A stretch of DNA of 64,000 bases, taken from Candidatus Poribacteria bacterium. Lineage in GTDB: Bacteria > Poribacteria > WGA-4E > WGA-3G. The stretch lies in contig OZ242029.1 in assembly GCA_965205015.1 (NCBI GenBank), positions 2,496,001 to 2,560,000 on the forward strand, read 5' to 3'. Shown here in pieces: positions 1 through 64,000 of the stretch; positions within the stretch are counted from its first letter, which is position 1, and every line of letters starts with the position of its first letter. The notes under the pieces were generated by a model. It searched no databases. It was not told where the DNA came from and saw only the letters and a program-made list of their open reading frames with translations. The position numbers were made by a program, and so were the translations under genes.

Positions 1-736
1 TGTGATTCGAGACTTCCGCTTTATATGCCGATAGCAACTCCCGCGTCTTTTCACCGAAATGCGCCACGATATCGGTCACCATCTGTTCTCCAACTTGACG
101 GCTGGAGGATTCATTGAAATCTCCCATTGCGAAATCAGGTGCGCGTGCATCATCTGTCGGCATCCGCGACATATCGACACAGTCAGGTGCCACCGCCCAA
201 AGCACGGATGTCTCACCGCGTCCAGCGTGTCCGCCGAGTCCTTTACCATCCTCGAAACGCTCGATATCTGCACCGATACTCATCGTTGAATACATCCGAA
301 CGCCAACATGTGCCTGCATAATCTCAATCACGACTGGCACGTCCAGTCGATGGGGACCCGAATGCCCTGAAAACAGAATTGCACCGTGAAAACCCAGCGC
401 ATCCACCGCCCGAATGTGATAGCATATATTCTTCAAGAACATCCAAGGTGGTATTGCTGTCAGCCATGGTCGCTCTTGGTTGACTTGCTTGTGTCCCCAT
501 GCGCCGTAACCGCTAATCTCATGGCAGTGCCAGTAAAAGGGGGGTGCGACAATCCCACCGTGTGCTTGCGCCGCCTGACACGAGCATTCATGTGCGCGAA
601 TTGCATCCATCCCAACCGCATTGTGCCAACCGTGCGGTTCGCACAACCCATACGGGAGATACACCATCGGACACGCCTCTATCGCTGCTTCTAACTCATC
701 CGGAAACATCCGTTCCCATTGCACCTCACGTCTCAT
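1..736 (-). CDS. Creatininase/creatinine amidohydrolase family protein (3' end runs off window)
   Basis: Not in ORF track. Manual minus-strand translation from ATG at 736 (GGAGAGG RBS): MRREVQWERMFPDELEAAIEACPMVYLPYGLCEPHGWHNAVGMD..., the P-x-G-x-x-E-x-HG-x-H---D creatininase motif. Confidence 0.85.
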   Translation of the reverse strand, partial: MRREVQWERMFPDELEAAIEACPMVYLPYGLCEPHGWHNAVGMDAIRAHECSCQAAQAHGGIVAPPFYWHCHEISGYGAWGHKQVNQERPWLTAIPPWMFLKNICYHIRAVDALGFHGAILFSGHSGPHRLDVPVVIEIMQAHVGVRMYSTMSIGADIERFEDGKGLGGHAGRGETSVLWAVAPDCVDMSRMPTDDARAPDFAMGDFNESSSRQVGEQMVTDIVAHFGEKTRELLSAYKAEVSNH

Positions 737-936
737 ATAATATCCTCTCCGATCATTTGTGAAACTCTCTTCAATCCGATTTCAATCTAACCTAAAACGC
801 GTTTGCATAAATCTGTTGAACATGCGATAATGTCAAAAGTCTAATAGAAGTCTAACAGATTTTTAAACTTGATGTCCACTCATTTTTATTGGTGTCAGTC
901 AACTTTCTGAACCCGTAGATCACGGAGGGAAACCCA

Positions 937-1746
937 ATGATACGTCTAATATTAATTGCCTTCAGTATCCTGTGTTGCCTTGCCATGCTTGTGAAACACA
1001 GCACTGCTGAAATCGACCCGACGACCGCCGTTGGTGTGTGGCTCTTTAATGAGACGGATGGGGACACAGCATCCGACGCCTCTGAAAACGGCAACGATGG
1101 CACACTGCAGGGTGACCCGGAATGGGTCCCCGGTGGCAAATTTGGCAACGCACTGGAATTGGATGGTGCAGGTGATTATGTGAGCGTCCCTGACCATGAA
1201 ACTTTGGATGCTAAAATCAGTGAGGCATTCACAATCGTCATCTGGGTTAAAGGCACTTACAGACCCAACGATTGGCACGGGTTAGTGACAAAGGCACAGG
1301 GATGGCGAGTCGATATGTGTTACCTGTTGCAACGGGCTGCTAATGGCAAATTCGAGTTTGCTCTTTTTGGAGAAGGCGGCAACGACAGCTGGACAGCATC
1401 CGACATCCTCCCAGAAGACGACACATGGTACCATGTGGGTGCTGTCTATACCGGCGAAGAAACGCAGCTTTACGTTGATGGCGTGGTCTCTGCCACGCGT
1501 GTCTTCTCTGCGGAGATTGCCGACACGAACGCGCCTGTGGTCATTGGAACTAATTACCCAACCGGTATTCAGCCAGTGAACGGTCTTATCGACGAGGCTG
1601 CGATTTTTAGTGTTCCTTTGGAAGAAGAGGATATCAACGCCATAATGAACGACGGCTTGGAGGAGACGCTCGGTATATTGGCTGTCGAACCTTCAGACAA
1701 ATTGGCTTTGACGTGGGGCGATTTAAAAGTCGGTAATGATAAATGA
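937..1746 (+). CDS. Secreted LamG/concanavalin-like jellyroll protein with C-terminal TWG motif
   Basis: Signal peptide; VGVWLFNE...DASENGNDG, GKFGNALELDG, WYHVGAVY, GLIDEAAIF; ends AVEPSDKLALTWGDLK. Confidence 0.9.
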   Translation: MIRLILIAFSILCCLAMLVKHSTAEIDPTTAVGVWLFNETDGDTASDASENGNDGTLQGDPEWVPGGKFGNALELDGAGDYVSVPDHETLDAKISEAFTIVIWVKGTYRPNDWHGLVTKAQGWRVDMCYLLQRAANGKFEFALFGEGGNDSWTASDILPEDDTWYHVGAVYTGEETQLYVDGVVSATRVFSAEIADTNAPVVIGTNYPTGIQPVNGLIDEAAIFSVPLEEEDINAIMNDGLEETLGILAVEPSDKLALTWGDLKVGNDK

Positions 1747-1886
1747 TGTCCCCGCTGAGTTAATGACGGATCCGCCGGTATACTCTGGTGCGCTCTAAAG
1801 ATGTCTATGCTATCACTGACCATTCATAGATTTCGTACTGGAACAGTAAGTGATAGCATACAATCCAACATTCAGTCAAAAGACTT

Positions 1887-3629
1887 TTACGCTCGTTTTT
1901 CACCCGGTTTTCGTCGATGCTTTGAGGCGTAGCTATCCCCTTCTGGATCGTAGGAAACGGATACCTGCCCATCTTCCACAACCAGTCGCGGCACCGTCCG
2001 GTGACGACCGTCCCGTTCGGGGCCTCGCATAACAGCGAATTGTGTCTCGGTCATATCCTCAACCATATCCCCCCACCGGTCTTGCGGATCAATCACACCG
2101 CCGCCCCAATTGACATTTTTCGACTGATACTTAATCAATACGCCGCGTCTGGGGACAGAATTCTTCCACGCTAAGGCACCGTGTGTGCAACCGCCGTCCA
2201 TAAAGAAGAGGACATCACCAGCCTTCATAGCAGGTTGGACCACTAAACCCATGGTATCATCACACGTCCGAATCCCGGGAGGCATGGAGTACTGGGTCTT
2301 GTGAGAGCCGGGCACACATGCGAAACCGCCGAGTCCCGGTTCAACATCGCGCAGTTGCCATGTGATGGTGACGGTCTCTGCATAACTACGTCCGTTCTTA
2401 AAATAATAACCGCGTGATGGTGTCATCGGTTCATTGCCATCGTGGAGCGAGTGCCCCGATGTGCCTTGAACGGCACAGAACACGGTCGCGCCACCCATGC
2501 GATAGCCGCTACCGCCCATCCAATTCAACCGCTGCACCACGGCAGGATGCGCAATCATACGCCGAAACGGTGCGTTATACGGGTCAGGAAGGTCTAACAA
2601 ACCCGGTAGGAGGGGGCGCCCTGTGCCAGCCTGACTTATCGATCCTCGTGCCAGTTCCTCGCCTACCACGATGCGGTCTTGGAATTTATCCACCGCTTCA
2701 TTGGCTTCCGCGAGCCACTGCTCATCCATTACGCCGCGCACCACCACATATCCATTCAGATCCCAAAAGTAAAACTCTTTCTCATCAATGCCAGAATCTG
2801 GGTCGCGGGTATAAATTGATGGATGAAGGATGGACGGGTCTTCCGCTACCCATGTCTCTTCGCCATCTGTATTTATCACGGGTGGTGGACTTGAACCCTT
2901 ATACCCAGGGACATACATGACTGCCTTTTGTGCGGGGGTCGCTTCATCTGCCCATCCCGGCAAAGATTCGGTCTCTGAGTGGGGGCCAACTGGGTTGGAC
3001 TGAACTGCCGCACGCGCCGCATACCAGTACGTCAATAACCTTTTTGGCTTGTCTTTCCACGGTCGCACGCCTTGGAGCGTAGGTTCCGCAACCAAAAATA
3101 GATCGCCAGCCTTGAGTACCGGCTGCACCACCACTCCCATATCGTCAATACCTGTTGCCAAGTCGTGCGGTGTTTCAACATTGCTCTTGTGGCTTGCCTG
3201 AACGACAATCAGTCCGCCCTCGCCTTCTTCGACATCGTCCAACACCCAGACCGCTTTCACACCCTGGCAGCTTCTCCTGCCGTTTTGTTGGCGGTATGCC
3301 AAAGATGGATTTCTCGGTTCATCACCGCCGACGAGTGTTGTACTTGCTTCGCCTTCTCGCTGTCCCAATAAGCGAGGGGCTTGATCCAATCGGAAGCCGT
3401 GTCCGATAATCTGGTTCAAATACCACACCAATTTCGGATGTACCAGTAAGTCGCGGAACAATTCGCGGTGTGAACTGTCTCCGCCTAACAACTTCTCACT
3501 TTCTCCGACGACATCTAATGCAGCGTTGAGTGCTGCCACCTCTTCTTGAGTGAGGACACTCGGAACGTGTAGATAGCCTGCCACATCAAAAGCATAATTC
3601 TCTTCATTACTCATAACGTCATTATCCAT
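1887..3629 (-). CDS. Tandem two-domain PhyH-family (Fe/2OG dioxygenase fold) protein
   Basis: Two repeats of F(D/W)xxGY...HP...W.L.DV..G.GG...V.(A/G)SHK...KAGD; probable start ATG 3629 after AGGAG. Confidence 0.85.
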   Translation of the reverse strand: MDNDVMSNEENYAFDVAGYLHVPSVLTQEEVAALNAALDVVGESEKLLGGDSSHRELFRDLLVHPKLVWYLNQIIGHGFRLDQAPRLLGQREGEASTTLVGGDEPRNPSLAYRQQNGRRSCQGVKAVWVLDDVEEGEGGLIVVQASHKSNVETPHDLATGIDDMGVVVQPVLKAGDLFLVAEPTLQGVRPWKDKPKRLLTYWYAARAAVQSNPVGPHSETESLPGWADEATPAQKAVMYVPGYKGSSPPPVINTDGEETWVAEDPSILHPSIYTRDPDSGIDEKEFYFWDLNGYVVVRGVMDEQWLAEANEAVDKFQDRIVVGEELARGSISQAGTGRPLLPGLLDLPDPYNAPFRRMIAHPAVVQRLNWMGGSGYRMGGATVFCAVQGTSGHSLHDGNEPMTPSRGYYFKNGRSYAETVTITWQLRDVEPGLGGFACVPGSHKTQYSMPPGIRTCDDTMGLVVQPAMKAGDVLFFMDGGCTHGALAWKNSVPRRGVLIKYQSKNVNWGGGVIDPQDRWGDMVEDMTETQFAVMRGPERDGRHRTVPRLVVEDGQVSVSYDPEGDSYASKHRRKPGEKRA

Positions 3630-3696
3630 TTTGCTTCTCCTGTTATCGGTGATGGTCAAACCGGAGATGGCGCAACCAACTCACGTGAGTTTGTCG

Positions 3697-5157
3697 CTAT
3701 AAACACCACGCATAAGGACCGGGACCTGTGTGGCAAACCATCTCGGCGATCTGCTGGCGCATCTGTGCGATGCGGTTCTGGTGTTCCGGGCGATTGGCAA
3801 CGTTTTGCATTTCGTCCGGGTCGGTCTTTAGGTCGTACAGTTCATCAATATCGAAGCGGTTCCGAATATATTTCCAGTCTCCATCTTTTATCATCATACA
3901 GGCTGCCAATTCTTCCGGTTCGTTTGCGTTATGATAGATCGCATTAAGACTGGCGATTTCAGCGAAAATGGGTTGATGTTCAGGTTCGCGCCCGTTCAAA
4001 ATCGCCTCCGCGACGGATCGTCCGTCAATCGGCGTTTCCGGCGTCTGATCTGCGAAACTTAGCACAGTCGGCATCAGATCCACACCCGCCAGCGGTGTCG
4101 TAACTCGAAAACCGGACGGCAAATGGTTCTGCCATGAGAGCAGACACGGCACCCGCACCGAGGCCTCATACATCAAACACTTCTCGGTGTAGCCGTGGTC
4201 GCCGAGCAACTCGCCGTGGTCACTTATAAAGGCGACAACTGTATTCGTTCCCTCAAGCGCATTCAACAGGCGTCCAACTTGGGTGTCGATGTGTGTGATG
4301 AGGGCGTAGTAATAAGTCATCATTCGGCGGAATTCAGCCTCAGTGACGGTTGGGGGGATACGGAATTTTCCACGCGTTTGAAATTCAGGCTTTCCCTCAA
4401 GCGGATCGCGCAAAGAGGGAGGTAGCGGCATATCTTCTTCGCGATAGTGCTCCAGCAAGTCCGGCGGCACCAAAACAAGAGGATGTGGGTCTTTGATACT
4501 GGCAAATAGGAAGAAAGGGGCATCGTCATCTTGTTGTTGAATAAATTCGAGCGAACGGTCGATTGTCCAGGTTGTGCGCTGTTGTCGAGGGTCCGTAATC
4601 GTGCCGAATTCCAGGATATTTCCGTACTGCGTCATTCCTGGTGCCCCTGAGCGATAGAGGTTTTCAACCCCTTCCGTATCGAAGTAATCAAACAGTGGGT
4701 CTGGAGCGTCACCGAGATAACGATAGGTACACCAAAAATCGGTAAATCCGTGTTGTGGGTGCTGGTCGTCTCCTAAATGCCACGGTCCGACGATACCACA
4801 GCGATAGCCAGCACGTTTGAGCACGTCTCCGATAGTGATCCGGTCGTGAGGGAGGTGGCCGCCGAACTCGCCCATCCTTTTCGGTCCATAATTCCGCAGT
4901 TGTAAATGGGCATGCGGATAGAGTCCCGTCAACCAACTTGCGCGTGCGGGTGAGCAGACCGGCGATGCACAGTAAGCGTTTTCGAAGCAGACACCGCTTG
5001 CTGCCAACCGATCCAGATGCGGCGTCTGAACGACTGGACTGCCAGCGAACCCGGCAGCGTCCCACCGCATCTGATCACACATAATGAGTAAGATATTCGG
5101 TCGAGATGTCGTCATCACTTTGAAACGGCTATGTGAGAAGGCATGAAAAGTGTTCAA
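3697..5157 (-). CDS. Sulfatase (formylglycine-dependent)
   Basis: PNILLIMCDQ, CSPARASWLTG (CxPxR), SDHGE, YEASVRVP, ELYDLKTDPDE; true start probably at MTTSRPN. Confidence 0.93.
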   Translation of the reverse strand: MNTFHAFSHSRFKVMTTSRPNILLIMCDQMRWDAAGFAGSPVVQTPHLDRLAASGVCFENAYCASPVCSPARASWLTGLYPHAHLQLRNYGPKRMGEFGGHLPHDRITIGDVLKRAGYRCGIVGPWHLGDDQHPQHGFTDFWCTYRYLGDAPDPLFDYFDTEGVENLYRSGAPGMTQYGNILEFGTITDPRQQRTTWTIDRSLEFIQQQDDDAPFFLFASIKDPHPLVLVPPDLLEHYREEDMPLPPSLRDPLEGKPEFQTRGKFRIPPTVTEAEFRRMMTYYYALITHIDTQVGRLLNALEGTNTVVAFISDHGELLGDHGYTEKCLMYEASVRVPCLLSWQNHLPSGFRVTTPLAGVDLMPTVLSFADQTPETPIDGRSVAEAILNGREPEHQPIFAEIASLNAIYHNANEPEELAACMMIKDGDWKYIRNRFDIDELYDLKTDPDEMQNVANRPEHQNRIAQMRQQIAEMVCHTGPGPYAWCL

Positions 5158-5190
5158 ACCTTCGTCGGATTAATCTGGTATGTGTCCCTT

Positions 5191-5913
5191 CTATTTCATC
5201 GCGTAATCTACTGTTACCAAAGCACTAACCTTCTTAGATATAGAGGAGACATCATCAGTACTCTTTTCGGAAATACCGCTCGAATCTGCAGAGCGCACGC
5301 TGAACACCCCCTGACGCGCAGCACGGAGCGAACCGAGGTTCACGTCGCTCCCTTCAGCCAACGTTTTGGCGCGTTCTCGCGCATCCTTAGTCGCTTCTAC
5401 CAGCAACTGGCTCTTCAGCGCATTCACTTGCGTATAATAGTAACTCGGCATTCCTGAACGCAGGGCTACGCCTTCTCCGAGCAGTGAAGCAATTGCTGTA
5501 GATAACTTTGATATGTTATGCACGTCCCTTGATTTAACGCCAATTCCCTGCGAAAGTTCAAAGAATTCTATCTCATTTGTTTCATGTCCATTTTCTGCCC
5601 GTCTCCTGCGCTCATTTACAGAGACCGCGCGAATTCTTATCTCCTCAGTTTCCACTTGGTTTTCCTGTAGAAAATTTAATACTTTCTCCCGGTGTTCAGC
5701 GAGAACAGTGTAGGCTTCTGCCATATTTCTATCTTTTGCTTTGATTGTAATGTACCATTTCACCATATCTGACTCGACTGGCGTCTCGGCGTATCCCCTC
5801 ACCTTAATAATCTGGTGAGACATTCGTATATCCCGCAGTGCATCTGTAACAAGGTAGGTCGAGATCACGATCCCAAGGGCGAGTATGAAACCAAATGGTA
5901 TAAATCCTTTCAT
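5191..5913 (-). CDS. SIMPL (DUF541) domain protein
   Basis: N-terminal TM, IKVRGYAE, ATKDARERAKTLAE...LGSLRAARQGVF, KKVSALVTVDY. Confidence 0.85.
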   Translation of the reverse strand: MKGFIPFGFILALGIVISTYLVTDALRDIRMSHQIIKVRGYAETPVESDMVKWYITIKAKDRNMAEAYTVLAEHREKVLNFLQENQVETEEIRIRAVSVNERRRRAENGHETNEIEFFELSQGIGVKSRDVHNISKLSTAIASLLGEGVALRSGMPSYYYTQVNALKSQLLVEATKDARERAKTLAEGSDVNLGSLRAARQGVFSVRSADSSGISEKSTDDVSSISKKVSALVTVDYAMK

Positions 5914-5966
5914 ATGACGTATATCTCCTCAATGAATGCTAACTTCAATATTTCGACTCCTGTCTA

Positions 5967-6350
5967 TCACGGTGCGAAACTCGATCGCAGTTTGATGCCC
6001 CAGCGTCCCGCTTCGTAGGTTAAGACGTAGAGCGATTCGTAGGAGGCAATGATCGTGCCATCGGCGCGATAGCGTGTGAACTGCGTGTCAACATGGACTT
6101 TAGATGCTGAGATATGGACAATATTGCGTCTGTCCCAACCACTATGGTGCCAGCCACGTGCAGTTAAGTTCTCTCTTATTCGCGCCCCATCCTGCTCACC
6201 CGGTTCGTTGAGGATTCGCATGTTGCCAGACGCAAGACGGTAATGCGGAAAGTGAAACGTTTTTTCCCATGCAACTATATCGAGACGATTAAATGCCGCC
6301 ATCCACGTGTCAAGCACTTCTATGATTTCAGCTTCGATTTTTTCTTTCAC
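5967..6350 (-). CDS. NTF2/SnoaL-like fold small protein
   Basis: WMAAFNRLD...FHFPHYRL...FTRYRADG...SLYVLTYEAGRWGIK; GTG start with GAGGTGA RBS. Confidence 0.75.
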   Translation of the reverse strand: MKEKIEAEIIEVLDTWMAAFNRLDIVAWEKTFHFPHYRLASGNMRILNEPGEQDGARIRENLTARGWHHSGWDRRNIVHISASKVHVDTQFTRYRADGTIIASYESLYVLTYEAGRWGIKLRSSFAP

Positions 6351-6374
6351 TGTTTCACCTCAAATAGATATTAC

Positions 6375-6801
6375 CATTGATTCTTGCGTGAAAGCCCTAT
6401 CCTTTAGGTTAGGGATGAAACGCTTTTTCCTTGACTTTTTTCTCTAAAAAGTGGTATAATGCGCTTAGCACTTGGATAGGAATGTCACCTCTCTCGCTTG
6501 AGAGAGTCCTATCCTCACCAGTGATATGGTGTGTGAGTGCGAAGTGCGACACCACTCTAAACTACATTTTGGGTATCGTTCCTGTAAGACGAATGCGGAG
6601 TAATGTCCCTACGCCTTGTATCGGTACCCCCTCATTCATTATTTTGCAGGCTGGGGTACCCTGGACCTAAACCAGATAAAACCGATCTGATTCGGAATAA
6701 GAGCCTGCGGGTGGAGCGATAATAAGACGTTCAACCCTTTAGGGAAGAACGCAATCGCTATGAAGCCGAAGCCCCACGCTTTAGCGTGTGGGTTGTATCA
6801 C
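6375..6801 (+). mobile_element. Non-autonomous IS200/IS605-family element (PATE/MITE-like), no TnpA or TnpB ORF
   Basis: Left: TTAC (6371-6374), then 16 nt, AAAG and hairpin CCCTATCCTTTAGGTTAGGG. Right: GAAG, hairpin CCCCACGCTTTAGCGTGTGGG, ending TCAC (6798-6801). Same geometry as IS608 ends. Confidence 0.85.
6431..6460 (+). promoter_or_regulatory. Sigma70-type promoter inside the IS200/IS605 element
   Basis: TTGACT-18 nt-TATAAT with TG extended -10. Confidence 0.75.
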
Positions 6802-6821
6802 CAAACGTCCGCTATTCTATC
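6693..6821 (+). ncRNA. Putative TnpB omegaRNA (reRNA)-like scaffold plus flanking guide
   Basis: GCCTGCGG...ATAAGAC...GCAATCGCTATGAAGCCGAAGCCCCACGCTTTAGCGTGTGGG..TCAC resembles IS605 right-end omegaRNA regions; the guide would be the flank CAAACGTCCGCTATTCTATC. Confidence 0.55.
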
Positions 6822-6842
6822 ACAAATTTCCTATGCATACAA
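6814..6842 (-). promoter_or_regulatory. Putative promoter for the NTF2-like gene
   Basis: Minus strand TTGTAT-17 nt-TAGAAT. Confidence 0.5.
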
Positions 6843-6889
6843 GCGGACAATTTTTAACGAAAGTTAGGGATATCAATACAACGACCCGT

Positions 6890-8032
6890 TCACTGTTGAC
6901 TCTCTTTAATAGCACGTTCAAAGGCGCAGAATAGATTTTGAATATCCTGACGCAATAGGGTTGGGTTCACAGTAAGCAGGATACGTCCGGCGTGATCGCT
7001 ATCTGCAGGGGATACAGATACCGAATGCTCCTTAAGCACCTCAACGAAACATGTCCGATCAACACCTGATGCTAACTTCAGCGGAAATATATTAGAACCG
7101 TGCGCAAAACGTTCAACAGTGATGCCCTCCAACGCGTTGATTTTATCAAAAAGTGCGCTTGCCCGTGTCATAGCACGATTGAAACGTGCTTCAAACCCAT
7201 CTATGCCCTGAAGTGCCAATGCCGCCGCAAAGTTTGCTGATGCCAACCCGCCTCCAAACATACGACGGTCGTGATACAACCCATCCGCGAACGCAGCCGT
7301 GCCTGCCAATATTGCCCCGAAGGGTGCCCCAAAATATTTGTATAACGACACGTACACCGTATCAAACAACGCTGCGTAATCCGCTGGCGGAATACCGGTC
7401 GCGCCTGACATCATGTAGAGCCGTGCGCCATCAAGATGACTCCCAATCTGTTTGTCTTGGCAGTAGTCCGTTACCGCCTTCATTTCATCAAACGGCATAA
7501 TCTTCCCCGATTGGCGGCGGACAGGGCTTTCGACCATCACTGCCCCAACCGGTGTGATGACTCTTCCACTCTCTGCCTGCCCTACTGCAGCTTTCAACGT
7601 TTCGAGTGTAAAATAGGGACATCCCTTTGCCAAGGGTATGAGGTTGATATTACTGAGCCGCGTTACACAATCACCACTGTCATTGTAGAGATGACTTTGC
7701 TCCTGGACGATCGCACGCGGTTTGATGCCGCAGAGTTTTCGGATGGCAAGATGATTGGCGAGCGTACCCGTCGGCATAAAGACCGCCGCCTCCTTGCCCA
7801 ACATTTCAGCGCATTTTTTTTCAAGTTGTTCGACAGTGCCACCAAGGGAATAGGAATCTTCCTTAAGCGTAAATTTTTGATCGAACGCAGCAAGTTCCTG
7901 TAGCATCGTTGAGGGTGATTTCGGTTCTCCGTCTCCTCGAAAGATAACCGTGTTGCTCGGGGGAACATCCGAGATAAGCCTCGTATCGGATCGGAGTAAC
8001 TCGGTAACATGGCGGTCCGTTGTTTCCGTCAA
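6890..8032 (-). CDS. Low-specificity threonine aldolase family PLP enzyme
   Basis: MLGKEAAVFMPTGTLAN, HLDGARL, YVSLYKYFGAPFGAIL (PLP Lys). Confidence 0.85.
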   Translation of the reverse strand: MTETTDRHVTELLRSDTRLISDVPPSNTVIFRGDGEPKSPSTMLQELAAFDQKFTLKEDSYSLGGTVEQLEKKCAEMLGKEAAVFMPTGTLANHLAIRKLCGIKPRAIVQEQSHLYNDSGDCVTRLSNINLIPLAKGCPYFTLETLKAAVGQAESGRVITPVGAVMVESPVRRQSGKIMPFDEMKAVTDYCQDKQIGSHLDGARLYMMSGATGIPPADYAALFDTVYVSLYKYFGAPFGAILAGTAAFADGLYHDRRMFGGGLASANFAAALALQGIDGFEARFNRAMTRASALFDKINALEGITVERFAHGSNIFPLKLASGVDRTCFVEVLKEHSVSVSPADSDHAGRILLTVNPTLLRQDIQNLFCAFERAIKESQQ

Positions 8033-8193
8033 AGTTAACCTCCTTCGTGTTGATTCTGCTCTCTATGTCGAACTTACCTTCAAGGATAAAAAGTTGTCGC
8101 CTTCTTTGTCGGAATTGGATATACTATCATAAGGTACTATTGGAGAATTGTCCATTGTGAAGTTTTGTAGCGAACGGAGAATTGTAGGGACTT

Positions 8194-9561
8194 ATGAACA
8201 TCGTCTTTCTATTTTCAGATGAACACGCCGGTGCTGTGATGGGGAATAGCGGACATCCGGTTGTCCGAACCCCTCACCTTGACCGTCTCGCCGAACAGAG
8301 TTACACCTTCGACAACGCTTATTGCAATTATCCAATCTGTACGCCTTCACGCCTATCAATGCTCACCGGACGGTATCCACATCAAATTGGGGCGTGGGAT
8401 TTGGGCGTAATTGCAGATCGGCAATACCCGATGTGGGGGGATTACTTGACAGAGGCGGGTTATGAGACTGTGCTGTGCGGACGGACGCATTTCAACGGCA
8501 CTGATCGGTTGCTCGGTTTCTCCCATCGTTTGCTGGACGATTTGCCGCGATGGTGTAACAGAAATGGAAGACCGCCACGGCGCACACCGGATGCCCGTCG
8601 AGGTTCCAACTCACACGTTGCCGAATGCGGACCGGGAGACCACGAACACACAAGATATGACAGAAACGTCGCGGACTTGGCGATCGATTTCCTCCGCGAA
8701 AAATCGGCTTCACCCGATGGTAATCCGTTCCTGCTGTACTGCGGATTCATGCATCCGCACTTTCCACTGATCGCACCGCCCGAATTCTTCTCACAGTATG
8801 ACCCGGACACACTCGAATTACCTGCTACATGGAACGAACCGCTCGAATCTCAACATCCGATAATTCAACGCCACCGTTGGGCATGGCGGAACGACATCCC
8901 ACCGCCTGAGGCTGTTGTGCGCTGTGCGTTAGCGTGCTACTATGCTCTTGTTTCGTCCCTTGATGCCCAGATTGGACGGATACTGGAGGCAATTGACACA
9001 TCGCCGTTACGCGAGGATACGGTTGTCATCTATACCAGCGATCACGGTGAAATGGCGGGACACCACGGCATCTGGCAGAAGCAGTGTTTCTACGAACCGG
9101 CGGTAAGAGTACCGTTGATGCTGCACCTACCTTCAGGCGAAAGCGGTCGCGTCGCCCAAAATGTCTCTTTGGTAGATGTATTGCCAACTTTGTTGGAGGT
9201 CGCTGGTTTGGAGGCACCTTCTGACCTACCAGGCGACAGTCTGCTGGGGATAGCGCGACACGAAGCGAACGAGACAACGCGTGCCGTCCTTTCGGAGTAT
9301 CATCACATGGGTATGCTTAACGCTGGTTTCATGCTCAAGCGTGGAAATTACAAATTGTGTCATTACGTCGGAAGCGAACCGCAGTTGTTCAATGTGGGTA
9401 TTGACCCGTTGGAGAATGATGACGTGGCATTGAAGCCTGAATATGCGGCGATACGTAATGAACTGGAAATCGCCTTGCGGACGGTTGTCAATCCAGAGCG
9501 AGAAGATGCCCGGGCAAAGGAGAACCAAAGGGTGCGTAGCTTGAAAGGTGGAGATACCTAA
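8194..9561 (+). CDS. Sulfatase (choline-sulfatase-like)
   Basis: NIVFLFSDEH, CTPSRLSMLTG, HPHFP, SDHGEMAG. Confidence 0.92.
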   Translation: MNIVFLFSDEHAGAVMGNSGHPVVRTPHLDRLAEQSYTFDNAYCNYPICTPSRLSMLTGRYPHQIGAWDLGVIADRQYPMWGDYLTEAGYETVLCGRTHFNGTDRLLGFSHRLLDDLPRWCNRNGRPPRRTPDARRGSNSHVAECGPGDHEHTRYDRNVADLAIDFLREKSASPDGNPFLLYCGFMHPHFPLIAPPEFFSQYDPDTLELPATWNEPLESQHPIIQRHRWAWRNDIPPPEAVVRCALACYYALVSSLDAQIGRILEAIDTSPLREDTVVIYTSDHGEMAGHHGIWQKQCFYEPAVRVPLMLHLPSGESGRVAQNVSLVDVLPTLLEVAGLEAPSDLPGDSLLGIARHEANETTRAVLSEYHHMGMLNAGFMLKRGNYKLCHYVGSEPQLFNVGIDPLENDDVALKPEYAAIRNELEIALRTVVNPEREDARAKENQRVRSLKGGDT

Positions 9562-9564
9562 CTG

Positions 9565-10626
9565 TTAAACTTCTCCATCCCAATAACTCAGGCTTGGGTC
9601 TTTACGATAAATTTTTCCGACGACATAGGGGAGGACCTTATTAGAATCCGGGTATTCACTCACGTCGTGCGGTGTGGTCGTTCCGAGGATGAATAGGGTG
9701 ACTGGCGCATCGCTGCTATTTACAAACTTATGTGCGCCGATGGTTCCGGGTGGAAACGCAAGGAAATCGCCCTCATTGACTTCTACATCACCTCGAGGGG
9801 TCTTGAGCGTGCAGGTGCCCTCCATGACATAGCACATCTCCTCCCCGAAATTGTGGAAATGCATCGGGAAACTCATCTTACCCGGTTGCAGCCGAATCAC
9901 GCGATAGCCTAAATTCTTACCACCGATGAGCGGGTCGATATCTTTATCCTCGAAGTCGTAAGGGTGTGGGGCATTTTTATACTGCCACGCGATTTCATCG
10001 ATATGAATGCGGTTGATGTAGATGTCGCGCCGTTCTTGCAAGCAATCAATAAGGTATTGACGGGCATCTTTAAAGATAGAGTGACCGTCCCCGACAAGGA
10101 TTGTATTGAATCGGAGTGCCAAGATTTTGCGCAGTTCAAGTGCGGCTTTCGGTGGATCGCTCAGTTTACTGTCGGCGATCAGCGTCAGTGCGCCCATCGG
10201 TTCACCGACCACGAGATCTCCGAACAGAACGGTCTGTTTCTCTGGGAAATAGAGTGCGATTTCGCCTGGACTCTTTCCGTGCCTGAGATGAATAGCGTGT
10301 AAACCCGGGACAATTGCCTCACGGTCCTGAAGCGTTCGCGTCGGTGTGATGTTCAGCGCGTCTGCATCGGCTTCATGTACAATCACGTCGGCACCTGTCC
10401 ATTCCTGAAAGGCAGCGACTTCTCGTTCATGATCGGCATTGGTCAGAACGATTAGCTTTGCGCCACCGAGTGCTTGCAGGTGTTCTCGATCGTCGTCGGA
10501 CATTGGAACCGGATCTATGAGAATATTTCCGTCCGGACGCACCCACAGATGTCCATTAAAGTCTATCTGTCGGTCTTGACTAAAGACCGTCCAACTGTAT
10601 ATATCTTCAAAAATCAAGCGTTTCAT
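9565..10626 (-). CDS. Metallo-beta-lactamase-fold / cupin fusion protein
   Basis: N-half NILIDP, LTNADHER, GKSPGE, ILVGDG; C-half cupin HFHNFGEEMCYVMEG...AHKFVN...YPDSNK. Confidence 0.8.
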   Translation of the reverse strand: MKRLIFEDIYSWTVFSQDRQIDFNGHLWVRPDGNILIDPVPMSDDDREHLQALGGAKLIVLTNADHEREVAAFQEWTGADVIVHEADADALNITPTRTLQDREAIVPGLHAIHLRHGKSPGEIALYFPEKQTVLFGDLVVGEPMGALTLIADSKLSDPPKAALELRKILALRFNTILVGDGHSIFKDARQYLIDCLQERRDIYINRIHIDEIAWQYKNAPHPYDFEDKDIDPLIGGKNLGYRVIRLQPGKMSFPMHFHNFGEEMCYVMEGTCTLKTPRGDVEVNEGDFLAFPPGTIGAHKFVNSSDAPVTLFILGTTTPHDVSEYPDSNKVLPYVVGKIYRKDPSLSYWDGEV

Positions 10627-11156
10627 TGCTGTTTTTCCTTTGAAACGAGTCCGTAAACCTCCAGTTCATGTATGAAGGCTCTGCCTAACTTTATTTGGGG
10701 TACGATTGCGCCACGTCTTGGATCATACCGACTGGCTTGTTTTTCGTCATCGGTGGTGCCGCTGATGTAGATACGGATTGCTTCCGTCACGACACCGCTG
10801 ACGCGCATTTTAATAATTGGACTCTCGTTGTTCTGGATCTGCATAACTGCGCGCCAACGTCCGTCACCTTCCAATTTCTCGTATATCATAGCATTTATAA
10901 TATTAGTCCCATTGATGGTGATCCGGTGAATCGCCTTTTGCGTTGGTAGGTTTAGATGGATCCACCGTCCATCGGCGTAGCCTCTCGTGTTCACATCGCC
11001 GTCTATCATTTCTGGTGAGGTGCAGGTGACGCCTTCTGTGACGGCGTAGTTGTAAAGTTCCTGCGGTTCGATCAGCATCTGCAGTGCCTTGGATTGGCAT
11101 CCTGAAAAGAGTATTATTACACAGAACACTGTGGAAATAGAAAGGTAACGTTGCAT
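10623..11156 (-). CDS. Lipoprotein, possibly discoidin/galactose-binding-like fold
   Basis: Lipobox-like LFSGC; MIDGD..T, IHRITI, EAIRIYI, IHELEVYG pattern. Confidence 0.6.
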   Translation of the reverse strand: MQRYLSISTVFCVIILFSGCQSKALQMLIEPQELYNYAVTEGVTCTSPEMIDGDVNTRGYADGRWIHLNLPTQKAIHRITINGTNIINAMIYEKLEGDGRWRAVMQIQNNESPIIKMRVSGVVTEAIRIYISGTTDDEKQASRYDPRRGAIVPQIKLGRAFIHELEVYGLVSKEKQQ

Positions 11157-11307
11157 CTTTTCCTCCTACGCTATGGCTCCGCTTTTCAAAATATTATACC
11201 ACATTCTCACTTTTCTTTACAGGGGAATTTTGTGAAAATCGTTGCTTTAAAATAGCACTCGACCTATAATGCAGTATCTGGATTGATAAGTAAAAGGAGA
11301 TAACGCA

Positions 11308-12345
11308 ATGTATAAAAGTGCGATTTTAGGATGCCGAGGACGTGCCCGTGGGCACGCACGCGCATATCAACACGTCAAGGGTGGTAAACTTGCCGCTATT
11401 TGCGACATGCAGGAAGATCTGCTCAACGATTTTGGCGATGAGTTCGGTATTGAGGCTCGGTATACCGATCTCGATGAGATGCTGTCAAAGGAGAAGCCGG
11501 ATCTCCTACACATTGTTACTGCACCCGTGCTGCGCGGGAGTAACGAACGCATCCGCTACCCCCTGATGAGCCAAGCCTCTGAACACGGGGTTCCTGCCGC
11601 GATTGTCGAGAAACCGATCGCTGTTGAGAGCGAAGACTGGCGGCAGATTTCCGAGCTTGCCCAACGCACTAAAACCAAGTTTGTCGTCAATACACAACTC
11701 AATTTCCATCCGCAGAATCTTGCCCTTAAACGTGATGTCGCAGAAGGCAAAATCGGTGCGATTAAATTTATTGAGGCAAGCGCCCGTAACCCACCTGTTG
11801 ACCAAGCACCGCATGTCCTACAACTCGTGTCCTCCTATATTGACAACTCGCGGCCCGTGAAGGTCCAAGGACAAATCTCCGGTGCGGGACAACTCGATTC
11901 AGCACAACCTTCGCCTGCCAACGCTACAGCACTCGTGACCTACGCAAACGGCGTGCAAACCTCAGTTGCGTTCGGACCAGAGATGGCACCACGCGTACTG
12001 CCGGATACAGGTAACAACCGGCATAAGCGCGTCTGCGTGTTCGGTGAACAAGGATTTGTCCACTGGCGGTTCGAGAGTTGGGAACGCAATCTACCCGGAA
12101 GTGGGTATGAAGGCGGTGATCTCAACTACGGGGCACAGGATGTCATTGCCCAAGGCGGACTCACAGACGCAGTGTTTGAATGGCTCGATGATGAAAGCAA
12201 AGTGCATCCGACGCATTTGAAGCAATCCCTTGCGGAATTCAACCTGTTGTTGGGAATCTACTATAGTGGTTTGACGAACACCGTCGTCGAATTGCCGTTT
12301 GATCCACCTGATGGCATGATTGACATGTTCCGTGAACGGCTTTAA
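11308..12345 (+). CDS. Gfo/Idh/MocA family oxidoreductase
   Basis: AILGCRGRARGH, AAICD, EKPDLLHIVT, IVEKPIA. Confidence 0.9.
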   Translation: MYKSAILGCRGRARGHARAYQHVKGGKLAAICDMQEDLLNDFGDEFGIEARYTDLDEMLSKEKPDLLHIVTAPVLRGSNERIRYPLMSQASEHGVPAAIVEKPIAVESEDWRQISELAQRTKTKFVVNTQLNFHPQNLALKRDVAEGKIGAIKFIEASARNPPVDQAPHVLQLVSSYIDNSRPVKVQGQISGAGQLDSAQPSPANATALVTYANGVQTSVAFGPEMAPRVLPDTGNNRHKRVCVFGEQGFVHWRFESWERNLPGSGYEGGDLNYGAQDVIAQGGLTDAVFEWLDDESKVHPTHLKQSLAEFNLLLGIYYSGLTNTVVELPFDPPDGMIDMFRERL

Positions 12346-12362
12346 ATTTCCGATTTTCCGCG

Positions 12363-12385
12363 CTGGCGAGGTTTCTAACCTCGCC
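12363..12385. repeat. REP-like hairpin (empty form of nested repeat)
   Basis: CTGGCGAGGTTTCTAACCTCGCC; the same arms flank insertions at 49978-50211 and 58122-58270. Confidence 0.8.
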
Positions 12386-12425
12386 TATTTCATCCAATTA
12401 AAGGCACCCTAAAAGGAACACCCTC

Positions 12426-13580
12426 ATGAACGATACCATCTATATGGATAACCATGCCACAACGCCAATTGCCCCTGAAGTTTTAGCGGCGATGATGCCG
12501 TATCTCACCACAGATTTTGGCAACGCTTCCAGCGCGCATCCGTTCGGTGTTACGGCGAAGAATGCTGTGGAAAAAGCGCGCCACCAAGTCGCTGAACTGC
12601 TCGGTTGTTCAGGAGAGGAGATTGTCTTTACCAGCGGTGCCACCGAATCGGACAACCTTGCTGTTAGGGGGATCGCCTACGCCTGTCGGGAGAGGGGAAA
12701 CCATATCATCACAAGCACGGCGGAGCATCACGCAATCCTTGATACATGCCACGCCTTAGCGACAGAGGGATTTGAAACCACGTATCTTCCGGTAGACAAA
12801 TATGGGAGGGTGAGTCCTGACGATGTGGCGGCTGCCATTACGCCGAAGACGGTTTTGATGAGTTTCATGTATGCCAACAATGAGGTAGGCACGATAAACC
12901 CGATCGCCGATATTGCCGCTGTCGCTGCCAAACACGGCGTGCTTTTCCATTCGGATGCGGTGCAAGGTATAGGACAGTTGCCATCGGATATGGAGAGACT
13001 CGGTATAGCTCTTGCATCTCTGACGGCACACAAGATTTATGGACCCAAGGGGACCGGCGCGCTTTACATCCGTCGAAAGGGTCCCCGACCGGATTCGCTT
13101 TTCCACGGCGGTGGGCAGGAAGACGGGGTTCGACCCGGCACTTTAAACGTCGCGGGGATTGTCGGCTTAGGGGCAGCGTGTCAACTTGCTAAAAACTATA
13201 TGGAAACGGGAAAAAATTGCGTGTCGATCTTGCGGAACTCACTCCATCTGAAGTTAAGCGCGCGATTGGAGGACATTCATCTCAACGGGCACCCGGAACA
13301 GCGGCTACCGGGCAATTTGAATCTCTGCTTTGCGGGGGTGCAGAGTCATGCCCTACTGATGGGGCTTAAGCGCGTTGCTGTCTCAACTGGATCGGCATGT
13401 GATTCTGAATCGGTGAAGGCATCACACGTTTTGGTTGCAATGGGGGTTCCGAATGAACTGGCGTTGACGGCTATCCGTTTCGGCTTGGGACGCTACAACA
13501 CCGCGGCGGAGGTCGAGGTTGTCGCCGATGAGGTCGTAAAGATCGTTCGTCGGTTGCGTGAGTTGGCACCCGAACGGTGA
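12426..13580 (+). CDS. iscS: Cysteine desulfurase (IscS/NifS class)
   Basis: IYMDNHATTP, FTSGATES, ANNEVG, HSDAVQ, TAHKIYGPKG, STGSAC. Confidence 0.9.
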   Translation: MNDTIYMDNHATTPIAPEVLAAMMPYLTTDFGNASSAHPFGVTAKNAVEKARHQVAELLGCSGEEIVFTSGATESDNLAVRGIAYACRERGNHIITSTAEHHAILDTCHALATEGFETTYLPVDKYGRVSPDDVAAAITPKTVLMSFMYANNEVGTINPIADIAAVAAKHGVLFHSDAVQGIGQLPSDMERLGIALASLTAHKIYGPKGTGALYIRRKGPRPDSLFHGGGQEDGVRPGTLNVAGIVGLGAACQLAKNYMETGKNCVSILRNSLHLKLSARLEDIHLNGHPEQRLPGNLNLCFAGVQSHALLMGLKRVAVSTGSACDSESVKASHVLVAMGVPNELALTAIRFGLGRYNTAAEVEVVADEVVKIVRRLRELAPER

Positions 13581-13782
13581 GATCCTAAGTCCCTTGTCCC
13601 GCTTGTGGGTGATTTTTGGCTGTGTGCTTGGCAATCAACTCACGCACGGCATTTGTGTGCTTTTATCCCATGTTGTGTCAAAAACTTTACACACCCATTC
13701 AATTGCAAGCTGTTGCAATTTTCCCCGATAATATGCTATACTTTTATCGTCAAGTTAACACCTATCACAGCAGGAGACACGC

Positions 13783-14391
13783 ATGTCATCTATTGCAGCC
13801 CGAACCTACTTAACTCCTGAAGAATACATTGCTGCCGAACGCAAGGCAACGTTCAAAAGCGAATATCTGAGCGGCGAGATCGTCGCGATGTCTGGTGCCA
13901 GTCTCGCGCATAACCTTATCACAGTGAACACCGTAACTCAACTCTATAATCAACTCACAGAAGGCGGATGTAGAGTGTTCACAGGCGATATGCGCGTCGG
14001 CATTGGTGCGGGTGTCTCCTACTTCTATCCAGATGTCACCGTTGTCTGTGATGAACCCCGTTTTGAGGACGATGCTTTCGATACACTCATCAATCCCCAA
14101 GTCGTTATTGAAGTGCTTTCTGATTCAACTGCAAACTATGACCGAGGTGAGAAATTCATACGCTATCGACAATTAGAATCACTCCAAGAATACATCCTGA
14201 TTTCACAGGATCAGGTTCATGTTGAGCACTATCTCCGTCAAGGGAAACAATGGGTACTCAGCGAATTTAGCGCACTTGAGAACGTGTTACCACTTACTTC
14301 AATTGAGGCAGAACTTCCCTTACGTCAGATTTACAGATTTGTTGAATTTGAAACCGATGCCGCCGTTCAAACGACTGTAGGAGCTGGGTAA
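13783..14391 (+). CDS. Uma2 family (DUF820) endonuclease-fold protein
   Basis: TPEEYIAAER, SEYLSGEIVAMSGAS, YPDVTVVC, IEVLSDSTANYDRGEKF. Confidence 0.92.
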   Translation: MSSIAARTYLTPEEYIAAERKATFKSEYLSGEIVAMSGASLAHNLITVNTVTQLYNQLTEGGCRVFTGDMRVGIGAGVSYFYPDVTVVCDEPRFEDDAFDTLINPQVVIEVLSDSTANYDRGEKFIRYRQLESLQEYILISQDQVHVEHYLRQGKQWVLSEFSALENVLPLTSIEAELPLRQIYRFVEFETDAAVQTTVGAG

Positions 14392-14403
14392 CCCAGCCCC
14401 TAC
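14377..14403. repeat. GTAG-type REP-like hairpin overlapping the Uma2 stop codon
   Basis: GTAGGAGCTGGGTAACCCAGCCCCTAC. Confidence 0.7.
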
Positions 14404-14421
14404 AAAGAGGAAATCCGTCTC

Positions 14422-16446
14422 ATGCTGACTGTTGAACAACTCATCGCTTGTGGATTGGAAAAAGCAGAAGCATCGAAAATAACCGAAGTCGTCAATCGGA
14501 TATTGAAGGCGCAATCGCCGATTGCCTGTTGGTCCGACATTTCACGCCACAGTCTCACACCACACCACCCGTTCGCACTCCACCAATTGCTTTATGAGAC
14601 GGTATATGCCGATTTTGATAGCGCAACGCACGGGCCACCGCCTGCTTGGTTCCCTACGGACAAAGACATCACCGAAGCAAATATCACCCGTCTAATGGTG
14701 GCTTTAAACCTGAAAACCTACCGTGAACTCCACGCTTGGACGGTGCGGAATCGGGACACGTTTTGGCAGATGATGATCGATGCGTTGGGCATTAAAACGG
14801 TATCTACAAACACCGAGGCACAGCGAGACGCAACAGGAATCGCAACACCCTTTCATGCGCTCAACATCGTCGAGAGCTGCTTCAACACGCCTCCGGAGGC
14901 TATTGCGATTGTTACGCAACGAGAAAACGATGAAGGTCTCACAACATTCACCTATCACGAACTGGAGTTCCTCACCAATCGGGTCGCGAATGGACTTGTC
15001 GAAATCGGTATGAAGCCAGGCGACGCAGTCGCAGTTGATATGCCGATGAACGCTGAATCCGTCGCTATCTATCTGGGGATTGTCAAAGCGGGGTGTGTTG
15101 TTGTTGGGATCGCCGATAGTTTTGCGCCGGACGAGATAGCCACCCGTCTTCGCATCGGTAATGCCAAAGCAATCTTCACACAGGATTACATCAACAGGGC
15201 AGGTAAACGTCTTCCGTTGTATGAGAAAGTGATCGTCGCGAATGCTCCGAAAGCCATTGTTTCTTCATACAAGGGTCGGGACAGCGTCGCACGGATCCAA
15301 CGCGAAAGTGATATGACATGGGATAGTTTCCTGAGTGATACAGATGCCTTTACCGCCGTTCCGTGCCCTCCGGATGCCCATACCAATATCCTCTTTTCCT
15401 CTGGGACCACTGGTGAACCGAAGGCGATCCCTTGGACACATACCACCCCGATCAAATGTGCAGCGGATGCCTACCTACACCACGACATTCATCCCGGCGA
15501 TGTGCTTGCGTGGCCGACGAACCTCGGTTGGATGATGGGACCGTGGCTCATCTACGCCAGCCTCATCAACAAAGCCACTATTGCCCTATATGATGGCGTT
15601 CCGACAGGACGCGACTTCGGGGTCTTTGTCCAGAACGCCAAGGTCAGCATGCTTGGTGTCGTTCCTACCCTCGTTCGCGCGTGGAAAAATACGGAATGTA
15701 TGCACGGGGTCGACTGGCAGGCAATCCGAGCCTTCAGTTCAACGGGTGAATGTTCTAACCCAGAAGAAATGCTTTATCTGATGTCTTTGGCGGGTTATAA
15801 ACCGGTGATAGAGTATTGCGGCGGCACCGAGATCGGAGGCGGATATGTCACCGGCACGCGGGTGCAACCTGCTGTCCCTTCGACCTTTACAACGCCGGCA
15901 CTCGGTTTAGATTTCCTACTTTATGATGATGGAATTCCCTCTGATAACGGCGAAGTTTTCATCGTCCCACCCTCCCTTGGGCTCTCTACGAGCCTGCTCA
16001 ATGCCGATCACAATGAAGTCTACTTTGCCGGGACACCGCGTCCTGATCTGCGCCGGCACGGCGATGCGCTTGAACGGTTCGCGGAAGGTTATTACCGCAT
16101 TCACGGGCGCGTTGATGATACGATGAACCTCAGTGGGATCAAGGTGAGTTCCGCAGAGATAGAGGAGGTGCTTAATGTCGTTAGCGGGGTCCAAGAGACA
16201 GCAGCGGTTGCGGTTTCACCGAAAGATGGCGGTCCCAGCCAACTCGTCATTTACGCCGTACTGGCAGCATCGGCGTCCGAACCGACAAAGCAGGAGATTC
16301 ACGAGGCATTGCAAACTGCGCTTTCCGGGCATCTCAATCCACTGTTCAGAATTCACGATGTCGTCATCGTGGATGCGCTGCCACGAACCGCGTCTAATAA
16401 AATTATGCGCCGCATTTTACGCACCGGAAATTTCACTAAAAATTGA
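14422..16446 (+). CDS. AMP-dependent acyl-CoA synthetase (acetyl-CoA synthetase-like)
   Basis: ILFSSGTTGEPK, STGE, YCGGTEIGG, GRVDD, LPRTASNKIMRR. Confidence 0.92.
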   Translation: MLTVEQLIACGLEKAEASKITEVVNRILKAQSPIACWSDISRHSLTPHHPFALHQLLYETVYADFDSATHGPPPAWFPTDKDITEANITRLMVALNLKTYRELHAWTVRNRDTFWQMMIDALGIKTVSTNTEAQRDATGIATPFHALNIVESCFNTPPEAIAIVTQRENDEGLTTFTYHELEFLTNRVANGLVEIGMKPGDAVAVDMPMNAESVAIYLGIVKAGCVVVGIADSFAPDEIATRLRIGNAKAIFTQDYINRAGKRLPLYEKVIVANAPKAIVSSYKGRDSVARIQRESDMTWDSFLSDTDAFTAVPCPPDAHTNILFSSGTTGEPKAIPWTHTTPIKCAADAYLHHDIHPGDVLAWPTNLGWMMGPWLIYASLINKATIALYDGVPTGRDFGVFVQNAKVSMLGVVPTLVRAWKNTECMHGVDWQAIRAFSSTGECSNPEEMLYLMSLAGYKPVIEYCGGTEIGGGYVTGTRVQPAVPSTFTTPALGLDFLLYDDGIPSDNGEVFIVPPSLGLSTSLLNADHNEVYFAGTPRPDLRRHGDALERFAEGYYRIHGRVDDTMNLSGIKVSSAEIEEVLNVVSGVQETAAVAVSPKDGGPSQLVIYAVLAASASEPTKQEIHEALQTALSGHLNPLFRIHDVVIVDALPRTASNKIMRRILRTGNFTKN

Positions 16447-16471
16447 CATCTGTCGTTTTTTTAGGTATACT
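16443..16471 (+). promoter_or_regulatory. Near-consensus sigma70 promoter of second Uma2 gene
   Basis: TTGACA-17 nt-TATACT. Confidence 0.7.
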
Positions 16472-16537
16472 TAACAAATACCCGAGTGACGGGTGCTTAT
16501 TTTTTCAATCACCCTTTGTGGAAAAGGAGATGTTCTC

Positions 16538-17293
16538 ATGGAAACGCATCCAAATTCACGCCACATCCCTTACGCTCCCACAGAAACTGCTGATCTATAC
16601 CCTGAATCGGATGGAAAACCTATGGCTGAGACGGATATGCACGCGGTGGCTATCATCGATTTACGGCACCGTTTTGACAACTTCTTCGCGGATAATCTGG
16701 ATACTTATGTCTCCGGGACTATCATGATGTATGATGTAGAGGGTCCCGGCCGTACCGCTGTCTCGCCCGATATCCTCGTCTCTTTCGGCATAGGTAAGAA
16801 ACTCCGCCGCACTTATAAGGTGTGGGAAGAGGGGAAGCCGCCAGACTTCGTGATGGAGTTTTCAAGCAAAGGGACGTTTCAAAATGACTTAGGACATAAA
16901 AAGGCACATTACGCGTCAATGGGAATACCGGAGTATTTTCTCTGCGATATAGACAAACGCTATTTGCCCACGCCGCTGATGGGGTTTTGTCTCAAAGATG
17001 GGATTTATGAGCGGATACCGGAGAACACCGATGGCAGTATCTCCTCTGTGATATTAGGCGTATCGTTCCATCTGTCGGATGAGGGATTAGCCGTTTATGA
17101 TGAGGCGACGGGGCAGTGGCTGCAAACGCCTGCTGAAGCGGCAGAGCAGCGTGCAGAACAAGAAGCCGCCGCACGGGCGCGTGAAGCCGCCGCACGGGCG
17201 CGTGAAGCCGCCGCACGGGCGGAAGCGGAAGCAGAAGCCTCGCGTCTACGCGAAGAACTTGAGCGTCTCAAAGGGCGCTTGTCAGAGGACTAA
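16538..17293 (+). CDS. Uma2 family endonuclease with C-terminal coiled-coil repeats
   Basis: YPESDGKPMAET, SPDILV, KPPDFVMEFSS, IPEYFLCD; start ATG 16538 after GGAG. Confidence 0.9.
   Translation: METHPNSRHIPYAPTETADLYPESDGKPMAETDMHAVAIIDLRHRFDNFFADNLDTYVSGTIMMYDVEGPGRTAVSPDILVSFGIGKKLRRTYKVWEEGKPPDFVMEFSSKGTFQNDLGHKKAHYASMGIPEYFLCDIDKRYLPTPLMGFCLKDGIYERIPENTDGSISSVILGVSFHLSDEGLAVYDEATGQWLQTPAEAAEQRAEQEAAARAREAAARAREAAARAEAEAEASRLREELERLKGRLSED
17162..17221 (+). repeat. 21-bp in-frame tandem repeat (about 2.9 copies) encoding EAAARAR
   Basis: GAAGCCGCCGCACGGGCGCGT at 17162, 17183 and 17204 (last copy partial). Confidence 0.95.
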
Positions 17294-17362
17294 CGCTTGA
17301 TACGCGAAGTCCCAAAATTTCATGCTATTTTAGAAATTCACGCCAATAAATGGAGTTGCACC

Positions 17363-18580
17363 ATGCAAGAGAAACAGTTCAAAGTTAGAGCGGCGCATTG
17401 CGATTATCGCGCAACGGAGGAGGAGATTTATCAAACACTCCGCCGCATCACCGATCCGCTCACCCGTGCTTGGAAACCGATTGAGACCGCTAAGAAGGTG
17501 GTCATGAAGTTCAATATGATGAAACCGGCGGAACGCATTATCTATTTTGAGGGGCGCCGCCGAGAATTGGTAGACGATGCGGTCTGTCGTGCCGTGTTGC
17601 GATTAATCAAGGAACACACCACGGCGCAGTTGGTCGCTACCGACACGAATCCGTATACCCACGGACATCGAATGCCCCCCGGTTTCAACTATGAATACCT
17701 TCTGAAAGAATTCGATGTGCAGTTCGTCGATTCCAACTTGCCACCTTTCAAGGTCTACGATGTCCCGGATGGCGGTTCAATGTTCGATCGCTATACGCTG
17801 AGTGCGTGTTTCGACGATGCGGATGCTGTCGTTTCTGTGGCAAAGATGAAAAACCATGCTTTCATGGGTATCACCCTGTGCACCAAAAACCTGTTCGGGT
17901 TGCCGCCGATGCTCCTTCCGGAAGGCAGGACACGCAGTTATTACCATCATCTCATCCGACTCTCTTATGTGCTTCCCGACCTGGCACTCATCACGAAGCC
18001 GTGCCTTAATATTATTGATGCGTTGACGGGACAGTGGGGACGCGAATGGGGTGGCGAAGGTAGGATTTGTAACGCACTTATCGCTGGGGATCATCCGATC
18101 TCCACTGACACCGTTGGTATGCACCTGATGGGACACGATCCGCAGTCCGATTGGCCCACACCGCCCTTCAAGCGCGATCGGAACCATATCCTCATCGCGG
18201 CACAGCGTGGATACGGCACTGTCAACTTGGATGAGATCGATTGGGAGAGCGAAGTCAAGGCACCGTTGGCGGAGTTTGATTCTGTCGAAACGGATACGCC
18301 GGAGACGGTTGGCAACTGGCGGCGAACGACGTGTGAGCAAGGGTTGGTTTACCTCGAAAACCAGAAGGAACTCATTGACCGGTATCGCAACGAATTCATT
18401 TACATGCAAGGTGGCGAGGTTGTCTGGAGTGGACCGGATCCGTCAAATCTCGGCAGCCGTCGACAGTTGAGCGGTGAAAAGAAGGATAGCGCGCTTTGGC
18501 TGAAACTTGTTGATGCCGAGGAGCATGAAGGCGAACGTTTCAACGTCTATGCGGAGTGTCTAAAACCCTTTGCGGCGTAG
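17363..18580 (+). CDS. DUF362 domain protein
   Basis: KVVMKFN, VVSVAKMKNH, ITLCTKNLFGL, LNIIDAL, IAGDHPISTD. Confidence 0.8.
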   Translation: MQEKQFKVRAAHCDYRATEEEIYQTLRRITDPLTRAWKPIETAKKVVMKFNMMKPAERIIYFEGRRRELVDDAVCRAVLRLIKEHTTAQLVATDTNPYTHGHRMPPGFNYEYLLKEFDVQFVDSNLPPFKVYDVPDGGSMFDRYTLSACFDDADAVVSVAKMKNHAFMGITLCTKNLFGLPPMLLPEGRTRSYYHHLIRLSYVLPDLALITKPCLNIIDALTGQWGREWGGEGRICNALIAGDHPISTDTVGMHLMGHDPQSDWPTPPFKRDRNHILIAAQRGYGTVNLDEIDWESEVKAPLAEFDSVETDTPETVGNWRRTTCEQGLVYLENQKELIDRYRNEFIYMQGGEVVWSGPDPSNLGSRRQLSGEKKDSALWLKLVDAEEHEGERFNVYAECLKPFAA

Positions 18581-18634
18581 TTTCTATCATTTGATGGCGA
18601 GGTGAATGCCTCGCCTATTGAAGGAGAATACGAA

Positions 18635-19387
18635 ATGGGTATCACCGCGGCAGAAAAGAAGCAATTGGACGAACAGGGATGCATTGTTATCCCAGATGTG
18701 CTTTCCGACGAAGAAATTAAGGTCTACAGAGCCGATATACTCCGGTTAGCGGAGGCGGAAAAACAGAACGGGTTGGCACGCCAACATACCGATGGGTATG
18801 GTCAGCACGTCCGTTGGTTGGTAAACAAGGGCCAGATGTACGAGCAGCTCGTCGCTCGTCCGAAGGTGATGCCCTATTTTGAACACCTGCTCGGTCCCGA
18901 TTATACACTCAGCACCCTCACTTCTAACATTATCGATCCGGGCGCGCCGGATGGTGGCTACCACGTTGACAGTGTACTTGGCTCGATGCCGGAGCCGCTC
19001 CCGAGTTTCCCACTGGTCGCCAACAGTCTCTGGTTGCTCGACGATTTCACGCCGGAGAACGGTGGCACGCGTCATGTGCCGGGTATCCATCTGCAGCGAA
19101 TCAAGCCGCCTCCGGGGACCACCCACCATCCCGATGAAGTTCGGCTCTCCGCACCGAAAGGTTCCGTGTTCCTTTTCAACGGTGCGATCTGGCATTCCGC
19201 GGGTGCCAATGAAACCGATCGGCAGCGCATTGCGTTAATCTGTTTCTGCTGTCGTTCCTTTGTCAAACCGATGTTCGACTTCGTGCATCATCTCAATCCG
19301 GAGGTCGTCGAACGTGCAACCCCGACTATGCGCCGCATCTACGGGTTCGATTCCCAACCCCAACCTCCAGATCAACCTACTCGATAA
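18635..19387 (+). CDS. PhyH-family dioxygenase
   Basis: LDEQGCIVI, YHVD (HxD), WLLDDFTPENGGT, IWHSAGAN. Confidence 0.9.
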   Translation: MGITAAEKKQLDEQGCIVIPDVLSDEEIKVYRADILRLAEAEKQNGLARQHTDGYGQHVRWLVNKGQMYEQLVARPKVMPYFEHLLGPDYTLSTLTSNIIDPGAPDGGYHVDSVLGSMPEPLPSFPLVANSLWLLDDFTPENGGTRHVPGIHLQRIKPPPGTTHHPDEVRLSAPKGSVFLFNGAIWHSAGANETDRQRIALICFCCRSFVKPMFDFVHHLNPEVVERATPTMRRIYGFDSQPQPPDQPTR

Positions 19388-19413
19388 TCGCATTTCACTG
19401 ACGAAAACTTTAG

Positions 19414-19436
19414 AAGCCCCCGCACGGGGGTTTTTT
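19414..19436 (+). terminator. Rho-independent terminator
   Basis: CCCCCG-CA-CGGGGG stem followed by TTTTTT. Confidence 0.75.
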
Positions 19437-19574
19437 CTTCTCCTGCTAACAAAAGCTGTAACGTTAATCTCAAATTTCACGTTACAATTTAAAGCGGAAG
19501 CTTTAACACTCTCCGATTTTTATCCGAAAACCCATCAATCGCTTTCAGTCAAGAACAGGAGGAGGTCCCGTACT

Positions 19575-20003
19575 ATGACGATGATAACCGTTTATTGGCA
19601 AAGATGTATCAAGAACTCTCTCTGGTGCCCATTCAATGAAAAACTCTTAAACGATGGTCGTCTTGAATCACGCCTCGGTGACTATAGTGCGGGTATCAGT
19701 GGTGTCTATATCATCTGGGCAGGAACGGACAACAATCGCACAGTGCTTAAAGTCGGAAGCGGAATTATCAAAGATAAATTAGCGGCACACCTCAAAGACC
19801 CTGAAATCCGAGCCTATAAACCTGCACGATTGTATGTTACGTGGGCTTCCACCTTATCTGTAATTGGACCAGAGAAGATACAAAAAGGCATAGAGAAGTT
19901 CCTTGAAATCGTATTTAAGCCGAAGTTGGCTGAAAATTTACCTGATGTCGATTTTGTAATCATCAATCTACCTCGATGGCATAAATCGGTGCCGCCGCTT
20001 TGA
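19575..20003 (+). CDS. Small protein with GIY-YIG-like motif
   Basis: AGGAGGAGG RBS; SGVYIIW...VLKVGSG..KDKLAAH...LYVTW...IEKFL. Confidence 0.55.
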   Translation: MTMITVYWQRCIKNSLWCPFNEKLLNDGRLESRLGDYSAGISGVYIIWAGTDNNRTVLKVGSGIIKDKLAAHLKDPEIRAYKPARLYVTWASTLSVIGPEKIQKGIEKFLEIVFKPKLAENLPDVDFVIINLPRWHKSVPPL

Positions 20004-20248
20004 AAAGCAGAGGTAAAAATAGAGTCCATATCACTTGCCGAATGTCAGCCACGCGAAATGCCACCACGATATAGACGTTCCCAGCCTCGTCTAAGTAGGT
20101 ACCTTCCCAATGACGATTGGAGTCCGCAATTTGTAATCCCACCACATCAGCCAGTTCCGCTGTCGTACCACTGTAGGAGCGAGTTGGAAACCTCGTTAGC
20201 AAAACCTACGGGACGTGGGTCCTCTTGGAAAAAATTGCGGAAGTCTTC

Positions 20249-20536
20249 AAAATTTCACAGTAAGCATTTGAGAAACAGTCTTTGTAACCCTTTCAAAACA
20301 TAGGTGTGGTATAGGGTGAGAGCCGTTTGGAGGACATTGCATTTTTTGGCGTTTACTGTGAAATTTTAGAATTAGAGGTTTGCTCTGATCCCTTGTAAAC
20401 GTAGTCGTGGTGTGGGTTTATCAGCATTTTGTAAAATGTGTGCTTTTTGGGTTTACTGTGAAAAGATTATATTGTTTAATTTGATATAACATCTTGATAA
20501 ATTAGCACGTTAAAATGTTACACCCGTGTAACATTT
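20249..20536. repeat. Inverted/direct repeat cluster and perfect palindrome
   Basis: AAAATTTCACAGTAA (20249-63) / TTACTGTGAAATTTT (20353-67); GTTTACTGTGAAA again 100 bp later; AAATGTTACAC-CC-GTGTAACATTT (20513-36). Confidence 0.8.
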
Positions 20537-20907
20537 GGTAGGTAACGGCTATCTGACCGAAACCCAGTGGCTGTAAGGGTTTATAGACCTCTCTCCTCAT
20601 CTCTCCGTTGTGGAAAAGAATAATACTGAATAGCCCTGTGTTTTTGATTGCCTGCATTAGGGTTGACATGTTATACTGATACTATATCCACACTGTTTTT
20701 TCTGAAAAAAATGACCTAATCCTAATATAACCCAAGTTGCTACTAACGGGTTTTGCATGTTTGAGGAACCCTTTTCAGCACCTTTTTTCACCCCAGAGGG
20801 GTGGTATGTCTATAGAAAATCGTGTGTTCAACCTCTTGCACTCCAGCGGAGTGCTATGTTCATAAGTAGATGGCAACTTAGGTTAATATATATTTACAGA
20901 AAATATC

Positions 20908-23877
20908 ATGCCGAATCAACGCGAAACAACAATCACGAATGAACTGGTGAACATCCTACGAAACATGCGCCACGGATGGGAGATTGAGACGGAAGTCAAT
21001 GCCTTCATCCGAGGCAACAGCGAACTGGATGCCCTTGTGATTGAGCGCGGACGTGAACCTATCGGCATAGAAGCTAAATTCGCTACCACCACCAATGCCA
21101 AAAACCTCATCAAACAAGCCGAAACACGGTTCGTCTATGAACTTGAAGCAGAATACCATACTTCTCGGAAAACCCTGAACAACGTCATGGCGGTTCTATA
21201 TCCTGATCGTTTTAAAGCGATGCCAGGACGGGACATCAATCCGCAACTTCGCGCAGCAGACGACTTGCAGTACAAACTCATCAGTACCCTCGGGGATATC
21301 ATCGGGCATTTCCCAAAGAACGGATGGGCAACTGGCACCGTGGGAGACATTGCGAATGCGTTACAAGTCGGTGCAATGCCTAATTCCCAACTGGAACAGG
21401 CTGCAGAAGAGATGGAACTGAGTATTGACAGCGCAGCCCATCTACTTGCGGATGCAATCGTTGATCACCGTGCTATCGGCACGAAAATTGAAACGATTCT
21501 TCACCAAGAGGTTTTTTCTAAAGACAAAGACGACGAGGAAGAAAAACTCAACATACAAACCCTCCGTATGGCAGCGCTAATTATCACCGATGCCTTTGTC
21601 TTCCAGAGTTCGCTCGCTGGCAAAGCAAAGATGAAATCCGTTCGTTCCCTCCACCAACTTCTGCCTACGGTTGACTATGCTGATGTTATCGCCGATTGGA
21701 ACACTATCCTCAAAGTCAATTACCGTCCGATCTTTGAGGATGCTCGCGATCTCGTTGAGGCACTCGCTACCGATGACAAGTTAGTTAAACCTATCTTAAC
21801 TCTCCTCTGTGAAGCAGCCAAAGACCTCGTTGATACGGGTATCGCGCAGATTCACGAACTCTCAGGCATCGTTTTCCAAAAACTCATCACCGATAGGAAA
21901 TACGTTAAAGCAAATTACACACTCCCCGAAAGTGCGGTGCTGCTGTCAACACTTGTGCTGCCGAAATTGCCCGAAGGCAAACTGCCGAAAGTGGCAGATT
22001 TCGCGTGTGGGACAGGTGCGCTCCTCAACGGTGTTTACCAACGCATCTTATCTCTATACGAACAGCAAGGTGAAAACGGCAGAGATATCCATCAGAAGAT
22101 GCTTGAAGAAAACATCGGTGGTGCAGACATTATGCCCAATGCAACACACCTCACGGCGGCTGCACTCGCCAGTACCTATGCAGAGTTGAAGATTCGTGGA
22201 ACCAGGATTATTACGGCTCCCTACGGGAGACAGGATAACGGGACTTATGCTATAGGTGCACTCGATTGGCTTGATAACACCCTCGTCTTCAAAGAAATGG
22301 ATACTCAAGCACAACAACTCGGTGGAACAGAGGATGTAACGGTAGAAACACAACATGTGTTCAAACGTGGCGAATTTGATATTGTCGTTCAGAACCCTCC
22401 CTTTACAAAACCGGGCACAGATCAAGGTAGTGACGTACCAAAGACAACATTCCAAGGTAGTGACCGTCCAGAAGAAGATAAGAAAGCGATGCAAGCTGCG
22501 CTGCGAAATAAAGACTCCCGTGTAGCACATGGATTGAGCGGCCTTGTTTCTTACTTTGTCGACCTCGCTGATCGCATGATTAAACACGATGGGATCATGG
22601 GTTTTATCATGCCAGCGACAATTCTAACGTCATCCACCATGCAAAAAGTACGTGACATGCTGGCCACGGAATACCACGGAATCGTGGTGGTTACTATTGC
22701 CGAAGCAAAGACAGAAAATGCAGCATTTTCCGCGGATACTAACATGGCGGAGTGCATTGTGGTAGCCAAGAAAGGGGTGAATGCCGATACAGGACGAGGG
22801 AAATTTGTATGTCTAAACCAACGACCACGGAGTGTCTTAGAAGCGGTGGAAATTGCAAACTATATTAACCAAAACAGCAGCGCGCGACGATTAGAAGATA
22901 CCCCTAATGGTGGCGATATAATCAGAATCGGTGATGACATCGCTGGACAAATGCTAAACTGTCCGCTCTTGCTTGGTGAAGGTTGGGGAGTGTCCCGTGT
23001 ACAATCGATGTCATTGATTCAGTCTGCTTATAGTATACAAAAAGGTATCCTACATCTACCTATGCAAACAACTAATGTTAATGTTCCTATGTGCCGTGTA
23101 GAGGACATAGCACAGGTTGGATGGCATCCGGAAAGTATCTACGGAAGGGATGGTCCCTTTGATATGATTAAAGGAGATGCCAACGGTGATGGGTATCCTT
23201 GTCTGTGGAGTTTGAACAGTGAAACTCAGCGATCAATGCTTGTCAACCCTGATTCGAGGGGAATTCCGCGCAGAAATACAGAGGGTATTCTTTCAAAAAT
23301 CCTTACAAAGAACAGCAGAGCTCACTACAATCTCTACTTACGATTCAATGCTAACTCAACCCTCATCCTCTTAACAGAAAACCCTTCGGTTGGGGTTAAC
23401 AGGTTACCCAACGTGGCATTCGAGGATCCACGGCACGAAATTGCTTTTGCTCTCTGGTGTAACTCAACATTGGGACTGATGTGTCACTGGATACATAGTG
23501 GGAAGCAACAGTCGGGGCGCGGTATTCTAACACTCAATACGTTAGCAACAACGCCGATACTGGATGTCCGAGCACTTTCTGAAACAGCGTTAGCCAACGC
23601 TGAATCGGTCTTTGAACAGTTAAAGTACAAACGCATGCTGCCATTCAACGAATGCGCTCACGACCCTGTCCGACACGAATTGGATACAGGTTTGTTAACG
23701 GAGGTGCTTGGCATCAAGGATCTCGGTGTCCTCACAGCGATGCAGACTTTGCGCGAGATGCTCTGCGCTGAACCGAGCATTCACGGTGGGAAAAAATCTA
23801 AGTGTGATCTTGACGCGGAGTTGGCGAAGCTTAAGTTGAAGGGTATTCCGTTTCCGAATTGGTATAATGATAATTAA
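20908..23877 (+). CDS. Type IIG-like fused restriction endonuclease / N6-adenine methyltransferase
   Basis: N-terminal PD-(D/E)xK-like LDALVI...IEAK; motif I DFACGTGALL; motif IV QNPPF; GFIMP; long C-terminal TRD-like region. Confidence 0.85.
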   Translation: MPNQRETTITNELVNILRNMRHGWEIETEVNAFIRGNSELDALVIERGREPIGIEAKFATTTNAKNLIKQAETRFVYELEAEYHTSRKTLNNVMAVLYPDRFKAMPGRDINPQLRAADDLQYKLISTLGDIIGHFPKNGWATGTVGDIANALQVGAMPNSQLEQAAEEMELSIDSAAHLLADAIVDHRAIGTKIETILHQEVFSKDKDDEEEKLNIQTLRMAALIITDAFVFQSSLAGKAKMKSVRSLHQLLPTVDYADVIADWNTILKVNYRPIFEDARDLVEALATDDKLVKPILTLLCEAAKDLVDTGIAQIHELSGIVFQKLITDRKYVKANYTLPESAVLLSTLVLPKLPEGKLPKVADFACGTGALLNGVYQRILSLYEQQGENGRDIHQKMLEENIGGADIMPNATHLTAAALASTYAELKIRGTRIITAPYGRQDNGTYAIGALDWLDNTLVFKEMDTQAQQLGGTEDVTVETQHVFKRGEFDIVVQNPPFTKPGTDQGSDVPKTTFQGSDRPEEDKKAMQAALRNKDSRVAHGLSGLVSYFVDLADRMIKHDGIMGFIMPATILTSSTMQKVRDMLATEYHGIVVVTIAEAKTENAAFSADTNMAECIVVAKKGVNADTGRGKFVCLNQRPRSVLEAVEIANYINQNSSARRLEDTPNGGDIIRIGDDIAGQMLNCPLLLGEGWGVSRVQSMSLIQSAYSIQKGILHLPMQTTNVNVPMCRVEDIAQVGWHPESIYGRDGPFDMIKGDANGDGYPCLWSLNSETQRSMLVNPDSRGIPRRNTEGILSKILTKNSRAHYNLYLRFNANSTLILLTENPSVGVNRLPNVAFEDPRHEIAFALWCNSTLGLMCHWIHSGKQQSGRGILTLNTLATTPILDVRALSETALANAESVFEQLKYKRMLPFNECAHDPVRHELDTGLLTEVLGIKDLGVLTAMQTLREMLCAEPSIHGGKKSKCDLDAELAKLKLKGIPFPNWYNDN

Positions 23878-24008
23878 GTTCGGGAACTCCCCCTCGGAAA
23901 TTCAGACAGGACAAAGCGAAATGCCTCTGTAACATCATATTTTGATTAGCATATTGACAAGACAAGGATTCCCAATTCAAACTAGGCAAAGGAAAGAAAG
24001 ATAAGTTA

Positions 24009-25589
24009 ATGAGAGTAAAAACTGTAGAATTGATAGGGTTCAAGCGATTCGATCATTTAACTATAGATCTTGGCCCTATCCCCAAAAAGATTGTCGCTAT
24101 GGTTGGTCCGAATGGTTGTGGAAAGAGCTCAGTATTTGACGCTTTTGAATACCAATTGCAGCATTTTCAAAATCACGGAACTGAAGAAGCACATTTTTAT
24201 TTAAGATCGCGTTTTCATGATGATAATCCCCAAAATAAACAGTACCAGATAGAAAAAGTAGACGTAACTTTCGATTCGGGATCACTGAATGAAAAAAGTT
24301 TTTACATTAGAACGCCGTACCGCTTTACTTCTGGCCTCACTATAAATTGGACACAACCCTTTCCTGAGATACTGAGTCGACAAGATAGTCCACCCCGTAG
24401 CACAAATGCTTTAGATCAGCGCCTTGGATTAAACTACACAAAGTTGGTGGCATCTTCAGAGAAAGAGGCCTCTGGAGGGCCAAAGACCGGAAAGCAAATC
24501 CGTACTGAATACATTGACAAGATTAACAATATTCTATCCAATATGATGCTTGATGTGCAAATATCAGATTTAGGCGATCCGTGGGAGGAAAAAACTGGAA
24601 TGTATTGTAAGAAGGGTAACACAATTGACTTTCCGTTTGCCAACCTATCGTCTGGGGAAAAGGAAGTAATTAACATAATTATTGATCTCATCCTCAAATC
24701 AGAAGAGTATACAACAACAGTCTATTGTATTGATGAACCAGAGTTACATTTAAATACAACTATACAGCGGAGGCTTCTCATTGAGATTAATAACCTAATT
24801 CCAGCTAATTGTCAACTTTGGATTGCAACCCATAGCCTCGGATTTATGCGTGCGTTGCAAAATGAACTAAAAGAAGATGCTCAAATCTTAGATTTCTCAG
24901 AGAAGGATTTTATAGGCAGGCATACAATTGAGCCAATGAAACTGAATCGTCAAAACTGGATGAGAATCTTTGAGACTGCCCTTGACGACTTGATAGATTT
25001 GGTAGGTCCGAGTCGAATAGTTTACTGTGAGGGTAGGGCAAAGCCAGGTCCAAACAGAATGGAGAAAGGTTTAGACGCACAAATCTATGAACAGATATTT
25101 TCCATTGCCTTTCCCAACACGGTTTTTGTCTCAAGTGGTGGAAATACTGAACTTGACCAACGAAGTGATATTGCAATAGATATTCTTGGTAAGGTATTCA
25201 ATGAGATAGAGATATGGGTACTCAAAGATCGCGACATGGCATCGGGGAAACCAATCAATGAGTCAGATCGTCAGGAGTACTTAAGCAATAATCCATCTCA
25301 TCATCGTGTTCTCAAGCGTTTTGAATTAGAAAATTACCTTTTTGACAAAGAGGTTCTGTCTAAATACTGTCAATTTAAAGGTCTAACGTTCAGTGAGGTA
25401 GACTATGATAACTTTGTGACGAACATCAACAATCAAAATGTCAAAGACGATATTAATCGAATAAAAAACTTTTGTGGGATCAACACAAGCATCAATGCAG
25501 ACACGTTCAAACTGAATCTCTCAGAATTCATCACGGAGGAAACCGAAGTCTACAAAGAGTTGCGAGAATGTATTTTCTATCGAGCGTAA
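24009..25589 (+). CDS. ABC-type ATPase fused to TOPRIM-like domain (OLD/PARIS-like nuclease)
   Basis: Walker A GPNGCGKSS, LSSGEK, IDEPELHL, ATHS; C-terminal YCEG, SSGG, KDRD, ELENYL. Confidence 0.82.
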   Translation: MRVKTVELIGFKRFDHLTIDLGPIPKKIVAMVGPNGCGKSSVFDAFEYQLQHFQNHGTEEAHFYLRSRFHDDNPQNKQYQIEKVDVTFDSGSLNEKSFYIRTPYRFTSGLTINWTQPFPEILSRQDSPPRSTNALDQRLGLNYTKLVASSEKEASGGPKTGKQIRTEYIDKINNILSNMMLDVQISDLGDPWEEKTGMYCKKGNTIDFPFANLSSGEKEVINIIIDLILKSEEYTTTVYCIDEPELHLNTTIQRRLLIEINNLIPANCQLWIATHSLGFMRALQNELKEDAQILDFSEKDFIGRHTIEPMKLNRQNWMRIFETALDDLIDLVGPSRIVYCEGRAKPGPNRMEKGLDAQIYEQIFSIAFPNTVFVSSGGNTELDQRSDIAIDILGKVFNEIEIWVLKDRDMASGKPINESDRQEYLSNNPSHHRVLKRFELENYLFDKEVLSKYCQFKGLTFSEVDYDNFVTNINNQNVKDDINRIKNFCGINTSINADTFKLNLSEFITEETEVYKELRECIFYRA

Positions 25590-25620
25590 ATAATCGGAAA
25601 GACAATGTGGTTATAGATTC

Positions 25621-25645
25621 GGTGCGGTTAGGAAACCGCACCTAC
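25621..25645. repeat. REP-like hairpin
   Basis: GGTGCGGTTAGGAAACCGCACCTAC; its reverse complement shares the GGTTTCCTAACC core with 12363. Confidence 0.7.
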
Positions 25646-25834
25646 CGGGTCTGCGGTAAGCCTCTTTTTCAATAGCACATGTCGCCCTACGGGACTAAAG
25701 CATGAAGAATTAAATGCACCAACTTGATATTCTTGCTTCAAGCATGTTATAATTTTAGACAATTGGTTTATTTCAAGCTGCAAGCACCTCGAAACCAATC
25801 CTTTTCAAATCCAACTCTTAACGGAGATATTGAC

Positions 25835-26170
25835 ATGCAAATTGAAGATTACTTCAACTTTTTGGCAGAAAATGACATTCGTATTAAGGGAACACGTATA
25901 GGTATTGAAACTGTTCTGGGCGAGTATATTCACGACGGCAAAACAGTAGAGGCAATTGCTGATCGTTACCATACGGTCACACTGGAACAGGTCTACGCTA
26001 CGATCCTATATTATCTGCAAAACCAAGAAAAAGTTGGCGCATATTTGGAAAATTATCTGGAATATTGCCGAACGGCGCGGGAGGAATACGAGAAAAATCC
26101 GCCCCCTGGTGTTATTCGCCTACGTGAACTTATCGCAGAAAGGAAAACTGTTTCTGATAATTCAACCTAA
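25835..26170 (+). CDS. DUF433 antitoxin-like protein
   Basis: IRIKGTRIGIETVL...VTLEQVYATILYY; GGAG RBS before ATG 25835. Confidence 0.85.
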   Translation: MQIEDYFNFLAENDIRIKGTRIGIETVLGEYIHDGKTVEAIADRYHTVTLEQVYATILYYLQNQEKVGAYLENYLEYCRTAREEYEKNPPPGVIRLRELIAERKTVSDNST

Positions 26171-26272
26171 AAATGTCTTGATATCTCAACAGACTTATGG
26201 CATAATTGTTAGAGGTTGATCAATTTCACATTGTGAAAACCGGTCCGAAATTCAGCACAATCGTAGGAGATC

Positions 26273-26896
26273 ATGAGATCAGCTCGCTATACCGATAATG
26301 TTTTCATCAATTGCCCATTTGATTTAATGTATAAGCCATTGTTTGATGCGATGGTGTTTACTGTCCACGATTGCGGTTTCATTGCCCGGTGCGCACTTGA
26401 GGAAGAAGACGCAAGTCAGGTCCGCATTGATAAAATTTACAACATCATTGCGGATTGTCGTTATGGAATTCACGATATATCCAGAACGGAATTAGACGAG
26501 AATTCGGGGTTTCCTCGATTTAACATGCCTCTGGAGCTGGGTATTTTCCTTGGGGCAAAGAAGTTCGGAGTAGCGGATCAGAAAACGAAAAAATGTCTCG
26601 TCTTGGATAAAGAGCCGTATCGGTATCAGCAATTTATCTCGGATATCGCAGGACAAGATATTCAGGCACATAACAACGATGTTGAAATGATTGTGAGAGG
26701 CGTTCGGAACTGGCTCCGCACCGCATCAGGACGGCAGACGATTCCTGGCGGAAACATCATTTGGGAACGTTACCAGACCTTTCTGAGAGATCTGCCTCAA
26801 ACGGCTGAGGAGTATCAATTAGAAGCTGAAGAAATGATTTTCCATGATTACATTTTTGTAATAGGAAAATGGTTAGTAGCTGCAAGAGGGCATTGA
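26273..26896 (+). CDS. Nucleoside 2-deoxyribosyltransferase/TIR-like fold protein
   Basis: VFINCPFD, RIDKIYNIIADCRYGIHDIS, FNMPLELG (N-x-x-x-ELG), SDIAGQDI. Confidence 0.7.
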   Translation: MRSARYTDNVFINCPFDLMYKPLFDAMVFTVHDCGFIARCALEEEDASQVRIDKIYNIIADCRYGIHDISRTELDENSGFPRFNMPLELGIFLGAKKFGVADQKTKKCLVLDKEPYRYQQFISDIAGQDIQAHNNDVEMIVRGVRNWLRTASGRQTIPGGNIIWERYQTFLRDLPQTAEEYQLEAEEMIFHDYIFVIGKWLVAARGH

Positions 26897-26925
26897 TTGA
26901 AGCATAGCTCAAGGAAGTAATCCAC

Positions 26926-28170
26926 ATGGCAAGAGAAAGAACCGTCAAATTCCCCCCCCGCAAACGAGGCGGAAAACTTACAGTCCGTCAGGTTGAACGC
27001 GCAGTGAAAAAGGTCATTCGTGAGCGGCTTGAGTGGGAAGCCTCAGAATCCTATCAGCGTATCTATTCTACGCAATCTACGCTACTACTTGAGGCCATAG
27101 CTGAAACATTGGATATATCTGAAACCCACTATGAATCCGCGGTAAAACGTTACAAAGGGATCCGTGCGTGGTTAGAACGAGATGAATCCAGCGTTGCCCG
27201 TTATAATCCTGAAATTTATCCTCAAGGTTCTTTTGCACTCGGCACGGTTACGAAACCTCTTTCTGATGCCGAAGTGTACGACATAGACTTTGTTTGTGAG
27301 TTGAAACTTCAGAAAACAGAGATCAGTCAAAAGCAACTCGACAAGTTAGTGGGACAAGAAATCAAATCCTATGCACGTACTAATGACATAAATTCTCAAC
27401 CTGAAGAAAGTCGGTATCTTTGGACGCTGAATTATGTCGATGGTGCTCAGTTTCATGTAAATATCTTACCAGCTATTCCGGACGCAGAGTCTTTCAAAGA
27501 ATTTATTGCGTCAAAGGGTTCCGTGCCGTCTGATTGGTCAGATTCCGCGATTGCAATTACAGACAATACGCTTCCCAATTATTGCCGAATTGATGCCGAC
27601 TGGCCACGCAGTAATCCAAAGGGGTACGCAGAATGGTTCCGAAGTCGTATGGACAATGTGCCTGAGTATAAAGTGAAAACCCCACTTCAGCAATCGATCC
27701 AGATATTAAAACGGCACCGCGATATCTGGTTTGATGAAAATCAATCTGCTTACGAGGAAAAGGCGAAACCGATCTCTATCATCATTACAACACTTGCAGC
27801 CCGTGCTTATGATAATCAAGCCGATCTGCAGCAAGCACTAATGAAAATTGTGACGGGAATGCAGGGGCATATTGCGGCTTACAAGACAGGTGTAGTTGTC
27901 CTACCCAATCCGGTAAACTCGCTTGAGAATCTTGCCGAGGAGTGGCAGGAGTATCCCATCCGAAGAGTCTGCTTTGAGGACTGGCTTAAACAGATATACT
28001 CGGACCTGACACAAGCGTTAGCACTAAGTGATATTCAGAGCGTAGCGGAATCGCTCAAACTTTGCTTGGGTGAGCGTGTTATCAGCGATGCATTACGGAA
28101 CGCCTTAGCATCAACAGGAGTCTCAGAAAACCCTATGCACGGTAACTTGAGCCATGAGATTAACCGATAA
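26926..28170 (+). CDS. cGAS/DncV-like nucleotidyltransferase (CD-NTase), atypical
   Basis: LDIS..Y, YPQGSFALGT, YDIDFV, SNPKGYAEWF, TPLQQSIQILKRHRD, PISIIITTLAA, NPVN..EN. Confidence 0.85.
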   Translation: MARERTVKFPPRKRGGKLTVRQVERAVKKVIRERLEWEASESYQRIYSTQSTLLLEAIAETLDISETHYESAVKRYKGIRAWLERDESSVARYNPEIYPQGSFALGTVTKPLSDAEVYDIDFVCELKLQKTEISQKQLDKLVGQEIKSYARTNDINSQPEESRYLWTLNYVDGAQFHVNILPAIPDAESFKEFIASKGSVPSDWSDSAIAITDNTLPNYCRIDADWPRSNPKGYAEWFRSRMDNVPEYKVKTPLQQSIQILKRHRDIWFDENQSAYEEKAKPISIIITTLAARAYDNQADLQQALMKIVTGMQGHIAAYKTGVVVLPNPVNSLENLAEEWQEYPIRRVCFEDWLKQIYSDLTQALALSDIQSVAESLKLCLGERVISDALRNALASTGVSENPMHGNLSHEINR

Positions 28171-28300
28171 CTAAACTAAACGGCTATATCTTACCCCAGA
28201 ACTTATAGTATACGGTGCGGGTCAAATGCCTGAAAGAATCGCACATCAGATTGGTTGGGACTGAGGTAGAATAGCGCAGAAACAGACGAGACTTTTCGGA

Positions 28301-29125
28301 TTAGTAGCGTTCAGTCCCTGACCGCTTGAGTATCCCCCATGTTACCGCAAGCTTCCCCGATGCCTCGACGGCTAATGCCTCGCGCATGTTCATCGTGATG
28401 TCCTGAATTTCCTCTTCGGTGAGTGCCTGATTGAACATTGCGACTTCATCGAGCACACCTGACCAGAAATCGCCTCTCGGATTCCCCCAGCGTCCGATGC
28501 GGACGGGTTCCGTATTGTGATCCGGCGGGATTTCAGTCTTGGTTTCGCCTTCCATCACACCGTCAAAATACGCCCGAAGGAACGTGCCATCAAAGGTCGC
28601 AGCGACGTGATGCCATTTGCCGTCGGCAGCGACCGTCTTGCTAAAGGCGGTCTTCCATGCACCAGCAGTGGTGTAGTTCACGCCAAGTAGGTTCGTATTG
28701 CCGGCAACGAAGATCCCATAATTCCTCGGGTTCCCAGCGACAGGTTCCTTCCCGATCACGGTTTGCCAGAGACCGGTTGGTTCCGTTTTGATCCACGCCG
28801 ATATTGTGTATTCGGTGAGATCGAAATCGGCGTGATGTGGGATTTCTACGATATTACCATCACCGTTGAATTCGAGAGCCGCTCCTATTTTGCCTTGAAC
28901 CCATTTCGCGCCCTGAATATCGCCATCATGCCCATTCTCAGAGGTATCTTTCGCTGTCCCACCTTGGTTTTCGTCGAAAAGCCATGCGCCAACGAGTGCG
29001 TCTTCCAATACGTCCGTTGTACATATATTGGTACTACACAGAAGAACTACCAACAACATTATCAACATCATCACAGGTCGTTTTTGAACAGGCATCATTG
29101 TGTGTTCCTTTGGTGTCGAACCCAA
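28301..29125 (-). CDS. Secreted LamG protein with C-terminal TWG motif
   Basis: LVGAWLFDE, GKIGAALEFNG, WHHVAATFDG, LDEVAMF, AVEASGKLAVTWGILK; start may be MMPVQ. Confidence 0.9.
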   Translation of the reverse strand: MGSTPKEHTMMPVQKRPVMMLIMLLVVLLCSTNICTTDVLEDALVGAWLFDENQGGTAKDTSENGHDGDIQGAKWVQGKIGAALEFNGDGNIVEIPHHADFDLTEYTISAWIKTEPTGLWQTVIGKEPVAGNPRNYGIFVAGNTNLLGVNYTTAGAWKTAFSKTVAADGKWHHVAATFDGTFLRAYFDGVMEGETKTEIPPDHNTEPVRIGRWGNPRGDFWSGVLDEVAMFNQALTEEEIQDITMNMREALAVEASGKLAVTWGILKRSGTERY

Positions 29126-29239
29126 TCTCGGATGTCTTCATCAACAATTCATTGGAGGACAGACGCAATTTGGGATGGTGCAAGCGGCGGTCCCTCATAC
29201 CGATTTTTCATCTCTGGCATTTTCGGACATTGGCGTATA

Positions 29240-30016
29240 TCAATCCTGAGTCTTGAGTGTGCCCCAAGTTACCGCCAGCTTTCCAGTAGGTTCAATCGCT
29301 AACGCCAGTGTATGCAATCTCCTCACGTCGGTATCACTGAACGCCCCTTCAAAAATCGCAATTTCGTCAATGCCACCGGCGTACCAGATACCGCCCAAAT
29401 GCTGTGTGTAGGCGATTGTCGGCTTATGCGCGGCACCGTAGGCAATACTGATGGGATCAGGGGCTGGAGTCGTCTTTTTGAGCTCACCGTCCAAGTAGAT
29501 TCGGACGGACTTTTTGCTCTCAACAACCCCAACGACATGATGCCACTCGCCGTCAGTGGGGAACGGTACATAGGCGGAGGGCCAATGCTTTGCGGCGTTC
29601 GCCGTGTCCGCTCGAATCCAGATGCCAACATTATTGTTATCAAGCAGTTGGATACCGTAATTGTATTTGTCATAGATCGGATTTCGTGTCCCAAGGGTCG
29701 GCTTAATAATCGCCTCCATCGTCACAGAAGGGAAGAAGATGTCCTCACCGATTCGTATCAAATCAACAACACCATCAAAATCGAGGGCTTCACTGCGAAA
29801 TCCGTCGATGTGGTCGGGTTTGCCCGTAACGGTTCCGCCGTTCTTCCCCAAAACATCTTCAACTTTTTTCCCTTGAACGGTGTCTTTGTCAAAGGTCCAA
29901 AGTGCCGCAAGCCCCATTTTTACTCTCGGATCCTCGGCTTCTGCGGACTGAATTACCGTGATAGAAATTACAAAACTGACTAAAAGCAGAACAGAGGCAG
30001 ACAATTTCGTTTTCAT
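29240..30016 (-). CDS. Secreted LamG protein with C-terminal TWG motif
   Basis: Signal peptide, LWTFD, ALDFDG, WHHVVGV, IDEIAIF, AIEPTGKLAVTWGTLK. Confidence 0.9.
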   Translation of the reverse strand: MKTKLSASVLLLVSFVISITVIQSAEAEDPRVKMGLAALWTFDKDTVQGKKVEDVLGKNGGTVTGKPDHIDGFRSEALDFDGVVDLIRIGEDIFFPSVTMEAIIKPTLGTRNPIYDKYNYGIQLLDNNNVGIWIRADTANAAKHWPSAYVPFPTDGEWHHVVGVVESKKSVRIYLDGELKKTTPAPDPISIAYGAAHKPTIAYTQHLGGIWYAGGIDEIAIFEGAFSDTDVRRLHTLALAIEPTGKLAVTWGTLKTQD

Positions 30017-30208
30017 GGATCAGTCCTCCTTAGATTCTGATTTCCGCCTAAACAATTTGATGTACGCACTGAAAATCTCCTACAATTTTAGATATTTAGA
30101 AAAACGTGTCAAGTTTCTTCAAGCGGATTACATTTTTTCATACCTTTAGGCCATCAGGTGAAGTTGTTTTGGATAATGTCCGAATCAATCATGCCCTCCA
30201 TAATCATA

Positions 30209-31063
30209 TCAAGCGGATTCGGAGATTGGGAGCACATCGCGCTCGACTTCGTGGACTTTACTGGGATAAGTTTTGCCGCGAATCCACATGACAGCGCAAC
30301 CTCGCTCCGGTTTAGGCGTCACCCATTCTGCTTGCGCACTGAGGTAATGGGCGACGAAACTCCGGCGGAACCGTAGACTGTGGTTGTCCATGCTCTTGTG
30401 CAGGAGATGACTATGGAACCAGATGACGGCACCAGGTGGCACTTCTACCGCTACACCGTCTTCATCGCGAACACCGCGTGCCATTTTGAACTCCCGCTGC
30501 TGTGAGCCTTCAAGGTCTCCATGCTGAAAGATGTCCCATTTATGGCTACCAGGGATGACGTAGAGACAACCGTTCTCTTTGTCTGCCGGGTCAATAGCCG
30601 TCCATGTTCCAACAGTCGTCTCTGTATTAAACCGAGTGCGGAAGTAGAACTTATCTTGATGCCACGGGAAACCGAGACCAATCTTGGGAGCCTTCCAAAT
30701 GAACAACGTGTTGATACCGAGAATATCTGGACCAAGTAGATCGACCAATGGATCAGTGAGCCGAGGATCCCGCACACGTGTGAGGAATTCTGGGTCGTAG
30801 CAACTCGGAAAATGGATTTTGTGCATCGCGTAGATGCCTTGCTGTGCTGCTTTCCCGTCTCTGACGAGGGCATTTTGATCGATGTGTACGGACGGGAAGG
30901 GACGTTTTCTGTCCACAATGTCTTCAGCGACTTGGCGGAATGCATCGTTCTCTTCGGGGGTGAATACGTTCAAACGGACAAGGTAACCGTTCTCGTTCCA
31001 GTATGAGAGTTCATCCGGGCTTAGTTTAAAACGCCGATTCTGTGGTGTTGGTTCTGCGTTCAT
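30209..31063 (-). CDS. PhyH-family dioxygenase
   Basis: WNENGYL, PWHQD, AIDPADKENGCLYVIPGSH, LLHKS..N.S...R. Confidence 0.92.
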   Translation of the reverse strand: MNAEPTPQNRRFKLSPDELSYWNENGYLVRLNVFTPEENDAFRQVAEDIVDRKRPFPSVHIDQNALVRDGKAAQQGIYAMHKIHFPSCYDPEFLTRVRDPRLTDPLVDLLGPDILGINTLFIWKAPKIGLGFPWHQDKFYFRTRFNTETTVGTWTAIDPADKENGCLYVIPGSHKWDIFQHGDLEGSQQREFKMARGVRDEDGVAVEVPPGAVIWFHSHLLHKSMDNHSLRFRRSFVAHYLSAQAEWVTPKPERGCAVMWIRGKTYPSKVHEVERDVLPISESA

Positions 31064-31162
31064 TTTAATCTCCTGTTCCTTGATTTGCAGCGGTGGGCGA
31101 CAATCTTTTGAAGGGCTGTGGAAATAATAACACATTTGGTGGAAAAGTCAACCCGTTTTTTC

Positions 31163-31191
31163 TTGACAGATATTGTAGTAAAGTGTATCTT
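31163..31191 (+). promoter_or_regulatory. Putative sigma70 promoter
   Basis: TTGACA-17 nt-TATCTT. Confidence 0.55.
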
Positions 31192-31289
31192 CGTGAGTAA
31201 TTATCAAGTACGAACCGCTAAAGTTTTGAGAAATATGTGAAGTGTGCTAAAATAGCGTATTGGTTCAAAGTCACTATCTAACAGGAGGA

Positions 31290-32477
31290 ATGACAATGAA
31301 CACGAATGAAGCATCAGTGAAAGAGACCTACCGCGCGACAGCGTTTGCAGATTTCCAACCTGAACTTTCGGCTCCGGGTGCCACACCTGAAAGATTGGCA
31401 TACCTGAAGGAGCACGGTTTTGTCATCATCAACGACTTTGTTGATAATCCGTGGATTCCCATTCTTCGGGAGGCAGGTCGCCGTGTCACGGAGGCGTGTG
31501 CCCCCGAGCACTGCTACGACACGATCGACTGCTCAAAGGGCTACGTCCACCGTGCCGCGGAAGATGAACCGTGGGCGATCCGAGGACTTATCCATCCCGC
31601 TTTCGGTGAACCGAGTTTCTCCGAATTCCACGGCTCTTCGGATTTCTTGGACTTTGTTGCCTCTTGGTGTCACGGACTTCAACCTGAGGACCTGACGTTT
31701 AGTGGTATGCTACTGTGGGCAAATCCGCGAAAGAACGAAAATGGACCCAGTTGGCACAGAGACGTGACGTGGTGGGGGGACGGCGCAGGCTACTTCTCAC
31801 AGCGGGAAATCCGCGGAGATACCCCTGAAGACTATTCCGAAGCGGTAGAACGGATCCGCTGGAAAGAAATTCAAGAAAGTAATGAGAAACGAATTACCGA
31901 GCGGAACGGCGTGAGCATGTTTTTGGCACTCACAGACGACGAATGCCATGAGTTGATTCCAGGCAGCCATCATCGATGGCGCACTCCCTTTGAGCATGAC
32001 GTGCTACTTCCACAGGCGATGAAGGATCAGGGGGTTCCCTATACACCGAGTTGGAACAGGGTTGATCCGTTACCCGGTCAGGTCGCTATTCGGCTCAAGC
32101 CGGGAGAGGCACTCATCCGCAATGGCAACAACATCCATACGGGACACACCGTGCCTGAGCGCGAGCGGAACACATTGTCGATCGGCTGGTCGAAATGGTC
32201 GGGCGAATTCACCGGTGAGCCTTCAGTCGCGGACGCACGAAACGCTTGGCAACTCGATCCTGCTGTCCGAGACGCTTTGCCGCACGAGTTTATGAAGACG
32301 GCGTGGGACCGGTGGGCAGAAACCCAGAAACTCGGAGACACGCTTGAGGACAGGTACGCCGGATTTGACGTCAGGCAGATTAAGTCTGGAAAAGTCGTTG
32401 GGTGGCAGACTGAATTGGAACGTCAAGCCGCAGCAGCAGGCGACGCGTGGGAAGCCTTCCAAACCGCTGCATCATAA
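31290..32477 (+). CDS. PhyH-like dioxygenase
   Basis: LKEHGFVII, SWHRD, LIPGSH, LKPGE...IHTG; AGGAGG RBS. Confidence 0.8.
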   Translation: MTMNTNEASVKETYRATAFADFQPELSAPGATPERLAYLKEHGFVIINDFVDNPWIPILREAGRRVTEACAPEHCYDTIDCSKGYVHRAAEDEPWAIRGLIHPAFGEPSFSEFHGSSDFLDFVASWCHGLQPEDLTFSGMLLWANPRKNENGPSWHRDVTWWGDGAGYFSQREIRGDTPEDYSEAVERIRWKEIQESNEKRITERNGVSMFLALTDDECHELIPGSHHRWRTPFEHDVLLPQAMKDQGVPYTPSWNRVDPLPGQVAIRLKPGEALIRNGNNIHTGHTVPERERNTLSIGWSKWSGEFTGEPSVADARNAWQLDPAVRDALPHEFMKTAWDRWAETQKLGDTLEDRYAGFDVRQIKSGKVVGWQTELERQAAAAGDAWEAFQTAAS

Positions 32478-32754
32478 TTAGACAGGAGCCAACCGTATTG
32501 CCTAAAAAATTAGCAAGCGACAATAGGGGTATAACCTGTGTTCTCATCTCCGTACAACGTCCGAAGTGGGGTGGCTTACGCATGCGTTGAGACAGGTTAT
32601 CATTCTTCCGTATACATTGACCTTGGCATAAGTATTGCATCATGCCTGAGTATAGGGCTTACGCAATCTGCAAACCGTAACCCATAGTATCTTTGCATCC
32701 TCGCTGCGGAATCACTGTATTCTTGACAGTACGAGATAGAGGAGGTTCATCGCG

Positions 32755-34197
32755 ATGGCAGGATTTGATGGATATAATACTGATGGATTTTATGATGAGA
32801 TGTTTACGGCTGATGGAAGTGCCCGTCCCGCGGTTCAGATGTTGGTAGAACGCATTGAAGGTTTTCCGGAAGGCGAGTTAGCGCGTCGTCACATTGCCGC
32901 TGAACATGCTTTGCTGCGAATGGGCATAACCTTCAATGTCTATGCGGACGAACAGGGCATCGAAAAGATTTTTCCGTTCGACCTGATCCCGCGAATCATC
33001 GATGCGAGTGAATGGAACTGGATAGAGCGCGGGCTCAAACAGCGCATCCACGCGCTGAATCTATTCATTGACGACGTTTACCACGATCAGAAGATCCTCA
33101 AAGATGGCGTTGTCCCGGCAGATGTCGTGCTTTCATCGGAACGGTATCTGCAGCAATGCATCGGCTTGGATCCGCCGCGCGGTGTTTGGTGTCACATCAC
33201 TGGGACGGATTTGGTTCGCGATGGCGATGGGCAGATTTATGTCTTGGAAGATAATCTCGGGTGTCCGTCAGGGGTTTCCTACGTCGTGGAGAACCGACAG
33301 TTAATGAAACGGACCTTCCCGCAGCTTTTTGGGATGTCGCAGATTCAACCCGTGGAGGATTACCCGAGCCAACTTCTGAATATGCTTCGGTACCTTGTGA
33401 CTGACAAGGTACTGACCCCTGAAGTGGCTGTGCTGACGCCTGGCATTTACAACTCCGCCTACTTTGAACACTCTTTCTTGGCACAGCAGATGGGTGTCGA
33501 ATTGGTTGAGGGGCGCGATCTTGTCGTGATGGACGGATTTGTGCACATGCGAACAACGAAAGGTTTTGAGCGTGTTGATGTCATCTATCGCCGTATTAAC
33601 GACGATTTCCTTGACCCAACGGTGCTTAATCCTGAATCAATGCTGGGTGTTCCAGGCTTGATGGAGGTTTACAAAGCGGGACGGGTCGCTTTGGTCAATG
33701 CCCCCGGGACTTGTGTCGCCGATGACAAAGTCGTCTGTTCGTTTGTGCCACAGATTATCAAGTATTATCTCGGCGAAGATATTATCGTTCCAAATGTTCC
33801 GACCTATATGTGTTGGGAAGATACGGATCGAAAATACGTTTTGGAGCATCTCGATGAACTCGTTGTCAAAGAAGCAAATCAGTCGGGTGGTTATGGGATG
33901 TTGATCGGTCCGCATTCAACCAAGGCAGCGTGTGAGGAATTTGCCCGCCGCATCAAAGAGAACCCACGCAACTACATTGCGCAACCGACGCTCTCGCTTT
34001 CACGGGTGCCTGTGTTGATTAACGACCATTTTGAAGGACGACACGTTGACTTGCGTCCGTTCATCCTTTACGGCGAAGATATCTATGTGCTTCCGGGTGG
34101 ATTAACACGGGTCGCCCTCAAGAAAGGCTCACTGGTCGTCAATTCGTCCCAAGGTGGTGGTAGCAAGGATACTTGGGTCTTATCGAACTCGGCGTAG
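32755..34197 (+). CDS. Circularly permuted ATP-grasp (type 2) peptide ligase
   Basis: GITFNVY, PFDLIPR, LEDNL..PSGVSY, VLTPGIYNSAYFEH, HVDLRP, VVNSSQGGGSKDTW. Confidence 0.93.
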   Translation: MAGFDGYNTDGFYDEMFTADGSARPAVQMLVERIEGFPEGELARRHIAAEHALLRMGITFNVYADEQGIEKIFPFDLIPRIIDASEWNWIERGLKQRIHALNLFIDDVYHDQKILKDGVVPADVVLSSERYLQQCIGLDPPRGVWCHITGTDLVRDGDGQIYVLEDNLGCPSGVSYVVENRQLMKRTFPQLFGMSQIQPVEDYPSQLLNMLRYLVTDKVLTPEVAVLTPGIYNSAYFEHSFLAQQMGVELVEGRDLVVMDGFVHMRTTKGFERVDVIYRRINDDFLDPTVLNPESMLGVPGLMEVYKAGRVALVNAPGTCVADDKVVCSFVPQIIKYYLGEDIIVPNVPTYMCWEDTDRKYVLEHLDELVVKEANQSGGYGMLIGPHSTKAACEEFARRIKENPRNYIAQPTLSLSRVPVLINDHFEGRHVDLRPFILYGEDIYVLPGGLTRVALKKGSLVVNSSQGGGSKDTWVLSNSA

Positions 34198-34206
34198 GAG
34201 GATGTC

Positions 34207-35175
34207 ATGCTAAGTCGCGTTGCGGAATCAATTTACTGGATGAGTCGCTACATTGAACGTGCCGAAAATGTTGCGCGTTTTGTAGATGTCAACCTCCACC
34301 TCATTCTCGACCTACCGGTCGGTGTACAGGCACAGTGGGAACCCTTGGTAGCCACGACAGGTGATGATGAAGTATTCGCTGAACGCTACGGTGAAGCATC
34401 ACGCGAAGCGGTGATTCGGTTTTTAGCATTTGACACTGAAAATCCGAATTCAATTGTCTCTTGTCTGCGGGCTGGACGTGAAAATGCCCGATCGGTCCGT
34501 GAAAATATCTCGTCAGAGATGTGGGAACAGTTAAATGATGCCTACTTATTGGTGACAAACACCTCCGAACAGTGGGCGATGGCGGAGCCTCATGAATTCT
34601 TTAGAGACATCAAACTTGCATCACATCTCTTCATGGGACTCACAGATAATGTGATGTCCCATAGCGAAGCGTGGCACTTCTGTCAGTTGGGGCGTTTGAT
34701 TGAGCGTGCCGACAAGACATCAAGAATCGTAGATGTTAAATATTTTATTCTACTTCCATCCGTGTGGGATGTGGATACACCGTTTGATGATATTCAGTGG
34801 GGAGCATTGTTGCACTCTGCCAGTGGTTTTGAGATGTATCGTCGGACCTACGGGCTCATCTCCCCAAATGAAGTCGTCTCCTTTTTATTGCTGGATCGTG
34901 AGTTTCCGCGGTCGGTACTTTATTGTCTTTCCAAGGCTGAAGAATCATTGCATGCGATCTCCAGCACCCCGTTAGAAACCTTCTCCAACCCAGCGGAACA
35001 GCGGTTGGGGCAGCTGCGTGCTGAATTTGCGTATGCCCAAGTCAAACAGATTCTCAGGATGGGTTTGCACGAGTTTCTCGATGCCTTCCAAACGAAGCTG
35101 AACTTAGTCGGTGATGACATTCACAAGACCTTTTTTGCTTTGCGGCCCGTCAATGGAGAACCCGCGGAGGAATAG
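34207..35175 (+). CDS. Alpha-E domain protein
   Basis: MLSRVAESIYWMSRYIERAEN, ERADKTSR, FPRS. Confidence 0.93.
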   Translation: MLSRVAESIYWMSRYIERAENVARFVDVNLHLILDLPVGVQAQWEPLVATTGDDEVFAERYGEASREAVIRFLAFDTENPNSIVSCLRAGRENARSVRENISSEMWEQLNDAYLLVTNTSEQWAMAEPHEFFRDIKLASHLFMGLTDNVMSHSEAWHFCQLGRLIERADKTSRIVDVKYFILLPSVWDVDTPFDDIQWGALLHSASGFEMYRRTYGLISPNEVVSFLLLDREFPRSVLYCLSKAEESLHAISSTPLETFSNPAEQRLGQLRAEFAYAQVKQILRMGLHEFLDAFQTKLNLVGDDIHKTFFALRPVNGEPAEE

Positions 35176-37908
35176 TTGAAGGTGATAGACGATAATTATA
35201 ACATCCCTATAGAAGAGGTTCGTAACCTCGATTCTTTTAGTTTGCCTTATGGACGGACAGGCGACTTTCCGGGTGGACAGATCGATGAGATGCTGAACCG
35301 GGATGGACAGGTCAATCCGCATTGGCGCGCCTTCATGCAGGCACTCGACATCTTGGGACTCACAGAGATGGAATCTCGCGACGAAGAGGTAAAGCGGCTC
35401 CTCCGTGAAAATGGTGTTACTTACGTCTTACACGGGGAGCAACAGGGACACCGCCCGTGGGAACTTGATCCTATTCCATTTATCATTTCGAACACTGACT
35501 GGCAAACTATCTCTGATGGACTTATCCAGCGCGCCGAACTGCTGAACCTAATTTTGACCGATCTCTACGGGGAACGCACTTTAATCAAAGAGGGGGTAAT
35601 ACCCCCAGAAGTGGTTTATGCACATGCCGGATTTTTACGCGCCTGTGTTGGGCTTGCTCCGTGTGAATTCCCATTCCTTCTGAATTATGCCGCCGATTTA
35701 GCACGCGGACCGGATGGCAATATGTGGATACTCAGTGATCGGACACAGGCCCCCTCAGGGGCAGGTTATGCGCTTGAGAACCGCACTGTCCTCGCGCGAG
35801 CACTGCCGAATCTCTTTGGTGAAGTTGGTGTTCATCGACTCTCCTTTTTCTTCCGAGCACTCCAGAACAGTGTAGCAGATCTGCAATATCAACTCGAAAG
35901 TGCCATCCGCATTGCCCCGAACCAGACAGAAAATCCACACGTCGTTGTACTCACCCCTGGGCCCCTCAACGAAACTTACTTTGAGCATGCCTATCTCGCG
36001 AATTACCTCGGTTATACTTTAGTCCAAGGTGACGATTTGACGGTGTGGGATGGGCGTGTTTGGCTAAAATCGATTGATGGTCTACGTCCTGTTGATATTA
36101 TTCTGCGTCGGGTAGACGACATCTTCTGCGATCCATTGGAACTCCGACAAGATTCGCGCCTTGGCGTTGCAGGCTTGTTGGAGGCAATTCGGCAGGGAAA
36201 CGTGATCGTGATAAACCCACCCGGCAGCGGTGTTTTGGAAAATCCGGGCTTGATACCGTTCCTACCGAGTATCGCAAAACGGTTGATGGGCGAAGACCTC
36301 CGTCTTCCCTCTGCTGCAACGTGGTGGTGTGGGCAACCGAAGGAGCGAGAATATGTATTGGCAAATCTTGAGACGCTGGTTATTAAAGCTATTCATCGTC
36401 AACCGGGCGATCAACCTCTGTTTGGGACCCAATTGAGCAAGGCAGAACGTGACGCGCTCCGCATCCAGATCAATGCTAATCCATACTTATACGTGGGACA
36501 GGAACAGATTCACCTATCGACAACACCCTCGCTGATTGAAGGAAGACTTGAACCCCGCCGTGCAATCCTGCGTTGTTTTCTATTTGCTGAGAAAGAGGGA
36601 TACGCCGTGATGCCGGGGGCACTCACGCGTTGTGCGGGAGAGAGAGACGAGGTAACGATCTCGATCCAAGATGGTGGTGTTAGCAAAGACACTTGGGTGC
36701 TCGCTTCAGAACCTGAACCACATGTGAGTTTATGGCAGCGGCGTATCACCGAGGTGCGGGGTCCTGCTTCTACGAATCCTGCTGGATTGTCGAGTCGGTC
36801 GGCTGAAAACCTATTCTGGGTCGGTCGCTATGCGGAACGCGCCGAGGGGCAAGCGCGGCTCCTCCGAATTATGTTGGATAAAGTTAAGATGAGTAAAATG
36901 GGTTTGGAGACTTCGACTTTAGGCGAGGTGCCACCGTCCACTGTTTTCACAGAGATCGTTGGCGAAGATGCGAGAAAGGTTTCTGAACTTGCGTACCTCC
37001 GTAGTATGCTCCATTCTCTCACGGGTTTGCGGTCATCTCACCCGGGTTTTGTCAGTAAGGACGAACAATCATTGGAAAGCGATCTCCTTTCTATCATGCG
37101 GGATACAGAAAACAGTGGGAGCCTGGTGTCAACACTTCAGGCGCTCCTCAGCGCGGCGTATGCTGTCCGGGATCGCTGGTCTACCGATACGTGGCGTGTG
37201 ATGAACAATATTGAGGATTTATGTGCTACACTTGATAGGAATATGCCCGAAGAAAGTGGCACAGATGCACAGGTACTAACGAATTTTATTTTACAAGACA
37301 CAGAATTGGCTGCACTTGACCAACTCGTGATTTTTCTTTCTGCATTAAGCGGACTTAATGCAGAGAGCATGACGCGAACGATCGGTTGGATTAGTTTGGA
37401 TATAGGGCGGCGTATTGAGCGCGCCCTGCTTCTGATTGTGCTTTGTCGTTCAAGTCTCGTCGCGGTGCAAGATGAATGGATCGAACGCCTCCTGCTTGAA
37501 TCTGTTCTCGCTGCGGCTGAAAGTCTGATCACTTACCGCAGCCGCTATCGTGCGGCACTTCACTTTCCAACTGCTCTTGAATTGCTACTTCTCGATGAAC
37601 ACAATCCACGCTCACTTCTATATCAATTGAAACGACTGGAGGAACAAATCCAAGTGCTTCCGAGAGAGAAACTCGGCTATCGGCTCAGCGAAGAAGAACA
37701 ACTCATTTTGGAGGCACTCACGCAGTTGCAACTCTCCGATACAGTGGACCTCTCAGAACGTTCAGAGCATACGACACAACGGAGGGGATTAGAAAAACTC
37801 TTGGTTCGGCTTGCCCAAATACTAATTGCTATTTCCGATGTCCTGACGCAGACGTATTTCAGTCACGTCCAAGGACCTCAGCAGCTTATTACCACGAATA
37901 ACCCGTAG
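35176..37908 (+). CDS. Circularly permuted ATP-grasp fused to alpha-E domain
   Basis: PWELDPIP, DRTQAPSGAGYALENR, TPGPLNETYFEH, SKDTW, then SRSAENLFWVGRYAERAE, GRRIER, NPRS. Confidence 0.92.
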   Translation: MKVIDDNYNIPIEEVRNLDSFSLPYGRTGDFPGGQIDEMLNRDGQVNPHWRAFMQALDILGLTEMESRDEEVKRLLRENGVTYVLHGEQQGHRPWELDPIPFIISNTDWQTISDGLIQRAELLNLILTDLYGERTLIKEGVIPPEVVYAHAGFLRACVGLAPCEFPFLLNYAADLARGPDGNMWILSDRTQAPSGAGYALENRTVLARALPNLFGEVGVHRLSFFFRALQNSVADLQYQLESAIRIAPNQTENPHVVVLTPGPLNETYFEHAYLANYLGYTLVQGDDLTVWDGRVWLKSIDGLRPVDIILRRVDDIFCDPLELRQDSRLGVAGLLEAIRQGNVIVINPPGSGVLENPGLIPFLPSIAKRLMGEDLRLPSAATWWCGQPKEREYVLANLETLVIKAIHRQPGDQPLFGTQLSKAERDALRIQINANPYLYVGQEQIHLSTTPSLIEGRLEPRRAILRCFLFAEKEGYAVMPGALTRCAGERDEVTISIQDGGVSKDTWVLASEPEPHVSLWQRRITEVRGPASTNPAGLSSRSAENLFWVGRYAERAEGQARLLRIMLDKVKMSKMGLETSTLGEVPPSTVFTEIVGEDARKVSELAYLRSMLHSLTGLRSSHPGFVSKDEQSLESDLLSIMRDTENSGSLVSTLQALLSAAYAVRDRWSTDTWRVMNNIEDLCATLDRNMPEESGTDAQVLTNFILQDTELAALDQLVIFLSALSGLNAESMTRTIGWISLDIGRRIERALLLIVLCRSSLVAVQDEWIERLLLESVLAAAESLITYRSRYRAALHFPTALELLLLDEHNPRSLLYQLKRLEEQIQVLPREKLGYRLSEEEQLILEALTQLQLSDTVDLSERSEHTTQRRGLEKLLVRLAQILIAISDVLTQTYFSHVQGPQQLITTNNP

Positions 37909-37951
37909 CGGGATACCTCGTGTTCTGTTTCTCCAATATTGGATTATTGTC

Positions 37952-38833
37952 ATGAATTATAGGATTATTCACAAGACTGAATACAGTTACAGCGGCTCCG
38001 TGAACCTCTGTTACAACGAAGCGCGCTTGACACCTCGAAGTTTTGTGCATCAACACTGTAGCGACAGTCAATTCGTTGTCGATCCCGAACCTGGCGTGTG
38101 CCGAGAACGTCAGGATTTCTTCGGAAATACCGTCTACTATTTCACAATCCAGCAGCCCCATCGGGAACTCACCGTTACAGTTACGAGTCATGTACAAGTC
38201 AGAGGCAGAGAGATGCAATTGGATTTCGCCGAACATTTGGCGTGGGAGGAAGTCCGTCAGCGCATACAAACAGATATGGATCCAGAGGTTCTGGAGTTGC
38301 GGCAGTACGTTCTCGACTCCTCTATGATTCCGACGATACCTGAACTCCGGACGTATGCTGAGAAGTCATTTCCCAAAAATCGACCCCTGCTGGAAGCGGT
38401 TGAAGCGTTAACCGCTCGTCTCTACACCGACTTTACGTATGACCCAAATTTCACGACAGTCGCGACACCGTTGGCGGATGTGATACAGCACCGCCGAGGG
38501 GTTTGTCAAGACTTCGCGCATCTCGGTATTGGCTGTCTACGGTCGTTGGGGCTTGCTGCGCGGTATGTCAGCGGGTATATCGAAACCGACCCACCACCCG
38601 GCCAGGAACCTTTAGAGGGTGCCGATGCTTCCCATGCATGGTTTTCGGTCTATCTCCCACAACTCGGTTGGGTGGATTTCGATCCGACAAATAATCAGAT
38701 ACCCGCAGATCAGCATATCACAGTCGCGTGGGGACGAGATTACTCGGATGTAACGCCATTGAAGGGCGTTATTTTTGGAAGTGGTACACACGCATTATCT
38801 GTTTCGGTGGATTGCCAACGGGAAAATTTTTAA
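37952..38833 (+). CDS. Transglutaminase-like protein
   Basis: YRIIHKTEY, GVCQDFAH, ARYVSGY, SHAW, FDPTN, GRDYSDV. Confidence 0.93.
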   Translation: MNYRIIHKTEYSYSGSVNLCYNEARLTPRSFVHQHCSDSQFVVDPEPGVCRERQDFFGNTVYYFTIQQPHRELTVTVTSHVQVRGREMQLDFAEHLAWEEVRQRIQTDMDPEVLELRQYVLDSSMIPTIPELRTYAEKSFPKNRPLLEAVEALTARLYTDFTYDPNFTTVATPLADVIQHRRGVCQDFAHLGIGCLRSLGLAARYVSGYIETDPPPGQEPLEGADASHAWFSVYLPQLGWVDFDPTNNQIPADQHITVAWGRDYSDVTPLKGVIFGSGTHALSVSVDCQRENF

Positions 38834-38932
38834 TGAAAGGGGTGGTTTAATGACGGTTTTCGCGCAAGAGTCGTCTATGCCTGCTTCGCTGTGGGAATAT
38901 AGGGACTCGCGATTTTCTCAGTTAAAATAGCG

Positions 38933-39021
38933 CGTAGCTTGGAACGAAGTGGAAAGCGGATCTACGGAGAAGGACGTGCAAACCTCCGATCACCTAACCG
39001 ACCGCAAGGAAAATTAAAAAA
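38933..39021 (+). repeat. Dispersed repeat ending in RBS-bearing ACCGCAAGGAAAATT
   Basis: CGTAGC...AGTGGA..GCGGAT.TACGGA...CACCT.ACCGA.CCGCAAGGAA also at 47806-47920. Confidence 0.75.
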
Positions 39022-39306
39022 ATGACAATTGAAGCGTTTCAGAAACAGATTGAAGATATCTACTACACCCGCGATGCTGAGCGTGGCGTGCCGCTAACCT
39101 TCACATGGTTTGTTGAAGAGGTAGGCGAGTTGGCGAAAGAGATCCGCAAACAGCCACAGGACATGACGAGACTCCGCGAGGAATTCGCTGATGTTTTCGC
39201 GTGGCTCGCGACCTTAGCAAGCCTGTTCGGTATCTCCCTTGAGGATGCCGCGAAAATCTACGCAGCGGGCTGTCCAAAGTGCAGCGAAACGCCTTGTCGA
39301 TGTTAG
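39022..39306 (+). CDS. MazG-like nucleotide pyrophosphohydrolase
   Basis: EEVGELAKE, EEFADV, C-terminal CPKC...C.C. Confidence 0.88.
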   Translation: MTIEAFQKQIEDIYYTRDAERGVPLTFTWFVEEVGELAKEIRKQPQDMTRLREEFADVFAWLATLASLFGISLEDAAKIYAAGCPKCSETPCRC

Positions 39307-39319
39307 CCCGTGGCCGAGT

Positions 39320-40621
39320 TTAGTTCCCGTTCAGAAACTGATCAAAGTTGCCGCCGAATAGGTTATTGACATCCCTTTGAATCTCCGCTGAAGTCAAGGT
39401 CCATCCGACATCAAGAAGCGTCTGGTATTTCTCTACCAGGACCTCTGCAATAATTTGGCGTGAATGTTTCCACTTGTAGAGGAGCTGATCCAAAATTCGC
39501 GCATCGGAGTGTTGCGGGATAACGCTCAAACCGAGCAGTTCAATCCGCTCTCGTGTGATTTCCTCAATGACACTCGGATTGTTCATAAACCACCAACATC
39601 CGAATATCATGAGATTTTTGAATTTCCGTCCGATCACACATAACTCGTGCTGATTTTCACGCGACAGGAGTGTAACGAGAAACTTGTTGTCAGGGTTTTC
39701 ACGGAGTAGTGTTTCCAGACTTGTCAAGTCCGCCTTTCCACTGCCATCGCCTGCCATCTGAAGTTGTGGATTCACCGCACGCTTCACGCCGATCATGAGT
39801 GCGAAGGGAACGTTAAATTCACGGGAGATCGGTAGTATACAGTTATCAAACAAGCGTCCGAGAACACCGTAATCGGGGTATTGGAAATCGGGTGGGAGAG
39901 AGACCGCCATGTACTTTGGATTCATCCGCTGAATCCATGTCTCTAAAAATCGGCGGACCTCTTTGTAGGTTTTCTCCATTGATAGACTCGGATCGACGTC
40001 GTAGCCGAGACGGCGGAGGTGTTCGTAACCGACTTCTTCATAGGTGTTGATGAGGACATCCATTCGGAGAGCCGCTTCAAAGCGTGTGTCACCGAGGTCG
40101 CCGGATTGCCATACGGGTGCCTCTGCCGAATCGAACGGATCGTTCGTCATCACCACTTTAGCGACTTTGGCGCGTTCAAAAACGGTGTCGATAAAAGCAT
40201 CGACGGTCGTATCCGCGAAATAGTCTCGGTAGTCCTGTAGGTTTCGCGAATCTACATCCAAGCCTAACGTGTCTAAGGTCGTCACGACACCGCGGCATGC
40301 CTCGCTCAGCGGTGAATTTTCGATAAACAGCGTCTGCCAAATCAGTTCCGCTTGTTCCGCCTTTGACATCGCCCAGAATTGCTGGTATGAGACATCAGAT
40401 TTGCGGAATACTTCAGCGATGAGATAGTGATAAGTGAGCAGTTCATCAATACCCCACAGCAACAACTCACCGAATGGTGGACTAAAGAGGTGTGTGTGAA
40501 TATCTGTGACACTTTGTGTGTCCACGGCATCTAAAACGGCGGTTTTCAATTCATCTGCGGTTTTAATTTTTTGTGCGTGGTTTGATTCAGGAACGTTCAT
40601 CGTGATCCTCTCTTGTAACAA
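39320..40621 (-). CDS. uxaC: Uronate (glucuronate) isomerase, divergent type
   Basis: TDIHTHL, LLTYHYL, MTNDPFD, GCWWF, HSDAR. Confidence 0.85.
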   Translation of the reverse strand: MLQERITMNVPESNHAQKIKTADELKTAVLDAVDTQSVTDIHTHLFSPPFGELLLWGIDELLTYHYLIAEVFRKSDVSYQQFWAMSKAEQAELIWQTLFIENSPLSEACRGVVTTLDTLGLDVDSRNLQDYRDYFADTTVDAFIDTVFERAKVAKVVMTNDPFDSAEAPVWQSGDLGDTRFEAALRMDVLINTYEEVGYEHLRRLGYDVDPSLSMEKTYKEVRRFLETWIQRMNPKYMAVSLPPDFQYPDYGVLGRLFDNCILPISREFNVPFALMIGVKRAVNPQLQMAGDGSGKADLTSLETLLRENPDNKFLVTLLSRENQHELCVIGRKFKNLMIFGCWWFMNNPSVIEEITRERIELLGLSVIPQHSDARILDQLLYKWKHSRQIIAEVLVEKYQTLLDVGWTLTSAEIQRDVNNLFGGNFDQFLNGN

Positions 40622-40660
40622 AATCAGCTAAAAAAACGGACATTGACACCTTTGTGAAAT

Positions 40661-41170
40661 TTAGGAAGAAGATTCTGACGCAATCTTGCTGGTGATAAAA
40701 TTAACGACTTCCTCAGGGGAGTGTTTTCCGAATCGGACGTAAACACCACGGAAGTTTTCAAGGCGTGTCGGATGGGCGAATGGACTGAGCAATACGCCAT
40801 TCGCGTCAACGTAAAAACTGCGAAATGTTTCCCAGGATCGCTCTAATTTATAGCAGCAACTTGTGATGATAAGTTTATCTGCTTCACAGTGATGGTGAAA
40901 CGGGAGAAAATATTTGTAGAGCGACCCGAGTAGAAAAGTGGCGGATAGCAGGGCGATGTAAATTGATTGGAAACCCCAATAGATGCCGATGAAAAGAAGG
41001 GTTAGAAAAACCGCTAATAAGATGGACTTGCGCCAATTTTCAACGAGTGGATGGACTGTCCATGAAAGCTTAGGTGGAAGGGTGGAAGGGTGGAAGGATG
41101 GGTGTCCACTCTTCCCTTCTTCCCTTCTTCCATCCGAGCGTCTTCCATTCCAGCTACTATTCTGTCCCAT
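40661..41170 (-). CDS. Hypothetical membrane protein with repeat-derived N-terminus
   Basis: ATG 41170 overlaps end of secG; two TM helices; LLSPF...LENFRG. Confidence 0.7.
   Translation of the reverse strand: MGQNSSWNGRRSDGRREEGKSGHPSFHPSTLPPKLSWTVHPLVENWRKSILLAVFLTLLFIGIYWGFQSIYIALLSATFLLGSLYKYFLPFHHHCEADKLIITSCCYKLERSWETFRSFYVDANGVLLSPFAHPTRLENFRGVYVRFGKHSPEEVVNFITSKIASESSS
41073..41151 (-). repeat. GGAAG/CTTCC 8-nt-periodic imperfect palindrome, in frame in CDS
   Basis: GGAATGGAAG...GGAAGAAGGGAAGAAGGGAAG...CCTTCCACCCTTCCACCCTTCCACC; related copy at 54300-54373. Confidence 0.8.
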
Positions 41171-41567
41171 CGCTGTCGAGTTCTGTCTTTGATGCGTCGT
41201 CGGTAGCGGTTCCGCTGTCTCCATCTGTTGTTGTTTCAACGCTTCCTTCGTCTGTCGTGTCAACAGGTTCGGTCGTGGCTTCCTGTGTTGTTTCCTGCTC
41301 AAGCGGTGTGAGTTCACCCCCGCTATCTTCGCCATAGAAACGCATCAGGAACAGTGAAATAACCATGAACCCGATAGCAAGCCATGTCGTCAGTTTACTA
41401 AGAAAGGTCGCGGCCCCGCGCCCTCCGAGAACAGACTGCATTTCCGCGCCGCCAAATGCGCTTGATGAAAGCCCTTCACCCTTACTGTCCTGTAACAAAA
41501 TGATCAGCGTCAGAACGACGCAGACCGGCACGAAGAGAAACACTACGAAACCGATAATAATTTCCAT
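41157..41567 (-). CDS. secG: Preprotein translocase subunit SecG
   Basis: ILLQDSKGEGLSSSAFGG...GGRGAATFLSKLT; follows tpiA. Confidence 0.92.
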   Translation of the reverse strand: MEIIIGFVVFLFVPVCVVLTLIILLQDSKGEGLSSSAFGGAEMQSVLGGRGAATFLSKLTTWLAIGFMVISLFLMRFYGEDSGGELTPLEQETTQEATTEPVDTTDEGSVETTTDGDSGTATDDASKTELDSDGTE

Positions 41568-41581
41568 CTGATTCTTTCCTC

Positions 41582-42348
41582 CTATTTGGCGTTTTTCACG
41601 ATTTGTGCGAATGATTCCGCTTCGAGACTTGCACCGCCAACGAGTGCGCCGTCCACGTCAGGTTGCGCCATGAGTTCTGCTGCATTTTCCGGTTTAACGC
41701 TGCCACCGTATTGAATACAAATCTGCGACGCGACTTCTGCCGAATACGCCTTCGTTAGCAAACCTCGAATGAAGTTATGGACCTCCTGTGCTTGGGCAGG
41801 CGTGGCGGTTTTTCCGGTGCCGATTGCCCAAACCGGTTCATAAGCGATGACGCAGGCCGAAAGGTCATCAGCGGATAAGTCCGCAATGCCGCCCGTAACA
41901 TGGTTCTCAATCACCGTTTCTGTGTGTCCGGCTTCCCGTTCTGCGAGTTGCTCACCGACACAGATGATTGATTTTAAGTCGTGTGCTAACGCCGCTTTCA
42001 CCTTTTGGTTGACGCTGGCGTTCGTTTCGCCGAAGTATTGTCGTCGTTCCGAATGCCCGATAATGACGTAATCACACCCTGCATCTTTCAGCAGTGGCAC
42101 AGAGACTTCGCCGGTGAAGGCACCGCTGTCCTCCCAATAGACATCTTGGGCGGCAAGACGAATGTTGCTGCCCTTTATGGCATCGTTGACCGCCGAGAGC
42201 GCAGTAAATGGCGGCGCAACAATGACTTCAACGCCGGTGTTGTCCGCAACGAGTGACTTTAACGTCGTTGTGAGCGCGACCGCCTCTGAAATGGTTTTGT
42301 TTAGTTTCCAATTTCCCGCAATGATAGGTGTTCTCATGATCTTTTCCA

Positions 42349-42349
<1 letters not shown>
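41582..42349 (-). CDS. tpiA: Triosephosphate isomerase
   Basis: [35 protein letters not shown]. Confidence 0.97.
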
Positions 42350-43395
<1,046 letters not shown>

Positions 43396-43527
43396 TCAAG
43401 TTTCACGATTTACGCCTTTTTAATTATACTCTAAAGTGCAGTAAATTGCAAGCGCGTTGTTAAAGTCCATAGCTGTTCTGAAGCAATTTGACTTGACAAT
43501 TCAGGCGGTTTCAGATACCCTATTGGT

Positions 43528-44349
43528 ATGTCAACAAACACCCCCAAAAAAGCGATTCAACCGACTGGAAGTTTCCGCGCGATTCCTGTTGCGGTGCCCG
43601 AGAATCTCACGAACGTCCGAATTATCCTCTTTGAACCGCGTGAACCGGGCAACATCGGCTCTGTCGCCAGAGTTGTCAAAGGGATGGGACTCTCTCAACT
43701 CTATCTGGTGAACCCAATTCCGTTCCGCGACGTAGACGCGGCGTGGTATATGGCGCACGGTGCGAAGGATATCCTTGAAAATTGCCACGTCGTTCCCGAA
43801 CTCAAAGACGCACTTGAGGGTGTCCAGTATCTGGTTGGGACGACGCACCGTCGTCGTGATGTGCGTCTGCCGCCACCTGTCCCCGCAAGGGAAGCCGCAG
43901 AAACGATCGCCACAATTTCGCAGGATAAACCCGTCGCGCTGCTGTTCGGACGTGAAGACTTCGGCTTGTCTACCGATCAGATGAGTCTTTGCCAGTTGAC
44001 TGCGAGTGTGCCGATGGCGACAAAGAACCCCTCCTTGAATTTGGCGCAGGCAGTCCAGATATTTGCCTATGAGGTCTTCATTGCAAGTCTGAATGAGTAT
44101 CCTCCCTCCGAAATTGACTATGCCGAAGTGAACGCCTTGGAAGAGTTCTATGGACGTGTGACCCGCTTGCTGGATAAGGTCGGTATGTCGCCGTATAACC
44201 ACGAATGGGAAACGTATCTGAAGTCGCTGCGAAGGGTTTTTTCCCGTGCACCGTTAGAAGCACGAGACATCGCTACGTTGGACATGATTTTCTCTACAAC
44301 GTTTCGATACATTGAGCGATTGGAGAAGGAATTAGAGGATTCTACTTGA
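43528..44349 (+). CDS. trmJ: SPOUT tRNA methyltransferase TrmJ/LasT family
   Basis: PGNIGSVAR, LLFGREDFGLS, SLNLAQAV. Confidence 0.85.
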   Translation: MSTNTPKKAIQPTGSFRAIPVAVPENLTNVRIILFEPREPGNIGSVARVVKGMGLSQLYLVNPIPFRDVDAAWYMAHGAKDILENCHVVPELKDALEGVQYLVGTTHRRRDVRLPPPVPAREAAETIATISQDKPVALLFGREDFGLSTDQMSLCQLTASVPMATKNPSLNLAQAVQIFAYEVFIASLNEYPPSEIDYAEVNALEEFYGRVTRLLDKVGMSPYNHEWETYLKSLRRVFSRAPLEARDIATLDMIFSTTFRYIERLEKELEDST

Positions 44350-44433
44350 AATTGTGGCGTGAACTAACGTATCATATATGTTAAGACTTTAGAAGAGACC
44401 TGCAAAGTGAAATATCTATAAAATACACGAAAA

Positions 44434-47400
44434 ATGCGATACATCAAGCCCATCGTTTGGTTCATTTTTATCTTCTCCGGTGCCAGTGGACTTATCTATC
44501 AAGTCATCTGGATGCGGCAACTCACGCTCATTTTCGGGAGCACTGTTTTCGCAACGAGTACCGTCCTGACGGCGTTCATGGCAGGCCTCGCACTCGGTAG
44601 TTACTACTTCGGTAGGAAGATCGACGAAAGCACACTTACGGGCGAGGCGACCTCGCCCCTACGGATGTATGCGCTTCTGGAAGCCGGTATCGGTGCGTTC
44701 TGTCTTGTGTGGCCCCTCATTTTAACGGCACTTGGCGCGATCTATGTGCTGATCCATCGCAACGTCACATCGGAATTCTATACCCTCTCTCTGATTCGGT
44801 TTCTGTTGACCTTCGGGGTCATCTTGATTCCCTCTACGTTGATGGGCGGCACACTCCCGGTGCTGACCCGATTCTTTGTGAAAAGATTGGAGCAACTCGG
44901 CACGAACATCGGAATCCTGTATGCGTTGAACACGTTCGGTGCCGTTGTTGGAACTGTGGCGGCGGGTTTTTTCCTGATTGAGGCGTTGGGCATCCGATGG
45001 ACACTCGGGATCGGGATCGCTATCAATTTCGCTGTCGCAGCGGTTGCATTAGCATTAGCACAGAAGGTATCGGGAACAGAAGCGGACGAACCGCCTGAAG
45101 AAACACAACACGCGGAATCTGAAGATGTGCCCTATCTACCTGAAAGGCAATTAGTGTTATGGGCGATAGGTATCTCCGGGTTCTGTGCTTTGGCGTATGA
45201 AGTGTTATGGACCCGTATCATGGTCTTCTTCCTTGGGAGCACGACGTATGCGTTTGCGACGATGCTTGCGGCGTTCCTGTTCGGCATTGCACTGGGGAGC
45301 ATGGTGTTTTCGCGCTGGGTTGACCGGATTAAACAACCGATCGCGGTTTTCGGCATCGTTCAGCTCGGTATCGGGCTCTTCGCGCTTATCTTGATGCCGG
45401 CGTTTGAGGAGTTGTACGGGATGAGCCAAGCGTTCCAATCGACGTTCGGTGTGAGCAGATTTTGGGCGTTTTTCTCCTGTTTTCTTGTGATGTGTCTGCC
45501 GACGTTTCTGATGGGCGCGAGTTTTCCACTCGTAACGAAAATTTACACAGGTAACGCACGCCAATTGGGGAGGAGTATCGGAAACGTCTATGCAGTCAAC
45601 ACGGTTGGAAGTATTTTGGGCGCGTTTTGTGCGGGGTTTATCCTGATTCCATTGCTGGGTATCCGACCGAGTATCGTGCTGACGGTGGTTTTGAACACGG
45701 GCATTGGATGTTTTCTTGTTTTAAAAGATAGGGCGCGGGAAACCGAAACAGGAAGATCGCTCCTACAAGGCGTAGGCGTAGGGATACCGGTTCTCAGTGC
45801 TGGGTTGGCTGTGATTCTCTTGCTTACGGTGAATCAACCGCTCTTTCTGAAGAGTACTATTTTCAAAACGCAACGTCCCGGCGATACACTCATTGATTAC
45901 AACGAAGAGGTGGATGCCACCGTAACGACGTTAAAAGATGATGAAGGGGTCTACCGTCTCTATGTGGATACAAATCAAGCAGCAGATGCCTCGCGCTGGG
46001 ATTCACCGTCGCATCGCGTCATTGCGCACCTACCGTTACTGTTGCACCCACGTCCGAAACAGGCACTCGTCGTCGGGTTCGGTATGGGGCTTACCTCACA
46101 TTCAATCACACAGCACGGTGTCCGCGTCGATGCGATAGAATTGTCCAGTGGTGTGATTTCCGCGGCGCAAAAGCATTTCACGCACATCAATGGAAATGTG
46201 TTTGAGAATCCATTGTTCAATTATAGACTCAATGACGGACGAAATCATATCCTGATGACGAAGACGAAGTACGACATGATCTCAACGGGTATTATCCATC
46301 CGCTTGTGAGTGCGGGGAGTTCCAATATCTATACAGCGGACTTTTACCGACTCTGTCGTCGGATTCTGAGTGAAGATGGGATTATGTGCCAGTGGGTGCC
46401 GTTGCATCGCTTACCGGAGGCACACTATAAGATGATTGTGCGTACCTTCATTGAGGTGTTCCCACAGACGACGCTGTGGTACAAATACACACCCGATTTT
46501 GTGATTCTCATTGGCACGCCTGAGCCGCTCCGAATTGACTACAAAAACTTCATGGCACGTGCACGGATCGCGAGTATCCGCGAAGGGCTTGCTGCCGATG
46601 ACCTTGACGGTCCGTCGCTCCTCGATTCATTCATGATGGGACCCGAAACTGTGCGTAAATACGCTGGCGTTGGACCGATTCACACAGACAACCGTCCTCG
46701 ATTAGAATTCTTTCGGGGGATAGACTTGGTGGGGACGACACTGCAAAACGTTAAAGGGATGTCAGAATATCGGGAGCGGGTGCTACCTTATCTCGAAAAC
46801 TACGGCGCAACACTTGCAGAGAAACGGGGTGTCCGAGAGAAGCTCGACACTTACTTCAGAGCCACACAGCGGTTAATCCGTGGACAGATTGCTTACGCCA
46901 GTGGGCAGTATCAGAGTGCCGCATCGCTCATGAATGATGCTGTAGAAATCAACCCTGTTGACGAGACAATTCGTTACAACTTCGGTGTAGTTGCAGGCTT
47001 AATCCGTGAAGGTGAACAGGAAGAACTCCGACAGATTGAAAAGCAGGTACAGCAAACAATGGCGCAAAATCCTGATGACCTTCAGGGACACCTCCACTTG
47101 GCGACCTTATATGAGATGCAGGGTGAACTTGGAAAGGCAACGCGGGAACTGGAAGCGCTGCTCAGACGCGATCCAAAAAGATTTGAGGTCTACCTACTCT
47201 TGGGTCCCTTATATGAACGCCAAGAGCGATACCAGGATGCGCTTCGGACTTATGAACGACTTGAACGGCAGGCAACAACTTCGCAGCTGCCTGCGCCTAT
47301 TTTTGCGGCAATGGCGGGGCTCCATCTGCAATTAGAAAATCTAAAGGAAGCTGAAAGATATGGAAAGAAGGGCATCGCGACAGATGCCAATTCGTGGCGT

Positions 47401-47577
47401 TCACATTACATTCTTGGAAACGTTTACGCCGCTATGAATCAACCGCGGAAACAGATAGCGTCCTACGACACTGCCTTGAAAGTACTTGATGGAATCATCC
47501 GTGTTACCACAGATCCGAGTGAGTTATTGCGTGCCAGAGAACAGATCCAAAATGAACTTGAACGGCTTAGAAAATAA
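44434..47577 (+). CDS. Fused MFS-like membrane domain / spermidine synthase-like domain with C-terminal TPRs
   Basis: SGASGLIYQVIW, LMGGTLP, LYALNTFG, ALVVGFGMG, DGRNH, CQWVPL, TPR helices. Confidence 0.88.
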   Translation: MRYIKPIVWFIFIFSGASGLIYQVIWMRQLTLIFGSTVFATSTVLTAFMAGLALGSYYFGRKIDESTLTGEATSPLRMYALLEAGIGAFCLVWPLILTALGAIYVLIHRNVTSEFYTLSLIRFLLTFGVILIPSTLMGGTLPVLTRFFVKRLEQLGTNIGILYALNTFGAVVGTVAAGFFLIEALGIRWTLGIGIAINFAVAAVALALAQKVSGTEADEPPEETQHAESEDVPYLPERQLVLWAIGISGFCALAYEVLWTRIMVFFLGSTTYAFATMLAAFLFGIALGSMVFSRWVDRIKQPIAVFGIVQLGIGLFALILMPAFEELYGMSQAFQSTFGVSRFWAFFSCFLVMCLPTFLMGASFPLVTKIYTGNARQLGRSIGNVYAVNTVGSILGAFCAGFILIPLLGIRPSIVLTVVLNTGIGCFLVLKDRARETETGRSLLQGVGVGIPVLSAGLAVILLLTVNQPLFLKSTIFKTQRPGDTLIDYNEEVDATVTTLKDDEGVYRLYVDTNQAADASRWDSPSHRVIAHLPLLLHPRPKQALVVGFGMGLTSHSITQHGVRVDAIELSSGVISAAQKHFTHINGNVFENPLFNYRLNDGRNHILMTKTKYDMISTGIIHPLVSAGSSNIYTADFYRLCRRILSEDGIMCQWVPLHRLPEAHYKMIVRTFIEVFPQTTLWYKYTPDFVILIGTPEPLRIDYKNFMARARIASIREGLAADDLDGPSLLDSFMMGPETVRKYAGVGPIHTDNRPRLEFFRGIDLVGTTLQNVKGMSEYRERVLPYLENYGATLAEKRGVREKLDTYFRATQRLIRGQIAYASGQYQSAASLMNDAVEINPVDETIRYNFGVVAGLIREGEQEELRQIEKQVQQTMAQNPDDLQGHLHLATLYEMQGELGKATRELEALLRRDPKRFEVYLLLGPLYERQERYQDALRTYERLERQATTSQLPAPIFAAMAGLHLQLENLKEAERYGKKGIATDANSWRSHYILGNVYAAMNQPRKQIASYDTALKVLDGIIRVTTDPSELLRAREQIQNELERLRK

Positions 47578-47656
47578 TATTTGTTTCTGATATGAATTTC
47601 AGAAGCGATCTGGTGTTTAATAATAGAATATAAAGGTCAAGGACTCGACCGCTTGA

Positions 47657-47920
47657 CCGAACCGCAAGGAATTTTTTAAATGTTCGCGAGGCGAGAAATG
47701 GGGTGTTTTGTTTATTGAGGATTTCCTCTTATATCCGCCTGCGTGTTTTTGCTTGGGTATTTCTGTGTATTGTTGCAGGCTGCTGTCTTGGATAGAACGA
47801 AAAGCCGTAGCCTGTAACGGAGTGGAGGGCGGATATACGGAAAAGCGCGTTATTCTTCAAAACCCACCTGACCGAGCCGCAAGGAACAATTAAAAAACCG
47901 AACCGCAAGGAAAATTTAAA
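47657..47920. repeat. Composite repeat region upstream of aspS
   Basis: Three CCGA.CCGCAAGGAA copies, an inverted pair of AGCCTG(C/T)AAC...GGCGGATAT, and GTTTTTGCTTGGGTATTTC at 47745-63. Confidence 0.75.
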
Positions 47921-49960
47921 ATGTCTCAAGAAACTCAAGAAGCTACATCACCTTGTTTAAAACGGACCCATTATTGTGGGGACCTGCGCTTAGCCGATGC
48001 AGGCGTCACTGTGCAACTCAACGGCTGGGTCAACCGCCGTCGAGACCATGGGGGCGTCATCTTCGTTGATTTACGCGATAGAACAGGCATCACACAAGTT
48101 GTCTTTGATCCACAGATTGATGAAAAAGCACACGTCCTCGCAGATAGTATTAGAAGCGAATATGTGCTGAACGTCAGCGGCATCGTCCGCGAACGGGATC
48201 CAGGCGAATTGCTGTTCCATGCGGACGCTGCGTACCAGACGGAACTCGCCGATGGCACCCTCTCCGCAGCGTTCCGATCTCTGTTTTCGGATGTCGATAC
48301 GAAGTACACCCTCTCTGAAGAGATTGAGGTAGCGACCCGCGTCGCCGGCACGCGGTGGCTGCTCACCGATGTCGAAAACAATCGGACGTATCACATCGTC
48401 AGTGAAGATGCGGGGGCGGAAAACGGTCTCAGCATTTATCAAGGCACGGTCAACCCGGAACTCGATACGGGTGAAATTGAAGTCGCTGTGGATTCTCTGA
48501 ATATTCTGAATACTGCCAAAACGCCGCCGTTCCCAGTTGAAGACGACGTTGACGTAGCGGAAGACATTCGGATGCGCTACCGATTCGTCGATCTACGCCG
48601 TCCTGAGATGCAGAAGACTTTGGCGATGCGGCATAAGGCAGCACTTGCAGCACGCAACTATATGAACGAGCAGGGTTTCCTTGAGATTGAGACTCCCATT
48701 TTGATGAACAGCACGCCAGAGGGGGCGCGCGATGTACTCGTTCCGAGTCGTCATTACCCCGGCAGGTTCTATGCGCTTCCACAATCCCCGCAGCAGTTCA
48801 AACAGATTTTGATGATGAGCGGTGTTGATCGGTATTTCCAGATAGCACGGTGCTTCCGCGATGAGGATACCCGTGCTGACAGACAGTTGGAATTCACCCA
48901 GCTTGATATTGAAATGTCATTCGCCGACGTGGACGATGTACTTGAGGTGACCGAGGGGTTGATGAAACGCATATTTGAGGATGCGGGGGGTATTCCCGTC
49001 CAAACGCCTTTCCTACGGCTCCCATATTACGAGTCGATGGCACGGTTCGGGAACGACAAACCCGACACGCGGTTCGGTATGGAGCTGACCGATCTCTCGG
49101 ATGTCATGGCGGACTGTGAGTTTCAGGTATTTACACGCACCTTGTCGGCAGGTGGGCAGGTTAAAGCCATTGCCGCGCCAGGGGGTGCAGACTTTTCACG
49201 CAAAGATATCGATGACCTGACGCAATTTGTCGCCATCTATCGCGCGAAAGGATTGGCATGGGTTAAGGTCACAGCAGACGGATTTTCCTCGGGTATCGTT
49301 AAGTTCTTCACAACAGAGCAACTTGAAACGGCACAGGAGAGAACGGGCGCGAAACCGGGCGATATCATGTTCTTTGTCGCCGACACACCGAAGGTCGTCG
49401 CCGATGCCCTCGGCAACCTCCGCCTCCACCTCGGACGCAAACTCAACCTCATTGACGAAACTCGGTACAACTTCCTGTGGATCGTTGATTATCCGCTGTT
49501 TGAGTGGAACGAGGATGAGAATCGGTATGAATCGGTACATCATCTATTCAGCGCGCCGAAAGAAGAATTTCTACCGCTCTTAGAGACGGATCCGAGTAAA
49601 GTCCAAGGTCAACACTACGATCTGGTGTGCAACGGCTATGAGATCTGTAGCGGAAGCGTGAGAATTCACCAGTGGGATGTTCAACAGAAGGTGTTTAAGA
49701 TTATAGGCATTACACCCGAGGATGTCAAAAATCGCTTTGGCTATTTCATAGACGCCTTGGCGTATGGCACGCCGCCGCATGCAGGTATTGCCCCGGGTTT
49801 AGACCGGATTGTTATGTTGATGCGGAATGAGGAGAACATCCGAGAGGTCATCGCGTTCCCGAAATCGCAACAGGGACTGTGCCCGCTCACACACGCTCCC
49901 TCTGTTGTAACGGATGCCCAACTGGAAGAGTTATCAATTCGCGTTGATGCAGAACTCTAA
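47921..49960 (+). CDS. aspS: Aspartate--tRNA ligase with 80-aa insertion
   Basis: RTHYCG, RDHGGVIFVDLRD, STPEGARD, LPQSPQ, CFRDED, PPHAGIAPGLDR. Confidence 0.97.
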   Translation: MSQETQEATSPCLKRTHYCGDLRLADAGVTVQLNGWVNRRRDHGGVIFVDLRDRTGITQVVFDPQIDEKAHVLADSIRSEYVLNVSGIVRERDPGELLFHADAAYQTELADGTLSAAFRSLFSDVDTKYTLSEEIEVATRVAGTRWLLTDVENNRTYHIVSEDAGAENGLSIYQGTVNPELDTGEIEVAVDSLNILNTAKTPPFPVEDDVDVAEDIRMRYRFVDLRRPEMQKTLAMRHKAALAARNYMNEQGFLEIETPILMNSTPEGARDVLVPSRHYPGRFYALPQSPQQFKQILMMSGVDRYFQIARCFRDEDTRADRQLEFTQLDIEMSFADVDDVLEVTEGLMKRIFEDAGGIPVQTPFLRLPYYESMARFGNDKPDTRFGMELTDLSDVMADCEFQVFTRTLSAGGQVKAIAAPGGADFSRKDIDDLTQFVAIYRAKGLAWVKVTADGFSSGIVKFFTTEQLETAQERTGAKPGDIMFFVADTPKVVADALGNLRLHLGRKLNLIDETRYNFLWIVDYPLFEWNEDENRYESVHHLFSAPKEEFLPLLETDPSKVQGQHYDLVCNGYEICSGSVRIHQWDVQQKVFKIIGITPEDVKNRFGYFIDALAYGTPPHAGIAPGLDRIVMLMRNEENIREVIAFPKSQQGLCPLTHAPSVVTDAQLEELSIRVDAEL

Positions 49961-49977
49961 GCACAGTCGCGCTTTCG

Positions 49978-50211
49978 CTGGCGAGGTTTCATGAAGATTA
50001 ATTTTTTAATTCGGTAATATGCGGGCAGGCACGAGACCTGGGGAAACACCCAAGCAAAAACCCCCTACAATGTCTTTTTTGCGATAGGATTTTCGGTAAT
50101 ATGCGGGCAGGCACGAGACCTGGGGAAACACCCAAGCAAAAACCCCCTACAATGTCTTTTTTGGGATAGGATTACCGAAATATTTATTTAAACTTCATCT
50201 AACCTCGCCAG
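49978..50211. repeat. Nested palindromic repeat with internal 82-bp tandem duplication
   Basis: CTGGCGAGGTTTC|ATGAAG..TTCGGTAAT..[unit x2]..ATTACCGAA..CTTCAT|CTAACCTCGCCAG. Confidence 0.9.
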
Positions 50212-50254
50212 TGGTGCCTGAAATTAACGTTCAAAAAAAAGAGGGAATCAAACT

Positions 50255-51838
50255 ATGAACGAAAATGGAAATAAGCCAAAGGTCAGCCTCGGTCTGCTGT
50301 ACGGGATTGTCATTGCGATTATCGCTGGAGCGATTATCGGTGGGTTCGCGCCAGACTTTGCAGTCCATACAACAATACTCGGTGAAATATTCCTAAACCT
50401 CCTGAAAATGATAGTCGTGCCGCTCGTTGTTCTATCCATGGTAGTCGGGATAACGAATTTAGGCGATATTCGCAACATCGGTTCCATCGGTGGACGGACT
50501 GTTCTGTACTACATGGCGACAACCGCTATTTCCGTTCTCATCGGCATCATTCTCGTCAACATCATCTTGCCCGGGAAGGGACTCTCACAAGGCGAAGAAC
50601 GCTCGGATCTGAGTTACACACTCTCGGGTCCTGAGATGCTCACTGCTGAGTTGAGTGGGGAATTCAATCGGACCTATAACAATAAATACGTCATTACCCT
50701 CATCGACCAAGACATCCGGGGTGAAGTCGAATCAATTTCGGGAGCAACCGTCACAGTAAAATCGTGGCAACCCTTCAAGGACGCCCGTTATGTCACCACT
50801 GACGATGGGGAACGTTTGTTGTTCTCTGAGGGTCGGCTCGTCAGGATAGAACCCAACGCTACCGGTAAAGGCATTGACATCAGCTTACCGATCGCTACAA
50901 GAATGTCCGACAAAACGGAGCGGACGATGGGCAACACCATCAAAGAGGTATTCCTCGGCAACGAAAAGACCGGCAAAGAGGGGATGATCCCTTCGAACGT
51001 TTTCAAAGCGATGGTGCACACTGACATTCTCCCCTTAATCTTTTTCTCACTCCTCATTGGTGCCGCCTTGTCCATGCTTGGGGATATCGGAAAACCCGTT
51101 ATCTCCGTGATTGCGGGATTAAACGAAGCAGTGATGAAGCTCGTCCATTGGATTATGTATGTTGCACCCGTCGGCATCTTCGGCTTAATCGCCGGTAGGA
51201 TTGGTGAGGCAAAGGGATTCGCAGGTTTCTGGCCCGAACTCATTGCAGTCGGCAAGTACAGTGCCACAGTATTGTTAGGGCTCGGCTTACACGCTGTTGT
51301 CGTTTTACCGCTACTGCTGCTGTTCCTCGGACGCAGAAATCCAATTGACTACTTCAAGGGCATGGCAACTGCCTTATTGAACGCCTTTTCAACGGCGAGT
51401 TCAAGTGCGACCCTGCCCCTAACGATGGAAGGGGTTGAGAATCAGAACGGGGTCTCCAGACGGACCTCCAGTTTCGTCCTTCCCTTAGGCGCTACCATTA
51501 ACATGGACGGCACCGCACTCTATGAGGCGGTCGCTGTCATGTTCATCGCGCAGGTCTATGCGATCAACATGGATCCCGCGCAACAAATTGTTGTGGTGCT
51601 CACCGCGACCTTGGCAGCAATCGGCGCAGCAGGGATTCCGGAGGCAGGCCTCGTCACAATGGTTATTGTACTCAGAGCCGTGGACCTCCCCGTTGAAGGT
51701 ATCACACTGATTCTCTCTATCGATTGGCTCCTTGATCGCTTCCGTACCACAATTAACGTCTGGGGTGACAGCATCGGGGCAGGCGTAATTGAGAGATATG
51801 AATCCGGAGATTCAACTGACGCGCCAGCAACGGCGTAA
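50255..51838 (+). CDS. Dicarboxylate/amino acid:cation symporter (DAACS)
   Basis: FLNLLKMIVVPL, AFSTASSSATLP, PLGATINMDGTALYE, DWLLDRFRT. Confidence 0.95.
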   Translation: MNENGNKPKVSLGLLYGIVIAIIAGAIIGGFAPDFAVHTTILGEIFLNLLKMIVVPLVVLSMVVGITNLGDIRNIGSIGGRTVLYYMATTAISVLIGIILVNIILPGKGLSQGEERSDLSYTLSGPEMLTAELSGEFNRTYNNKYVITLIDQDIRGEVESISGATVTVKSWQPFKDARYVTTDDGERLLFSEGRLVRIEPNATGKGIDISLPIATRMSDKTERTMGNTIKEVFLGNEKTGKEGMIPSNVFKAMVHTDILPLIFFSLLIGAALSMLGDIGKPVISVIAGLNEAVMKLVHWIMYVAPVGIFGLIAGRIGEAKGFAGFWPELIAVGKYSATVLLGLGLHAVVVLPLLLLFLGRRNPIDYFKGMATALLNAFSTASSSATLPLTMEGVENQNGVSRRTSSFVLPLGATINMDGTALYEAVAVMFIAQVYAINMDPAQQIVVVLTATLAAIGAAGIPEAGLVTMVIVLRAVDLPVEGITLILSIDWLLDRFRTTINVWGDSIGAGVIERYESGDSTDAPATA

Positions 51839-51863
51839 ATGCCGCATCGTTAAGAAGTATCAA

Positions 51864-54146
51864 ATGAACACGCCCAATGAACCGAATCCACAGCAGATAG
51901 TGCTCAGTGTTACAGCGATTCTCTCCATTATCAGCGTCGTGCTCGCCGCCGGATGGATAGCCTTTGCCTATTACAAAGGCAGTGCTAACAGCAGTCGAAT
52001 ACTACTGCTGCACCCAGTCGTACCGATACTGCTGATTGTTTTGCTTATCCGCGTTTACCGCTGGATCGACCTAAAAAGTATCGTTATTCTTGAGATACTG
52101 ATGATAACTGTATGGATTTTTATACGTTTGTTGGGCGTGCTGACCCCTTTCATTTTAGGATTTGGCTTTGCTTATATCTTTAGGTTTCTCTGGAATGCTC
52201 TCCCCTTTAAAGCACAATACCAACGTGGGATCGCGACAGTCCTGATTTTACTCGTTTGTGGTGGGCTGCTCTTCTATACTGGAAAACAGGTGAGTAAACA
52301 AGCAAGTCAGATGGGCAGTGGGTTACTGAAGTTTTATCATGAAATTGTTCTGCCTTATGTCGTCGGTGAAACGTTTGAGGCAATCGCTATCAGTGTTAAT
52401 AGCAGTCAGGAAGAGAACCGCTCACCTGAAGGTTTCCCGCGAGAACCGATGGAAACCGATAGCCAATACGTAGAGACGTTCTACCTCGGGACGAACCACG
52501 GTGTCTATGAAATTCGACAGCGGACAGAGGGGGAGCACAGTATTGGTATCACGAACGGTGCCCTTCTTGGTAAACCGATACAAGCCCTTGCAGCAGTTGG
52601 AAATGTTATCTACGCTGGTACGCAGAGTGGGTTATATCGGTATTACAAGGCGTTGCCTACGGATGTCCCGGAAGCAATTGACGGTGAGGCAACAAGTACC
52701 CAGAACATCAAACCGAAGATATGGCATAGGGTGCAAGGGACCCCCTTCGATACTATTTCCGTCCAAACTCTCAACGTTCCGACTTGGGATAATGCCCAGA
52801 TTTATGTTGGAACACAAAAAGGACTCTACAGCAGTAGGGATTTAGGACGAACATGGCGTGAGGTTGCCCCTGACACTTATGGTGAAAGGTCGATCGTCAG
52901 TATTGTCTCAATTGTGGATGCGAATGGCGATAGGACAATTTATGTCGCCAGTACAGCGATAATTGATGCGATGCCTTCAGAAGGGCCGGTCTCCACGCCT
53001 AAAGCTACAACGGTGCATTGGTATCTGGCGGATTCCTCTCTTGAGTGGAATCCGCTTCCTTCTATCATAACGCATCCGGTTTACGCGCTTGCAAGTGGCG
53101 GTAGAACGTGGAGTGATAAGGAATCGGGGTTGCAAACCCCTCCTACACGGGTGTTTGATATTGAACTGTACGCGGGTACGTCCGATGGGCTTTATGAATG
53201 GCATCGTCTCGGCACGTGGCGGAAAACGGAAGGGACCCCTGTCGTCTCGTTGTTAGCGTCGGCACCTTCCGGCGTATACATCGGTACCGAAACTGCTATC
53301 CTTCATCGTGCTACGGCTACTGCGGGTTGGCAGCCGTTTGCGACGCGGAACGAAGGGGTCAGTTACACCTACAGGGACGAGCCTATTGTCCAGCAGGCGA
53401 AAACATACCTGACCGAAAGGCTTCCAACAATAGCCCAAACCGGTAGTGAGGCTGTCAGGGAAGGGGTTCAGTTCGCGGGTTCGATCGCTTTTGGGTTCGG
53501 TGGATTTTTAGCCACAGTGTCACTCGCGTTCATTGTATTTGTCTACGCAAACCAGTCGTTTGACAATTATTTCCGCGGTTTCATCACCTTGGTTCCTGAA
53601 CTCCATCGCGAAACCGTCAAGACTTATCTGCGCGAAATTGATAGAAATTTACAGCAGTTCCTCAAAGGATTAGTTGCGGTCATCGCGATTGTATCTGTGG
53701 TTTCCTGTATTGTGTACAGCATTATCGGTGTACCCTTCGCATTGGTTATTGGTGTTATCGCCGGGATCTGTAATGCTATACCAACCTTTGGACCCTTTAT
53801 CGGTGGCGGTTTCGCCTATGTGGCGATGCTAATGGGACTGGCGGCTGGGGATTTCGGCATAATTGATTTCCTCGTTCGCAGTGCATTTCTGTTAGCTGCC
53901 ATTCTTGGCATTCAGATGCTTGACAACTCATTAATTTCACCGAAAATCATGAGCACCGCTGTTGATGTGGACCCGCTGTTGATTATGTTTGCTGTGATTG
54001 TTGGGGCAGCCGTACTCGGATTTTGGGGTGTATTGCTTGCAATTCCTATGATTGTTGTGGTAAAATCGGTTATTGCCGTTTCTCAATCTGTGGCGACAGA
54101 TGGGCCCACTGTAGGCGGGAACTCCGATTCCCAACTGACGCACTGA
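51864..54146 (+). CDS. AI-2E family transporter with large beta-propeller-like insertion
   Basis: TPFILGFGFAY; NAIPTFGP, DNSLISPKIMS, DPLLI, GFWGVLLAIP; central Y.GT..G.Y repeats. Confidence 0.85.
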   Translation: MNTPNEPNPQQIVLSVTAILSIISVVLAAGWIAFAYYKGSANSSRILLLHPVVPILLIVLLIRVYRWIDLKSIVILEILMITVWIFIRLLGVLTPFILGFGFAYIFRFLWNALPFKAQYQRGIATVLILLVCGGLLFYTGKQVSKQASQMGSGLLKFYHEIVLPYVVGETFEAIAISVNSSQEENRSPEGFPREPMETDSQYVETFYLGTNHGVYEIRQRTEGEHSIGITNGALLGKPIQALAAVGNVIYAGTQSGLYRYYKALPTDVPEAIDGEATSTQNIKPKIWHRVQGTPFDTISVQTLNVPTWDNAQIYVGTQKGLYSSRDLGRTWREVAPDTYGERSIVSIVSIVDANGDRTIYVASTAIIDAMPSEGPVSTPKATTVHWYLADSSLEWNPLPSIITHPVYALASGGRTWSDKESGLQTPPTRVFDIELYAGTSDGLYEWHRLGTWRKTEGTPVVSLLASAPSGVYIGTETAILHRATATAGWQPFATRNEGVSYTYRDEPIVQQAKTYLTERLPTIAQTGSEAVREGVQFAGSIAFGFGGFLATVSLAFIVFVYANQSFDNYFRGFITLVPELHRETVKTYLREIDRNLQQFLKGLVAVIAIVSVVSCIVYSIIGVPFALVIGVIAGICNAIPTFGPFIGGGFAYVAMLMGLAAGDFGIIDFLVRSAFLLAAILGIQMLDNSLISPKIMSTAVDVDPLLIMFAVIVGAAVLGFWGVLLAIPMIVVVKSVIAVSQSVATDGPTVGGNSDSQLTH

Positions 54147-54164
54147 TGCTCTGGAGGAAGACTC

Positions 54165-55634
54165 ATGGAAACGCCACGTCCCATTGTTGCGATCGTCGGC
54201 AGACCGAACGTCGGAAAATCATCGCTTTTCAATCGAATCACTGGAAATAGCCGTCGGCAGAATAGCCGTCAGCGGTCAGCCGTCAGGCGTCAGGAAGAGG
54301 GAATGGAAGAAGGGAAGAAAGGAAGAAGGGAAGGATGGGAGTCCCACGCTTCCACTCCTCCACTCTTCCAACCAAATGCCGAAAACCGTGTCTCGCGTAA
54401 ATACGCTGTCGTTCATGACACTCCCGGCGTGACGCGCGACAGGAACTACGCTGACGTGGAATGGGCAGACCGCGCTTTTACCATCGTTGACACCGGTGGT
54501 TTGGACGTTGATCCGGATGACCGACTCATTGATAGCGTTCAAGCACAGGTAGATACAGCGGTGGCTGAAGCGGATCTCGTCCTTTTTGTCGTTGACGCGC
54601 GAGCCGGTATCATGCCCCACGATAGGGTTGTCGTTGATAAACTCAGAACCGCTGGTAAACCTATCTTCCTCGTCGTCAATAAGGTAGATAGCGACCGATT
54701 TCACAATGAAGCCGCTGAGTTTTACGCGCTCGGATTGGCAGAGCCACTGTTGACCTCGTGTGTCCAAAACGATGGAATTCGGGAACTCCTTGACCGCGTC
54801 GTTGATGCCCTTCCAGAGACCGATGAAACTGTCCACGCTGCGCCAGCTACGATGAAAATCGCCGTTGTTGGCAGGCCGAATGTCGGAAAATCCTCGTTTA
54901 TCAACAGTTTGTTGGGTGAAGAACGGATGATTGTTGATGACCGACCTGGTACCACGCGTGATGCAGTGAATATACGGATCGTTCACGACAATATCCCTTT
55001 TGAGGTCGTTGATACAGCGGGAATGCGGCGTAAATCCACTATCAATGATGCGCTTGAATCGGCGACCGTCCAACGTGCGATACACAGCATTCGCCAAAGT
55101 GACATCGCTGTACTGATGCTGGATGTAACCCAGGAGGTCGCGCAGCAGGATAAAACGATTGCTAATTTCATCGAACGCCAAGGGAAAGCCTCCGTTTTAG
55201 TCATGAACAAGTGGGACCTAATTGATAAAGACAACACAACGCATCCAGCGTTTATGGATGCGATAGATGTCCAGTTTCCACAACTCGGCTATGTTCCACG
55301 GGTTTTCGTGTCGGCACTCACTGGACAGCGCGTTACCCAAGTATTAACGACTGCGCTTGAGGTCTACCGTGAGTATTGTACACACATCCCTACACCGGTA
55401 CTCAACGAATTGCTGCTGGAATTGCGGAGTGCGCATCCGCCGCCGCGGGTTAAAGGTGCACGTCCGGCGCTCAAATATATCACGCAGGTGGAAACCAAAC
55501 CGCCGACTTTTTTAATCTTCGGACGAAATATCCATCGCGTGCAGCAGCCGTATGAGGCGTACCTTATCAACAGTATTCGGAAGGAATTTGGATTTCACGG
55601 CACACCGATACGGATTTTTTATCGCAGGTCATAA
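54165..55634 (+). CDS. der: Ribosome biogenesis GTPase Der with about 49-aa insertion
   Basis: Two GRPNVGKSS P-loops, PGVTRDR, DTGG, DTAG, NKWD, FGFHGTPIRI. Confidence 0.96.
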   Translation: METPRPIVAIVGRPNVGKSSLFNRITGNSRRQNSRQRSAVRRQEEGMEEGKKGRREGWESHASTPPLFQPNAENRVSRKYAVVHDTPGVTRDRNYADVEWADRAFTIVDTGGLDVDPDDRLIDSVQAQVDTAVAEADLVLFVVDARAGIMPHDRVVVDKLRTAGKPIFLVVNKVDSDRFHNEAAEFYALGLAEPLLTSCVQNDGIRELLDRVVDALPETDETVHAAPATMKIAVVGRPNVGKSSFINSLLGEERMIVDDRPGTTRDAVNIRIVHDNIPFEVVDTAGMRRKSTINDALESATVQRAIHSIRQSDIAVLMLDVTQEVAQQDKTIANFIERQGKASVLVMNKWDLIDKDNTTHPAFMDAIDVQFPQLGYVPRVFVSALTGQRVTQVLTTALEVYREYCTHIPTPVLNELLLELRSAHPPPRVKGARPALKYITQVETKPPTFLIFGRNIHRVQQPYEAYLINSIRKEFGFHGTPIRIFYRRS

Positions 55635-55647
55635 AAGGAGAAATGCT

Positions 55648-56619
55648 TTGTCAAAATTTAAAGTCTTTGTTACGCGTCCTATCCGAGAAGAGATCCGCAC
55701 AAAAATAGAAGAAGAATGCGAGGTTGATATGTGGCACACGAGTGCCATTTTACCGCCCATCGCTGAAAGAATTCCGCCCTTGGATGGGTTAATGACTTAT
55801 GGGCATGAGCCCGTCTCTCCAGAGATGATTGCGACAGCCCCGAATCTCAAAGCTATCTCTGTCGTTGGGGTCGGTTATGATCACGTCCATGTTGAGGCGT
55901 GTAGAGAACGAGGGATCGCGGTTGGACATACCCCCGGGGTGCTCAGTGATACCACTGCCGATATGACTATGGCACTCTTGCTCGCTGCGGCACGAAATAT
56001 TGTTCCTGCCTATAACCATGTTCAAGTTGCTAAACAGTGGCATTACTATGATCCAAACATCCTCTGGGGAACCGATGTACATCATTCGACTTTAGGAATT
56101 GTGGGTATGGGACGTATTGGGTATGCGGTTGCCAAACGTGCCAGGGCTTTTGACATGCGTGTCCTTTACTACAAACGTGAACGCCGACCCGACTGGGAAC
56201 AGGAGCTCGGCGTAGAATACGTGACACTTGAGAATCTATTGAAAGTCTCCGATTTCGTGACGCTTCATGTCCCGTTAACGGAGGAAACGACGCACTTCAT
56301 CGGCGCATCGGAACTCGCTTTGATGAAAAAGACCGCCATTTTAGTCAATATCGCGAGAGGTCCTGTCGTTGACCACTATGCTTTATATGATGCGCTCCAG
56401 CAGGGGCAGATTGCCGGTGCCGCTGTTGATGTAACCGAACCGGAACCCATTAATACCGACCATCCATTACTTGATTTGGACAATGTGATTATTGCTCCCC
56501 ATCTCGGCAGTGCGACTGTGCAGACTCGGATGAAAATGATGACAATGGCGATGGAGAATTTACTTGCTGGTTTAAAGGGAGAGCAATTGCCCTATGGTGT
56601 GCTTCAGCCAAACTTTTAG
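55648..56619 (+). CDS. D-2-hydroxyacid dehydrogenase (glyoxylate/hydroxypyruvate reductase type)
   Basis: VGYDHV, HTPGVL, GIVGMGRIG, NIARGPVVD, DVTEPEP, PHLGSAT; TTG start after AAGGAG. Confidence 0.92.
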   Translation: MSKFKVFVTRPIREEIRTKIEEECEVDMWHTSAILPPIAERIPPLDGLMTYGHEPVSPEMIATAPNLKAISVVGVGYDHVHVEACRERGIAVGHTPGVLSDTTADMTMALLLAAARNIVPAYNHVQVAKQWHYYDPNILWGTDVHHSTLGIVGMGRIGYAVAKRARAFDMRVLYYKRERRPDWEQELGVEYVTLENLLKVSDFVTLHVPLTEETTHFIGASELALMKKTAILVNIARGPVVDHYALYDALQQGQIAGAAVDVTEPEPINTDHPLLDLDNVIIAPHLGSATVQTRMKMMTMAMENLLAGLKGEQLPYGVLQPNF

Positions 56620-56620
56620 G

Positions 56621-56751
56621 AGTTATCAGTTAACAGTTGTCAGTCATCAGTTAAGACGTGTGGTAGTTGTGTTTTGCGTGAATGCCACGAGGATTTCTTT
56701 AACCAACAACTGAAAGCTGAAAGCCTGCGCAGCAGGCGTACTGAAAACCGT
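56621..56751. repeat. Heptamer-periodic imperfect palindromic repeat
   Basis: AGTTATCAGTTAACAGTTGTCAGTCATCAGTTAAG ... CAACTGAAAGCTGAAAGC...CTGAAAACCG. Confidence 0.7.
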
Positions 56752-56763
56752 AAAGGGGGGAAG

Positions 56764-58095
56764 ATGATACTGGAAAAATTATTTGCGTTAAAAGAAAACG
56801 GCACTTCGTTAAGACGCGAATTGGTTGCGGGTCTCACGAATTTTATGACGATTTCATATATAATTTTCGTGCAACCGTCGATGCTGTCGTTGGCCGGCAT
56901 GGATTATGGTGCCGTTATGGTCGCGACCTGCCTCTCCAGTGCCCTCGCGACGTTATTCATGGGATATTTTACGAATTATCCCGTTGTATTGGCGCCGGGT
57001 ATGGGGCTTAACGCCTATTTCGTTTTTGACGTTTGCAGAGGTTCAGGCGTGCCGTGGCAGGAAGCTTTAGGTATCGTTTTCATCGCCGGCATGCTGTTCT
57101 TTGCCCTCTCGTTTGTGGGCGTCCGCGCCACCATCATGAATGCCCTTCCGCGCTCGCTCCAAAATGCCATTGCTATCGGGATTGGGCTGTTTATTGCCTT
57201 CATCGGACTGCAGATGAGTGGAATCATTACAAAGGACCCTGCCACATTTATAACCCGGGGGAACCTTGACTCCACTCCGGTCTTGCTTTCACTCTTCGGC
57301 ATTGCTGTGACGCTCACACTCATCGCACGCAAGGTGCGAGGCGCGATCCTGATTGGTATCCTTGTTTCAACTGCTGCCAACCTGATCGTCGGAACTGCCA
57401 TGTATGAGGGTAGAATCGCTGCGCCGCCCCCCGATATCACGCCAACGTTCTTTAAACTACAGTTTCCCAACATCTTTGCTAAGTTGGAACTCATCCCTGT
57501 CATCTTTGTGTTTTTTGCGATTGATATGTTTGATAGTATTGGGACTCTCACGGCTATCGGCTATAGAGCGGAGTTGATGGAAGAGGGAAAACTCACAAGA
57601 GCCAGAGGGGCGCTTTTGACGGACGCAGGGAGTACCGTTGGTGGTTCCTTACTCGGCACCTCGACTGTGACCTGTTACATTGAAAGCGCGACGGGGATTA
57701 CGGAAGGTGGACGGACAGGGCTTACCGCCGTCGTCACAGCGGTTTGTATGTTGCTCTCTCTCTTTTTATATCCGCTTGTTAAGATTGTAGGCGGCGGGTT
57801 TCAGATCGGACCTTCTGCTTTCCTTTATCCGATTATCGCCCCAGCCCTCATCGTTGTCGGTGGATTGATGCTCAGGAATGTCAGCCAGATTGATTGGGAA
57901 GACATCACGGAATCGATCCCTGCGTTCCTTACGATGCTGATGATGCCGCTCTCCTTCAGTATTACAGACGGCATTGGTTTTGGGTTTATCTCATTGGCGT
58001 TTTTGAAGTTGGTGACGGGTCGTAGAAAAGAGATTCATCCTGTCATTTACTACTTCGCACTCTTCTTTATCGCCTGCTACATCGGTGATCTGTAG
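56764..58095 (+). CDS. NCS2/AzgA family purine permease
   Basis: GTSLRRELVAGLT, APGMGLNAYF, GIGLFIAFIGL, YIESATG..EGGRTG, SITDGIGFG. Confidence 0.93.
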   Translation: MILEKLFALKENGTSLRRELVAGLTNFMTISYIIFVQPSMLSLAGMDYGAVMVATCLSSALATLFMGYFTNYPVVLAPGMGLNAYFVFDVCRGSGVPWQEALGIVFIAGMLFFALSFVGVRATIMNALPRSLQNAIAIGIGLFIAFIGLQMSGIITKDPATFITRGNLDSTPVLLSLFGIAVTLTLIARKVRGAILIGILVSTAANLIVGTAMYEGRIAAPPPDITPTFFKLQFPNIFAKLELIPVIFVFFAIDMFDSIGTLTAIGYRAELMEEGKLTRARGALLTDAGSTVGGSLLGTSTVTCYIESATGITEGGRTGLTAVVTAVCMLLSLFLYPLVKIVGGGFQIGPSAFLYPIIAPALIVVGGLMLRNVSQIDWEDITESIPAFLTMLMMPLSFSITDGIGFGFISLAFLKLVTGRRKEIHPVIYYFALFFIACYIGDL

Positions 58096-58121
58096 ATGTA
58101 ATGTGTCATCCCTGTCCTCTA

Positions 58122-58270
58122 CTGGCGGGGTTTCATGAGGATTAACAATTTAATTCGGTAATGCGTGGGCAGGCACAAGACCCGGGGAAACACCCAAGCA
58201 AAAACCCCCTACAGTCGTTTTTTGGGATAGAATTACCGAAATATTTTCTTAAACTTCATCTAACCCCGCC
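58122..58270. repeat. Nested palindromic repeat (single-unit copy)
   Basis: CTGGCGGGGTTTC|ATGAGG..TTCGGTAAT..GGGAAACACCCAAGCAAAAACCCCCTAC..ATTACCGAA..CTTCAT|CTAACCCCGCC. Confidence 0.9.
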
Positions 58271-58271
58271 T

Positions 58272-59144
58272 TTACCCGCGCCAATTCAGGTTGATGCTGG
58301 TGTAGCCGTGTGTGTATTCGTGAAAGTGCGACGGTAAGTCCGCTAAGAACTGTCTTCCTTCTTCTGGGATCTCCCATGGAATATCGATGTGGTGGTCCCG
58401 TCTCCGAAAACCGACGCCGCACGACAACCGAATTTCATCGATCTGGTTCGGAAATGCACCGTGATACGTCCGATGCGCAAATACAATCATGTCCCCCGGA
58501 TTCGTGAACAGTGGCACCAATCCTGGAATATCAAATCCTACATAAGGTTTTTCTTCTTCACCGATCTTATAGAAGGAGCGTTTGTCTGCTGTCAAGTTGA
58601 AGCCTTCGGGACCTTCCCAGTTCTCAACGTGTGAATTCTCAATAACACATAAACCGCCGTGTTCTGGACGAGAACCCGTCAGGTAGAACCATTTACCTGA
58701 GGGCCAAAATCCACGGTTCAGAACATCACCGGAATTTTTGGGGGCATCTGTTGAAAACCCGCACCAGTCCGTGTGCCATGCGACAGGTTGAGAGCCGGGC
58801 ATCCGAATGATAGCGGCAGATCGGTGGAGGGTCAATTCCTTTGTGCCAATCAGGTGCCGATGGATTTTCATAAAGGGTTCGTATCCCATCAGTTGCCAAG
58901 CCCCGGGTCCAGACTCAATCCACGCGTGTCGGGTGCTACTTTGTCCGTGCTCCAATTCTCTTTTCGGATCTGTGCCATCGAAGACGGCTTTTTTTAAACT
59001 GTCGACCAGGTCTGGAGGCAGGACATCTTTGATAATCGCGAAGCCGTGTGCCTCAAGACATTCGGACACGAGAGAGAGTTGATCGGTTTCAAACTCGTAA
59101 GTGTAGTCAAGTTCAGGTTTCTGAATCTGTAGATATTCTTTCAT
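58272..59144 (-). CDS. PhyH-family dioxygenase
   Basis: LEAHGFAII, AWHTD, GGLCVIENSH, PGDMIVF..RTYHG..PN...R. Confidence 0.88.
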   Translation of the reverse strand: MKEYLQIQKPELDYTYEFETDQLSLVSECLEAHGFAIIKDVLPPDLVDSLKKAVFDGTDPKRELEHGQSSTRHAWIESGPGAWQLMGYEPFMKIHRHLIGTKELTLHRSAAIIRMPGSQPVAWHTDWCGFSTDAPKNSGDVLNRGFWPSGKWFYLTGSRPEHGGLCVIENSHVENWEGPEGFNLTADKRSFYKIGEEEKPYVGFDIPGLVPLFTNPGDMIVFAHRTYHGAFPNQIDEIRLSCGVGFRRRDHHIDIPWEIPEEGRQFLADLPSHFHEYTHGYTSINLNWRG

Positions 59145-59297
59145 GAGTGGACTCCTAAAATTTTTGATATTCGGAGTGTTGTCGGCATTCTAATAGATAT
59201 TCGTTGTTTCGTCAATCCCAATTTTTGTGATGGATGGATATTTCTCCGGACCGAAACTTAAAACCAAATGACCCTATAGAGAAAAGATTAGATAATT

Positions 59298-59326
59298 TTG
59301 ACATTAATGTTGCATCGTGATACAAT
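59298..59326 (+). promoter_or_regulatory. Putative sigma70 promoter
   Basis: TTGACA-17 nt-TACAAT. Confidence 0.65.
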
Positions 59327-59360
59327 AGAATTAAAAATTTGCACAGAAAGTTGAAAGCGC

Positions 59361-59903
59361 ATGGGAAAAAATAACATTACATTAACGTTTGGACAAATCG
59401 CCGCGGGGAGTATCATTGGGCTGGCAGGTGGGTGGATTTGTTTGCTAATATTTGAGAATCTTATCTGGCAATTCCTGCTTGAAAACCGAGTCGGCCACGG
59501 TTTCTGGGTAGGCTTGTTCCTCCTTATCTCACTGAGCGTCACATACGGAATTGTGATTATAGGGGCGGGCATGGGGATCCGTCTCGTGAGTCGAAAATTT
59601 GGTACCGATATACCTCTAAAACCGCTCTGTTCGGGGGCATTTTTGGGTCCGCCTGCGGTCGTCGGTTTACTGGCACTGCTTAACGTTCCGTGGGAGATAT
59701 TTGGCAGACCGAATCTGATCTTGGCGTTGCTCCTACCAATCCTTAAGACACTCGCGTATATTGTCTCGTTACCGATGCGCGGGTGGGTATACCTCGGTTT
59801 ACCGGTCGAAATCTGGTACATTCTTGCTGTTCCTATCGGTGCGATATTAGGATACAGGTTAACATCTGTAGAAAAAACGGAAGTGAATGCAGAACTGGCT
59901 TAG
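59361..59903 (+). CDS. Hypothetical membrane protein
   Basis: Several hydrophobic Gly-rich helices; downstream of a promoter. Confidence 0.7.
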   Translation: MGKNNITLTFGQIAAGSIIGLAGGWICLLIFENLIWQFLLENRVGHGFWVGLFLLISLSVTYGIVIIGAGMGIRLVSRKFGTDIPLKPLCSGAFLGPPAVVGLLALLNVPWEIFGRPNLILALLLPILKTLAYIVSLPMRGWVYLGLPVEIWYILAVPIGAILGYRLTSVEKTEVNAELA

Positions 59904-60037
59904 TTCAAGAAAGGCTTCTTTAATGAACAGTTGCGAAAATCGACCGCTGATTCTTGTGATTTACCCTGATGAGATCTCTGATCATCAGAGTCCATCAGTT
60001 AAATTAGGGGTCCGCGCTGGAGGTTTCACCCGTCAAA

Positions 60038-61447
60038 ATGCAATACGATGATAAACCCAAAGATGAATGCGGTGTATTCGGCGTTTTCGGTCATCCAAAA
60101 GCGGTAGAATTGACGTATTTAGGGTTACGTGCCCTTCAGCATCGAGGTCAGGAAAGTAGCGGTATCGTCGCATCAGACGGCGAGAAGTTCACATATCACC
60201 ACGGTATGGGGCTCGTTCACTCCGTCTTCAGCACTGAGACTTTAGGGGCATTGAAGGGGCATATTGCTATCGGACACAACCGATATTCAACAGCAGGGGC
60301 GAGTACGCTTGAAAACGCGCAACCTTTGGTCCGGAACTACAAACAGGGTCCGCTCGCCCTCGGTCACAATGGCAATCTCGTGAATGCCCCACAAGTTCGG
60401 AATCACTTAGAGAATGCCGGTTCCATCTTTAGCACGAGTTTAGATACTGAAGTCATTTTCCACTTGATAGCGCACTCGCGGAAACATACATTAGAACATA
60501 GAATTATCGATGCGTTGCGAAGTCTTGAGGGTGCGTATTCGTTCGTATGCATGGATAAAAATACCCTGATAGGTGCCCGAGATGCCTACGGATTCCGCCC
60601 GCTCTGGCTGGGTAAACTTGGGAATGCCTACGTGTTAGCCTCTGAGACGTGTGCCTTTGATGTGATTGAAGCGGAACCGATACGTGAGGTAGAACCCGGG
60701 GAATTGGTATTCATACGCTCCACACATCGTGGTGTAGAGTCGTTGCGTTTTCATAAGAGACAATCCCAATTATCGCAGTGCATCTTTGAATATATCTATT
60801 TGGCACGGCCGGATAGCATGATGTTTGGGCAGAGCGTGAACAACACGCGCCGTGAATTCGGCAGACAGCTCGCCCGCGAACATTCCGTCAAAGCGGATGT
60901 TGTTATCCCAGTGCCTGATTCTGCGACAATCGCTGCTCTTGGATACGCCGAGGAATCTGGCATCCCGTTCGATTTAGGACTGTCTCGAAACACTTTCGTC
61001 GGTCGTTCCTTCATGAATCCAACGCAGGATATCCGGGAACTGATGGTGAAGATAAAACTCAACCCGGTGCGCGATGTGCTGCGCGGCAAACGGGTTGTAC
61101 TTGTAGACGACTCAATCATGCGGGGGACAAACAGTAGGAAACTCATCAAAATCGTTCGGCAAGGCGGCGCGACAGCTGTTCATCTCCGCATTGCCTCCCC
61201 TCCGAACAAATTCGCATGCTTCTATGGTGTAGACACACCGACCCGTGGTGAATTAATCGCAAGTTCACACACAATTGATGAAATCCGTAGGTACATCCGT
61301 GCTGACAGTCTGGGGTATCTCAGCATTGAAGGACTGCTCCGATCCGTGAAAACACCTCAGGATTTTTGTACCACCTGTTTTGACGGAAAGTATCCGATTC
61401 CGTTTGTGGAAGAATCCTCACAACAGCTCCCCTTAATCGTAGATTAA
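60038..61447 (+). CDS. purF: Amidophosphoribosyltransferase
   Basis: Propeptide then ECGVFG, LQHRGQES, GHNRYST, VDDSIMRG, Fe-S Cys ligands. Confidence 0.97.
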   Translation: MQYDDKPKDECGVFGVFGHPKAVELTYLGLRALQHRGQESSGIVASDGEKFTYHHGMGLVHSVFSTETLGALKGHIAIGHNRYSTAGASTLENAQPLVRNYKQGPLALGHNGNLVNAPQVRNHLENAGSIFSTSLDTEVIFHLIAHSRKHTLEHRIIDALRSLEGAYSFVCMDKNTLIGARDAYGFRPLWLGKLGNAYVLASETCAFDVIEAEPIREVEPGELVFIRSTHRGVESLRFHKRQSQLSQCIFEYIYLARPDSMMFGQSVNNTRREFGRQLAREHSVKADVVIPVPDSATIAALGYAEESGIPFDLGLSRNTFVGRSFMNPTQDIRELMVKIKLNPVRDVLRGKRVVLVDDSIMRGTNSRKLIKIVRQGGATAVHLRIASPPNKFACFYGVDTPTRGELIASSHTIDEIRRYIRADSLGYLSIEGLLRSVKTPQDFCTTCFDGKYPIPFVEESSQQLPLIVD

Positions 61448-61495
61448 CCCCGGTCTTAACAGGGACGTGGCGGCGCGCCTTACGAGGGATATTTT

Positions 61496-61813
61496 ATGCA
61501 GTATAGACAGCGTGGCAACCAGAAGAAACCGAGTCAGATAGGTACAACGATAGGTACAGCGCAGGGGCGATATACACTCATCTCCCTCCTTGGATGCGCG
61601 ATTCTCGGCATGGTTTTGAGTAGAATCCTTCCGTTCTTGATTGGGAAGTTGCGCCCGAAGATGACACCAGCGGAGGCGGAAGAGATCGGTGTTCTCATAG
61701 CCTTAGGCATTAGCGGTATCGTGTTAGTCGTGAGTCTCCTAAGACCCAAGAGAAGCGTTTCACCGCTTCGTAAACAGTTATTGAAGGAACAAGAGAAATC
61801 AGATGGCAGCTAA
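61496..61813 (+). CDS. Small membrane protein
   Basis: Two TM segments; lies between purF and purM and overlaps the purM start. Confidence 0.6.
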   Translation: MQYRQRGNQKKPSQIGTTIGTAQGRYTLISLLGCAILGMVLSRILPFLIGKLRPKMTPAEAEEIGVLIALGISGIVLVVSLLRPKRSVSPLRKQLLKEQEKSDGS

Positions 61814-62843
61814 AAAGCCTTTGACGTACGCCGATGCTGGCGTTTCATTTGAAGCAGAATCCGAGGCGATATCTCGGCTTAAACGCCTTGTTCAAACGAC
61901 CTATCGATCTGAGGTACTCAGTGATGTCGGGAGTTTCGGCGGGCTTTTTGCCCTGAAAACCTATCGAGAACCGGTTCTTGTTTCCAGTACAGATAGCGTT
62001 GGCACAAAACTGAAGGTTGCCTTTAAAGTCGGACGGCACGACACGGTCGGTTTCGATATTGTGGCACATTGCGGCAACGATATCGTCGTGCAGGGAGCAG
62101 AGCCACTCTTCTTTTTGGATTATATCGGCATTAGCAAAGTGGCGCCAGCAGTGATTGAAGATATCATAACCGGTCTCGCCTCGGGATGCAGAGAGATCGG
62201 TTGTGCATTAATCGGCGGTGAAATCGCAGAGCTTTCAGATATCTATACACCCGGTGAATACGACTTAGTGGGGACTATTGTCGGCGCGGTTGAAAAAGCA
62301 GACGTGATTACTGGAGCGAGAATTGCGCTGGGGGATCAACTCATCGGTTTAGGGTCGGCAGGTTTACATACGAACGGTTTTACATTGGCTCGGCGTATTC
62401 TGTTCGACAGGTGTGATTACAGCGTAGACACCTATCTTCCTGAACTCTCTGCAACAGTCGGGGAGGCATTGCTTGCTTGCCACAAAAGTTACGTGAATTC
62501 TATTCTGTCCCTTCGTAAGGTATGCGACATTAAAGGGCTTGCCCATATCACGGGGGGTGGTTTACCCGCAAATATCGCGCGGATTCTACCAGAAGGATGT
62601 ACCGCCTACATTCGGAACGGTGTATGGGAAATTCCGCCCATTTTCCCGTTTCTCCAAGGAAAAGGGGACGTTGAAGCCTCAGAAATGTATAGCGTTTTCA
62701 ATATGGGAATTGGCATGGTCGTGATCGTTGCTCCTGATGCCGTTGATGCTGCGCTGGCGTCTCTCAACGCGTCTGGGGAATCCACGTACCGAATTGGCGA
62801 AATCATCGCGGGGGAAAAGGGGGTACAGGGTGTCCCTGCCTAA
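61803..62843 (+). CDS. purM: Phosphoribosylformylglycinamidine cyclo-ligase
   Basis: TYADAGV, GSFGGLF, DSVGTK, GLHTNGF, AHITGGG, FNMGIGM. Confidence 0.97.
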   Translation: MAAKKPLTYADAGVSFEAESEAISRLKRLVQTTYRSEVLSDVGSFGGLFALKTYREPVLVSSTDSVGTKLKVAFKVGRHDTVGFDIVAHCGNDIVVQGAEPLFFLDYIGISKVAPAVIEDIITGLASGCREIGCALIGGEIAELSDIYTPGEYDLVGTIVGAVEKADVITGARIALGDQLIGLGSAGLHTNGFTLARRILFDRCDYSVDTYLPELSATVGEALLACHKSYVNSILSLRKVCDIKGLAHITGGGLPANIARILPEGCTAYIRNGVWEIPPIFPFLQGKGDVEASEMYSVFNMGIGMVVIVAPDAVDAALASLNASGESTYRIGEIIAGEKGVQGVPA

Positions 62844-63642
62844 CACAGATTCTCGGAGGGCACACGATGGCGCGCCTCCGCAGCAGACCGCTCCCACCTT
62901 TTTAGACGCGGCGGCTCTGCAAGAACTCCTGGACTTGCTTGACGAAACGCCCGCACAAGTGGCTTTGGCGGCATTCCAAGATGTGGACGATAACGACGCG
63001 GCACTGTTTTTTGTTATGTGTACACACCTAAAAACTGAATCCACAGGAGATGCGCTCGCCACGCATGCTGGAAAACTTTTCGCGCAGCTCCCTTTTGACA
63101 AACAGGTGAGTATTGCTGAGCAGGTGACGATAACAAAGACGGTTGCCTCTGAACACGCCATACAAATTTGGAATGAACAGATTGAGAGGATTAAGGCGGC
63201 AATCCAAGAAACCACCTTCTTGGGGGAAGGTACCGAGAATCTTGCAAAATTGTTATCGTATCTGGACGTAACAGAACAGAACGCATTGCTGGAAGCATTA
63301 GGAGAGAAGCAACCTGGAGTGGTGGATAGCGTTTCTGAACAGTTGTTTACGTTTGAGGACTTGGGGAATTTGGAGAATGAAGCGATCAGAACTATTTTGC
63401 AAGTGTTGGATACACCGACCTTAGCCCTTGCCCTGCACAAGGCACCGCCTGCTATACAGGACCGATTCTTTGAAAATATGTCAGCATCCCAGGCAGAAGC
63501 CGTTGAAGCAGAAACGGCTCAGCTGACATTTGAGCAGACGCAGATAGCGGACACAGCACGCCATTCGGTTGTCAACTTAGTTCGTAACTTTGCAGCAAAA
63601 GGCTTGCTAAAAATTGGACAGTCCACTACTTTTTATCTTTAA
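62830..63642 (+). CDS. FliG C-terminal-domain-containing protein
   Basis: QLFTFEDL..L....IRTILQ....TLALAL...IQDRFFENMS...VVNLVR....G; probable GTG start overlapping purM end. Confidence 0.72.
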   Translation: MSLPNTDSRRAHDGAPPQQTAPTFLDAAALQELLDLLDETPAQVALAAFQDVDDNDAALFFVMCTHLKTESTGDALATHAGKLFAQLPFDKQVSIAEQVTITKTVASEHAIQIWNEQIERIKAAIQETTFLGEGTENLAKLLSYLDVTEQNALLEALGEKQPGVVDSVSEQLFTFEDLGNLENEAIRTILQVLDTPTLALALHKAPPAIQDRFFENMSASQAEAVEAETAQLTFEQTQIADTARHSVVNLVRNFAAKGLLKIGQSTTFYL

Positions 63643-64000
63643 GCGTAAAGGTGTAAGGTATTTCAACCTGAAGGCTGATTGGGTTTCCGCCTTTTGTCGC
63701 AGGCCGGAAAGTGGTTTTCTTCAACGCCGCGATTGCTGCAGCCTCAAATCCAAATCCGACATCTGTAATCGCGACAATGTCTCTCGGAATGCCCTTCTCA
63801 TCAATAGTTGCCTGCAGGATGACCTGTCCTTCCTTGCCTGCCTTTGAGGCAACTTCGGGATATTTAGGTTCCGCCTTAAATTTGTATTGTGGCCTCACAA
63901 CCCCGGGTTCGCTCTCAAAACTAACACCATCCAACCCGAGGGCTGCATCGGGCGCCTCGGTATCGAGCTTGTCAATCAGTGTTGTTGACTCACGCTGTAT
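63626..64000 (-). CDS. TonB family energy transducer, C-terminal domain (5' part outside window)
   Basis: PKYPEVASKAGKEGQVILQATIDEKG...GFGFEAAAIAAL...FRPA...IPYTFTL. Confidence 0.88.
   Translation of the reverse strand: MQRESTTLIDKLDTEAPDAALGLDGVSFESEPGVVRPQYKFKAEPKYPEVASKAGKEGQVILQATIDEKGIPRDIVAITDVGFGFEAAAIAALKKTTFRPATKGGNPISLQVEIPYTFTLKDKK

Follow-up and report, generated by a model that had tools for sequence, protein, structure and literature searches.

The window, a 64,000-nt stretch of a Candidatus Poribacteria contig from a relative of the Poribacteria that live in sponges, carries a protein-free IS200/IS605 element of 427 bp (6375-6801) that interrupts a Poribacteria locus; the aldolase-like protein encoded in the flank has its nearest relatives (up to 94%) in Candidatus Poribacteria. 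Neither tnpA nor tnpB was found by tblastn anywhere in the window, and neither blastn nor model R1 found a second copy of the element there. Six-frame translation gave as the only trace of tnpB its last codons, ILQAGVPWT-stop, at 6641-6670. These results agree with an earlier description made from the letters alone (the sequence-only reading), which had reported intact IS200/IS605 ends bounding 427 bp and no TnpA or TnpB ORF; the end motifs that it named, TTAC/AAAG/hairpin on the left and GAAG/hairpin/TCAC on the right, lie where it placed them. We assign the following features, all on the plus strand.

6371-6374, plus strand: target tetranucleotide TTAC, the left cleavage site, in host DNA; predicted TAM
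6375-6414, plus strand: left end, with DNA guide AAAG (6391-6394) and subterminal hairpin (6395-6414)
6431-6460, plus strand: sigma-70-type promoter match (11/12, extended -10), predicted start ~6466-6467
6464-6562, plus strand: domain A', recognized by covariation; 93.8 bits with model R1
6468-6473 with 6535-6540 or, 7 nt on, 6542-6547, plus strand: stem P1 of A', in two registers
6474-6481/6507-6514, plus strand: predicted stem P2 of A'
6482-6488/6521-6527, plus strand: pseudoknot of A', 7 bp, covarying
6489-6495/6500-6506, plus strand: predicted stem P3 of A'
no coordinates given, plus strand: predicted stem P4 of A'
ending in CACT 6553-6556, plus strand: stem P5 of A'; CACT is the start-codon position of tnpB leaders
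6571-6629, plus strand: domain B (class 1), with closing stem, asymmetric internal loop, bulged hairpin and 8-nt loop
6641-6801, plus strand: TnpB omegaRNA scaffold, which starts with the final nine codons and stop of tnpB (6641-6670)
6768-6801, plus strand: right end, with guide GAAG (6768-6771), hairpin (6772-6792) and cleavage site TCAC (6798-6801)
6802-6821, plus strand: right flank, predicted guide segment, directly 3' of TTAC in the empty site

Both boundaries were established independently of these motifs, by empty-site joins and by one contig of run X19 that jumps exactly 427 nt at the element. The left flank was matched in 10 of the 22 closest loci; seven of the ten have the flanks joined directly with nothing repeated, that is, with no target-site duplication, and the remaining three have other sequence at the site. 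TTAC is kept in five of the seven (L001, L004, L005, L007 and L010), so the exact empty site that the sequence-only reading had suggested looking for is present in 5 of the 22 related loci. A third allele occurs in G002, where a full tnpB-only element of the cognate clade occupies the same insertion site, split over L101 (whole) and L002 (contig end); it differs in left end, leader and right hairpin, and the simplest account of three alleles at one site is two independent insertions. Sibling copies, which that reading had also proposed to seek, were found in all five related genomes searched, with three matches spanning most of the length at 87, 80 and 72% identity, and they sit at other sites.

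The element lies 3' of a tetranucleotide that matches the DNA guide before its left hairpin, and TTAC at 6371-6374 is consistent with AAAG under the pairing rule that we tested across the family. The sequence-only reading had proposed this type of pairing for one element; it extends to the others, with AAAG or AAGG accompanying TTAC, AAAT accompanying TTAA, and AAAA or AAGA accompanying TTAT. Among the automatically parsed left ends 65 of 91 obeyed the rule, compared with 51 of 273 controls whose fourth base was wrong; a further 25 loci gave no parsed hairpin. Many of the misses are guides starting one base earlier, to which TCAT, TCAC or TCAA fit by eye. The window's left-end class is shared by L081, L428 and L438, and TCAC terminates all 20 rows of the aligned omegaRNA copies. 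In the right flank, 6814-6822 on the minus strand is a conserved extended -10-like motif pointing at an NTF2-like gene (5967-6350). The element sits in opposite orientation between this motif and the ribosome site of that gene; its strong promoter match faces the host promoter, and its predicted guide overlaps the host -10 box.

The 161 nt at 6641-6801 are 82-88% identical to the 3' ends of ten tnpB loci that encode a 370-aa TnpB. In an alignment of 20 copies, 10 gene-less and 10 coding, 19 of the 42 predicted omegaRNA pairs change on both sides. The 370-aa TnpB passes the NCBIfam guided_TnpB cut-off, and D, E and D motifs, which we take to be of the RuvC type, are present in four of its copies. 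A cognate TnpB partner was among the things to check for the element; a TnpB family that shares its 3' end, with RuvC motifs that look intact, exists in relatives: in G001 and G002 for the window's element, and in G039 for sibling families. Three gene-less families of G039 have a matching tnpB omegaRNA in that genome (86% over 161 nt, 87% over 106 nt and 97% over 115 nt); the remaining five queries gave weaker matches or none at all in the set of 20 tnpB ends compared. In the whole of G039 there are 87 matches to domain A, 97 to the TnpB zinc domain and one tnpA of the IS605 type.

IS605-type TnpA (130-140 bits) was detected in 3 of the 8 genomes searched, and TnpA-TnpB elements with similar hairpins occur in G004, G039 and G127 and, in part, in G049. 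No IS605-type tnpA was found in G001, G002, G003 or G097, and the two closest genomes, G001 and G002, have only weaker Y1 proteins among repeat arrays. We rejected the ~160-aa Y1 proteins of G001-G003 and G097 as partners, since they accompany short repeat arrays and have no end hairpins. Such Y1 transposase-like genes of ~160 aa are flanked by short palindromic-repeat arrays at L170, L171, L174, L186, L312, L314, L319 and L321; they resemble REP-associated tyrosine transposases and score below the NCBIfam cut-off of that family. At L182 in G004, a tnpA-tnpB element has its tnpA start interrupted by a short insertion.

Between its ends the element is laid out in the order sigma-70 promoter match, domain A', domain B and omegaRNA. 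The promoter search found one site, matching at 11/12, where shuffles yield 1.1 sites at 9/12 or better; it lies directly 3' of the left hairpin, in the same position in nearly all siblings compared, and a few bases separate its -10 from the start of A'. The interior folds better than shuffled sequence on both strands (z -2.98 for plus, -3.99 for minus), so that folding energy alone gives no strand, and we assigned the plus strand from the promoter match and the tnpB homology. None of the tnpB loci compared aligned to query positions 90-266, so the interior is not solely sequence of the parent element. The sequence-only reading of the element is supported for mobility, the pairing rule and the cognate TnpB family, but it had missed the promoter and both RNA domains.

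Domain A' is a pseudoknotted fold. Over 36 sequences its pseudoknot is 98.8% paired, with both sides changed in six of the seven pairs, and the whole structure is 94.4% paired compared with 37-49% in slid controls, a comparison in which A' has the advantage that its structure was drawn from the same 36 sequences. The corresponding domain A is widespread: of 150 Poribacteria genomes, 104 contain matches to its model, 1,195 in all. It makes up the entire 5' leader (~95 nt) of tnpB-only elements, where it ends on the start codon, and no Shine-Dalgarno site was seen by eye in these leaders. It stands before a long ORF in 24 of the top 30 matches in G097 and in 29 of the top 30 in G127, and all seven ORFs tested behind it encode TnpB, from different clades. 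Gene-less elements retain the fold with the AUG replaced, and their A' forms a subtype of its own in which compensatory changes extend to the former start codon. Of the 87 domain-A matches in G039, the 30 best all belong to gene-less elements, as do 24 of a further 40 (54 of the 70 inspected).

A 7-nt tandem repeat forms the 3' strand of P1 and changes in step with the 5' strand. A second P1 register 7 nt away is available in 52 of 57 tnpB-type and 35 of 44 gene-less-type sequences, with mean register pairing scores of 8.5 and 7.0, and 8.3 and 5.8, compared with 6.0 and 4.9, and 5.3 and 4.3, after tail swapping between sequences. The second repeat copy can also base-pair to the tetranucleotide containing the AUG, forming 3 or 4 pairs in 26 of 33 tnpB forms, and likewise to the AUG replacement in 14 of 18 other forms. 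We infer that the start codon may be sequestered in one P1 register and released in the other; in a folding model that omits the pseudoknot the registers differ by ~2-4 kcal/mol, which by itself is no demonstration of a switch.

Outside Poribacteria genomes, domain A was found on five metagenome contigs and one viral contig only. Samples searched with the Poribacteria-trained model, in which a negative does not imply absence from the group, gave no match in 151 genomes from the phylum to which G151 belongs, 121 from that of G153 and five others, and none of three plasmid tnpB loci had the domain. The metagenome scan returned five stretches, all with the same promoter and leader layout, and the viral scans returned 1, 0, 17 and 0 stretches, with R1 scores for none of the 17. 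On the viral contig (L369:1494-1960) the promoter and domain A (47 bits) precede an ORF of ~123 aa with repeated GTHxFL-like motifs and no Pfam match, an arrangement from which we take it that domain A can lead a gene other than tnpB; the left-end hairpin was not seen. Two tnpB-only elements on Rhodothermus and Chroococcidiopsis plasmids (L370:540-571 and L372:550-574) have a -10 box immediately before the ATG and so look leaderless. In G145, L428 and L438 are gene-less copies with the window's left-end class, promoter, B and omegaRNA and without domain A. These copies and the two leaderless elements of other phyla indicate that domain A is not generally required. At L356 and L358 in G039 the interior behind a weak domain-A match is non-coding, longer and different from the B classes; at L356 it ends in a right-end-like hairpin.

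IS605 elements move as single-stranded DNA, and covariation cannot separate RNA from single-stranded DNA (PMC5737381); A and B might accordingly be read as DNA structures in peel-and-paste transposition. The placement of A argues for RNA, since it begins a few bases past the -10 box, ends on the start codon and, like B, tolerates G-U pairs. It is moreover absent from all seven tnpA-bearing loci examined, in which tnpB overlaps the tnpA end, and present on the viral contig without a left-end hairpin. We consider a DNA role very improbable.

Domain B occupies the former position of the tnpB reading frame, is not tnpB sequence and was found only in gene-less elements. Class-1 B is 93% paired over 17 sequences, with 7 of 15 pairs changed on both sides and one pair poorly kept; in class 2, both sides have changed in 8 of 15 pairs. 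At least three further forms occur in the same place, making at least five forms in all, and B always lies 10-25 nt upstream of the omegaRNA. The class-1 model gave 61 matches in 19 of 150 genomes, 25 of them in G039. Domain A sits immediately 5' of B in 27 of 30 B loci examined; of the rest, one has been interrupted by a different insertion, and in the two from G145 the promoter is followed at once by B. At two positions the loop of the window's B differs from the consensus of its family. We dropped a start-stop mini-ORF in B as a candidate, since its ATG is not kept in the window copy, L081 or class 2.

Pistol ribozymes have a hairpin-loop pseudoknot followed by an A-rich linker. Domain A resembles that layout, and the position of B 10-25 nt before the omegaRNA would also suit an RNA that cleaves itself, so that A or B might be a ribozyme forming the 5' end of the tnpB mRNA or omegaRNA. 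However, none of the 4227 Rfam families, including pistol, IS605-orfB-I, HEARO and group I intron, matched the element at E<=1, the would-be catalytic junction bases vary, and B takes dissimilar forms; self-cleavage is very unlikely. The same search of 12 sibling loci returned only tRNA, SRP and group II intron matches, in the flanks; a snoRNA match inside L097 (E=0.8) was regarded as chance.

The modules have been freely recombined. A', B, left ends and omegaRNAs occur in different combinations, including with omegaRNAs of different TnpB clades, and one B class precedes at least three omegaRNA types, including the type of tnpA-tnpB elements; the DNA of A' plus B was matched in 29 of 150 genomes. 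The element might be the remnant of a tnpB element that lost its core, carried passively by TnpA and functionless inside: it keeps a leader-like domain and the last tnpB codons, and core deletions are a described source of PATEs (PMC3119063). Yet such a remnant does not account for a domain B that is foreign to tnpB and takes its several forms at one position, for an A' subtype compensated even at the former start codon, for the reshuffling of the parts, or for a family that is multi-copy in G039. Covariation inside gene-less lineages already largely refutes this reading, which we regard as very unlikely. As judged from its sequence, the 427-bp element is a cassette, more than a plain deletion remnant.

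In one study, two RNA libraries yielded contigs that cover A', B and omegaRNA of the sibling family L254, and a single 168-nt contig, with two differences, bridges all three. They place the sequence in RNA libraries but do not establish a transcript, as the family is multi-copy, the contigs have neither strand nor ends, and DNA carry-over is possible. The depth of the bridging contig, far above that of single-copy flank contigs, likewise goes with a multi-copy family and is not an expression level. Positions 6394-6501 of the window are uncovered in all four runs compared, the window's A' being too divergent from the copies in those runs, so that the gap is uninformative.

We think it probable that this is a gene-less element, moved by TnpA in trans, with a predicted ~350-nt guide RNA for a borrowed TnpB. 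For this explanation the ends, empty site, siblings, omegaRNA homology, covarying folds and shuffling are established. The TnpA of an autonomous element elsewhere would move the 427-bp element, whose own promoter would give a ~350-nt RNA of A', B, omegaRNA and flank guide. The TnpB of a tnpB-only relative would load the 3' part of this RNA, cut the empty TTAC site after excision and so allow repair to copy the element back. For movement in trans, loading, cutting and repair we draw on the IS605 literature: excision, a TnpB cut of the empty site and repair that restores the element have been described for IS605 elements (10.1101/2023.03.14.532601), and the role of a flank-derived guide follows PMC10097598.

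The RNA might instead be a decoy or regulator that soaks up TnpB, or a host factor binding A, and lowers tnpB activity. A retained, start-less copy of the tnpB leader and the abundance of gene-less copies in G039, 54 of 70 inspected matches, would fit such a role. A decoy has no need, however, of an omegaRNA and right end that are intact and still covarying, or of insertion after the same tetranucleotides as the tnpB relatives, as a working guide requires, and we find it distinctly unlikely.

Within the preferred explanation of a trans-acting guide RNA, the roles of the front domains are the weakest part, and we offer them as possible rather than probable. Domain A may cap the 5' end against RNase J, an enzyme present in all five Poribacteria genomes checked, and in tnpB mRNAs that lack a Shine-Dalgarno site it may gate the start codon by slipping between the P1 registers. 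A' would keep the cap without the AUG, and B would protect or present the untranslated omegaRNA until TnpB binds and trims it. The simplest role for A' and B, and in this model the most likely, would be to protect and present an RNA that ribosomes do not cover. In a bolder version A' plus B would be a portable cassette for hijacking, the bacterial counterpart of the Alu domain: domain A would be a Shine-Dalgarno-independent, ribosome-recruiting leader that starts tnpB translation, and the start-less A' with B would dock on ribosomes or nascent TnpB and take the nuclease from its mRNA. It would explain why one cassette sits on the omegaRNAs of unrelated clades and can outnumber its hosts, but we judge it unlikely.

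What sets these elements apart is a pair of dedicated, covarying RNA modules in the place of a lost gene, with many natural variants. How an untranslated omegaRNA survives and acquires TnpB from another locus is a question that these elements make testable. Domain A, fused to the start codons of several TnpB clades, is a candidate new class of translation-control leader, and should either A' or B improve the stability of the guide or its loading in trans, they could serve as 5' extensions for TnpB genome editors. In a literature search whose coverage lay largely outside subscription papers we found no publication on the A'/B modules or on Poribacteria TnpB, and the accessible part of 10.1101/2022.10.12.511977 contains nothing on omegaRNA loading. 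By the Rfam and literature searches, domains A' and B are uncatalogued.

Standalone omegaRNAs were reportedly first described by Altae-Tran in 2021. They are also described in PMC10691335, and PATEs often encode omegaRNAs acted on in trans (Meers et al., 10.1101/2023.03.14.532601). With both in print, the idea of a trans-acting omegaRNA is not new: the sequence-only reading's claim that the right end is omegaRNA-like and could serve a TnpB in trans is supported by the scaffold homology and the cognate TnpB in relatives, but not as a novelty. Like the PATEs of Dyall-Smith et al. (2011, PMC3119063), which are IS605-related and too short for a transposase, the window's element has near-terminal palindromes (6395-6414 and 6772-6792), termini that are not inverted repeats, no target-site duplication and no transposase gene. 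PATEs are described there as fused ends or core deletions, whereas this element adds two covarying RNA domains foreign to tnpB, and a promoter match. The PATE-like elements of G. stearothermophilus (10.1101/2023.03.14.532601) and the standalone omegaRNAs (PMC10691335) are also protein-free, and are mobilised in trans with the nuclease elsewhere, as is proposed for this element; structured 5' modules, present here, go unmentioned in the accessible parts of those papers. In the ISDra2 TnpB omegaRNA the scaffold similarly overlaps the tnpB 3' end and the right end, with a guide from the flank, and the 5' part is processed away; that 5' extension is tnpB coding sequence, where the window's element has A' and B instead (PMC10097598). 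Among structured RNAs in Rfam, IS605-orfB-I and HEARO are likewise linked to IS200/IS605, and pistol has a similar pseudoknot layout, but none gave a significant match. IS1341-type tnpB-only elements have the same ends, omegaRNA and promoter position as the gene-less element. In their Poribacteria copies a pseudoknotted leader of ~95 nt separates promoter and AUG, whereas the leader is missing from all three close plasmid-borne relatives, two of which have the -10 box directly upstream of the ATG.

Follow-up and report, generated by a model that had tools for sequence, protein, structure and literature searches.

The window, a 64,000-nt stretch of a Candidatus Poribacteria genome, contains at positions 6375–6801 a 427-nt insertion, which probably belongs, as a non-autonomous, PATE-like element without a protein gene, to a Poribacteria-wide lineage of the IS200/IS605 family, with the segment 6431–6700 as its internal transcription unit. 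This segment had been flagged in the initial annotation as a promoter-driven RNA with several hairpins, lying in a mobile element at the position of tnpB, and this placement was borne out by the analysis. The most likely role of the unit would be that of a self-promoted omegaRNA precursor, which is used by TnpB in trans. The analysis was based on the borders of the element, the homologies of its parts, covariation, and the co-occurrence with tnpB and tnpA, while transcription, binding by TnpB, processing, and homing are what we infer. The positions of the features are listed in Table 1.

Table 1. Positions of the insertion, its parts, and the neighboring genes in the 64,000-nt window
Feature	Position	Strand	Basis or remark
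Intergenic gap, 540 nt			Hosts the flagged segment 6431–6700; between two minus-strand genes
127-aa NTF2-like ORF	5967–6350	minus	GTG start
Beta-eliminating-lyase family ORF	6890–8032	minus	
TTAC target/transposon-adjacent motif	6371–6374	plus	Abuts the 5′ side of the element; empty-site comparison
tnpB-less IS200/IS605-family element (PATE-like), 427 nt	6375–6801	plus	Empty sites, flank divergence
Left-end subterminal imperfect hairpin	6395–6414	plus	Direct repeat D2 with the right-end hairpin, 81% over 16 nt
Sigma-70-type promoter, TTGACT-18-TATAAT, extended −10 TG	6431–6460	plus	11 of 12 consensus positions
Leader domain	6462–6556	plus	Covariation, covariance models
Leader P1	6468–73/6535–40	plus	Closing helix, begins a few bases past the −10 hexamer
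Leader P2	6474–81/6507–14	plus	GGATAGGA/TCCTATCC of the initial annotation
Leader pseudoknot, 7 bp	6482–88/6521–27	plus	P2–P3 bulge to P4 loop
Leader P3	6489–95/6500–06	plus	CTCTCTC/GAGAGAG of the initial annotation
Leader P4, short hairpin	6516–19/6528–31	plus	
Second copy of the P1 3′ strand	6542–47	plus	Directly after the first copy, 6535–40
Leader P5	6543–46/6553–56	plus	Hairpin extra to gene-less copies
Middle domain	6572–6628	plus	7-bp closing stem 6572–78/6622–28
Inner GCG/CGC stem of the middle domain	6595–97/6612–14	plus	
omegaRNA (reRNA) scaffold homologue	6641–6801	plus	Includes the last 9 tnpB codons and stop (6644–6670)
Right-end subterminal hairpin	6772–6792	plus	Inverted repeat; both-side changes in 5 pairs
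Predicted guide segment of the omegaRNA, flanking DNA	6802–6821	plus	Right flank equals the empty site after TTAC

Borders, relatives, and coding potential of the insertion

The gap was compared with 19 syntenic Poribacteria loci, which were retrieved with the neighboring 127-aa protein. The blastn data showed that just the two edges of the gap were common to these loci, and that none of the 19 contained the region 6417–6640. In the alignment with six syntenic loci the gap shrank to about 110 nt, and the block 6375–6801 was extra in the window and absent from all six. The empty site of the relatives reads ...ATATTAC followed directly by CAAACGTCC (CAAACG...), while in the window the element, with ...TATCAC as its terminal letters (up to 6801), stands between TTAC and CAAACGTCC. 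The borders may shift by up to 2 nt, with CA common to both junctions. Other TTAC-type copies likewise begin right after TTAC, and among 22 other copies of the family divergence sets in directly 3′ of the terminal TATCAC. The right flank is identical to the letters after TTAC in the empty sites of three loci (L002, L003, and L005) over at least the first 11 nt, while 1–4 positions differ in the empty sites of three others (L006, L001, and L008). Additionally, one contig from an RNA-library run joins 6367 to 6795 and omits 427 nt; this contig is the empty form from a relative.

Both ends of the element bear imperfect subterminal hairpins, which are alike, and the left one, presumed to be the TnpA recognition site, is also present at the left end of full-length copies. 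Three features expected from this class of elements were found: similar hairpins at both ends, a discrete insertion next to a short target motif with no target-site duplication seen at the junctions when the window was compared with the empty sites, and no protein-coding gene. The target motif TTAC matches that of IS608.

In a related genome (L019) a longer insertion with a 370-aa ORF was found at the same TTAC. This ORF matched OrfB_IS605 and Cas12f1-like_TNB, and it is therefore a TnpB. When five related genomes were searched with the element from the window, 9–37 matches were obtained in each, and these fell into four groups: near-full-length gene-less copies (for example in L041, where 415 nt aligned with 87% identity), gene-less copies of greater divergence, many matches of about 160 nt between 6641–6800 of the window and the 3′ ends of tnpB elements of about 1.46 kb, and many solo matches of about 100 nt to the right end. 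The full-length copies of about 1.46 kb consist of the left-end hairpin, a promoter at the same position, a 5′ UTR of about 95 nt, the 370-aa tnpB, and the right-end region, with the tnpB stop codon located about 127–130 nt before the right end. The copy in the window keeps the final nine tnpB codons (ILQAGVPWT), and the stop is at 6668–6670. The RuvC-type D, E, and D columns, which presumably are the catalytic residues, were invariant in 12 TnpBs of the family.

The region 6461–6645, which covers leader and middle domain, had matches in 35 out of 175 Poribacteria genomes, and several matches in one genome were common. The matching TnpB family was found in 131 of the 175, including all 35 of those genomes, which is a co-occurrence among related genomes rather than an independent test. 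Y1 transposase genes (PF01797) were present in all five related genomes. Because all 35 leader-plus-middle genomes hold the TnpB family, and Y1 genes are found in five of five genomes, a supply of both proteins in trans is possible. In two loci (L156 and L158) tnpA lies directly upstream of tnpB, and hence the family has tnpA-tnpB, tnpB-only, and protein-less members.

As judged from their own leader sequence type, the extra hairpin P5, and the middle domain, the gene-less copies form a lineage of their own. There is also a second gene-less type (L058, L079, L081, L085, L086, and others), with a different insert in the position of the middle domain. Nested insertions were observed in three gene-less copies (L087, L093, and L099), and another copy (L042) is truncated at its 5′ side. 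The gene-less leader type was also found before ORFs other than tnpB in L088 and L091.

The promoter described in the initial annotation was recovered at the same place, with TG before its −10 hexamer. Seven sites with at least 11 of 12 matches were found in the 64-kb window, as compared to 0.69 expected from 100 first-order Markov simulations, while a looser promoter scan was uninformative (1 site versus 2.5 expected). Of 32 gene-less-type leaders, 25 have a promoter with 10 or more of 12 matches, the end of which lies 7–10 nt ahead of the leader, and tnpB in full-length copies is preceded by a promoter at the same position.

The initial annotation saw no credible ORF in this region. An open frame does exist at 6431–6670 (79–83 codons), and in this respect the statement needs qualification; the frame has no Pfam match and is not conserved. 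That this 79-aa frame, although open in the window, is a small protein gene has only a minimal probability: it would begin inside the −35 hexamer, it closes 21–34 codons before the stop in the type-A gene-less copies that share the stop codon of the window, and frame-shifting indels set the copies apart from one another. The proposed check for a decayed tnpB was also done, and tblastn with the family TnpB gave no match in 6375–6801 at E ≤ 10. Because tblastn was empty and the frame is not conserved, the region is neither a gene nor a recognizable decayed tnpB. Similarly, blastn of 6417–6640 against the full-length copy in L019 gave no match. The middle domain was compared by hand with the last 90 nt of tnpB as a possible decayed remnant, and a descent from coding sequence is not claimed, as just about 10 extra similar bases were found upstream of 6641.

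Structure and homology of the predicted transcript

The leader was analyzed in 21 gene-less copies, which were aligned using MAFFT without fitting to the structure. The data showed that 90% of the cells were paired, as compared to 74% in shuffles, and that 22 of 37 pairs had changes on both sides (112 cells), which was reached by none of 500 shuffles; this control ignores relatedness, and kin sequences can exceed shuffles without structure, while the slid-partner controls, which were far below, do favor structure. The pseudoknot was 98.6% paired, with covariation in six of its seven pairs. The P2 helices were 95–96% paired, and P3 was 98% paired, with both-side changes in all six pairs of its main helix. 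In the subgroup of the window P1 was 77% and P5 58% paired, and these lower values result partly from two subgroups being out of register in the alignment. Hence, the predicted fold of the leader as a three-way junction with a 7-bp loop–bulge pseudoknot is strongly supported.

The initial annotation had named four stems. All four repeats are present in the sequence, and the first two of them, 6474–6481/6507–6514 and 6489–6495/6500–6506, are conserved as P2 and P3. The other two were rejected as helices: TGGTGT/ACACCA (6527–6532/6549–6554) competes with P4 and P5, and 488 of 500 shuffles paired as well, while 6623–6630/6653–6660 competes with the middle stem, and 281 of 500 shuffles paired as well, neither of them being conserved. 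Instead of these two stems the data favor the pseudoknot, P4, and the long-range closing stem of the middle domain. The check on covariation among homologues, which had been suggested together with the stems, revealed clear covariation in both the leader and the middle domain.

The 5′ UTRs of tnpB have the same leader layout as the gene-less copies with a different sequence. A set of 17 tnpB leaders was 97.5% paired, and six of seven pseudoknot pairs covaried. A covariance model of these leaders was run on the 80 best tnpB loci from a species-representative genome collection (50–89% protein identity; all labelled Poribacteria except one "uncultured bacterium"), and in 61 of these loci it matched immediately 5′ of the ATG. 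In the alignment of these 61 sequences the pseudoknot was 95% paired versus 61% in shuffles, and all seven pairs covaried; the pseudoknot is not a part of the model. Regarding the 19 loci that lacked a match, most of the group with 55–57% identity (L146–L162) have a smaller, different leader, in which a loop-to-downstream pairing was also seen by eye; in two of the 19 the immediate upstream neighbor is tnpA, and three show truncations or alterations.

The gene-less model scored the leader of the window with 92.5 bits, and it also detected five tnpB leaders (L065, L067, L057, L070, and L046) with E values from 2e-6 to 2.4e-4. In the opposite direction, the tnpB-leader model matched 6462–6556 of the window with 33.5 bits (E 5.4e-8) when the filters were off, while with default filters it found none of the 21 gene-less leaders. 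The apex motif of P3, CGCTTG/CGCAAG, and the TGG...ACC letters at the junction are common to the two leader types. These data indicate that the two leader types are homologous, at a distant but detectable level, and that the promoter and the first ~95 nt are the family's own tnpB promoter and 5′ leader. In the window, P1 to P4, the pseudoknot, and the duplicated P1 3′ strand were all found directly downstream of the promoter. The initial annotation had proposed either a cargo ncRNA or a long 5′ extension of the omegaRNA. The latter would hold if there is one transcript, while the stretch is not foreign cargo, as promoter and leader belong to the family itself.

The closing stem of the middle domain was 98% paired in 17 type-A copies, as determined using RNAalifold and pair counts, and three of its seven outer pairs had both-side changes (19 cells). 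None of 500 shuffles scored as high, and there were 19 G-U cells and 0 A-C cells. The domain was not found in the full-length elements examined, which suggests that it is specific to the gene-less lineage.

The 3′ part of the element, 6641–6801, is 82–88% identical to the 3′ ends of most full-length copies and 73–78% identical to those of three more diverged ones. A consensus fold of this part was derived from 23 copies, both tnpB-bearing and gene-less; it comprises 42 pairs, of which 20 show compensatory changes, and ends in the right-end hairpin. Homology to the 3′-end region of tnpB and a conserved secondary structure were thus both found, and 6641–6801 has, at the level of sequence, the position and behavior of a TnpB omegaRNA. 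The range 6431–6700 given in the initial annotation needs amendment in that the omegaRNA scaffold begins at about 6641, inside it. The flank from 6802 on is read as the putative guide, the length of which was taken from published TnpB systems.

These data bear on the explanation that the element is a decaying relic, in which an internal deletion removed tnpB and left an RNA without a role, with conservation reflecting recent descent. Decay is indeed visible in the family: 7 of the 32 gene-less-type leaders lack a good promoter, there are the nested insertions and the 5′-truncated copy mentioned above, and many solo right-end fragments of about 100 nt occur, with up to 37 element matches in one genome. 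On the other hand, the gene-less copies appear to be a separate lineage with a leader type, P5, and middle domain of its own, 35 of the 175 genomes contain this lineage, some having more than one copy, and both-side changes accumulated within it (112 leader cells and 19 middle-domain cells). Such compensatory change in the gene-less lineage points to selection on the structure after tnpB was lost, and we consider the relic explanation unlikely.

A role directed at the host, or otherwise independent of the element, has also been considered, with leader and middle domain acting as a small RNA, or with the outward promoter making antisense RNA against the neighbors. The surroundings of the element could accommodate it, because the scan found no terminator or defined 3′ end, including between the promoter and the opposite-strand lyase-family gene, a distance of 24 nt separates the element from the GTG start of the downstream, oppositely oriented 127-aa gene, and the leader type precedes ORFs other than tnpB in two loci. 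The family as a whole speaks against it, since the copies differ in their flanks and occupy sites that are unrelated to each other, the omegaRNA scaffold together with the right end always closes the conserved unit, and no conserved target or neighbor was seen among the copies. This makes such a role improbable, and the reading as an omegaRNA precursor is preferred.

The folding of 6467–6800 was stronger than that of shuffles (z −3.94), and the opposite strand gave a similar value (z −3.61). As both strands fold equally well, the folding energy does not indicate the strand. For G-U versus A-C cells, the tnpB leaders gave a ratio of 80 to 34, the middle domain one of 19 to 0, and the gene-less leaders one of 35 to 35. 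Hence, the plus strand is modestly favored by the orientation of the promoter together with the G-U excess in tnpB leaders and the middle domain. The data from four RNA-library runs are contigs, which cannot show starts, ends, strand, or level. No contig covers 6370–6510, which is not evidence of silence, and the very high summed depth at 6652–6792 adds up all family copies and organisms, may come from DNA, and does not count as evidence of expression.

The search of Rfam 15 gave no relevant family at the gathering score in the whole window, nothing at E ≤ 10 in 6200–7000 other than a chance rne-II match at 6920–7000, outside the element, and nothing at E ≤ 1 for the elements in 13 related loci. 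This is in agreement with the initial annotation, in which the family was not recognized. A scan for tRNA and tmRNA found none. The Rfam search also detected a group II intron elsewhere in L088. Three-way junctions with loop–bulge pairing occur in several riboswitch and ribozyme classes. This architecture, with its long-range pairing and few conserved single-stranded bases, is what could recommend a known RNA class, such as an IStron group I intron, a self-cleaving ribozyme, a riboswitch, or an IS605-orfB motif of Rfam. This explanation is very improbable, because no Rfam 15 family (among them IS605-orfB-I RF03065, HEARO, group I introns, ribozymes, and riboswitches) was found in the window, in 6200–7000, or in the 13 related loci, and an internal promoter directly before the fold does not fit an intron. 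Membership in IS605-orfB-I (RF03065) was rejected on the same thresholds, E ≤ 10 in 6200–7000 and E ≤ 1 in the related loci.

A duplicated strand and a candidate switch in the leader

Both leader types have a duplicated P1 3′ strand, the second copy of which comes immediately after the first. In tnpB leaders the variable positions of the P1 5′ strand covary with both 3′ copies, and the alternative helix formed with the second copy was 91–92.5% paired versus 76–82% in shuffles, with none of 500 shuffles as high. This suggests that two mutually exclusive helices are under selection, and that they could form a switch. The second strand copy ends 8–10 nt before the ATG in tnpB copies, and no Shine–Dalgarno sequence was visible before the tnpB ATG in tnpB leaders. 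In gene-less copies the second strand copy can instead pair downstream, as hairpin P5.

A further-reaching reading, which we put forward tentatively and with considerable doubt, is that the leader is an undescribed second RNA component of TnpB (OMEGA) elements, namely a structural switch that sets the translation of TnpB, possibly in response to TnpB itself, and that it is kept in gene-less elements, extended there by a hairpin and the middle domain, for making or stabilizing guide RNA. If this is true, the gene-less elements would be dedicated, self-promoted guide-RNA genes.

Proposed role and comparison with known systems

TnpB processes its own RNA. In the proposed mechanism the sigma-70 promoter would give rise to one RNA, which would consist of the leader, the middle domain of ~60 nt, and the scaffold, and would continue through the right end at 6801 into the flank. 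TnpB supplied by full-length copies elsewhere in the genome would bind the scaffold and trim the 5′ part, and the flank-derived guide would direct it to the empty site preceded by TTAC. A chromosome without the element would be cut, and then repaired from the copy still carrying it. Since the leader closes on the 5′ end of the RNA and is predicted to form a compact knot, protection of the 5′ end would be its simplest, and most likely, role in gene-less copies, while in tnpB-bearing copies the leader may also act as a translational switch.

This homing model is the model of Meers et al. for PATEs with omegaRNAs (preprint 10.1101/2023.03.14.532601), according to which PATEs "often encode omegaRNAs", and the TnpB of other elements would act in trans. 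As PATEs are described there, the element in the window has in common with them the hairpin-bearing ends, the absence of a protein gene, and the short target motif without duplication, as well as the right-end omegaRNA scaffold and the presumed dependence on TnpA and TnpB in trans. It differs in that it retains the tnpB promoter and the pseudoknotted leader of ~95 nt and gained the middle domain of ~60 nt, so the scaffold is just the 3′ third of a predicted transcript of about 335 nt. No description of such a promoter–leader module was found in the passages of that preprint that were consulted.

The full-length relatives resemble ISDra2 and the ISGst-type tnpB-only (IS1341-type) elements, as they likewise have a TnpB of about 370 aa with OrfB_IS605 and Cas12f1-like_TNB matches, and their omegaRNA overlaps the last tnpB codons and ends at the right end. 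In contrast to those elements, the copy in the window has no tnpB, and the family has a conserved structured 5′ UTR before tnpB. What it shares with IS605-orfB-I and related Rfam motifs is a structured RNA beside the IS605 orfB (tnpB). In IS200 a stem–loop in the tnpA 5′ UTR hides the ribosome-binding site. The leader studied here is similar in that the fold of a transposon mRNA leader could limit translation, while it differs in preceding tnpB, in having a three-way junction, a pseudoknot, and a duplicated strand, and in being retained also in copies that have nothing left to translate.

Protein-less IS200/IS605 derivatives with omegaRNAs are already in print, while no description seems to exist of the leader motif or of its duplicated strand with alternative pairing. 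Similarly, neither in Rfam 15 nor in the open-access literature searched was a description found of the promoter–leader module or of its retention, together with an extra middle domain, by a lineage without tnpB. In the open-access publications searched on TnpB nothing was found on a structured tnpB 5′ leader, and no open-access literature dealing with both Poribacteria and TnpB was found. The literature searched also contained nothing on how TnpB elements control the output of their own nuclease and guide RNA.

TnpB is the ancestor of Cas12, and it is under development as a compact genome editor. The lineage described here offers a conserved pseudoknotted leader, which precedes most of the sampled tnpB genes (61 of 80) and seems able to form either of two alternative helices, and a sub-lineage without the nuclease gene, in which promoter, leader, and guide scaffold have all been retained. 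Should RNA stability or translation prove to be under the control of the leader, it would add a regulatory layer that is new to OMEGA systems, and it would be a candidate part for guide-RNA expression. If the gene-less copies use TnpB in trans, they would be natural guide-only selfish elements in an uncultivated sponge-symbiont phylum.

Target sites and left ends

In a related genome, a full-length tnpB element (locus L019) occupies the same TTAC site as the window element. The contig begins inside the L019 element and lacks its right end. The left ends of the two elements are clearly unlike, agreeing at ~80% over 66 nt with the flank counted in. This difference implies either two independent hits on one site, or the replacement of one element by the other. 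The comparison of left flanks showed that the target motifs of family copies form two classes, each with its own left-end type. The TTAC class includes the window element and loci L041, L043, L044, L019, L049, and L056, and the TTTAAC/TTAAC class includes L072, L073, L075, L082, L090, L095, and L100.

Variants of the omegaRNA scaffold and the leader

The right-end half of the omegaRNA scaffold also recurs alone, as ~100-nt solo copies that number dozens per genome in G004, one of five related Poribacteria genomes searched, and in other genomes; matches to the window element reached up to 37 in G004. In seven copies (L043, L044, L054, L055, L063, L064, and L068) the second scaffold hairpin holds an additional hairpin of ~23 nt, which is present in gene-less and tnpB-bearing elements alike. 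The gene-less copies L087, L093, and L099, which carry nested insertions within the scaffold or the middle domain, are decayed family members. A TnpB clade of 55-57% identity (L146-L162) has a smaller, different leader, which was not matched by the covariance model of tnpB 5' leaders, and in which, as judged by eye, a hairpin loop pairs with a 7-mer downstream.

Neighboring genes and promoters

The window element and a 127-aa gene face opposite ways; the element is on the upstream side of this gene, and 24 nt separate it from the GTG start codon. The element's promoter points at the lyase-family gene on the other strand, approaching it from the 3' end, and no terminator-like site was found between them. 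It is possible that both neighboring genes are affected by the element. Besides this promoter, the window contains six near-consensus sigma-70 sites (at least 11/12), and the count of such sites is about ten times the chance expectation.

Features of the window and related loci
Feature	Location	Position	Strand
TTAC site	window	6371-6374	
Full-length tnpB element	L019	1-1420	
Scaffold right-end half (query)	window	6703-6800	
Additional scaffold hairpin	scaffold alignment A5	columns 50-72	
Smaller leader	L146-L162	~600-703	
Element to 127-aa gene	window	6350-6375	
Element to lyase-family gene	window	6801-6890	
Sigma-70 sites	window	16443, 25724, 59298	+
Sigma-70 sites	window	58595, 49728, 30112	-
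Group II intron domain V/VI (RF00029)	L088	330-406	-
Promoter-leader module and 117-aa hydrophobic ORF	L088	1497-2032	
Promoter-leader module and 333-aa ORF	L091	217-1604	

The leader module outside tnpB

Locus L088 contains a group II intron match (68.4 bits, above gathering) ~1.1 kb away from its leader; this match has no connection with the leader finding described here. In L088 and L091 the window-type promoter and leader module precede ORFs other than tnpB, and an additional motif of ~50 nt ahead of the ORF is common to both loci. The leader may be a portable expression module.

Follow-up and report, generated by a model that had tools for sequence, protein, structure and literature searches.

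A TIR-like gene and its basic partner peptide, fused to a CD-NTase, in a Candidatus Poribacteria defence slot

What does a TIR- or nucleoside 2'-deoxyribosyltransferase (NDT)-like gene do directly upstream of a CD-NTase gene when none of the recognised CBASS effector or ancillary genes is adjacent? Such a pair lies in a 64,000-nucleotide stretch of a Candidatus Poribacteria genome (contig OZ242029.1, positions 2,496,001 to 2,560,000; hereafter, the window), and a sequence-only reading had taken it for either a new minimal signalling or defence system or a recent chimera between two island modules. On our best reading, the locus is not a minimal CBASS, and it is not a recent, isolated case either. 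The features to which we refer are the following, in window coordinates.

20908..26170, plus strand: variable defence slot, the context outside the module, with a type IIG restriction-modification (RM)-like gene, an AAA ATPase and DUF433 (Pfam, PADLOC)
26178..26206, plus strand: candidate sigma-70-like promoter 5' of the TIR-like gene (TTGATA-17-CATAAT with a TG extension; 10/12 matches)
26273..26896, plus strand: TIR/NDT-fold protein, 207 aa, predicted NAD+/nucleotide glycohydrolase (family, model, conserved residues)
26522..26542, plus strand: N84-x-x-x-E88-L-G90 motif, with E88 as the predicted catalytic Glu, aligned with PRxN..FE.G of the CAP12 TIR (7un8)
26926..27045, plus strand: basic partner-peptide module, residues 1-40 of the 414-aa ORF (pattern and profile searches, charge, DNA alignment)
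27046..28170, plus strand: CD-NTase body, clade-G-like, in frame with the peptide and without an AGS-C tail (Pfam, PADLOC, structure matches)
27226..27288, plus strand: G101-S102 and D119-x-D121 of the nucleotidyltransferase motif, intact (alignment)
27460..27462, plus strand: N179 (AAT) replacing the third catalytic Asp, which belongs to HMD in 9woo and to HLD in 8hsb/7ljn (alignment)
27643..27648, plus strand: site of a 16-19-residue deletion, with most of the predicted protease-activation loop gone and the P246-E-Y motif kept (alignment)

The two genes are arranged as originally described, on the plus strand with a 29-bp gap (26273-26896, 207 aa; 26926-28170, 414 aa), and lie in a stretch with a GC content of 38-45% against ~50%. 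A contig from a public run, possibly of the source sample, covers 25885-27774 with no differences, and this match, together with sequence comparison of homologues, ruled out an assembly artefact. The promoter pattern occurred at 8 sites compared to 5.7 expected in shuffles and is thus a weak pointer. Pfam searches of seven ORFs from the region found no match to SAVED, STING, patatin, or Cap2/Cap3, and downstream, as judged by eye, the opposite strand carries LamG-type and dioxygenase-type genes; the sequence-only reading was therefore right that no recognised effector or ancillary gene is adjacent. The flanks of the locus match an orthologous variable slot in other Poribacteria, where relatives carry either the TIR-like gene with a short peptide or the TIR-like gene with a fused CD-NTase, and the same RM-like gene is elsewhere followed by canonical CBASS.

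Several neighbours within the slot deserve mention in their own right. The 989-aa type IIG RM-like gene (20908-23877, plus strand) marks a defence slot in many Poribacteria, and behind it lies canonical CBASS, the TIR-like gene with the peptide, or the peptide alone. A 526-aa AAA_21 ATPase (24009-25589, plus strand) in a 38% GC stretch resembles the PARIS AriA/AriAB and ATPase-Toprim models and is possibly a stand-alone defence gene. The DUF433 gene (25835-26170, plus strand) lacks the ~119-aa ORF that trails its counterpart at locus L003 and is possibly an orphaned toxin-antitoxin half. In public contigs, a short palindromic repeat at 25615-25653 has very high depth and numerous loose ends, which is consistent with an abundant REP-like element.

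The 207-aa protein belongs to a family of 2,853 clusters at 50% identity, for which 7,998 of 7,998 scored candidates passed as members, and its closest relatives, at most 89% identical, are from Candidatus Poribacteria. Ten residues (N13, R51, D68, S70, R82, N84, E88, G90, S123, and D124) were invariant in 82/82 aligned members and in all 25 Poribacteria genes checked; N84, E88, and G90 belong to the N-x-x-x-ELG motif singled out by the sequence-only reading, which is present in the window protein as N84-M-P-L-E88-L-G90. The omega of the Poribacteria genes was 0.15. An AlphaFold model (pLDDT 95.8) has a flavodoxin-like core (~7-156) followed by a helical C-terminal extension of two helices (~160-206). 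The top VIA-align match to this model was the TIR-STING structure 7un8 (Z 11.1, rmsd 3.2, 123 aligned), with which the plant TIR RPS4/RRS1 and MilB (Z 10.8) tied; NDTs scored 9.5-9.9, and ThsB 6lhy (Z 8.1) fell under the other TIRs. Foldseek returned nothing at E<=0.001. By its model, then, the protein has the TIR/NDT fold that had been assigned to it, and the structural Z-scores are tied between TIR and NDT chemistry.

No meaningful family was found for the protein in Pfam, NCBIfam, PADLOC, or PHROGs, and weak matches to Phage_tail_APC, Cas12, and urease were dismissed. The Pfam family of the CAP12 TIR (PF10137) matched 19/82 members weakly (best E 4e-4), and the window protein had no match to it at the gathering cut-off; the family was also found in 16% of the members of one Atlas cluster at 0.85, a lead only. 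The PRxN..E.G motif is common to the TIR-like family and 7un8 (sequence match E 0.38), and neither the window protein nor the other family members had a Pfam match to the NDT family. Sequence evidence thus leans weakly toward a CAP12-type TIR as the closest relative, and we infer cleavage of NAD+ or a related nucleotide, with E88 as the catalytic residue. As the sequence-only reading had noted, it has no apparent sensor: STING, SAVED, and cNMP-binding domains were absent from Pfam and family-library matches and from the model, which has only helices past residue 156. Some family members (P0249, P0311, P0315, P0359, P0372, and P0387) appear by eye to be fused to a classical TIR at the N terminus or to a response regulator at the C terminus.

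The constant partner of the TIR-like gene is a basic peptide of ~35 aa, not a CD-NTase. Recurrent pairing of this family with CD-NTases, which had been raised as a possibility, was not found: a full CD-NTase lay next door (downstream) at only 5 of 79 genome loci, and there was no CD-NTase match at any of 109 non-Poribacteria loci (with flanks of at most 3-6 kb and many short contigs). Ten other loci of the 79 matched residues 1-51 of the 414-aa ORF only. This N-terminal segment is the recurrent neighbour; elsewhere the peptide is a stand-alone ORF of 47-60 aa or is joined to other cargo. A pattern search placed it directly behind the TIR-like gene at 57/79 loci, where it was bare (14), followed by a short tail with an RDAxTG motif (17), or joined to DUF2188-like (10), URI/GIY-YIG-like (7), 410-592-aa unknown (4), or CD-NTase (5) cargo, classes for which Pfam was checked on one or a few examples each. 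Residues 1-35 of the peptide carry a net charge of +10 and the TIR-like protein one of -6. No family for the peptide was found in Pfam, NCBIfam, PADLOC, or PHROGs.

The TIR-like gene was present in 84 of 175 Poribacteria genomes and the peptide in 101 of 175, the latter among the matches listed (150 of 175). A peptide lay within 300 bp downstream of 81/88 full-length TIR-like genes among the matches listed, mostly 45-55 bp from the match end, and three of four examined genes out of the seven without a listed peptide had a weaker peptide match. Solo peptides were common: 51 of the 150 listed had no TIR-like match within 3 kb upstream, and at least 4 of the 36 such loci examined retain TIR fragments. 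The pairing extends across phyla. Outside Poribacteria the gene order flips, with a small basic ORF ending a few bases before the TIR-like start. A profile built solely from Poribacteria peptides had matches at E<=1 at 38 non-Poribacteria loci, every one of them in the upstream interval, which makes up 4.6% of the sequence searched; neither this profile nor its iterated form matched outside it. The iterated profile found the peptide at 66 of the 103 non-Poribacteria loci with >200 nt upstream; 13 further loci had DUF2188 in the upstream position (by Pfam on 30 hand-picked ORFs), and 24 had neither.

Further peptide carriers were observed. At L017:6656-7888, L025:6653-8431, L027:6654-8429, and L053:6663-7973 the peptide is joined to a protein of 410-592 aa, for which Pfam gave no family in the three examined, and the genome search for the peptide found several more frames of ~600 codons that start with it. 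On viral or prophage contigs (L272-L278), small DUF2188 genes without a peptide-motif match precede divergent TIR-like genes.

The original call of the 414-aa ORF as a CD-NTase holds for its cyclase body and had overlooked three features: residues 1-40 are a separate peptide, residue 179 is Asn, and 19 alignment columns are deleted. The ORF matched Pfam SMODS and DncV-like above cut-off and the PADLOC cyclase model at 7.5e-118, and its nearest solved relatives were 9woo (E 6.5e-69) and SmCdnG 8hsb (1e-24). By these matches, rather than by a tree of clades A-H, the body appears closest to clade G. When metagenomes were scanned with the CD-NTase, the 92 pattern matches included no relative. The catalytic triad of DncV is D131/D133/D193 according to the accessible part of PMC5888326, and by alignment and position N179 occupies the site of its third member. 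This substitution would be expected to abolish catalysis, and by it the window cyclase falls short of the catalytic set of CBASS enzymes. Asn at this position was found in 20/63 fused copies, the window's included, and other changes (D121A/Y/T/V, G101S, and S102A) are scattered among fused copies. Across related cyclase sequences, the full set (G-S and three acidic residues) was intact in 36/65 fused copies compared to 56/56 unfused ones, and held-out deviation at conserved columns was 8.7% versus 1.7%. We consider the window cyclase probably inactive; some fused cyclases may be active, because 36/65 retain all catalytic residues.

The 19-column deletion lies past residue 240 of the window ORF. 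The spacing from the WF motif to P246 is 7 residues in 11 fused copies, including the window's, and 23-26 in most others; no unfused copy (0/56) has a spacing so short. In EcCdnG, an activation loop that carries an LPE-Y motif is cleaved by a protease, as described in the accessible text of Hobbs and Kranzusch (PMC12991175), and the deletion appears to fall at the position of this loop, as mapped by the motif rather than on the EcCdnG sequence. A close relative with the loop deletion (P0124) has Asp at the third catalytic position. Despite these losses, the fused cyclases are under purifying selection and are not decaying freely. NG86 dN/dS was 0.14-0.32 in 36/36 pairs of fused genes, the maximum-likelihood omega was 0.32 for 9 fused genes compared to 0.23 for 13 canonical ones, and omega=1 was rejected for the fused genes by 124 lnL units.

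In the window, the partner peptide is in frame with the cyclase, and DNA alignment puts the junction near 27040-27050; a stand-alone peptide occupies the window's slot in four relatives (L001, L004, L005, and L009). This type of CD-NTase occurs in 22 of 175 Poribacteria genomes and the fused form in 8, which excludes a pairing unique to one genome, one part of what would have counted against the sequence-only reading. No stop interrupts any of the eight genomic fusions, which are all full length; each follows a TIR-like gene (truncated in 2/8, with the fusion intact), and none has an adjacent effector. Close CD-NTase homologues numbered 121, 65 with the peptide and 56 without, in protein-database counts that favour intact ORFs and vary with the start called. 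In a tree of 49 of these 121 rows (22 fused and 27 unfused), a single fusion origin was rejected (p-AU 8e-9; at least 5 forced changes). Junction sequences vary between fused groups, 10 of the 22 sampled fused rows form a fused-only clade with long internal divergence, and P0137/P0180, a fused and an unfused copy, are nearly identical. Among fused copies dS exceeds 1, reaching 1.5. The fusion arose repeatedly and is neither recent nor a one-off; of the proposed recent chimera, the chimera stands, and its recency and uniqueness do not. If fused genes have recombined with canonical copies, this could both have broken monophyly and lowered omega. At L113:6959-14768, a canonical CBASS (HTH-IrrE regulator, 644-aa CD-NTase with a SEC-C tail, and HNH-SAVED) lies directly upstream of a TIR-like gene followed by a peptide-fused, D-to-N CD-NTase, so that donor-like and derivative forms stand in tandem.

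Unfused copies sit in canonical CBASS operons: an adjacent patatin or HNH-SAVED-type ORF was found at 13/14 loci (3 confirmed by Pfam, the others by eye; one locus stops at a contig end). The Poribacteria operons among them include SAVED, patatin, AGS-C, SEC-C, and HTH/IrrE-type regulators, and several lie behind the same RM-like gene as the window locus. An effector acting in trans is not generally available to the fused copies. In the genomes of five relatives with the fusion, SAVED was found in two, once as an IS-interrupted remnant, and a close CapV-like patatin in two; neither was found in G002 (5.9 Mb) or G005. The fusion genomes G071 and G170 have other CBASS parts, which an active fused copy could serve in trans. 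The remnant (L140:1495-3064) is a SAVED domain truncated by an IS-like transposase gene, a broken CBASS in a genome with a fused CD-NTase.

We are highly confident of the architecture of the module as described. We think it moderately likely that the TIR-like enzyme and the basic peptide are toxin and antitoxin and that the CD-NTase to which the peptide is here fused derives from CBASS and has lost cyclic nucleotide synthesis. The TIR-like protein would be toxic unless bound by the peptide, whose charge (+10) would let it restrain the acidic enzyme (-6). This toxin-antitoxin logic, drawn from gene adjacency and charge, seems to us somewhat more plausible than not, and neutralisation is favoured because the TIR-like gene rarely occurs without the peptide and the peptide often occurs alone; a partner that is frequently solo and an enzyme that rarely is are the pattern of an orphan antitoxin. 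The peptide would then act as a swappable handle, carrying no cargo, DUF2188, a URI/GIY-YIG-like domain, an unknown protein of ~600 aa, or a CD-NTase. The last would have been taken from neighbouring CBASS operons, losing its effector and here probably its activity while keeping its fold, and the folded body may be kept as a stabiliser or as bait, such that engagement by a phage factor would free the TIR-like enzyme and cause abortive infection. A role as bait is possible and, in our estimate, unlikely. It is also rather unlikely that the whole is an undescribed cross-phylum guard system, in which a TIR-like NADase is held by a peptide handle with interchangeable decoys and the captured cyclase baits phage anti-CBASS proteins or proteases. 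Protease sensing specifically is disfavoured by the loop deletion in the window lineage.

Only the TIR-peptide pair may be functional, with the CD-NTase body an eroding CBASS remnant that is folded only for peptide solubility and refreshed by recombination. We find this doubtful. It would fit the scattered loss of different catalytic residues (D179N as well as D121A/Y/T/V, G101S, and S102A), the relaxed omega of fused copies, the stand-alone peptides at the same locus in L001, L004, L005, and L009, the near identity of P0137 and P0180, and a slot prone to deletion, a hotspot in which the same RM-like gene also precedes canonical CBASS. However, a stop right behind the peptide would release it, and 8/8 genomic fusions are full length without one; low dN/dS in 36/36 fused pairs at dS up to 1.5 and the divergence within the fused-only clade (10/22 rows) also speak against a mere passenger.

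The minimal signalling system originally proposed, in which a cyclic nucleotide made by the fused CD-NTase would activate the adjacent TIR-like protein, perhaps via its helical C-terminal extension, is highly improbable. No CD-NTase accompanies the family at 74/79 genome loci and 109/109 outside, the window copy carries N179 in place of the third catalytic Asp, the TIR-like protein has no STING, SAVED, or cNMP-binding domain, and it is precisely the fused cyclases that lost catalytic residues. These points stand against a closest structure that is the TIR of a CBASS TIR-STING, a TIR-like gene or its remnant beside 8/8 fused genomic copies, a catalytic set kept in 36/65 fused copies, and a loop deletion that, from what is accessible of PMC12991175, could in principle lift auto-inhibition. 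A third alternative, which we regard as improbable, makes the peptide a nucleic-acid-binding regulator or sensor and the TIR/NDT-like enzyme a signal maker or nucleotide processor (Thoeris ThsB-like or MilB/RCL-like) for DUF2188-type or distant effectors, with the fusion incidental. The peptide is indeed very basic, the fold search ranks MilB and NDTs level with TIRs, and DUF2188 recurs as partner or cargo and is a putative effector beside Thoeris TIRs in the accessible part of 10.64898/2025.12.03.692087. Against this, 14/57 Poribacteria loci have the bare peptide and no effector-like domain, and the one-way dependence of the two genes is easier to explain by neutralisation.

With a toxin-antitoxin pair as the preferred reading, the TIR-like gene and its basic peptide are a genuinely new element that the sequence-only reading had not seen. 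A literature search at listing and abstract level found no description of the pair, and earlier surveys may cover the TIR-like family; nor did titles or abstracts on CD-NTase pseudoenzymes or CBASS in Poribacteria report such recruitment. A large TIR-like family with a tiny partner gene is recognised by none of four family libraries, and the toxin-antitoxin prediction is testable. The fused genes are CD-NTases recruited out of CBASS and under selection while catalytic residues disappear, and defence scanners that count cyclases would mis-call such loci as orphan CBASS.

Clade G CBASS (EcCdnG/SmCdnG, with Cap5 HNH-SAVED or CapV patatin effectors) shares a homologous cyclase body with the window. 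A gene with the CD-NTase fold is therefore present, whereas an operonic effector with a recognised sensor (SAVED, STING, patatin, or TM) is absent; the window locus also differs in having no adjacent ancillary gene, an N-terminal peptide, Asn for the third Asp, a loop that is mostly gone, and no AGS-C tail. The TIR-like protein resembles the TIR NADases of CAP12 (TIR-STING) and Pycsar (PF10137) in its best structural match, 7un8, and the common PRxN..E.G motif. It has the TIR fold, which is common to NDT/MilB at tied Z, and the predicted catalytic Glu, but it has a helical tail of ~50 aa where those proteins have a fused STING or cNMP-binding sensor, falls short of the Pfam cut-off, and has a peptide rather than a cyclase as its partner. 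With the NDT/MilB/RCL N-glycosidases, which tie with TIRs in structure, it may share the fold and the position of the catalytic Glu; unlike them, it has no Pfam NDT match and has extra C-terminal helices and a two-gene context.

At the locus there was no PADLOC Ths match to Thoeris, and DUF2188 is the partner at some loci of the family. DUF2188 is predicted to be defence linked in CapH/CapP-regulated operons (Lau et al., 10.1101/2022.04.27.489752) and is also a frequent partner or cargo of the TIR-peptide family; the accessible portion of that paper describes neither the TIR-like family nor the peptide. The closing comparisons are analogies, drawn from features of type II toxin-antitoxin, guard-type anti-phage, and plant NLR decoy systems. 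In contrast to type II toxin-antitoxin and guard modules, neither gene is matched by PADLOC, NCBIfam, Pfam, or PHROGs. The likeness of the locus to them lies in a conserved two-gene operon with a small, labile-looking partner, common orphan partners, and residence in a defence hotspot. The likeness to plant NLR integrated decoys would lie in a variable domain carried on a constant immune module, and under the guard-system reading the interchangeable cargo would be their bacterial counterpart.

Follow-up and report, generated by a model that had tools for sequence, protein, structure and literature searches.

The window, by which we mean the whole 64-kb stretch of DNA that was analysed, carries on its forward strand a continuous aspS gene. 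Its product gives Pfam matches to tRNA-synt_2 (PF00152, E = 1.6e-115), GAD (PF02938, E = 1.6e-28) and the OB fold (PF01336, E = 9.2e-17), all of which exceed their Pfam cut-offs, and it matches the solved aspartyl-tRNA synthetases (AspRS) of T. thermophilus, E. coli and P. aeruginosa with E values of 3e-179 to 1e-174. Judged from these matches, the protein is a bacterial-type class IIb AspRS with an N-terminal OB-fold, a class II core and a GAD insertion. General background on non-discriminating AspRS is available in PMC9976931. The gene and the features within it are listed below.

47921 to 49960, forward strand: aspS, a continuous open reading frame for a bacterial-type aspartyl-tRNA synthetase of 679 amino acids, stop codon included
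48011 to 48217, forward strand: N-terminal part of the anticodon-binding OB-fold, residues 31-99 (PF01336 profile positions 1-67 of 75)
48198 to 48205, forward strand: left 8-mer ATCCAGGC, codons D-P-G, not a target-site duplication
48206 to 48445, forward strand: inserted domain of about 74-80 amino acids, residues 96-175, defined by alignment, profiles and predicted fold
48438 to 48445, forward strand: right 8-mer ATCAAGGC, codons Y-Q-G, which form the C-terminal Y-x-G of the domain itself (compare LniY.G at the end of the family consensus)
48446 to 48508, forward strand: remainder of the loop and last OB strand, TVNPELDTGEIEVAVDSLNIL, where the alignment to solved AspRS resumes
48560 to 49870, forward strand: class II catalytic core, residues 214-650 (Pfam)
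49130 to 49411, forward strand: usual bacterial GAD insertion in the core, residues 404-497 (Pfam)

When the window protein is aligned with the T. thermophilus enzyme, its residues 13-92 correspond to chain residues 2-79 and its residues 177-675 to chain residues 82-578, leaving a stretch of about 82-84 residues (residues 93-176, positions 48197-48448) for which solved AspRS offer no counterpart. The Pfam OB-fold match breaks off at residue 99, at profile position 67 of 75, and this, together with the structural comparison, locates the insert between OB-fold strands 4 and 5. The loop that holds it presumably discriminates the third anticodon base, and we take it to be the "L1" loop with which AspRS reads the anticodon, as one passage of a preprint also indicates. 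The stretch which follows (48446 to 48508) is almost without variation in 20 relatives. A preliminary description of this DNA had reported a foreign domain of exactly 80 codons, and its printed sequence agrees with the 80-residue reading of 48206-48445. A foreign domain is indeed nested here, but the exact figure of 80 codons carries no particular weight, since the boundary slides by one G and the insert lengths in relatives differ (76, 77, 80, 81, 86, 87, 88 and 104-105 amino acids).

Modelled alone with AlphaFold2, the insert yields a confident structure (pLDDT 89.6, pTM 0.75) with the topology b1-a1-a2-b2-b3-b4-b5, in accord with the earlier impression of a folded alpha/beta module. The full-length model, based on a 20-row alignment, is too poor (mean pLDDT 49.6) to show where the insert lies with respect to the OB-fold and the tRNA site, and within it the insert scores 65-88.

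A profile constructed from AspRS inserts only was searched against 1.84 billion representative proteins and matched 251 of them at E <= 1e-3, with 29 at E <= 1e-10, and nearly all of the 251 are unrelated to AspRS. Matches outside AspRS reach E = 1.6e-23 and span positions 2-75 of the 76 in the profile. Among the matches listed (150 of the 251), domain-level matches were obtained for 147 proteins; at least four of these 150 are, to judge by their flanks, AspRS fragments and P0125 is probably one more. In the reverse direction, a profile of 26 non-AspRS copies, with no AspRS row, matched residues 96-174 of the window protein (E = 1.5e-10, Z = 1.84e9) and was found in 121 of 121 AspRS proteins. 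These full-length and significant matches in both directions assign the insert, at the level of sequence, to an 'LLFS...WLITD...LNIY' family of about 74 amino acids, with a consensus that reads roughly LLFS-x-D-x-x-FQ-x-DLD...IS..LR..F....LS.N..V.....G..WLITD..N..Y.V.KE...LNIY-x-G. Across different hosts, the copies share 28-45% identity with the one in AspRS.

The family of 251 representative proteins is uncatalogued, being absent from Pfam, NCBIfam, PDB and BFVD. No Pfam family overlaps the domain copies and NCBIfam holds no counterpart; when 26 domain-only members were compared with Pfam, no family was matched by more than two of them, the best E value for a two-member family was 0.056, and one member matched PEX6 N1 at 1e-4. 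Fold searches with the domain produced no matches at E <= 0.001 in the PDB (best E = 0.4, TM-score at most 0.54) or in BFVD (best E = 0.21), and neither the insert nor a three-copy family member found a usable match in the ESM Atlas. The beta-alpha-alpha-beta4 order is shared with the helix-grip folds (SRPBCC/AHSA1, BamC), which recur among the weak PDB matches (2kte, 1xn6, 8es5, 8iha, 2yh6, 2laf and 3tgo), but none of these matches is significant and a helix-grip domain is about twice as large. A literature search found no account of the AspRS insert or of the domain.

Outside AspRS, the copies form tandem arrays or are nested within other domains. Nested copies were seen in SecA, trigger factor, TatC, peptidase M50 (an RseP-like protease), CHASE2 and UPF0182, and further copies occur in sensor kinases and pentapeptide-repeat proteins, while one SecA carries eight tandem copies that begin right after the position aligned to E. 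coli SecA residue 522. The profile search therefore bears out the expectation that the domain would be found within multiple unrelated proteins, and these include the essential SecA, trigger factor, TatC and RseP-like protease. The host loops in TatC, the RseP-like protease and the kinase sensor regions are read as periplasmic. That several other host domains accommodate a nested copy suggests two ends lying close together, and this fits placement of the domain in a surface loop with the host fold unbroken. Taxon names attached to family members include Candidatus Poribacteria for one PQQ/PAS protein.

In AspRS itself, the distribution of the insert is uniform. The best 120 AspRS relatives fully cover residues 60-230, at 61-92% identity, and all 120 carry the insert at the same site. 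It also lies within the AspRS frame, at the same site, in all of the 80 genome loci that were kept, 78 of them titled Poribacteria, a count that says nothing on loss or phylum-wide fixation since the loci were retrieved by one peptide pattern from the insert and insert-free aspS was undetectable. The upstream neighbour gene of aspS is conserved in 77 of the 80 loci and, in a tree of 227 domain copies, the AspRS inserts constitute one clade with 99% support. The preliminary description had set against its own reading the possibility that the segment is both vertically conserved and confined to AspRS; vertical conservation was observed, whereas confinement was not.

That reading was of a mobile, non-splicing domain which inserts into surface loops of essential genes and which is flanked here by an 8-bp direct repeat, possibly a target-site duplication. 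The two 8-mers do lie where they were reported and share 7 of their 8 letters, but of 2000 random zone pairs drawn from the window, each allowed the 31 x 31 offsets that equal the placement freedom of the earlier reader, 495 (about 25%) gave an equal match. Nor is the agreement kept in other genomes, where between 3 and 7 of the 8 positions agree (median 4) across 76 measurable loci, namely 3/8 in 13, 4/8 in 36, 5/8 in 22, 6/8 in 4 and 7/8 in 1, and the target-site duplication has to be abandoned. Terminal inverted repeats are absent from the insert ends and the base composition of the insert is not distinct. No second copy of the domain occurs in the 64-kb window or in 483,342 bases from the 80 related loci, the only copies there being those in aspS, and a tblastn search of plasmid and phage collections with the three-copy family member gave no match. 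A transposable or miniature element with a target-site duplication was rejected, the repeat being at chance level and not conserved and inverted repeats being absent.

Because the repeat fails both tests, inverted repeats are missing from the ends and other copies from the window and related loci, and the AspRS inserts cluster as one clade in a syntenic, vertically transmitted gene, the AspRS insert is best assigned to one old, vertically inherited insertion and not to current mobility. What survives of the original reading is a foreign, autonomously folding, non-intein domain in a surface loop; mobility in AspRS is not borne out by a single, vertically inherited clade with no other copy in the window or related loci. 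A mobile coding element that is still active or was so until recently, and that enters essential genes in frame and leaves target-site duplications, could account for the nesting at surface loops of at least six unrelated conserved proteins and for the clean presence or absence of the module in trigger factor described below. We regard it as highly unlikely given the chance-level and unconserved repeat, the ordinary composition and lack of terminal inverted repeats, the absence of a second copy from the window and related loci and of any match in the plasmid and phage collections, and the divergence of the copies across hosts, just 28-45% identical to that in AspRS; moreover, the copies in AspRS go back to one origin and those in trigger factor may do so too. 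Rickettsia palindromic elements and other in-frame miniature repeats are short coding modules that occur inside many unrelated genes, on protein surfaces, and the family resembles them in this respect, but it differs in showing no palindromic or inverted-repeat DNA and no DNA-level copies, only kinship at the protein level, and in having a compact fold.

An element that is intein-like or otherwise removed, by splicing of protein or RNA, would likewise sit in frame within an essential gene, and in that position its case begins and ends; we consider it extremely improbable. As the preliminary description had recognised, intein termini are lacking: the insert begins with E and ends with Y-Q-G, and only the downstream T would suit an intein. 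No Hint or intein family matches the AspRS in Pfam, even at E <= 1, and the predicted fold is b-a-a-b4. Known mini-inteins are larger than 80 amino acids. On these grounds the intein was rejected, and removal in any form is at odds with selection on the amino-acid sequence and with homology to non-spliced repeats in many proteins; unlike inteins, the insert would be retained in the protein.

Selection was estimated from 113 of 136 sequence pairs. The median dN/dS was 0.143 in the insert, against 0.058 in the OB part and 0.026 in the core, ratios that are rough because dS is near saturation (0.9-1.2). With dN/dS far below 1, the insert is by this measure under purifying selection, and it evolves 2-5 times faster than the host AspRS. 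Some 16-20 of its positions are invariant, polar ones among them (Q11, S20, R45, D55, N58 and R60).

We consider it probable that the insert is a retained and translated copy of a widespread, uncatalogued alpha/beta domain, inserted once and vertically inherited, which in AspRS most likely provides an accessory surface. An ancestor of the sampled Poribacteria would have gained the domain once, in frame, between OB strands 4 and 5, and vertical descent with small indels would have followed. The domain would protrude beside the anticodon-reading loop as what is most likely a lineage-specific accessory surface, and it could act as a partner-binding platform or as a steric or electrostatic gate on tRNA access. 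It may instead be a tolerated passenger in a permissive loop, kept only since its removal would destabilise the OB-fold and adding nothing to AspRS function. We judge this somewhat unlikely, although dN/dS is higher in the insert than in either the OB part or the core, the faster evolution of the insert also fits weak constraint, its length ranges over 76-105 amino acids and the same module is dispensable in Planctomycetota trigger factors. These points are countered by the lack of an insert-free form among the best 120 AspRS relatives, by the invariant positions, some of them polar, and by a dN/dS far below 1.

The proposed accessory surface is strongly acidic, with a net charge of -9 in the window and a median of -9 in 76 loci (range -13 to -4), an acidity that is not peculiar to the insert as the whole AspRS has a net charge of -37. 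An RNA-binding or catalytic role is unlikely because of this acidity. More specifically, the position in an OB loop which presumably adjoins anticodon-reading residues, in keeping with the preprint passage, might suggest that the insert is an additional tRNA-binding accessory domain and increases the affinity for tRNA-Asp or tRNA-Asn. We hold this to be very unlikely in view of the negative charge, the absence of any match to an RNA-binding family in Pfam or NCBIfam, and the occurrence of the same domain in loops read as periplasmic, where RNA is absent. A known tRNA-binding accessory domain, which the preliminary description had also contemplated, was thus not recognised, there being neither a Pfam match nor a basic surface.

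Lineage-specific domain insertions in synthetases are already known, and a whole folded domain nested in an AspRS loop and inherited with the enzyme has a parallel in the GAD domain (PF02938), which is present in the window AspRS as well. GAD is a different, catalogued family that lies in the catalytic core and not in the OB-fold, and it is general to bacterial-type AspRS rather than limited to one phylum. Lineage-specific insertions also include the sandwich-barrel-hybrid and BBM2 repeats of RNA polymerase beta/beta-prime and the variable region in SecA NBD2. Like the present family, they consist of small autonomous domains that are often arrayed in tandem and nest within surface loops of essential enzymes in certain lineages, but they belong to other folds and families, whereas this family extends to extracytoplasmic loops and to sensor, repeat and secreted multidomain proteins. 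It is unusual to find an insert in what is presumably the loop that discriminates the third anticodon base, and in a candidate phylum of sponge-associated bacteria. Also unusual are the origin of the inserted unit in a sizeable family without an entry in domain or structure libraries, and the tendency of that family to nest in conserved machines (SecA, trigger factor, TatC, RseP-like protease and AspRS) as well as to form tandem arrays. It is a candidate new domain family, and the insert offers a natural experiment on the tolerance of an aminoacyl-tRNA synthetase anticodon-binding site.

Among Planctomycetota trigger factors, 74 of 120 close relatives are without the module, and presence and absence differ cleanly (...DIDFEK|72 aa|IELP... 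vs ...DIDFEK-IELP...). Seven presence/absence changes were counted on the tree, at least five of them forced by well-supported branches, and a single origin of the trigger-factor copies is compatible with the tree of 227 domain copies. A broader proposal, which we consider unlikely, treats the module of about 74 amino acids as a "plug-in" domain. It would move as a discrete unit, by some DNA-level route, into the surface loops of unrelated and often essential proteins, in several phyla (Poribacteria, Planctomycetota and others) and on either side of the membrane, and it could be precisely excised again; on this view the insert in AspRS would be a relic that has become fixed and the trigger-factor polymorphism a more recent trace. 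The closely related trigger factors with and without the module provide a system for asking how whole domains come and go cleanly. Relatives of the insert-bearing trigger factors carry the names Phycisphaerae/Planctomycetota.

The aspS gene of the window encodes the aspartyl-tRNA synthetase (AspRS) considered here:

47921-49960, + strand, aspS ORF, 679-aa protein, bacterial-type AspRS

In Pfam, the encoded protein scores against the class II core of D/K/N synthetases at E = 1.6e-115, and it carries the bacterial GAD insertion at residues 404-497. The solved structures that match it best are the AspRS of T. thermophilus, P. aeruginosa and E. coli, at E-values from 3e-179 to 1e-174. The match to the N-terminal OB-fold anticodon-binding domain covers residues 31-99 and stops at profile position 67 of 75. 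Alignment to T. thermophilus AspRS falls into two parts, query residues 13-92 corresponding to 2-79 and 177-675 to 82-578, so that about 82-84 residues stand where the solved enzyme has two, in the loop before the last OB strand. The preliminary description had cut out 80 residues (48206-48445), which is one valid delimitation of the insert; its boundary is ambiguous by one residue because a G lies on either side. The flanking OB residues, including TVNPEL-TGE-E downstream of the insert, are invariant among AspRS relatives. There is nothing special in the "exactly 80" codons first emphasised, since the insert measures 76-105 aa in 20 sampled relatives and 76, 77, 80, 81, 86 or 87 aa across the genome loci. 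In three AspRS relatives of 712-722 aa (P0120-P0122) it reaches 104-105 aa, with about 25 extra residues (...LTWSVRSSDGEVFFHSD...) between the first helix and the remainder, apparently an extra hairpin similar to the W-x-x-x-D...Y strand pair of the domain itself.

A profile built exclusively from 24 AspRS inserts (window and loci) was scored against 1.84 billion representative proteins and matched 251 at E ≤ 0.001, 29 at E ≤ 1e-10 and 4 at E ≤ 1e-30. Among the 150 of these 251 that were listed, 147 gave domain-level matches in a local search, with one to four copies each, usually spanning profile positions 2-75; four are AspRS fragments judging by their flanks, P0125 is probably another, and the remainder are unrelated to AspRS. 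A Pfam scan of the top 41 family proteins revealed as hosts pentapeptide-repeat proteins, an O-antigen-ligase/TPR protein, HAMP/cNMP, cohesin/dockerin, UPF0182, CHASE2 and SpoIIE/Cache proteins, metallophosphatases, a caspase-like protease, a GAF kinase and proteins with phage-tail-like domains.

The homology of the insert to this family holds in a reciprocal, non-circular test, in which a profile of 26 non-AspRS copies matches residues 96-174 of the window AspRS (E = 1.5e-10 at big-library size) and all 121 of 121 AspRS relatives. Identity of the window insert to 203 non-AspRS copies is 28-45% (median 32%). Neither Pfam nor NCBIfam yielded a catalogued family for the domain, and neither did running the 26 copies on their own against Pfam; we found no description of the insert or the domain in the literature. 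The novelty lies in the domain family and in its propensity for nesting within conserved machines.

A second search, with the 26 non-AspRS copies against longer proteins, gave 30 matches at E ≤ 1e-5. A SecA of 1508 aa (P0273) carries eight tandem copies at residues 629-1127, following a stretch aligned to E. coli SecA 5-522; they lie inside its second nucleotide-binding domain and split the P-loop_SecA domain. This eight-copy SecA is a single sequence from one 7.3-kb contig and may be an assembly artefact. Trigger factors among the matches carry one copy at residues 108-179, within Trigger_N, the span from query 102 to 189 taking the place of 102 to 115 in the E. coli protein. A TatC has a single copy in the loop that follows its first helix (query ~40 to 151 for E. 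coli TatC 32 to 63) and an RseP-like M50 protease has two, downstream of its PDZ domains. Other hosts were ABC permeases, sensor kinases, an STT3/AglB-like transferase and a Poribacteria PQQ/PAS protein.

In a tree of 227 domain copies, based on only 73 columns so that deep forks are unresolved, the AspRS copies form one clade with 99% support and the SecA copies cluster, which is consistent with internal duplication. Trigger-factor copies need two changes on this tree and may have a single origin. Trigger factors related to the insert-bearing ones (P0282-P0413) bear the names Phycisphaerae or Planctomycetota. The module is present in 46 of 120 of them, in every case at one site, and is exactly missing from the other 74. 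The junction is clean, ...DIDFEK/RFLF...NIYEN/IELP... (slashes marking the insert ends) as against ...DIDFEK-IELP.... Along a trigger-factor tree built without the insert columns, with FastTree only, the module is distributed patchily, requiring seven changes, at least five of them forced by well-supported branches; shuffled labels required 37 on average, and none of 500 shuffles was as low as seven. On the simplest reading, the module was gained once and then lost exactly several times; allele exchange could be the explanation instead, and it is also conceivable that the one site received the module repeatedly.

For AspRS, a search with residues 60-230 of the window protein yielded 4163 proteins at E ≤ 0.001. 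The best 120 cover the region fully at 61-92% identity and all have AspRS Pfam domains, and the named members among them are Candidatus Poribacteria. Genomes, one per species, were also scanned with a single pattern, Dx[EK]NNRTY[HDE], derived from an insert-only alignment, which places insert-free Poribacteria aspS genes outside its reach; 154 matches led to 94 confirmed and 80 kept loci, titled Poribacteria in 78 cases and "uncultured bacterium" in two. The insert match shares its frame with the AspRS OB motif in all 80 loci and with the FRDED motif in 79, the exception being a truncated locus. Six-frame searches detected no second copy in the window, and none outside aspS in 483,342 bases of the loci (80 matches, all aspS). 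The gene upstream of aspS keeps its side and strand in 77 of the 80 loci, as the symporter downstream does in 37, the flanks being short on that side. In the window these neighbours are:

44434-47577, + strand, 1047-aa fusion of an MFS-like membrane part, a spermidine-synthase-like domain and TPR repeats, its C-terminal part retained in this position in 77 of the 80 loci
50255-51838, + strand, sodium:dicarboxylate symporter adjoining aspS, its Pfam SDF match split in two

None of the tested features of inteins and of transposable elements is found in the insert. As noted earlier, intein termini are absent (the first residue is E and the end Y-Q-G), and a Pfam scan of the window AspRS gave no Hint or intein family match to it. 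The two flanking 8-mers do exist, identical at seven of eight positions, and they are no target-site duplication. If the spacing is fixed at exactly 240, 36 of 63,753 window positions show such agreement and, with a 31 x 31 offset freedom, allowed because the insert ends had been freely picked, 495 of 2000 random zone pairs hold an equally good pair. Across 76 loci (four of the 80 were missed by the regular expression for both junctions) the 8-mers agree at three positions in 13 loci, four in 36, five in 22, six in four and seven in one, no more than P-G and Q-G codons share. The "QG" at the insert end belongs to the domain, since the family consensus ends in LniY.G. No inverted repeat was found at the insert ends, and its G+C content of 0.57 was counted as within the range of the aspS gene (0.47-0.56). 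The preliminary description was largely right in its observation and partly so in its interpretation: the foreign, non-splicing domain, common to many unrelated proteins, stands, while neither a target-site duplication nor any sign of current mobility in aspS was seen.

The insert is a compact folded unit in an OB-fold surface loop, kept under selection. It is constrained as a protein, less so than its host AspRS: of the 136 pairs among 17 sequences whose insert has 80 codons, 113 were usable, the others having undefined or very low dS, and the median dN/dS was 0.143 for the insert, against 0.058 for the 80 upstream codons (OB part) and 0.026 for the 200 downstream ones, values that are rough at a dS of ~0.9-1.2 and still clear in their order. 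Between 16 and 20 of its positions are invariant. That it is a passenger, tolerated in a permissive loop and adding nothing to AspRS function, we consider rather unlikely. The full-length AspRS model is poor (mean pLDDT 49.6), with the insert as its best-predicted N-terminal part (block means 65-88 over residues 91-170). A domain-only model, from an alignment including unrelated family members, reached pLDDT 89.6 and pTM 0.75, with the predicted order b1(2-7) a1(8-15) a2(21-30) b2(40-46) b3(50-55) b4(60-67) b5(74-79). It matched no fold at E ≤ 0.001 among solved structures (best 0.4) or viral predicted structures (best 0.21); helix-grip proteins, which recur among its weak PDB matches, may offer a lead only.

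The insert site lies between OB strands 4 and 5, in the loop that we take to be "L1", and this loop appears to adjoin conserved anticodon-reading residues. According to one preprint, the L1 loop is implicated in U36 tolerance, i.e. in discrimination between tRNA-Asp and tRNA-Asn (10.64898/2026.05.03.722492, citing Charron et al. 2003). RNA binding by the insert is unlikely given the net charge of -9 that it brings to this site (median -9 across 76 loci), but the argument is weak since the whole enzyme is acidic (-37). The acidic insert might restrict or shape access to the anticodon site or, alternatively, offer a docking surface. Because the domain also occurs in the TatC loop, the RseP-like protease and kinase sensor regions, which we read as periplasmic contexts, the evidence suggests a generic module, cofactor-free and not translation-specific, that serves for interaction or as a spacer. 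As a type, the insert is a lineage-specific domain inserted into a synthetase, comparable to the enzyme's own GAD domain, to the repeats inserted in RNA polymerase and to the variable region found in SecA.

Several other genes of the window deserve mention. The symporter has its best SDF stretch at residues 243-514 (profile 120-386) and, from the split match, some 110-130 extra residues around positions 110-240, another insertion in a conserved protein; this stretch gave no match to the AspRS-insert family. The AI-2E family transporter (51789-54146, + strand, 785 aa) matches its family only at residues 558-763, leaving a long unexplained N-terminal part. A cluster at 20908-28170 (+ strand) looks defence-related and includes:

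within 20908-28170, + strand, Eco57I-type restriction-modification methylase domain protein, 989 aa
within 20908-28170, + strand, AAA_21/AbiEii-like ATPase, 526 aa
within 20908-28170, + strand, protein with a weak SMODS nucleotidyltransferase match, 414 aa

At 32755-38833 (+ strand), circularly permuted ATP-grasp and Alpha-E genes stand in a row, separate and then fused (910-aa protein), with a transglutaminase-like gene after them. Genes for two sulfatases and three PhyH-type dioxygenases (1887-9561, 30209-31135 and 58272-59144) fit the sulfated-polysaccharide use reported for Poribacteria.

Follow-up and report, generated by a model that had tools for sequence, protein, structure and literature searches.

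The intergenic segment at positions 49978–50211 of the window, by which we mean the whole 64-kb stretch of Candidatus Poribacteria DNA that was analysed, probably arose as a stack of four small non-coding repeats that was built up by successive insertions and then underwent a local duplication; we give this model as a whole a probability of about 80%. The four repeats, which we have designated H, T, R and the cassette from the outside inwards, were a REP hairpin, a MITE of an IS630-family insertion sequence, a second, REP-like hairpin at the centre of the MITE and a conserved module of ~22 nt.

According to this model H (GGYGNGGTT, a 3–4-nt loop, AACCNCRCC) would have been present first at intergenic sites. 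An IS630-family DDE transposase would then have placed T at the centre of the hairpin loop, between two arms that remain complementary, which would explain why T splits H exactly at its loop; one base would most likely have been duplicated instead of the family's usual TA. A second hairpin with a GTAG tag (R) would form the centre of T; in other T subfamilies the centre is an H-type hairpin that could be hit again by T or by an insertion sequence to give a nested-doll recursion. R would hold the ~22-nt dispersed module, a putative very small mobile or copied insert. Finally, an 82-bp stretch of T would have been doubled, probably by slippage or unequal exchange at ATT/AATT border homology.

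Layout of the nested repeats

The features of the stack and of the related sites in the window were as follows.

12363–12385: empty H hairpin with loop TCT, reading CTGGCGAGGTTTCTAACCTCGCC; the arms meet
47744–47769, minus strand: variant cassette, upstream of aspS, within a hairpin loop (stem CCTGCG...TGCAGG); the minus strand reads TACACAGAAATACCCAAGCAAAAACA
49978–49990: H left arm, CTGGCGAGGTTTC; core GGCGAGGTT at 49980–49988, with loop letters TC after the core
49991–50198: T, a 208-bp IS630-family MITE, ATGAAG...CTTCAT; terminal inverted repeats at 49991–50018 and 50171–50198
50010–50173: 82-bp tandem duplication within T; copies at 50010–50091 and 50092–50173 with one mismatch
50023–50068, plus strand: R hairpin with cassette, copy 1; GGGCAGGCACGAGACCTG, then the cassette, then CCCCTAC
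50105–50150, plus strand: R hairpin with cassette, copy 2, within the second 82-bp unit
50199–50211: H right arm, CTAACCTCGCCAG; loop letters CT, core AACCTCGCC at 50201–50209, then AG
58122–58134: H left arm, GGGG variant, CTGGCGGGGTTTC
58135–58259: T, single-unit copy of 125 bp; R with cassette at 58167–58212, cassette-region 29-mer at 58184–58212
58260–58270: H right arm, CCCC variant, CTAACCCCGCC

All of the sequences quoted in the initial annotation of this DNA were found in place when the letters were re-read. Its central observation, an outer hairpin that is empty at 12363 and split at its loop by elements of 208 bp (at 49978) and 125 bp (at 58122), stood, and the hierarchy of elements inserted into each other that it described is real. 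The number of layers was reduced from the five claimed to four. The terminal ATGAAG stretches are continuous with the TTCGGTAAT/ATTACCGAA arms in a single 28-nt terminal inverted repeat. They had been taken initially as the second and third layers and were merged because this repeat is intact in the full-length insertion sequence described below. It had been suggested that the nesting would be in doubt if the inner layers never occurred independently; H, T, R and the cassette were each found alone in related genomes.

The three H copies of the window were all intergenic, with H directly after stop codons. The site at 49978 lay between aspS and a dicarboxylate symporter gene, and that at 58122 lay 3′ of a permease gene, facing a PhyH gene. 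The empty-hairpin pattern had one match in the window and the cassette-region 29-mer had three, compared to 0 matches for each in 100 shuffles. The single T copy (58135–58259) folded as one long hairpin (DNA z −3.36, RNA z −3.72), and T at 49991–50198 contained no ORF of ≥50 aa. Searching the whole window against Rfam gave 0 families at gathering score. As no RAYT or IS630 transposase gene was present within the 64 kb, we infer both drivers from relatives at 82–91% identity.

Tandem Repeats Finder reported a period of 82 with 2.0 copies and 98% matches at 50010–50173, in agreement with the duplication of the inner unit noted initially at 50010 and 50092. No contig bridged this duplication and the assembly is therefore its only source. 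It is extremely improbable that the structures as a whole were created by the assembly of a repeat-rich metagenome bin. Short-read contigs of four runs broke inside the 49978–50211 locus, none of them spanning it entirely, which would fit an artefact, as would the lack of independent support for the 82-bp duplication. Against this, Logan contigs of the runs X16, X17 and X1 (from two studies; X16 and X17 may represent the source sample) spanned both H/T junctions of this locus and joined its unique flanks to the T ends with 0–1 differences, and the same architectures were encountered in related genomes whose records are titled single-chromosome assemblies. At loci L017 (= L054, G002:C1 ~4461950–4462120), L029 and L038, R or a portion of it was repeated in short tandem arrays, for example as three 21-nt units inside one T copy. 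Local duplication is therefore common in the T family.

Several other repeats were noted in the window. The sequence ACCG(A)ACCGCAAGGAA was present, with an A/T-rich run after it, in four copies (47656–47924 and 39001–39020), two of which lay just before the aspS start at 47921 and may belong to a shared leader or ribosome-binding region; the section between 47600 and 47900 was conserved in genome G004 and largely absent in genome G002. A 21-nt unit, GAAGCCGCCGCACGGGCGCGT, was repeated three times in tandem at 17162–17224, and a related small hairpin, GAAGCCCCCGCACGGGGGTTT, was found 2.2 kb away at 19413–19433. Purine-rich GGAAGG-type repeats were located at 41068–41107 and 54313–54344, the latter being followed by a pyrimidine-rich mirror (CTTCCACTCCTCC...) so as to form a long hairpin in the spacer at ~54260–54370.

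H is a REP hairpin that was present before T

The window was syntenic over nearly its full length with two single-chromosome records, G002 and G004, at 77–92% identity, and the closest genome sampled for one window segment was 91% identical. The genome-wide counts reported here were taken from related Poribacteria genomes and not from the window's own organism. Searching with the pattern GGYGNGGTT-N1-6-AACCNCRCC found 102, 151 and 194 empty H copies in G002, G004 and G005 respectively, with 0 matches to the reversed pattern used as a control. The arms fell into two main variants, GGCGAGG/CCTCGCC and GGTGCGG/CCGCACC, around variable loops of 3–4 nt. The GGTGCGG subfamily was usually preceded by GGTAG, and the GGCGAGG and GGCGGGG copies of the window were preceded by CTGG.

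A gene of 154 aa in G005 (L093:18919–19380) scored 118.3 bits against the NCBIfam model NF047646, REP-associated tyrosine transposase (cut-off 80), and passed Pfam Y1_Tnp. This gene had an array of H upstream and one H downstream. Given this flanking and the 102–194 copies per genome, H is a REP repeat, probably belonging to a RAYT (HUH tyrosine transposase) system, and the RAYT would be what spreads it. The initial proposal that a RAYT gene would be found flanked by the repeats of the stack held for H, in one of the five genomes searched, and failed for R, as none was found within 12 Y1 loci. Other Y1/RAYT genes in related genomes were flanked by three other REP families. At L084 (G001:C58) and L093:4500–6000 (G005), two further REP families, CCGCTCC-AGC-GGAGCGG and, in long arrays, GTCGGGAATTGGAGTTCCCTCCTACC, flanked Y1/RAYT genes of their own.

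H resembles the REPs described by Nunvar 2010 (PMC2817692) and by Bertels and Rainey 2011 (PMC3116915) in being a short intergenic palindrome of 100–200 copies per genome that flanks a RAYT gene, and the GTAG/CTAC head of the REPs in Table 1 of Nunvar 2010 (PMC2817692) is also carried by R and by one H subfamily. It differs from the REPs of those summaries (PMC2817692, PMC3116915) in its phylum, Poribacteria, and in that stems are conserved here while loops varied. In addition, several REP families coexist here, each with its own Y1 gene, the GGCGAGG subfamily of the window has CTGG in front and not GTAG, and the REPs serve as both landing pads and cargo for a DDE transposon.

Comparison of orthologous intergenic sites, in the genomes of relatives and in a metagenome contig, had been put forward as a check at the outset and revealed empty sites both for T and for the variant cassette. 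The site orthologous to 58122 was examined in 13 relatives, and 11 of them had an empty GGGG/CCCC hairpin, the loops of which were GT, CT (three times), ACA, TGT (three times), TAT, CCC and ACC. Of the remaining two, G002 had another H subfamily, and G053 had the left part of a T with an empty R inside. The covariation of the outer arms reported earlier (GAGG/CCTC versus GGGG/CCCC) is therefore real and represents two H variants that are older than the insertion, as the 11 relatives show the GGGG/CCCC form without an insert at the corresponding position. At 49978, both G002 and G004 were without T and retained the orthologous right arm. A metagenome contig of run X2, which had 1 mismatch in the 105 nt upstream of 49978, continued as GGTTTC+TAATCTCGCC and represents the empty site with loop TCT. 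H was thus shown to occupy these intergenic sites before T.

The ~55-nt stretch that holds the empty H at 12363 was absent from the orthologous site of G002, and G004 had another REP there. In the G004 ortholog of 12346–12410 the final 26 nt of the gene upstream, including its stop codon, were repeated, and a different GTAG-tagged hairpin followed this 26-nt repeat where the window has H.

The IS630-family element and its choice of hairpin tips

The terminal inverted repeat of T gave 90 matches in G005 and 0 in the control. Two of these repeats, perfect over 28 nt, bounded a 1,241-bp element (G005:C1:3669362–3670602) with an ORF of 395 aa, for which the scores were 167.8 bits with the IS630-family transposase model NF033545 (cut-off 100) and 72.3 bits with Pfam DDE_3. 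T is therefore, by its shared 28-nt terminal repeats, a MITE of this IS630-family insertion sequence. The insertion sequence itself lay in an H loop, its left and right flanks being GGCGAGGTTA and CAAACCTCGCC respectively. Relatives of the transposase were detected in 23 of 80 family genomes sampled at E<=1e-60, with 23 scored matches in G072. The initial annotation had inferred an uncharacterised insertion machinery; this does not apply to H and T, for which a RAYT and an IS630-family DDE transposase respectively are recognisable, and the machinery is not wholly uncharacterised for that reason.

The centres of T copies varied and consisted of an empty R (103–104 bp), R with the cassette (125–126 bp) or an H-type hairpin (116 bp). 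Some copies of the last kind had this hairpin split by a further insert. Locus L117 (G005:C1:736909–737111) was four deep: a T lay in an H-type hairpin that formed the centre of another T, which was itself in a further H. At L119 (G005:C1:3130702–3132305) a T copy contained an IS4-family insertion sequence with a 442-aa ORF (NF033592, 199 bits); this element adjoined the inner H-type hairpin of T, and the hairpin was present on both sides of it. Correia elements and RUP have been named as IS630-derived MITEs (PMC2817692).

Target choice was analysed for 74 distinct T-family insertions, 33 of them full-length and 41 MITE-size. The flanks could pair over ≥6 bp in 25 of the full-length and 30 of the MITE-size insertions, i.e. 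55 of 74, compared to 0.39% of 4,901 random positions; the other 19 copies had no paired flanks. The arms around the T family belonged to H and to several other hairpin families of unrelated sequence. In G072 all 22 full-length copies examined lay between H-type arms, although these are not all independent insertions, as 12 of the 22 had near-identical flanks taken from a T interior. Two loop letters were left on each side of the element in 40 of the 55 paired sites. From this we conclude that the IS630-family element and its MITEs target hairpin tips. The hairpin targeting proposed initially for the whole hierarchy thus held for T, the sole layer where such targeting is shown.

The IS630 family inserts at TA and duplicates it. 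T-family elements had TA on both sides in 1 of 74 cases. The same base flanked the element on both sides in 43 of the 55 paired sites and differed in 12. When pre-insertion loops were predicted, 36 of 55 were seen among 61 empty H if a 1-bp duplication was assumed, compared to 19 of 55 with no duplication. The empty and filled pairs agreed with this, an H loop TCT becoming TC|CT and, in one REP family, a loop AGC when empty becoming AG|GC when filled. T insertion therefore probably duplicates one base and not TA, although a no-duplication model at 4-nt loops also fits many sites. Duplications of 2 bp or 3 bp, and TA or AT targets, were considered and misfitted the flanks and empty sites.

With its NF033545/DDE_3 transposase, its 28-nt terminal repeats and its many gene-less short derivatives, the element resembles IS630/Tc1/mariner elements and the bacterial MITEs; it differs from them in that insertions were central in hairpin loops of varied sequence and were TA-flanked on both sides only in the single case noted above. 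Insertion sequences that target REPs include IS1397, ISKpn1, IS621, ISPpu9/10 and ISRm22 (Tobes and Pareja 2006, PMC1525189); the five families surveyed there were IS3, IS110, IS4, IS256 and IS5, and the term IS630 is absent from the text of that survey. REP hairpins are the preferred target in both cases. Compared to the elements as presented in PMC1525189, recognition here seems to depend on the shape of the hairpin and not on one REP sequence, and the MITEs are far more numerous than the parent element. Among the papers listed in literature searches, as judged by title and abstract, none described these Poribacteria repeats or hairpin-tip targeting.

The same data bear on a reading without a targeting enzyme, in which random insertions survived at the tips of useful hairpins (a terminator or mRNA stabiliser that is kept foldable by a palindromic insert in its loop), or broken loops were repaired with copied filler. 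This would fit the retention of an H with a variable loop at one intergenic site in 12 of 13 relatives, the position of H directly after stop codons and the imprecise junctions of the cassette. We nevertheless regard it as quite improbable, since the near-identical and apparently recent G072 copies lay between H-type arms in 22 of 22 cases, the normal TA duplication of the family was missing (1 of 74) and two loop letters remained on each side in 40 of 55 sites, an exactness of position that selection alone would not fix.

It is also unlikely that the whole H[T[R[cassette]]] is a composite that moves as a unit, the layers recording the history of one master copy, and for the H/T boundary this is already contradicted. 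The arms around T are of several unrelated sequences, the orthologous sites hold an empty H (11 of 13 at 58122, and a contig of run X2 at 49978), the cargos of T differ, and the cassette far outnumbers R and occurs in at least five other contexts. A composite would account for the recurrence of R with the cassette at an identical point in 16 loci and for the 12 of 22 G072 insertion-sequence copies whose near-identical flanks came from a T interior. The junction letters, moreover, show no covariation with the 5′ arm, which is what would be seen after a single old event and later drift.

The R hairpin and its ~22-nt cassette

R was a GTAG-tagged, REP-like hairpin at the centre of T with the reverse strand GTAGGGGCAGG...CCTGCCC; an empty R elsewhere read GGGCAGGCACAAGACCTGCCCCTAC. 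A strict R pattern was found in 16, 18 and 3 copies in G002, G004 and G005 respectively, of which 10, 11 and 3 were empty and 5, 6 and 0 were filled by the cassette; one copy in G002 and one in G004 had other inserted letters. R works like a REP, and in the five genomes whose 12 Y1 loci were inspected for flanking repeats it could not be placed in a REP/RAYT system by this means. A T precursor lacking the central hairpin was not seen among the T copies, and it is for this reason that we infer, and do not observe, the entry of R into T by insertion.

The insert in R had been described as a 19-bp cassette that split the REP-like hairpin. The conserved block was longer, at ~21–24 nt, and lay in the 3′ arm of R (CCTG|CCCCTAC) and not in its loop. 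When one mismatch was allowed in the 19-nt core, GAAAYACCCAAGCAAAAAC, four genomes contained 185, 151, 123 and 29 copies of the cassette, mostly outside R, compared to 0 in the control. It occurred in at least five unrelated contexts besides R, including a REP next to the RAYT gene of G004. In 19 copies that had been fetched without reference to the cassette, the conserved block was ~21–23 nt long, with the 19-nt core 95–100% conserved at most positions. A 24-mer of the cassette was located at 45 loci in a collection of species-representative genomes; the record titles were Candidatus or uncultured Poribacteria for 43 of these and "uncultured bacterium" for the other 2.

Both filled and empty states of the cassette exist in two REP families. 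The variant cassette of the window (47744–47769) was present in a hairpin loop for which the G004 ortholog has only CCG (3 nt). Junctions were imprecise, with 3 nt replaced at 47744 and one base lost in a G004 REP, and so fit copying or repair as well as transposition. Cassette orientation showed no link to the neighbouring reading frames (10 versus 12 co-directional cases), and among the 100 of 123 copies listed in G005 there was no clear bias of strand with replication arm (22+/14− and 25+/22−). On the 288,641-bp contig C2 of G005, 15 of the 17 exact cassette copies listed were on the minus strand, and several of the C2 copies belong to a TATAGTAAAG...TTTTACTATA MITE.

In these comparisons the behaviour of the cassette is that of a tiny insert, mobile or copied, that is found within REP hairpins or next to them. 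It might instead be immobile, a conserved functional motif (a binding site for protein or RNA) that repeat families have in common or pass on by conversion; we consider this doubtful but worth retaining. The 95–100% conservation of the core at most positions in the 19 copies would suit a motif of this kind, as would the lack of terminal repeats and of a hairpin of its own, the imprecise junctions and the frequent position directly beside the CCTAC/GTAGG head of REPs. A fixed motif agrees less well with the presence and absence of the cassette at one orthologous loop (47744–47769 versus G004), with an orientation tied neither to reading frames (10 versus 12) nor clearly to strand or replication arm (among the 100 of 123 G005 copies listed), and with the window having no match to an Rfam family at gathering score.

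The small dispersed repeats (SDR) of Nostoc and its relatives, which Elhai et al. reportedly described in 2008, are said to be 21–27 nt long, to reach high copy number and to be nested in other repeats. On this description, SDR would be the nearest analogue of the cassette, which is likewise ~22 nt long, present in 29–185 copies per genome and located inside hairpin repeats; the cassette comes from another phylum and has another sequence.

A mobile cassette may be inserted into REP hairpins either at the loop or adjacent to the GTAGG head, possibly through the single-strand cut-and-join chemistry of RAYT. A stronger form of our model can be offered only tentatively, somewhat short of an even chance: that a clade of IS630/mariner transposases reads the shape of a hairpin or cruciform tip instead of TA, with a one-base stagger, and that the ~22-nt cassette is a true ultra-small mobile element. 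If so, nature would have re-targeted a transposase of the mariner type to hairpin tips, which would mean that target choice can shift within a well-studied family. The cassette would be among the smallest mobile DNAs known, possibly a second example of near-minimal mobile DNA, and RAYT activity would gain a readable product.

For annotation, the locus is a warning that stacks of this kind are to be read as successive insertions and not as single elements or structured RNAs. In it, REP hairpins, MITEs and smaller modules can be seen to build up the DNA between the genes of a major symbiont of sponges that is uncultured.
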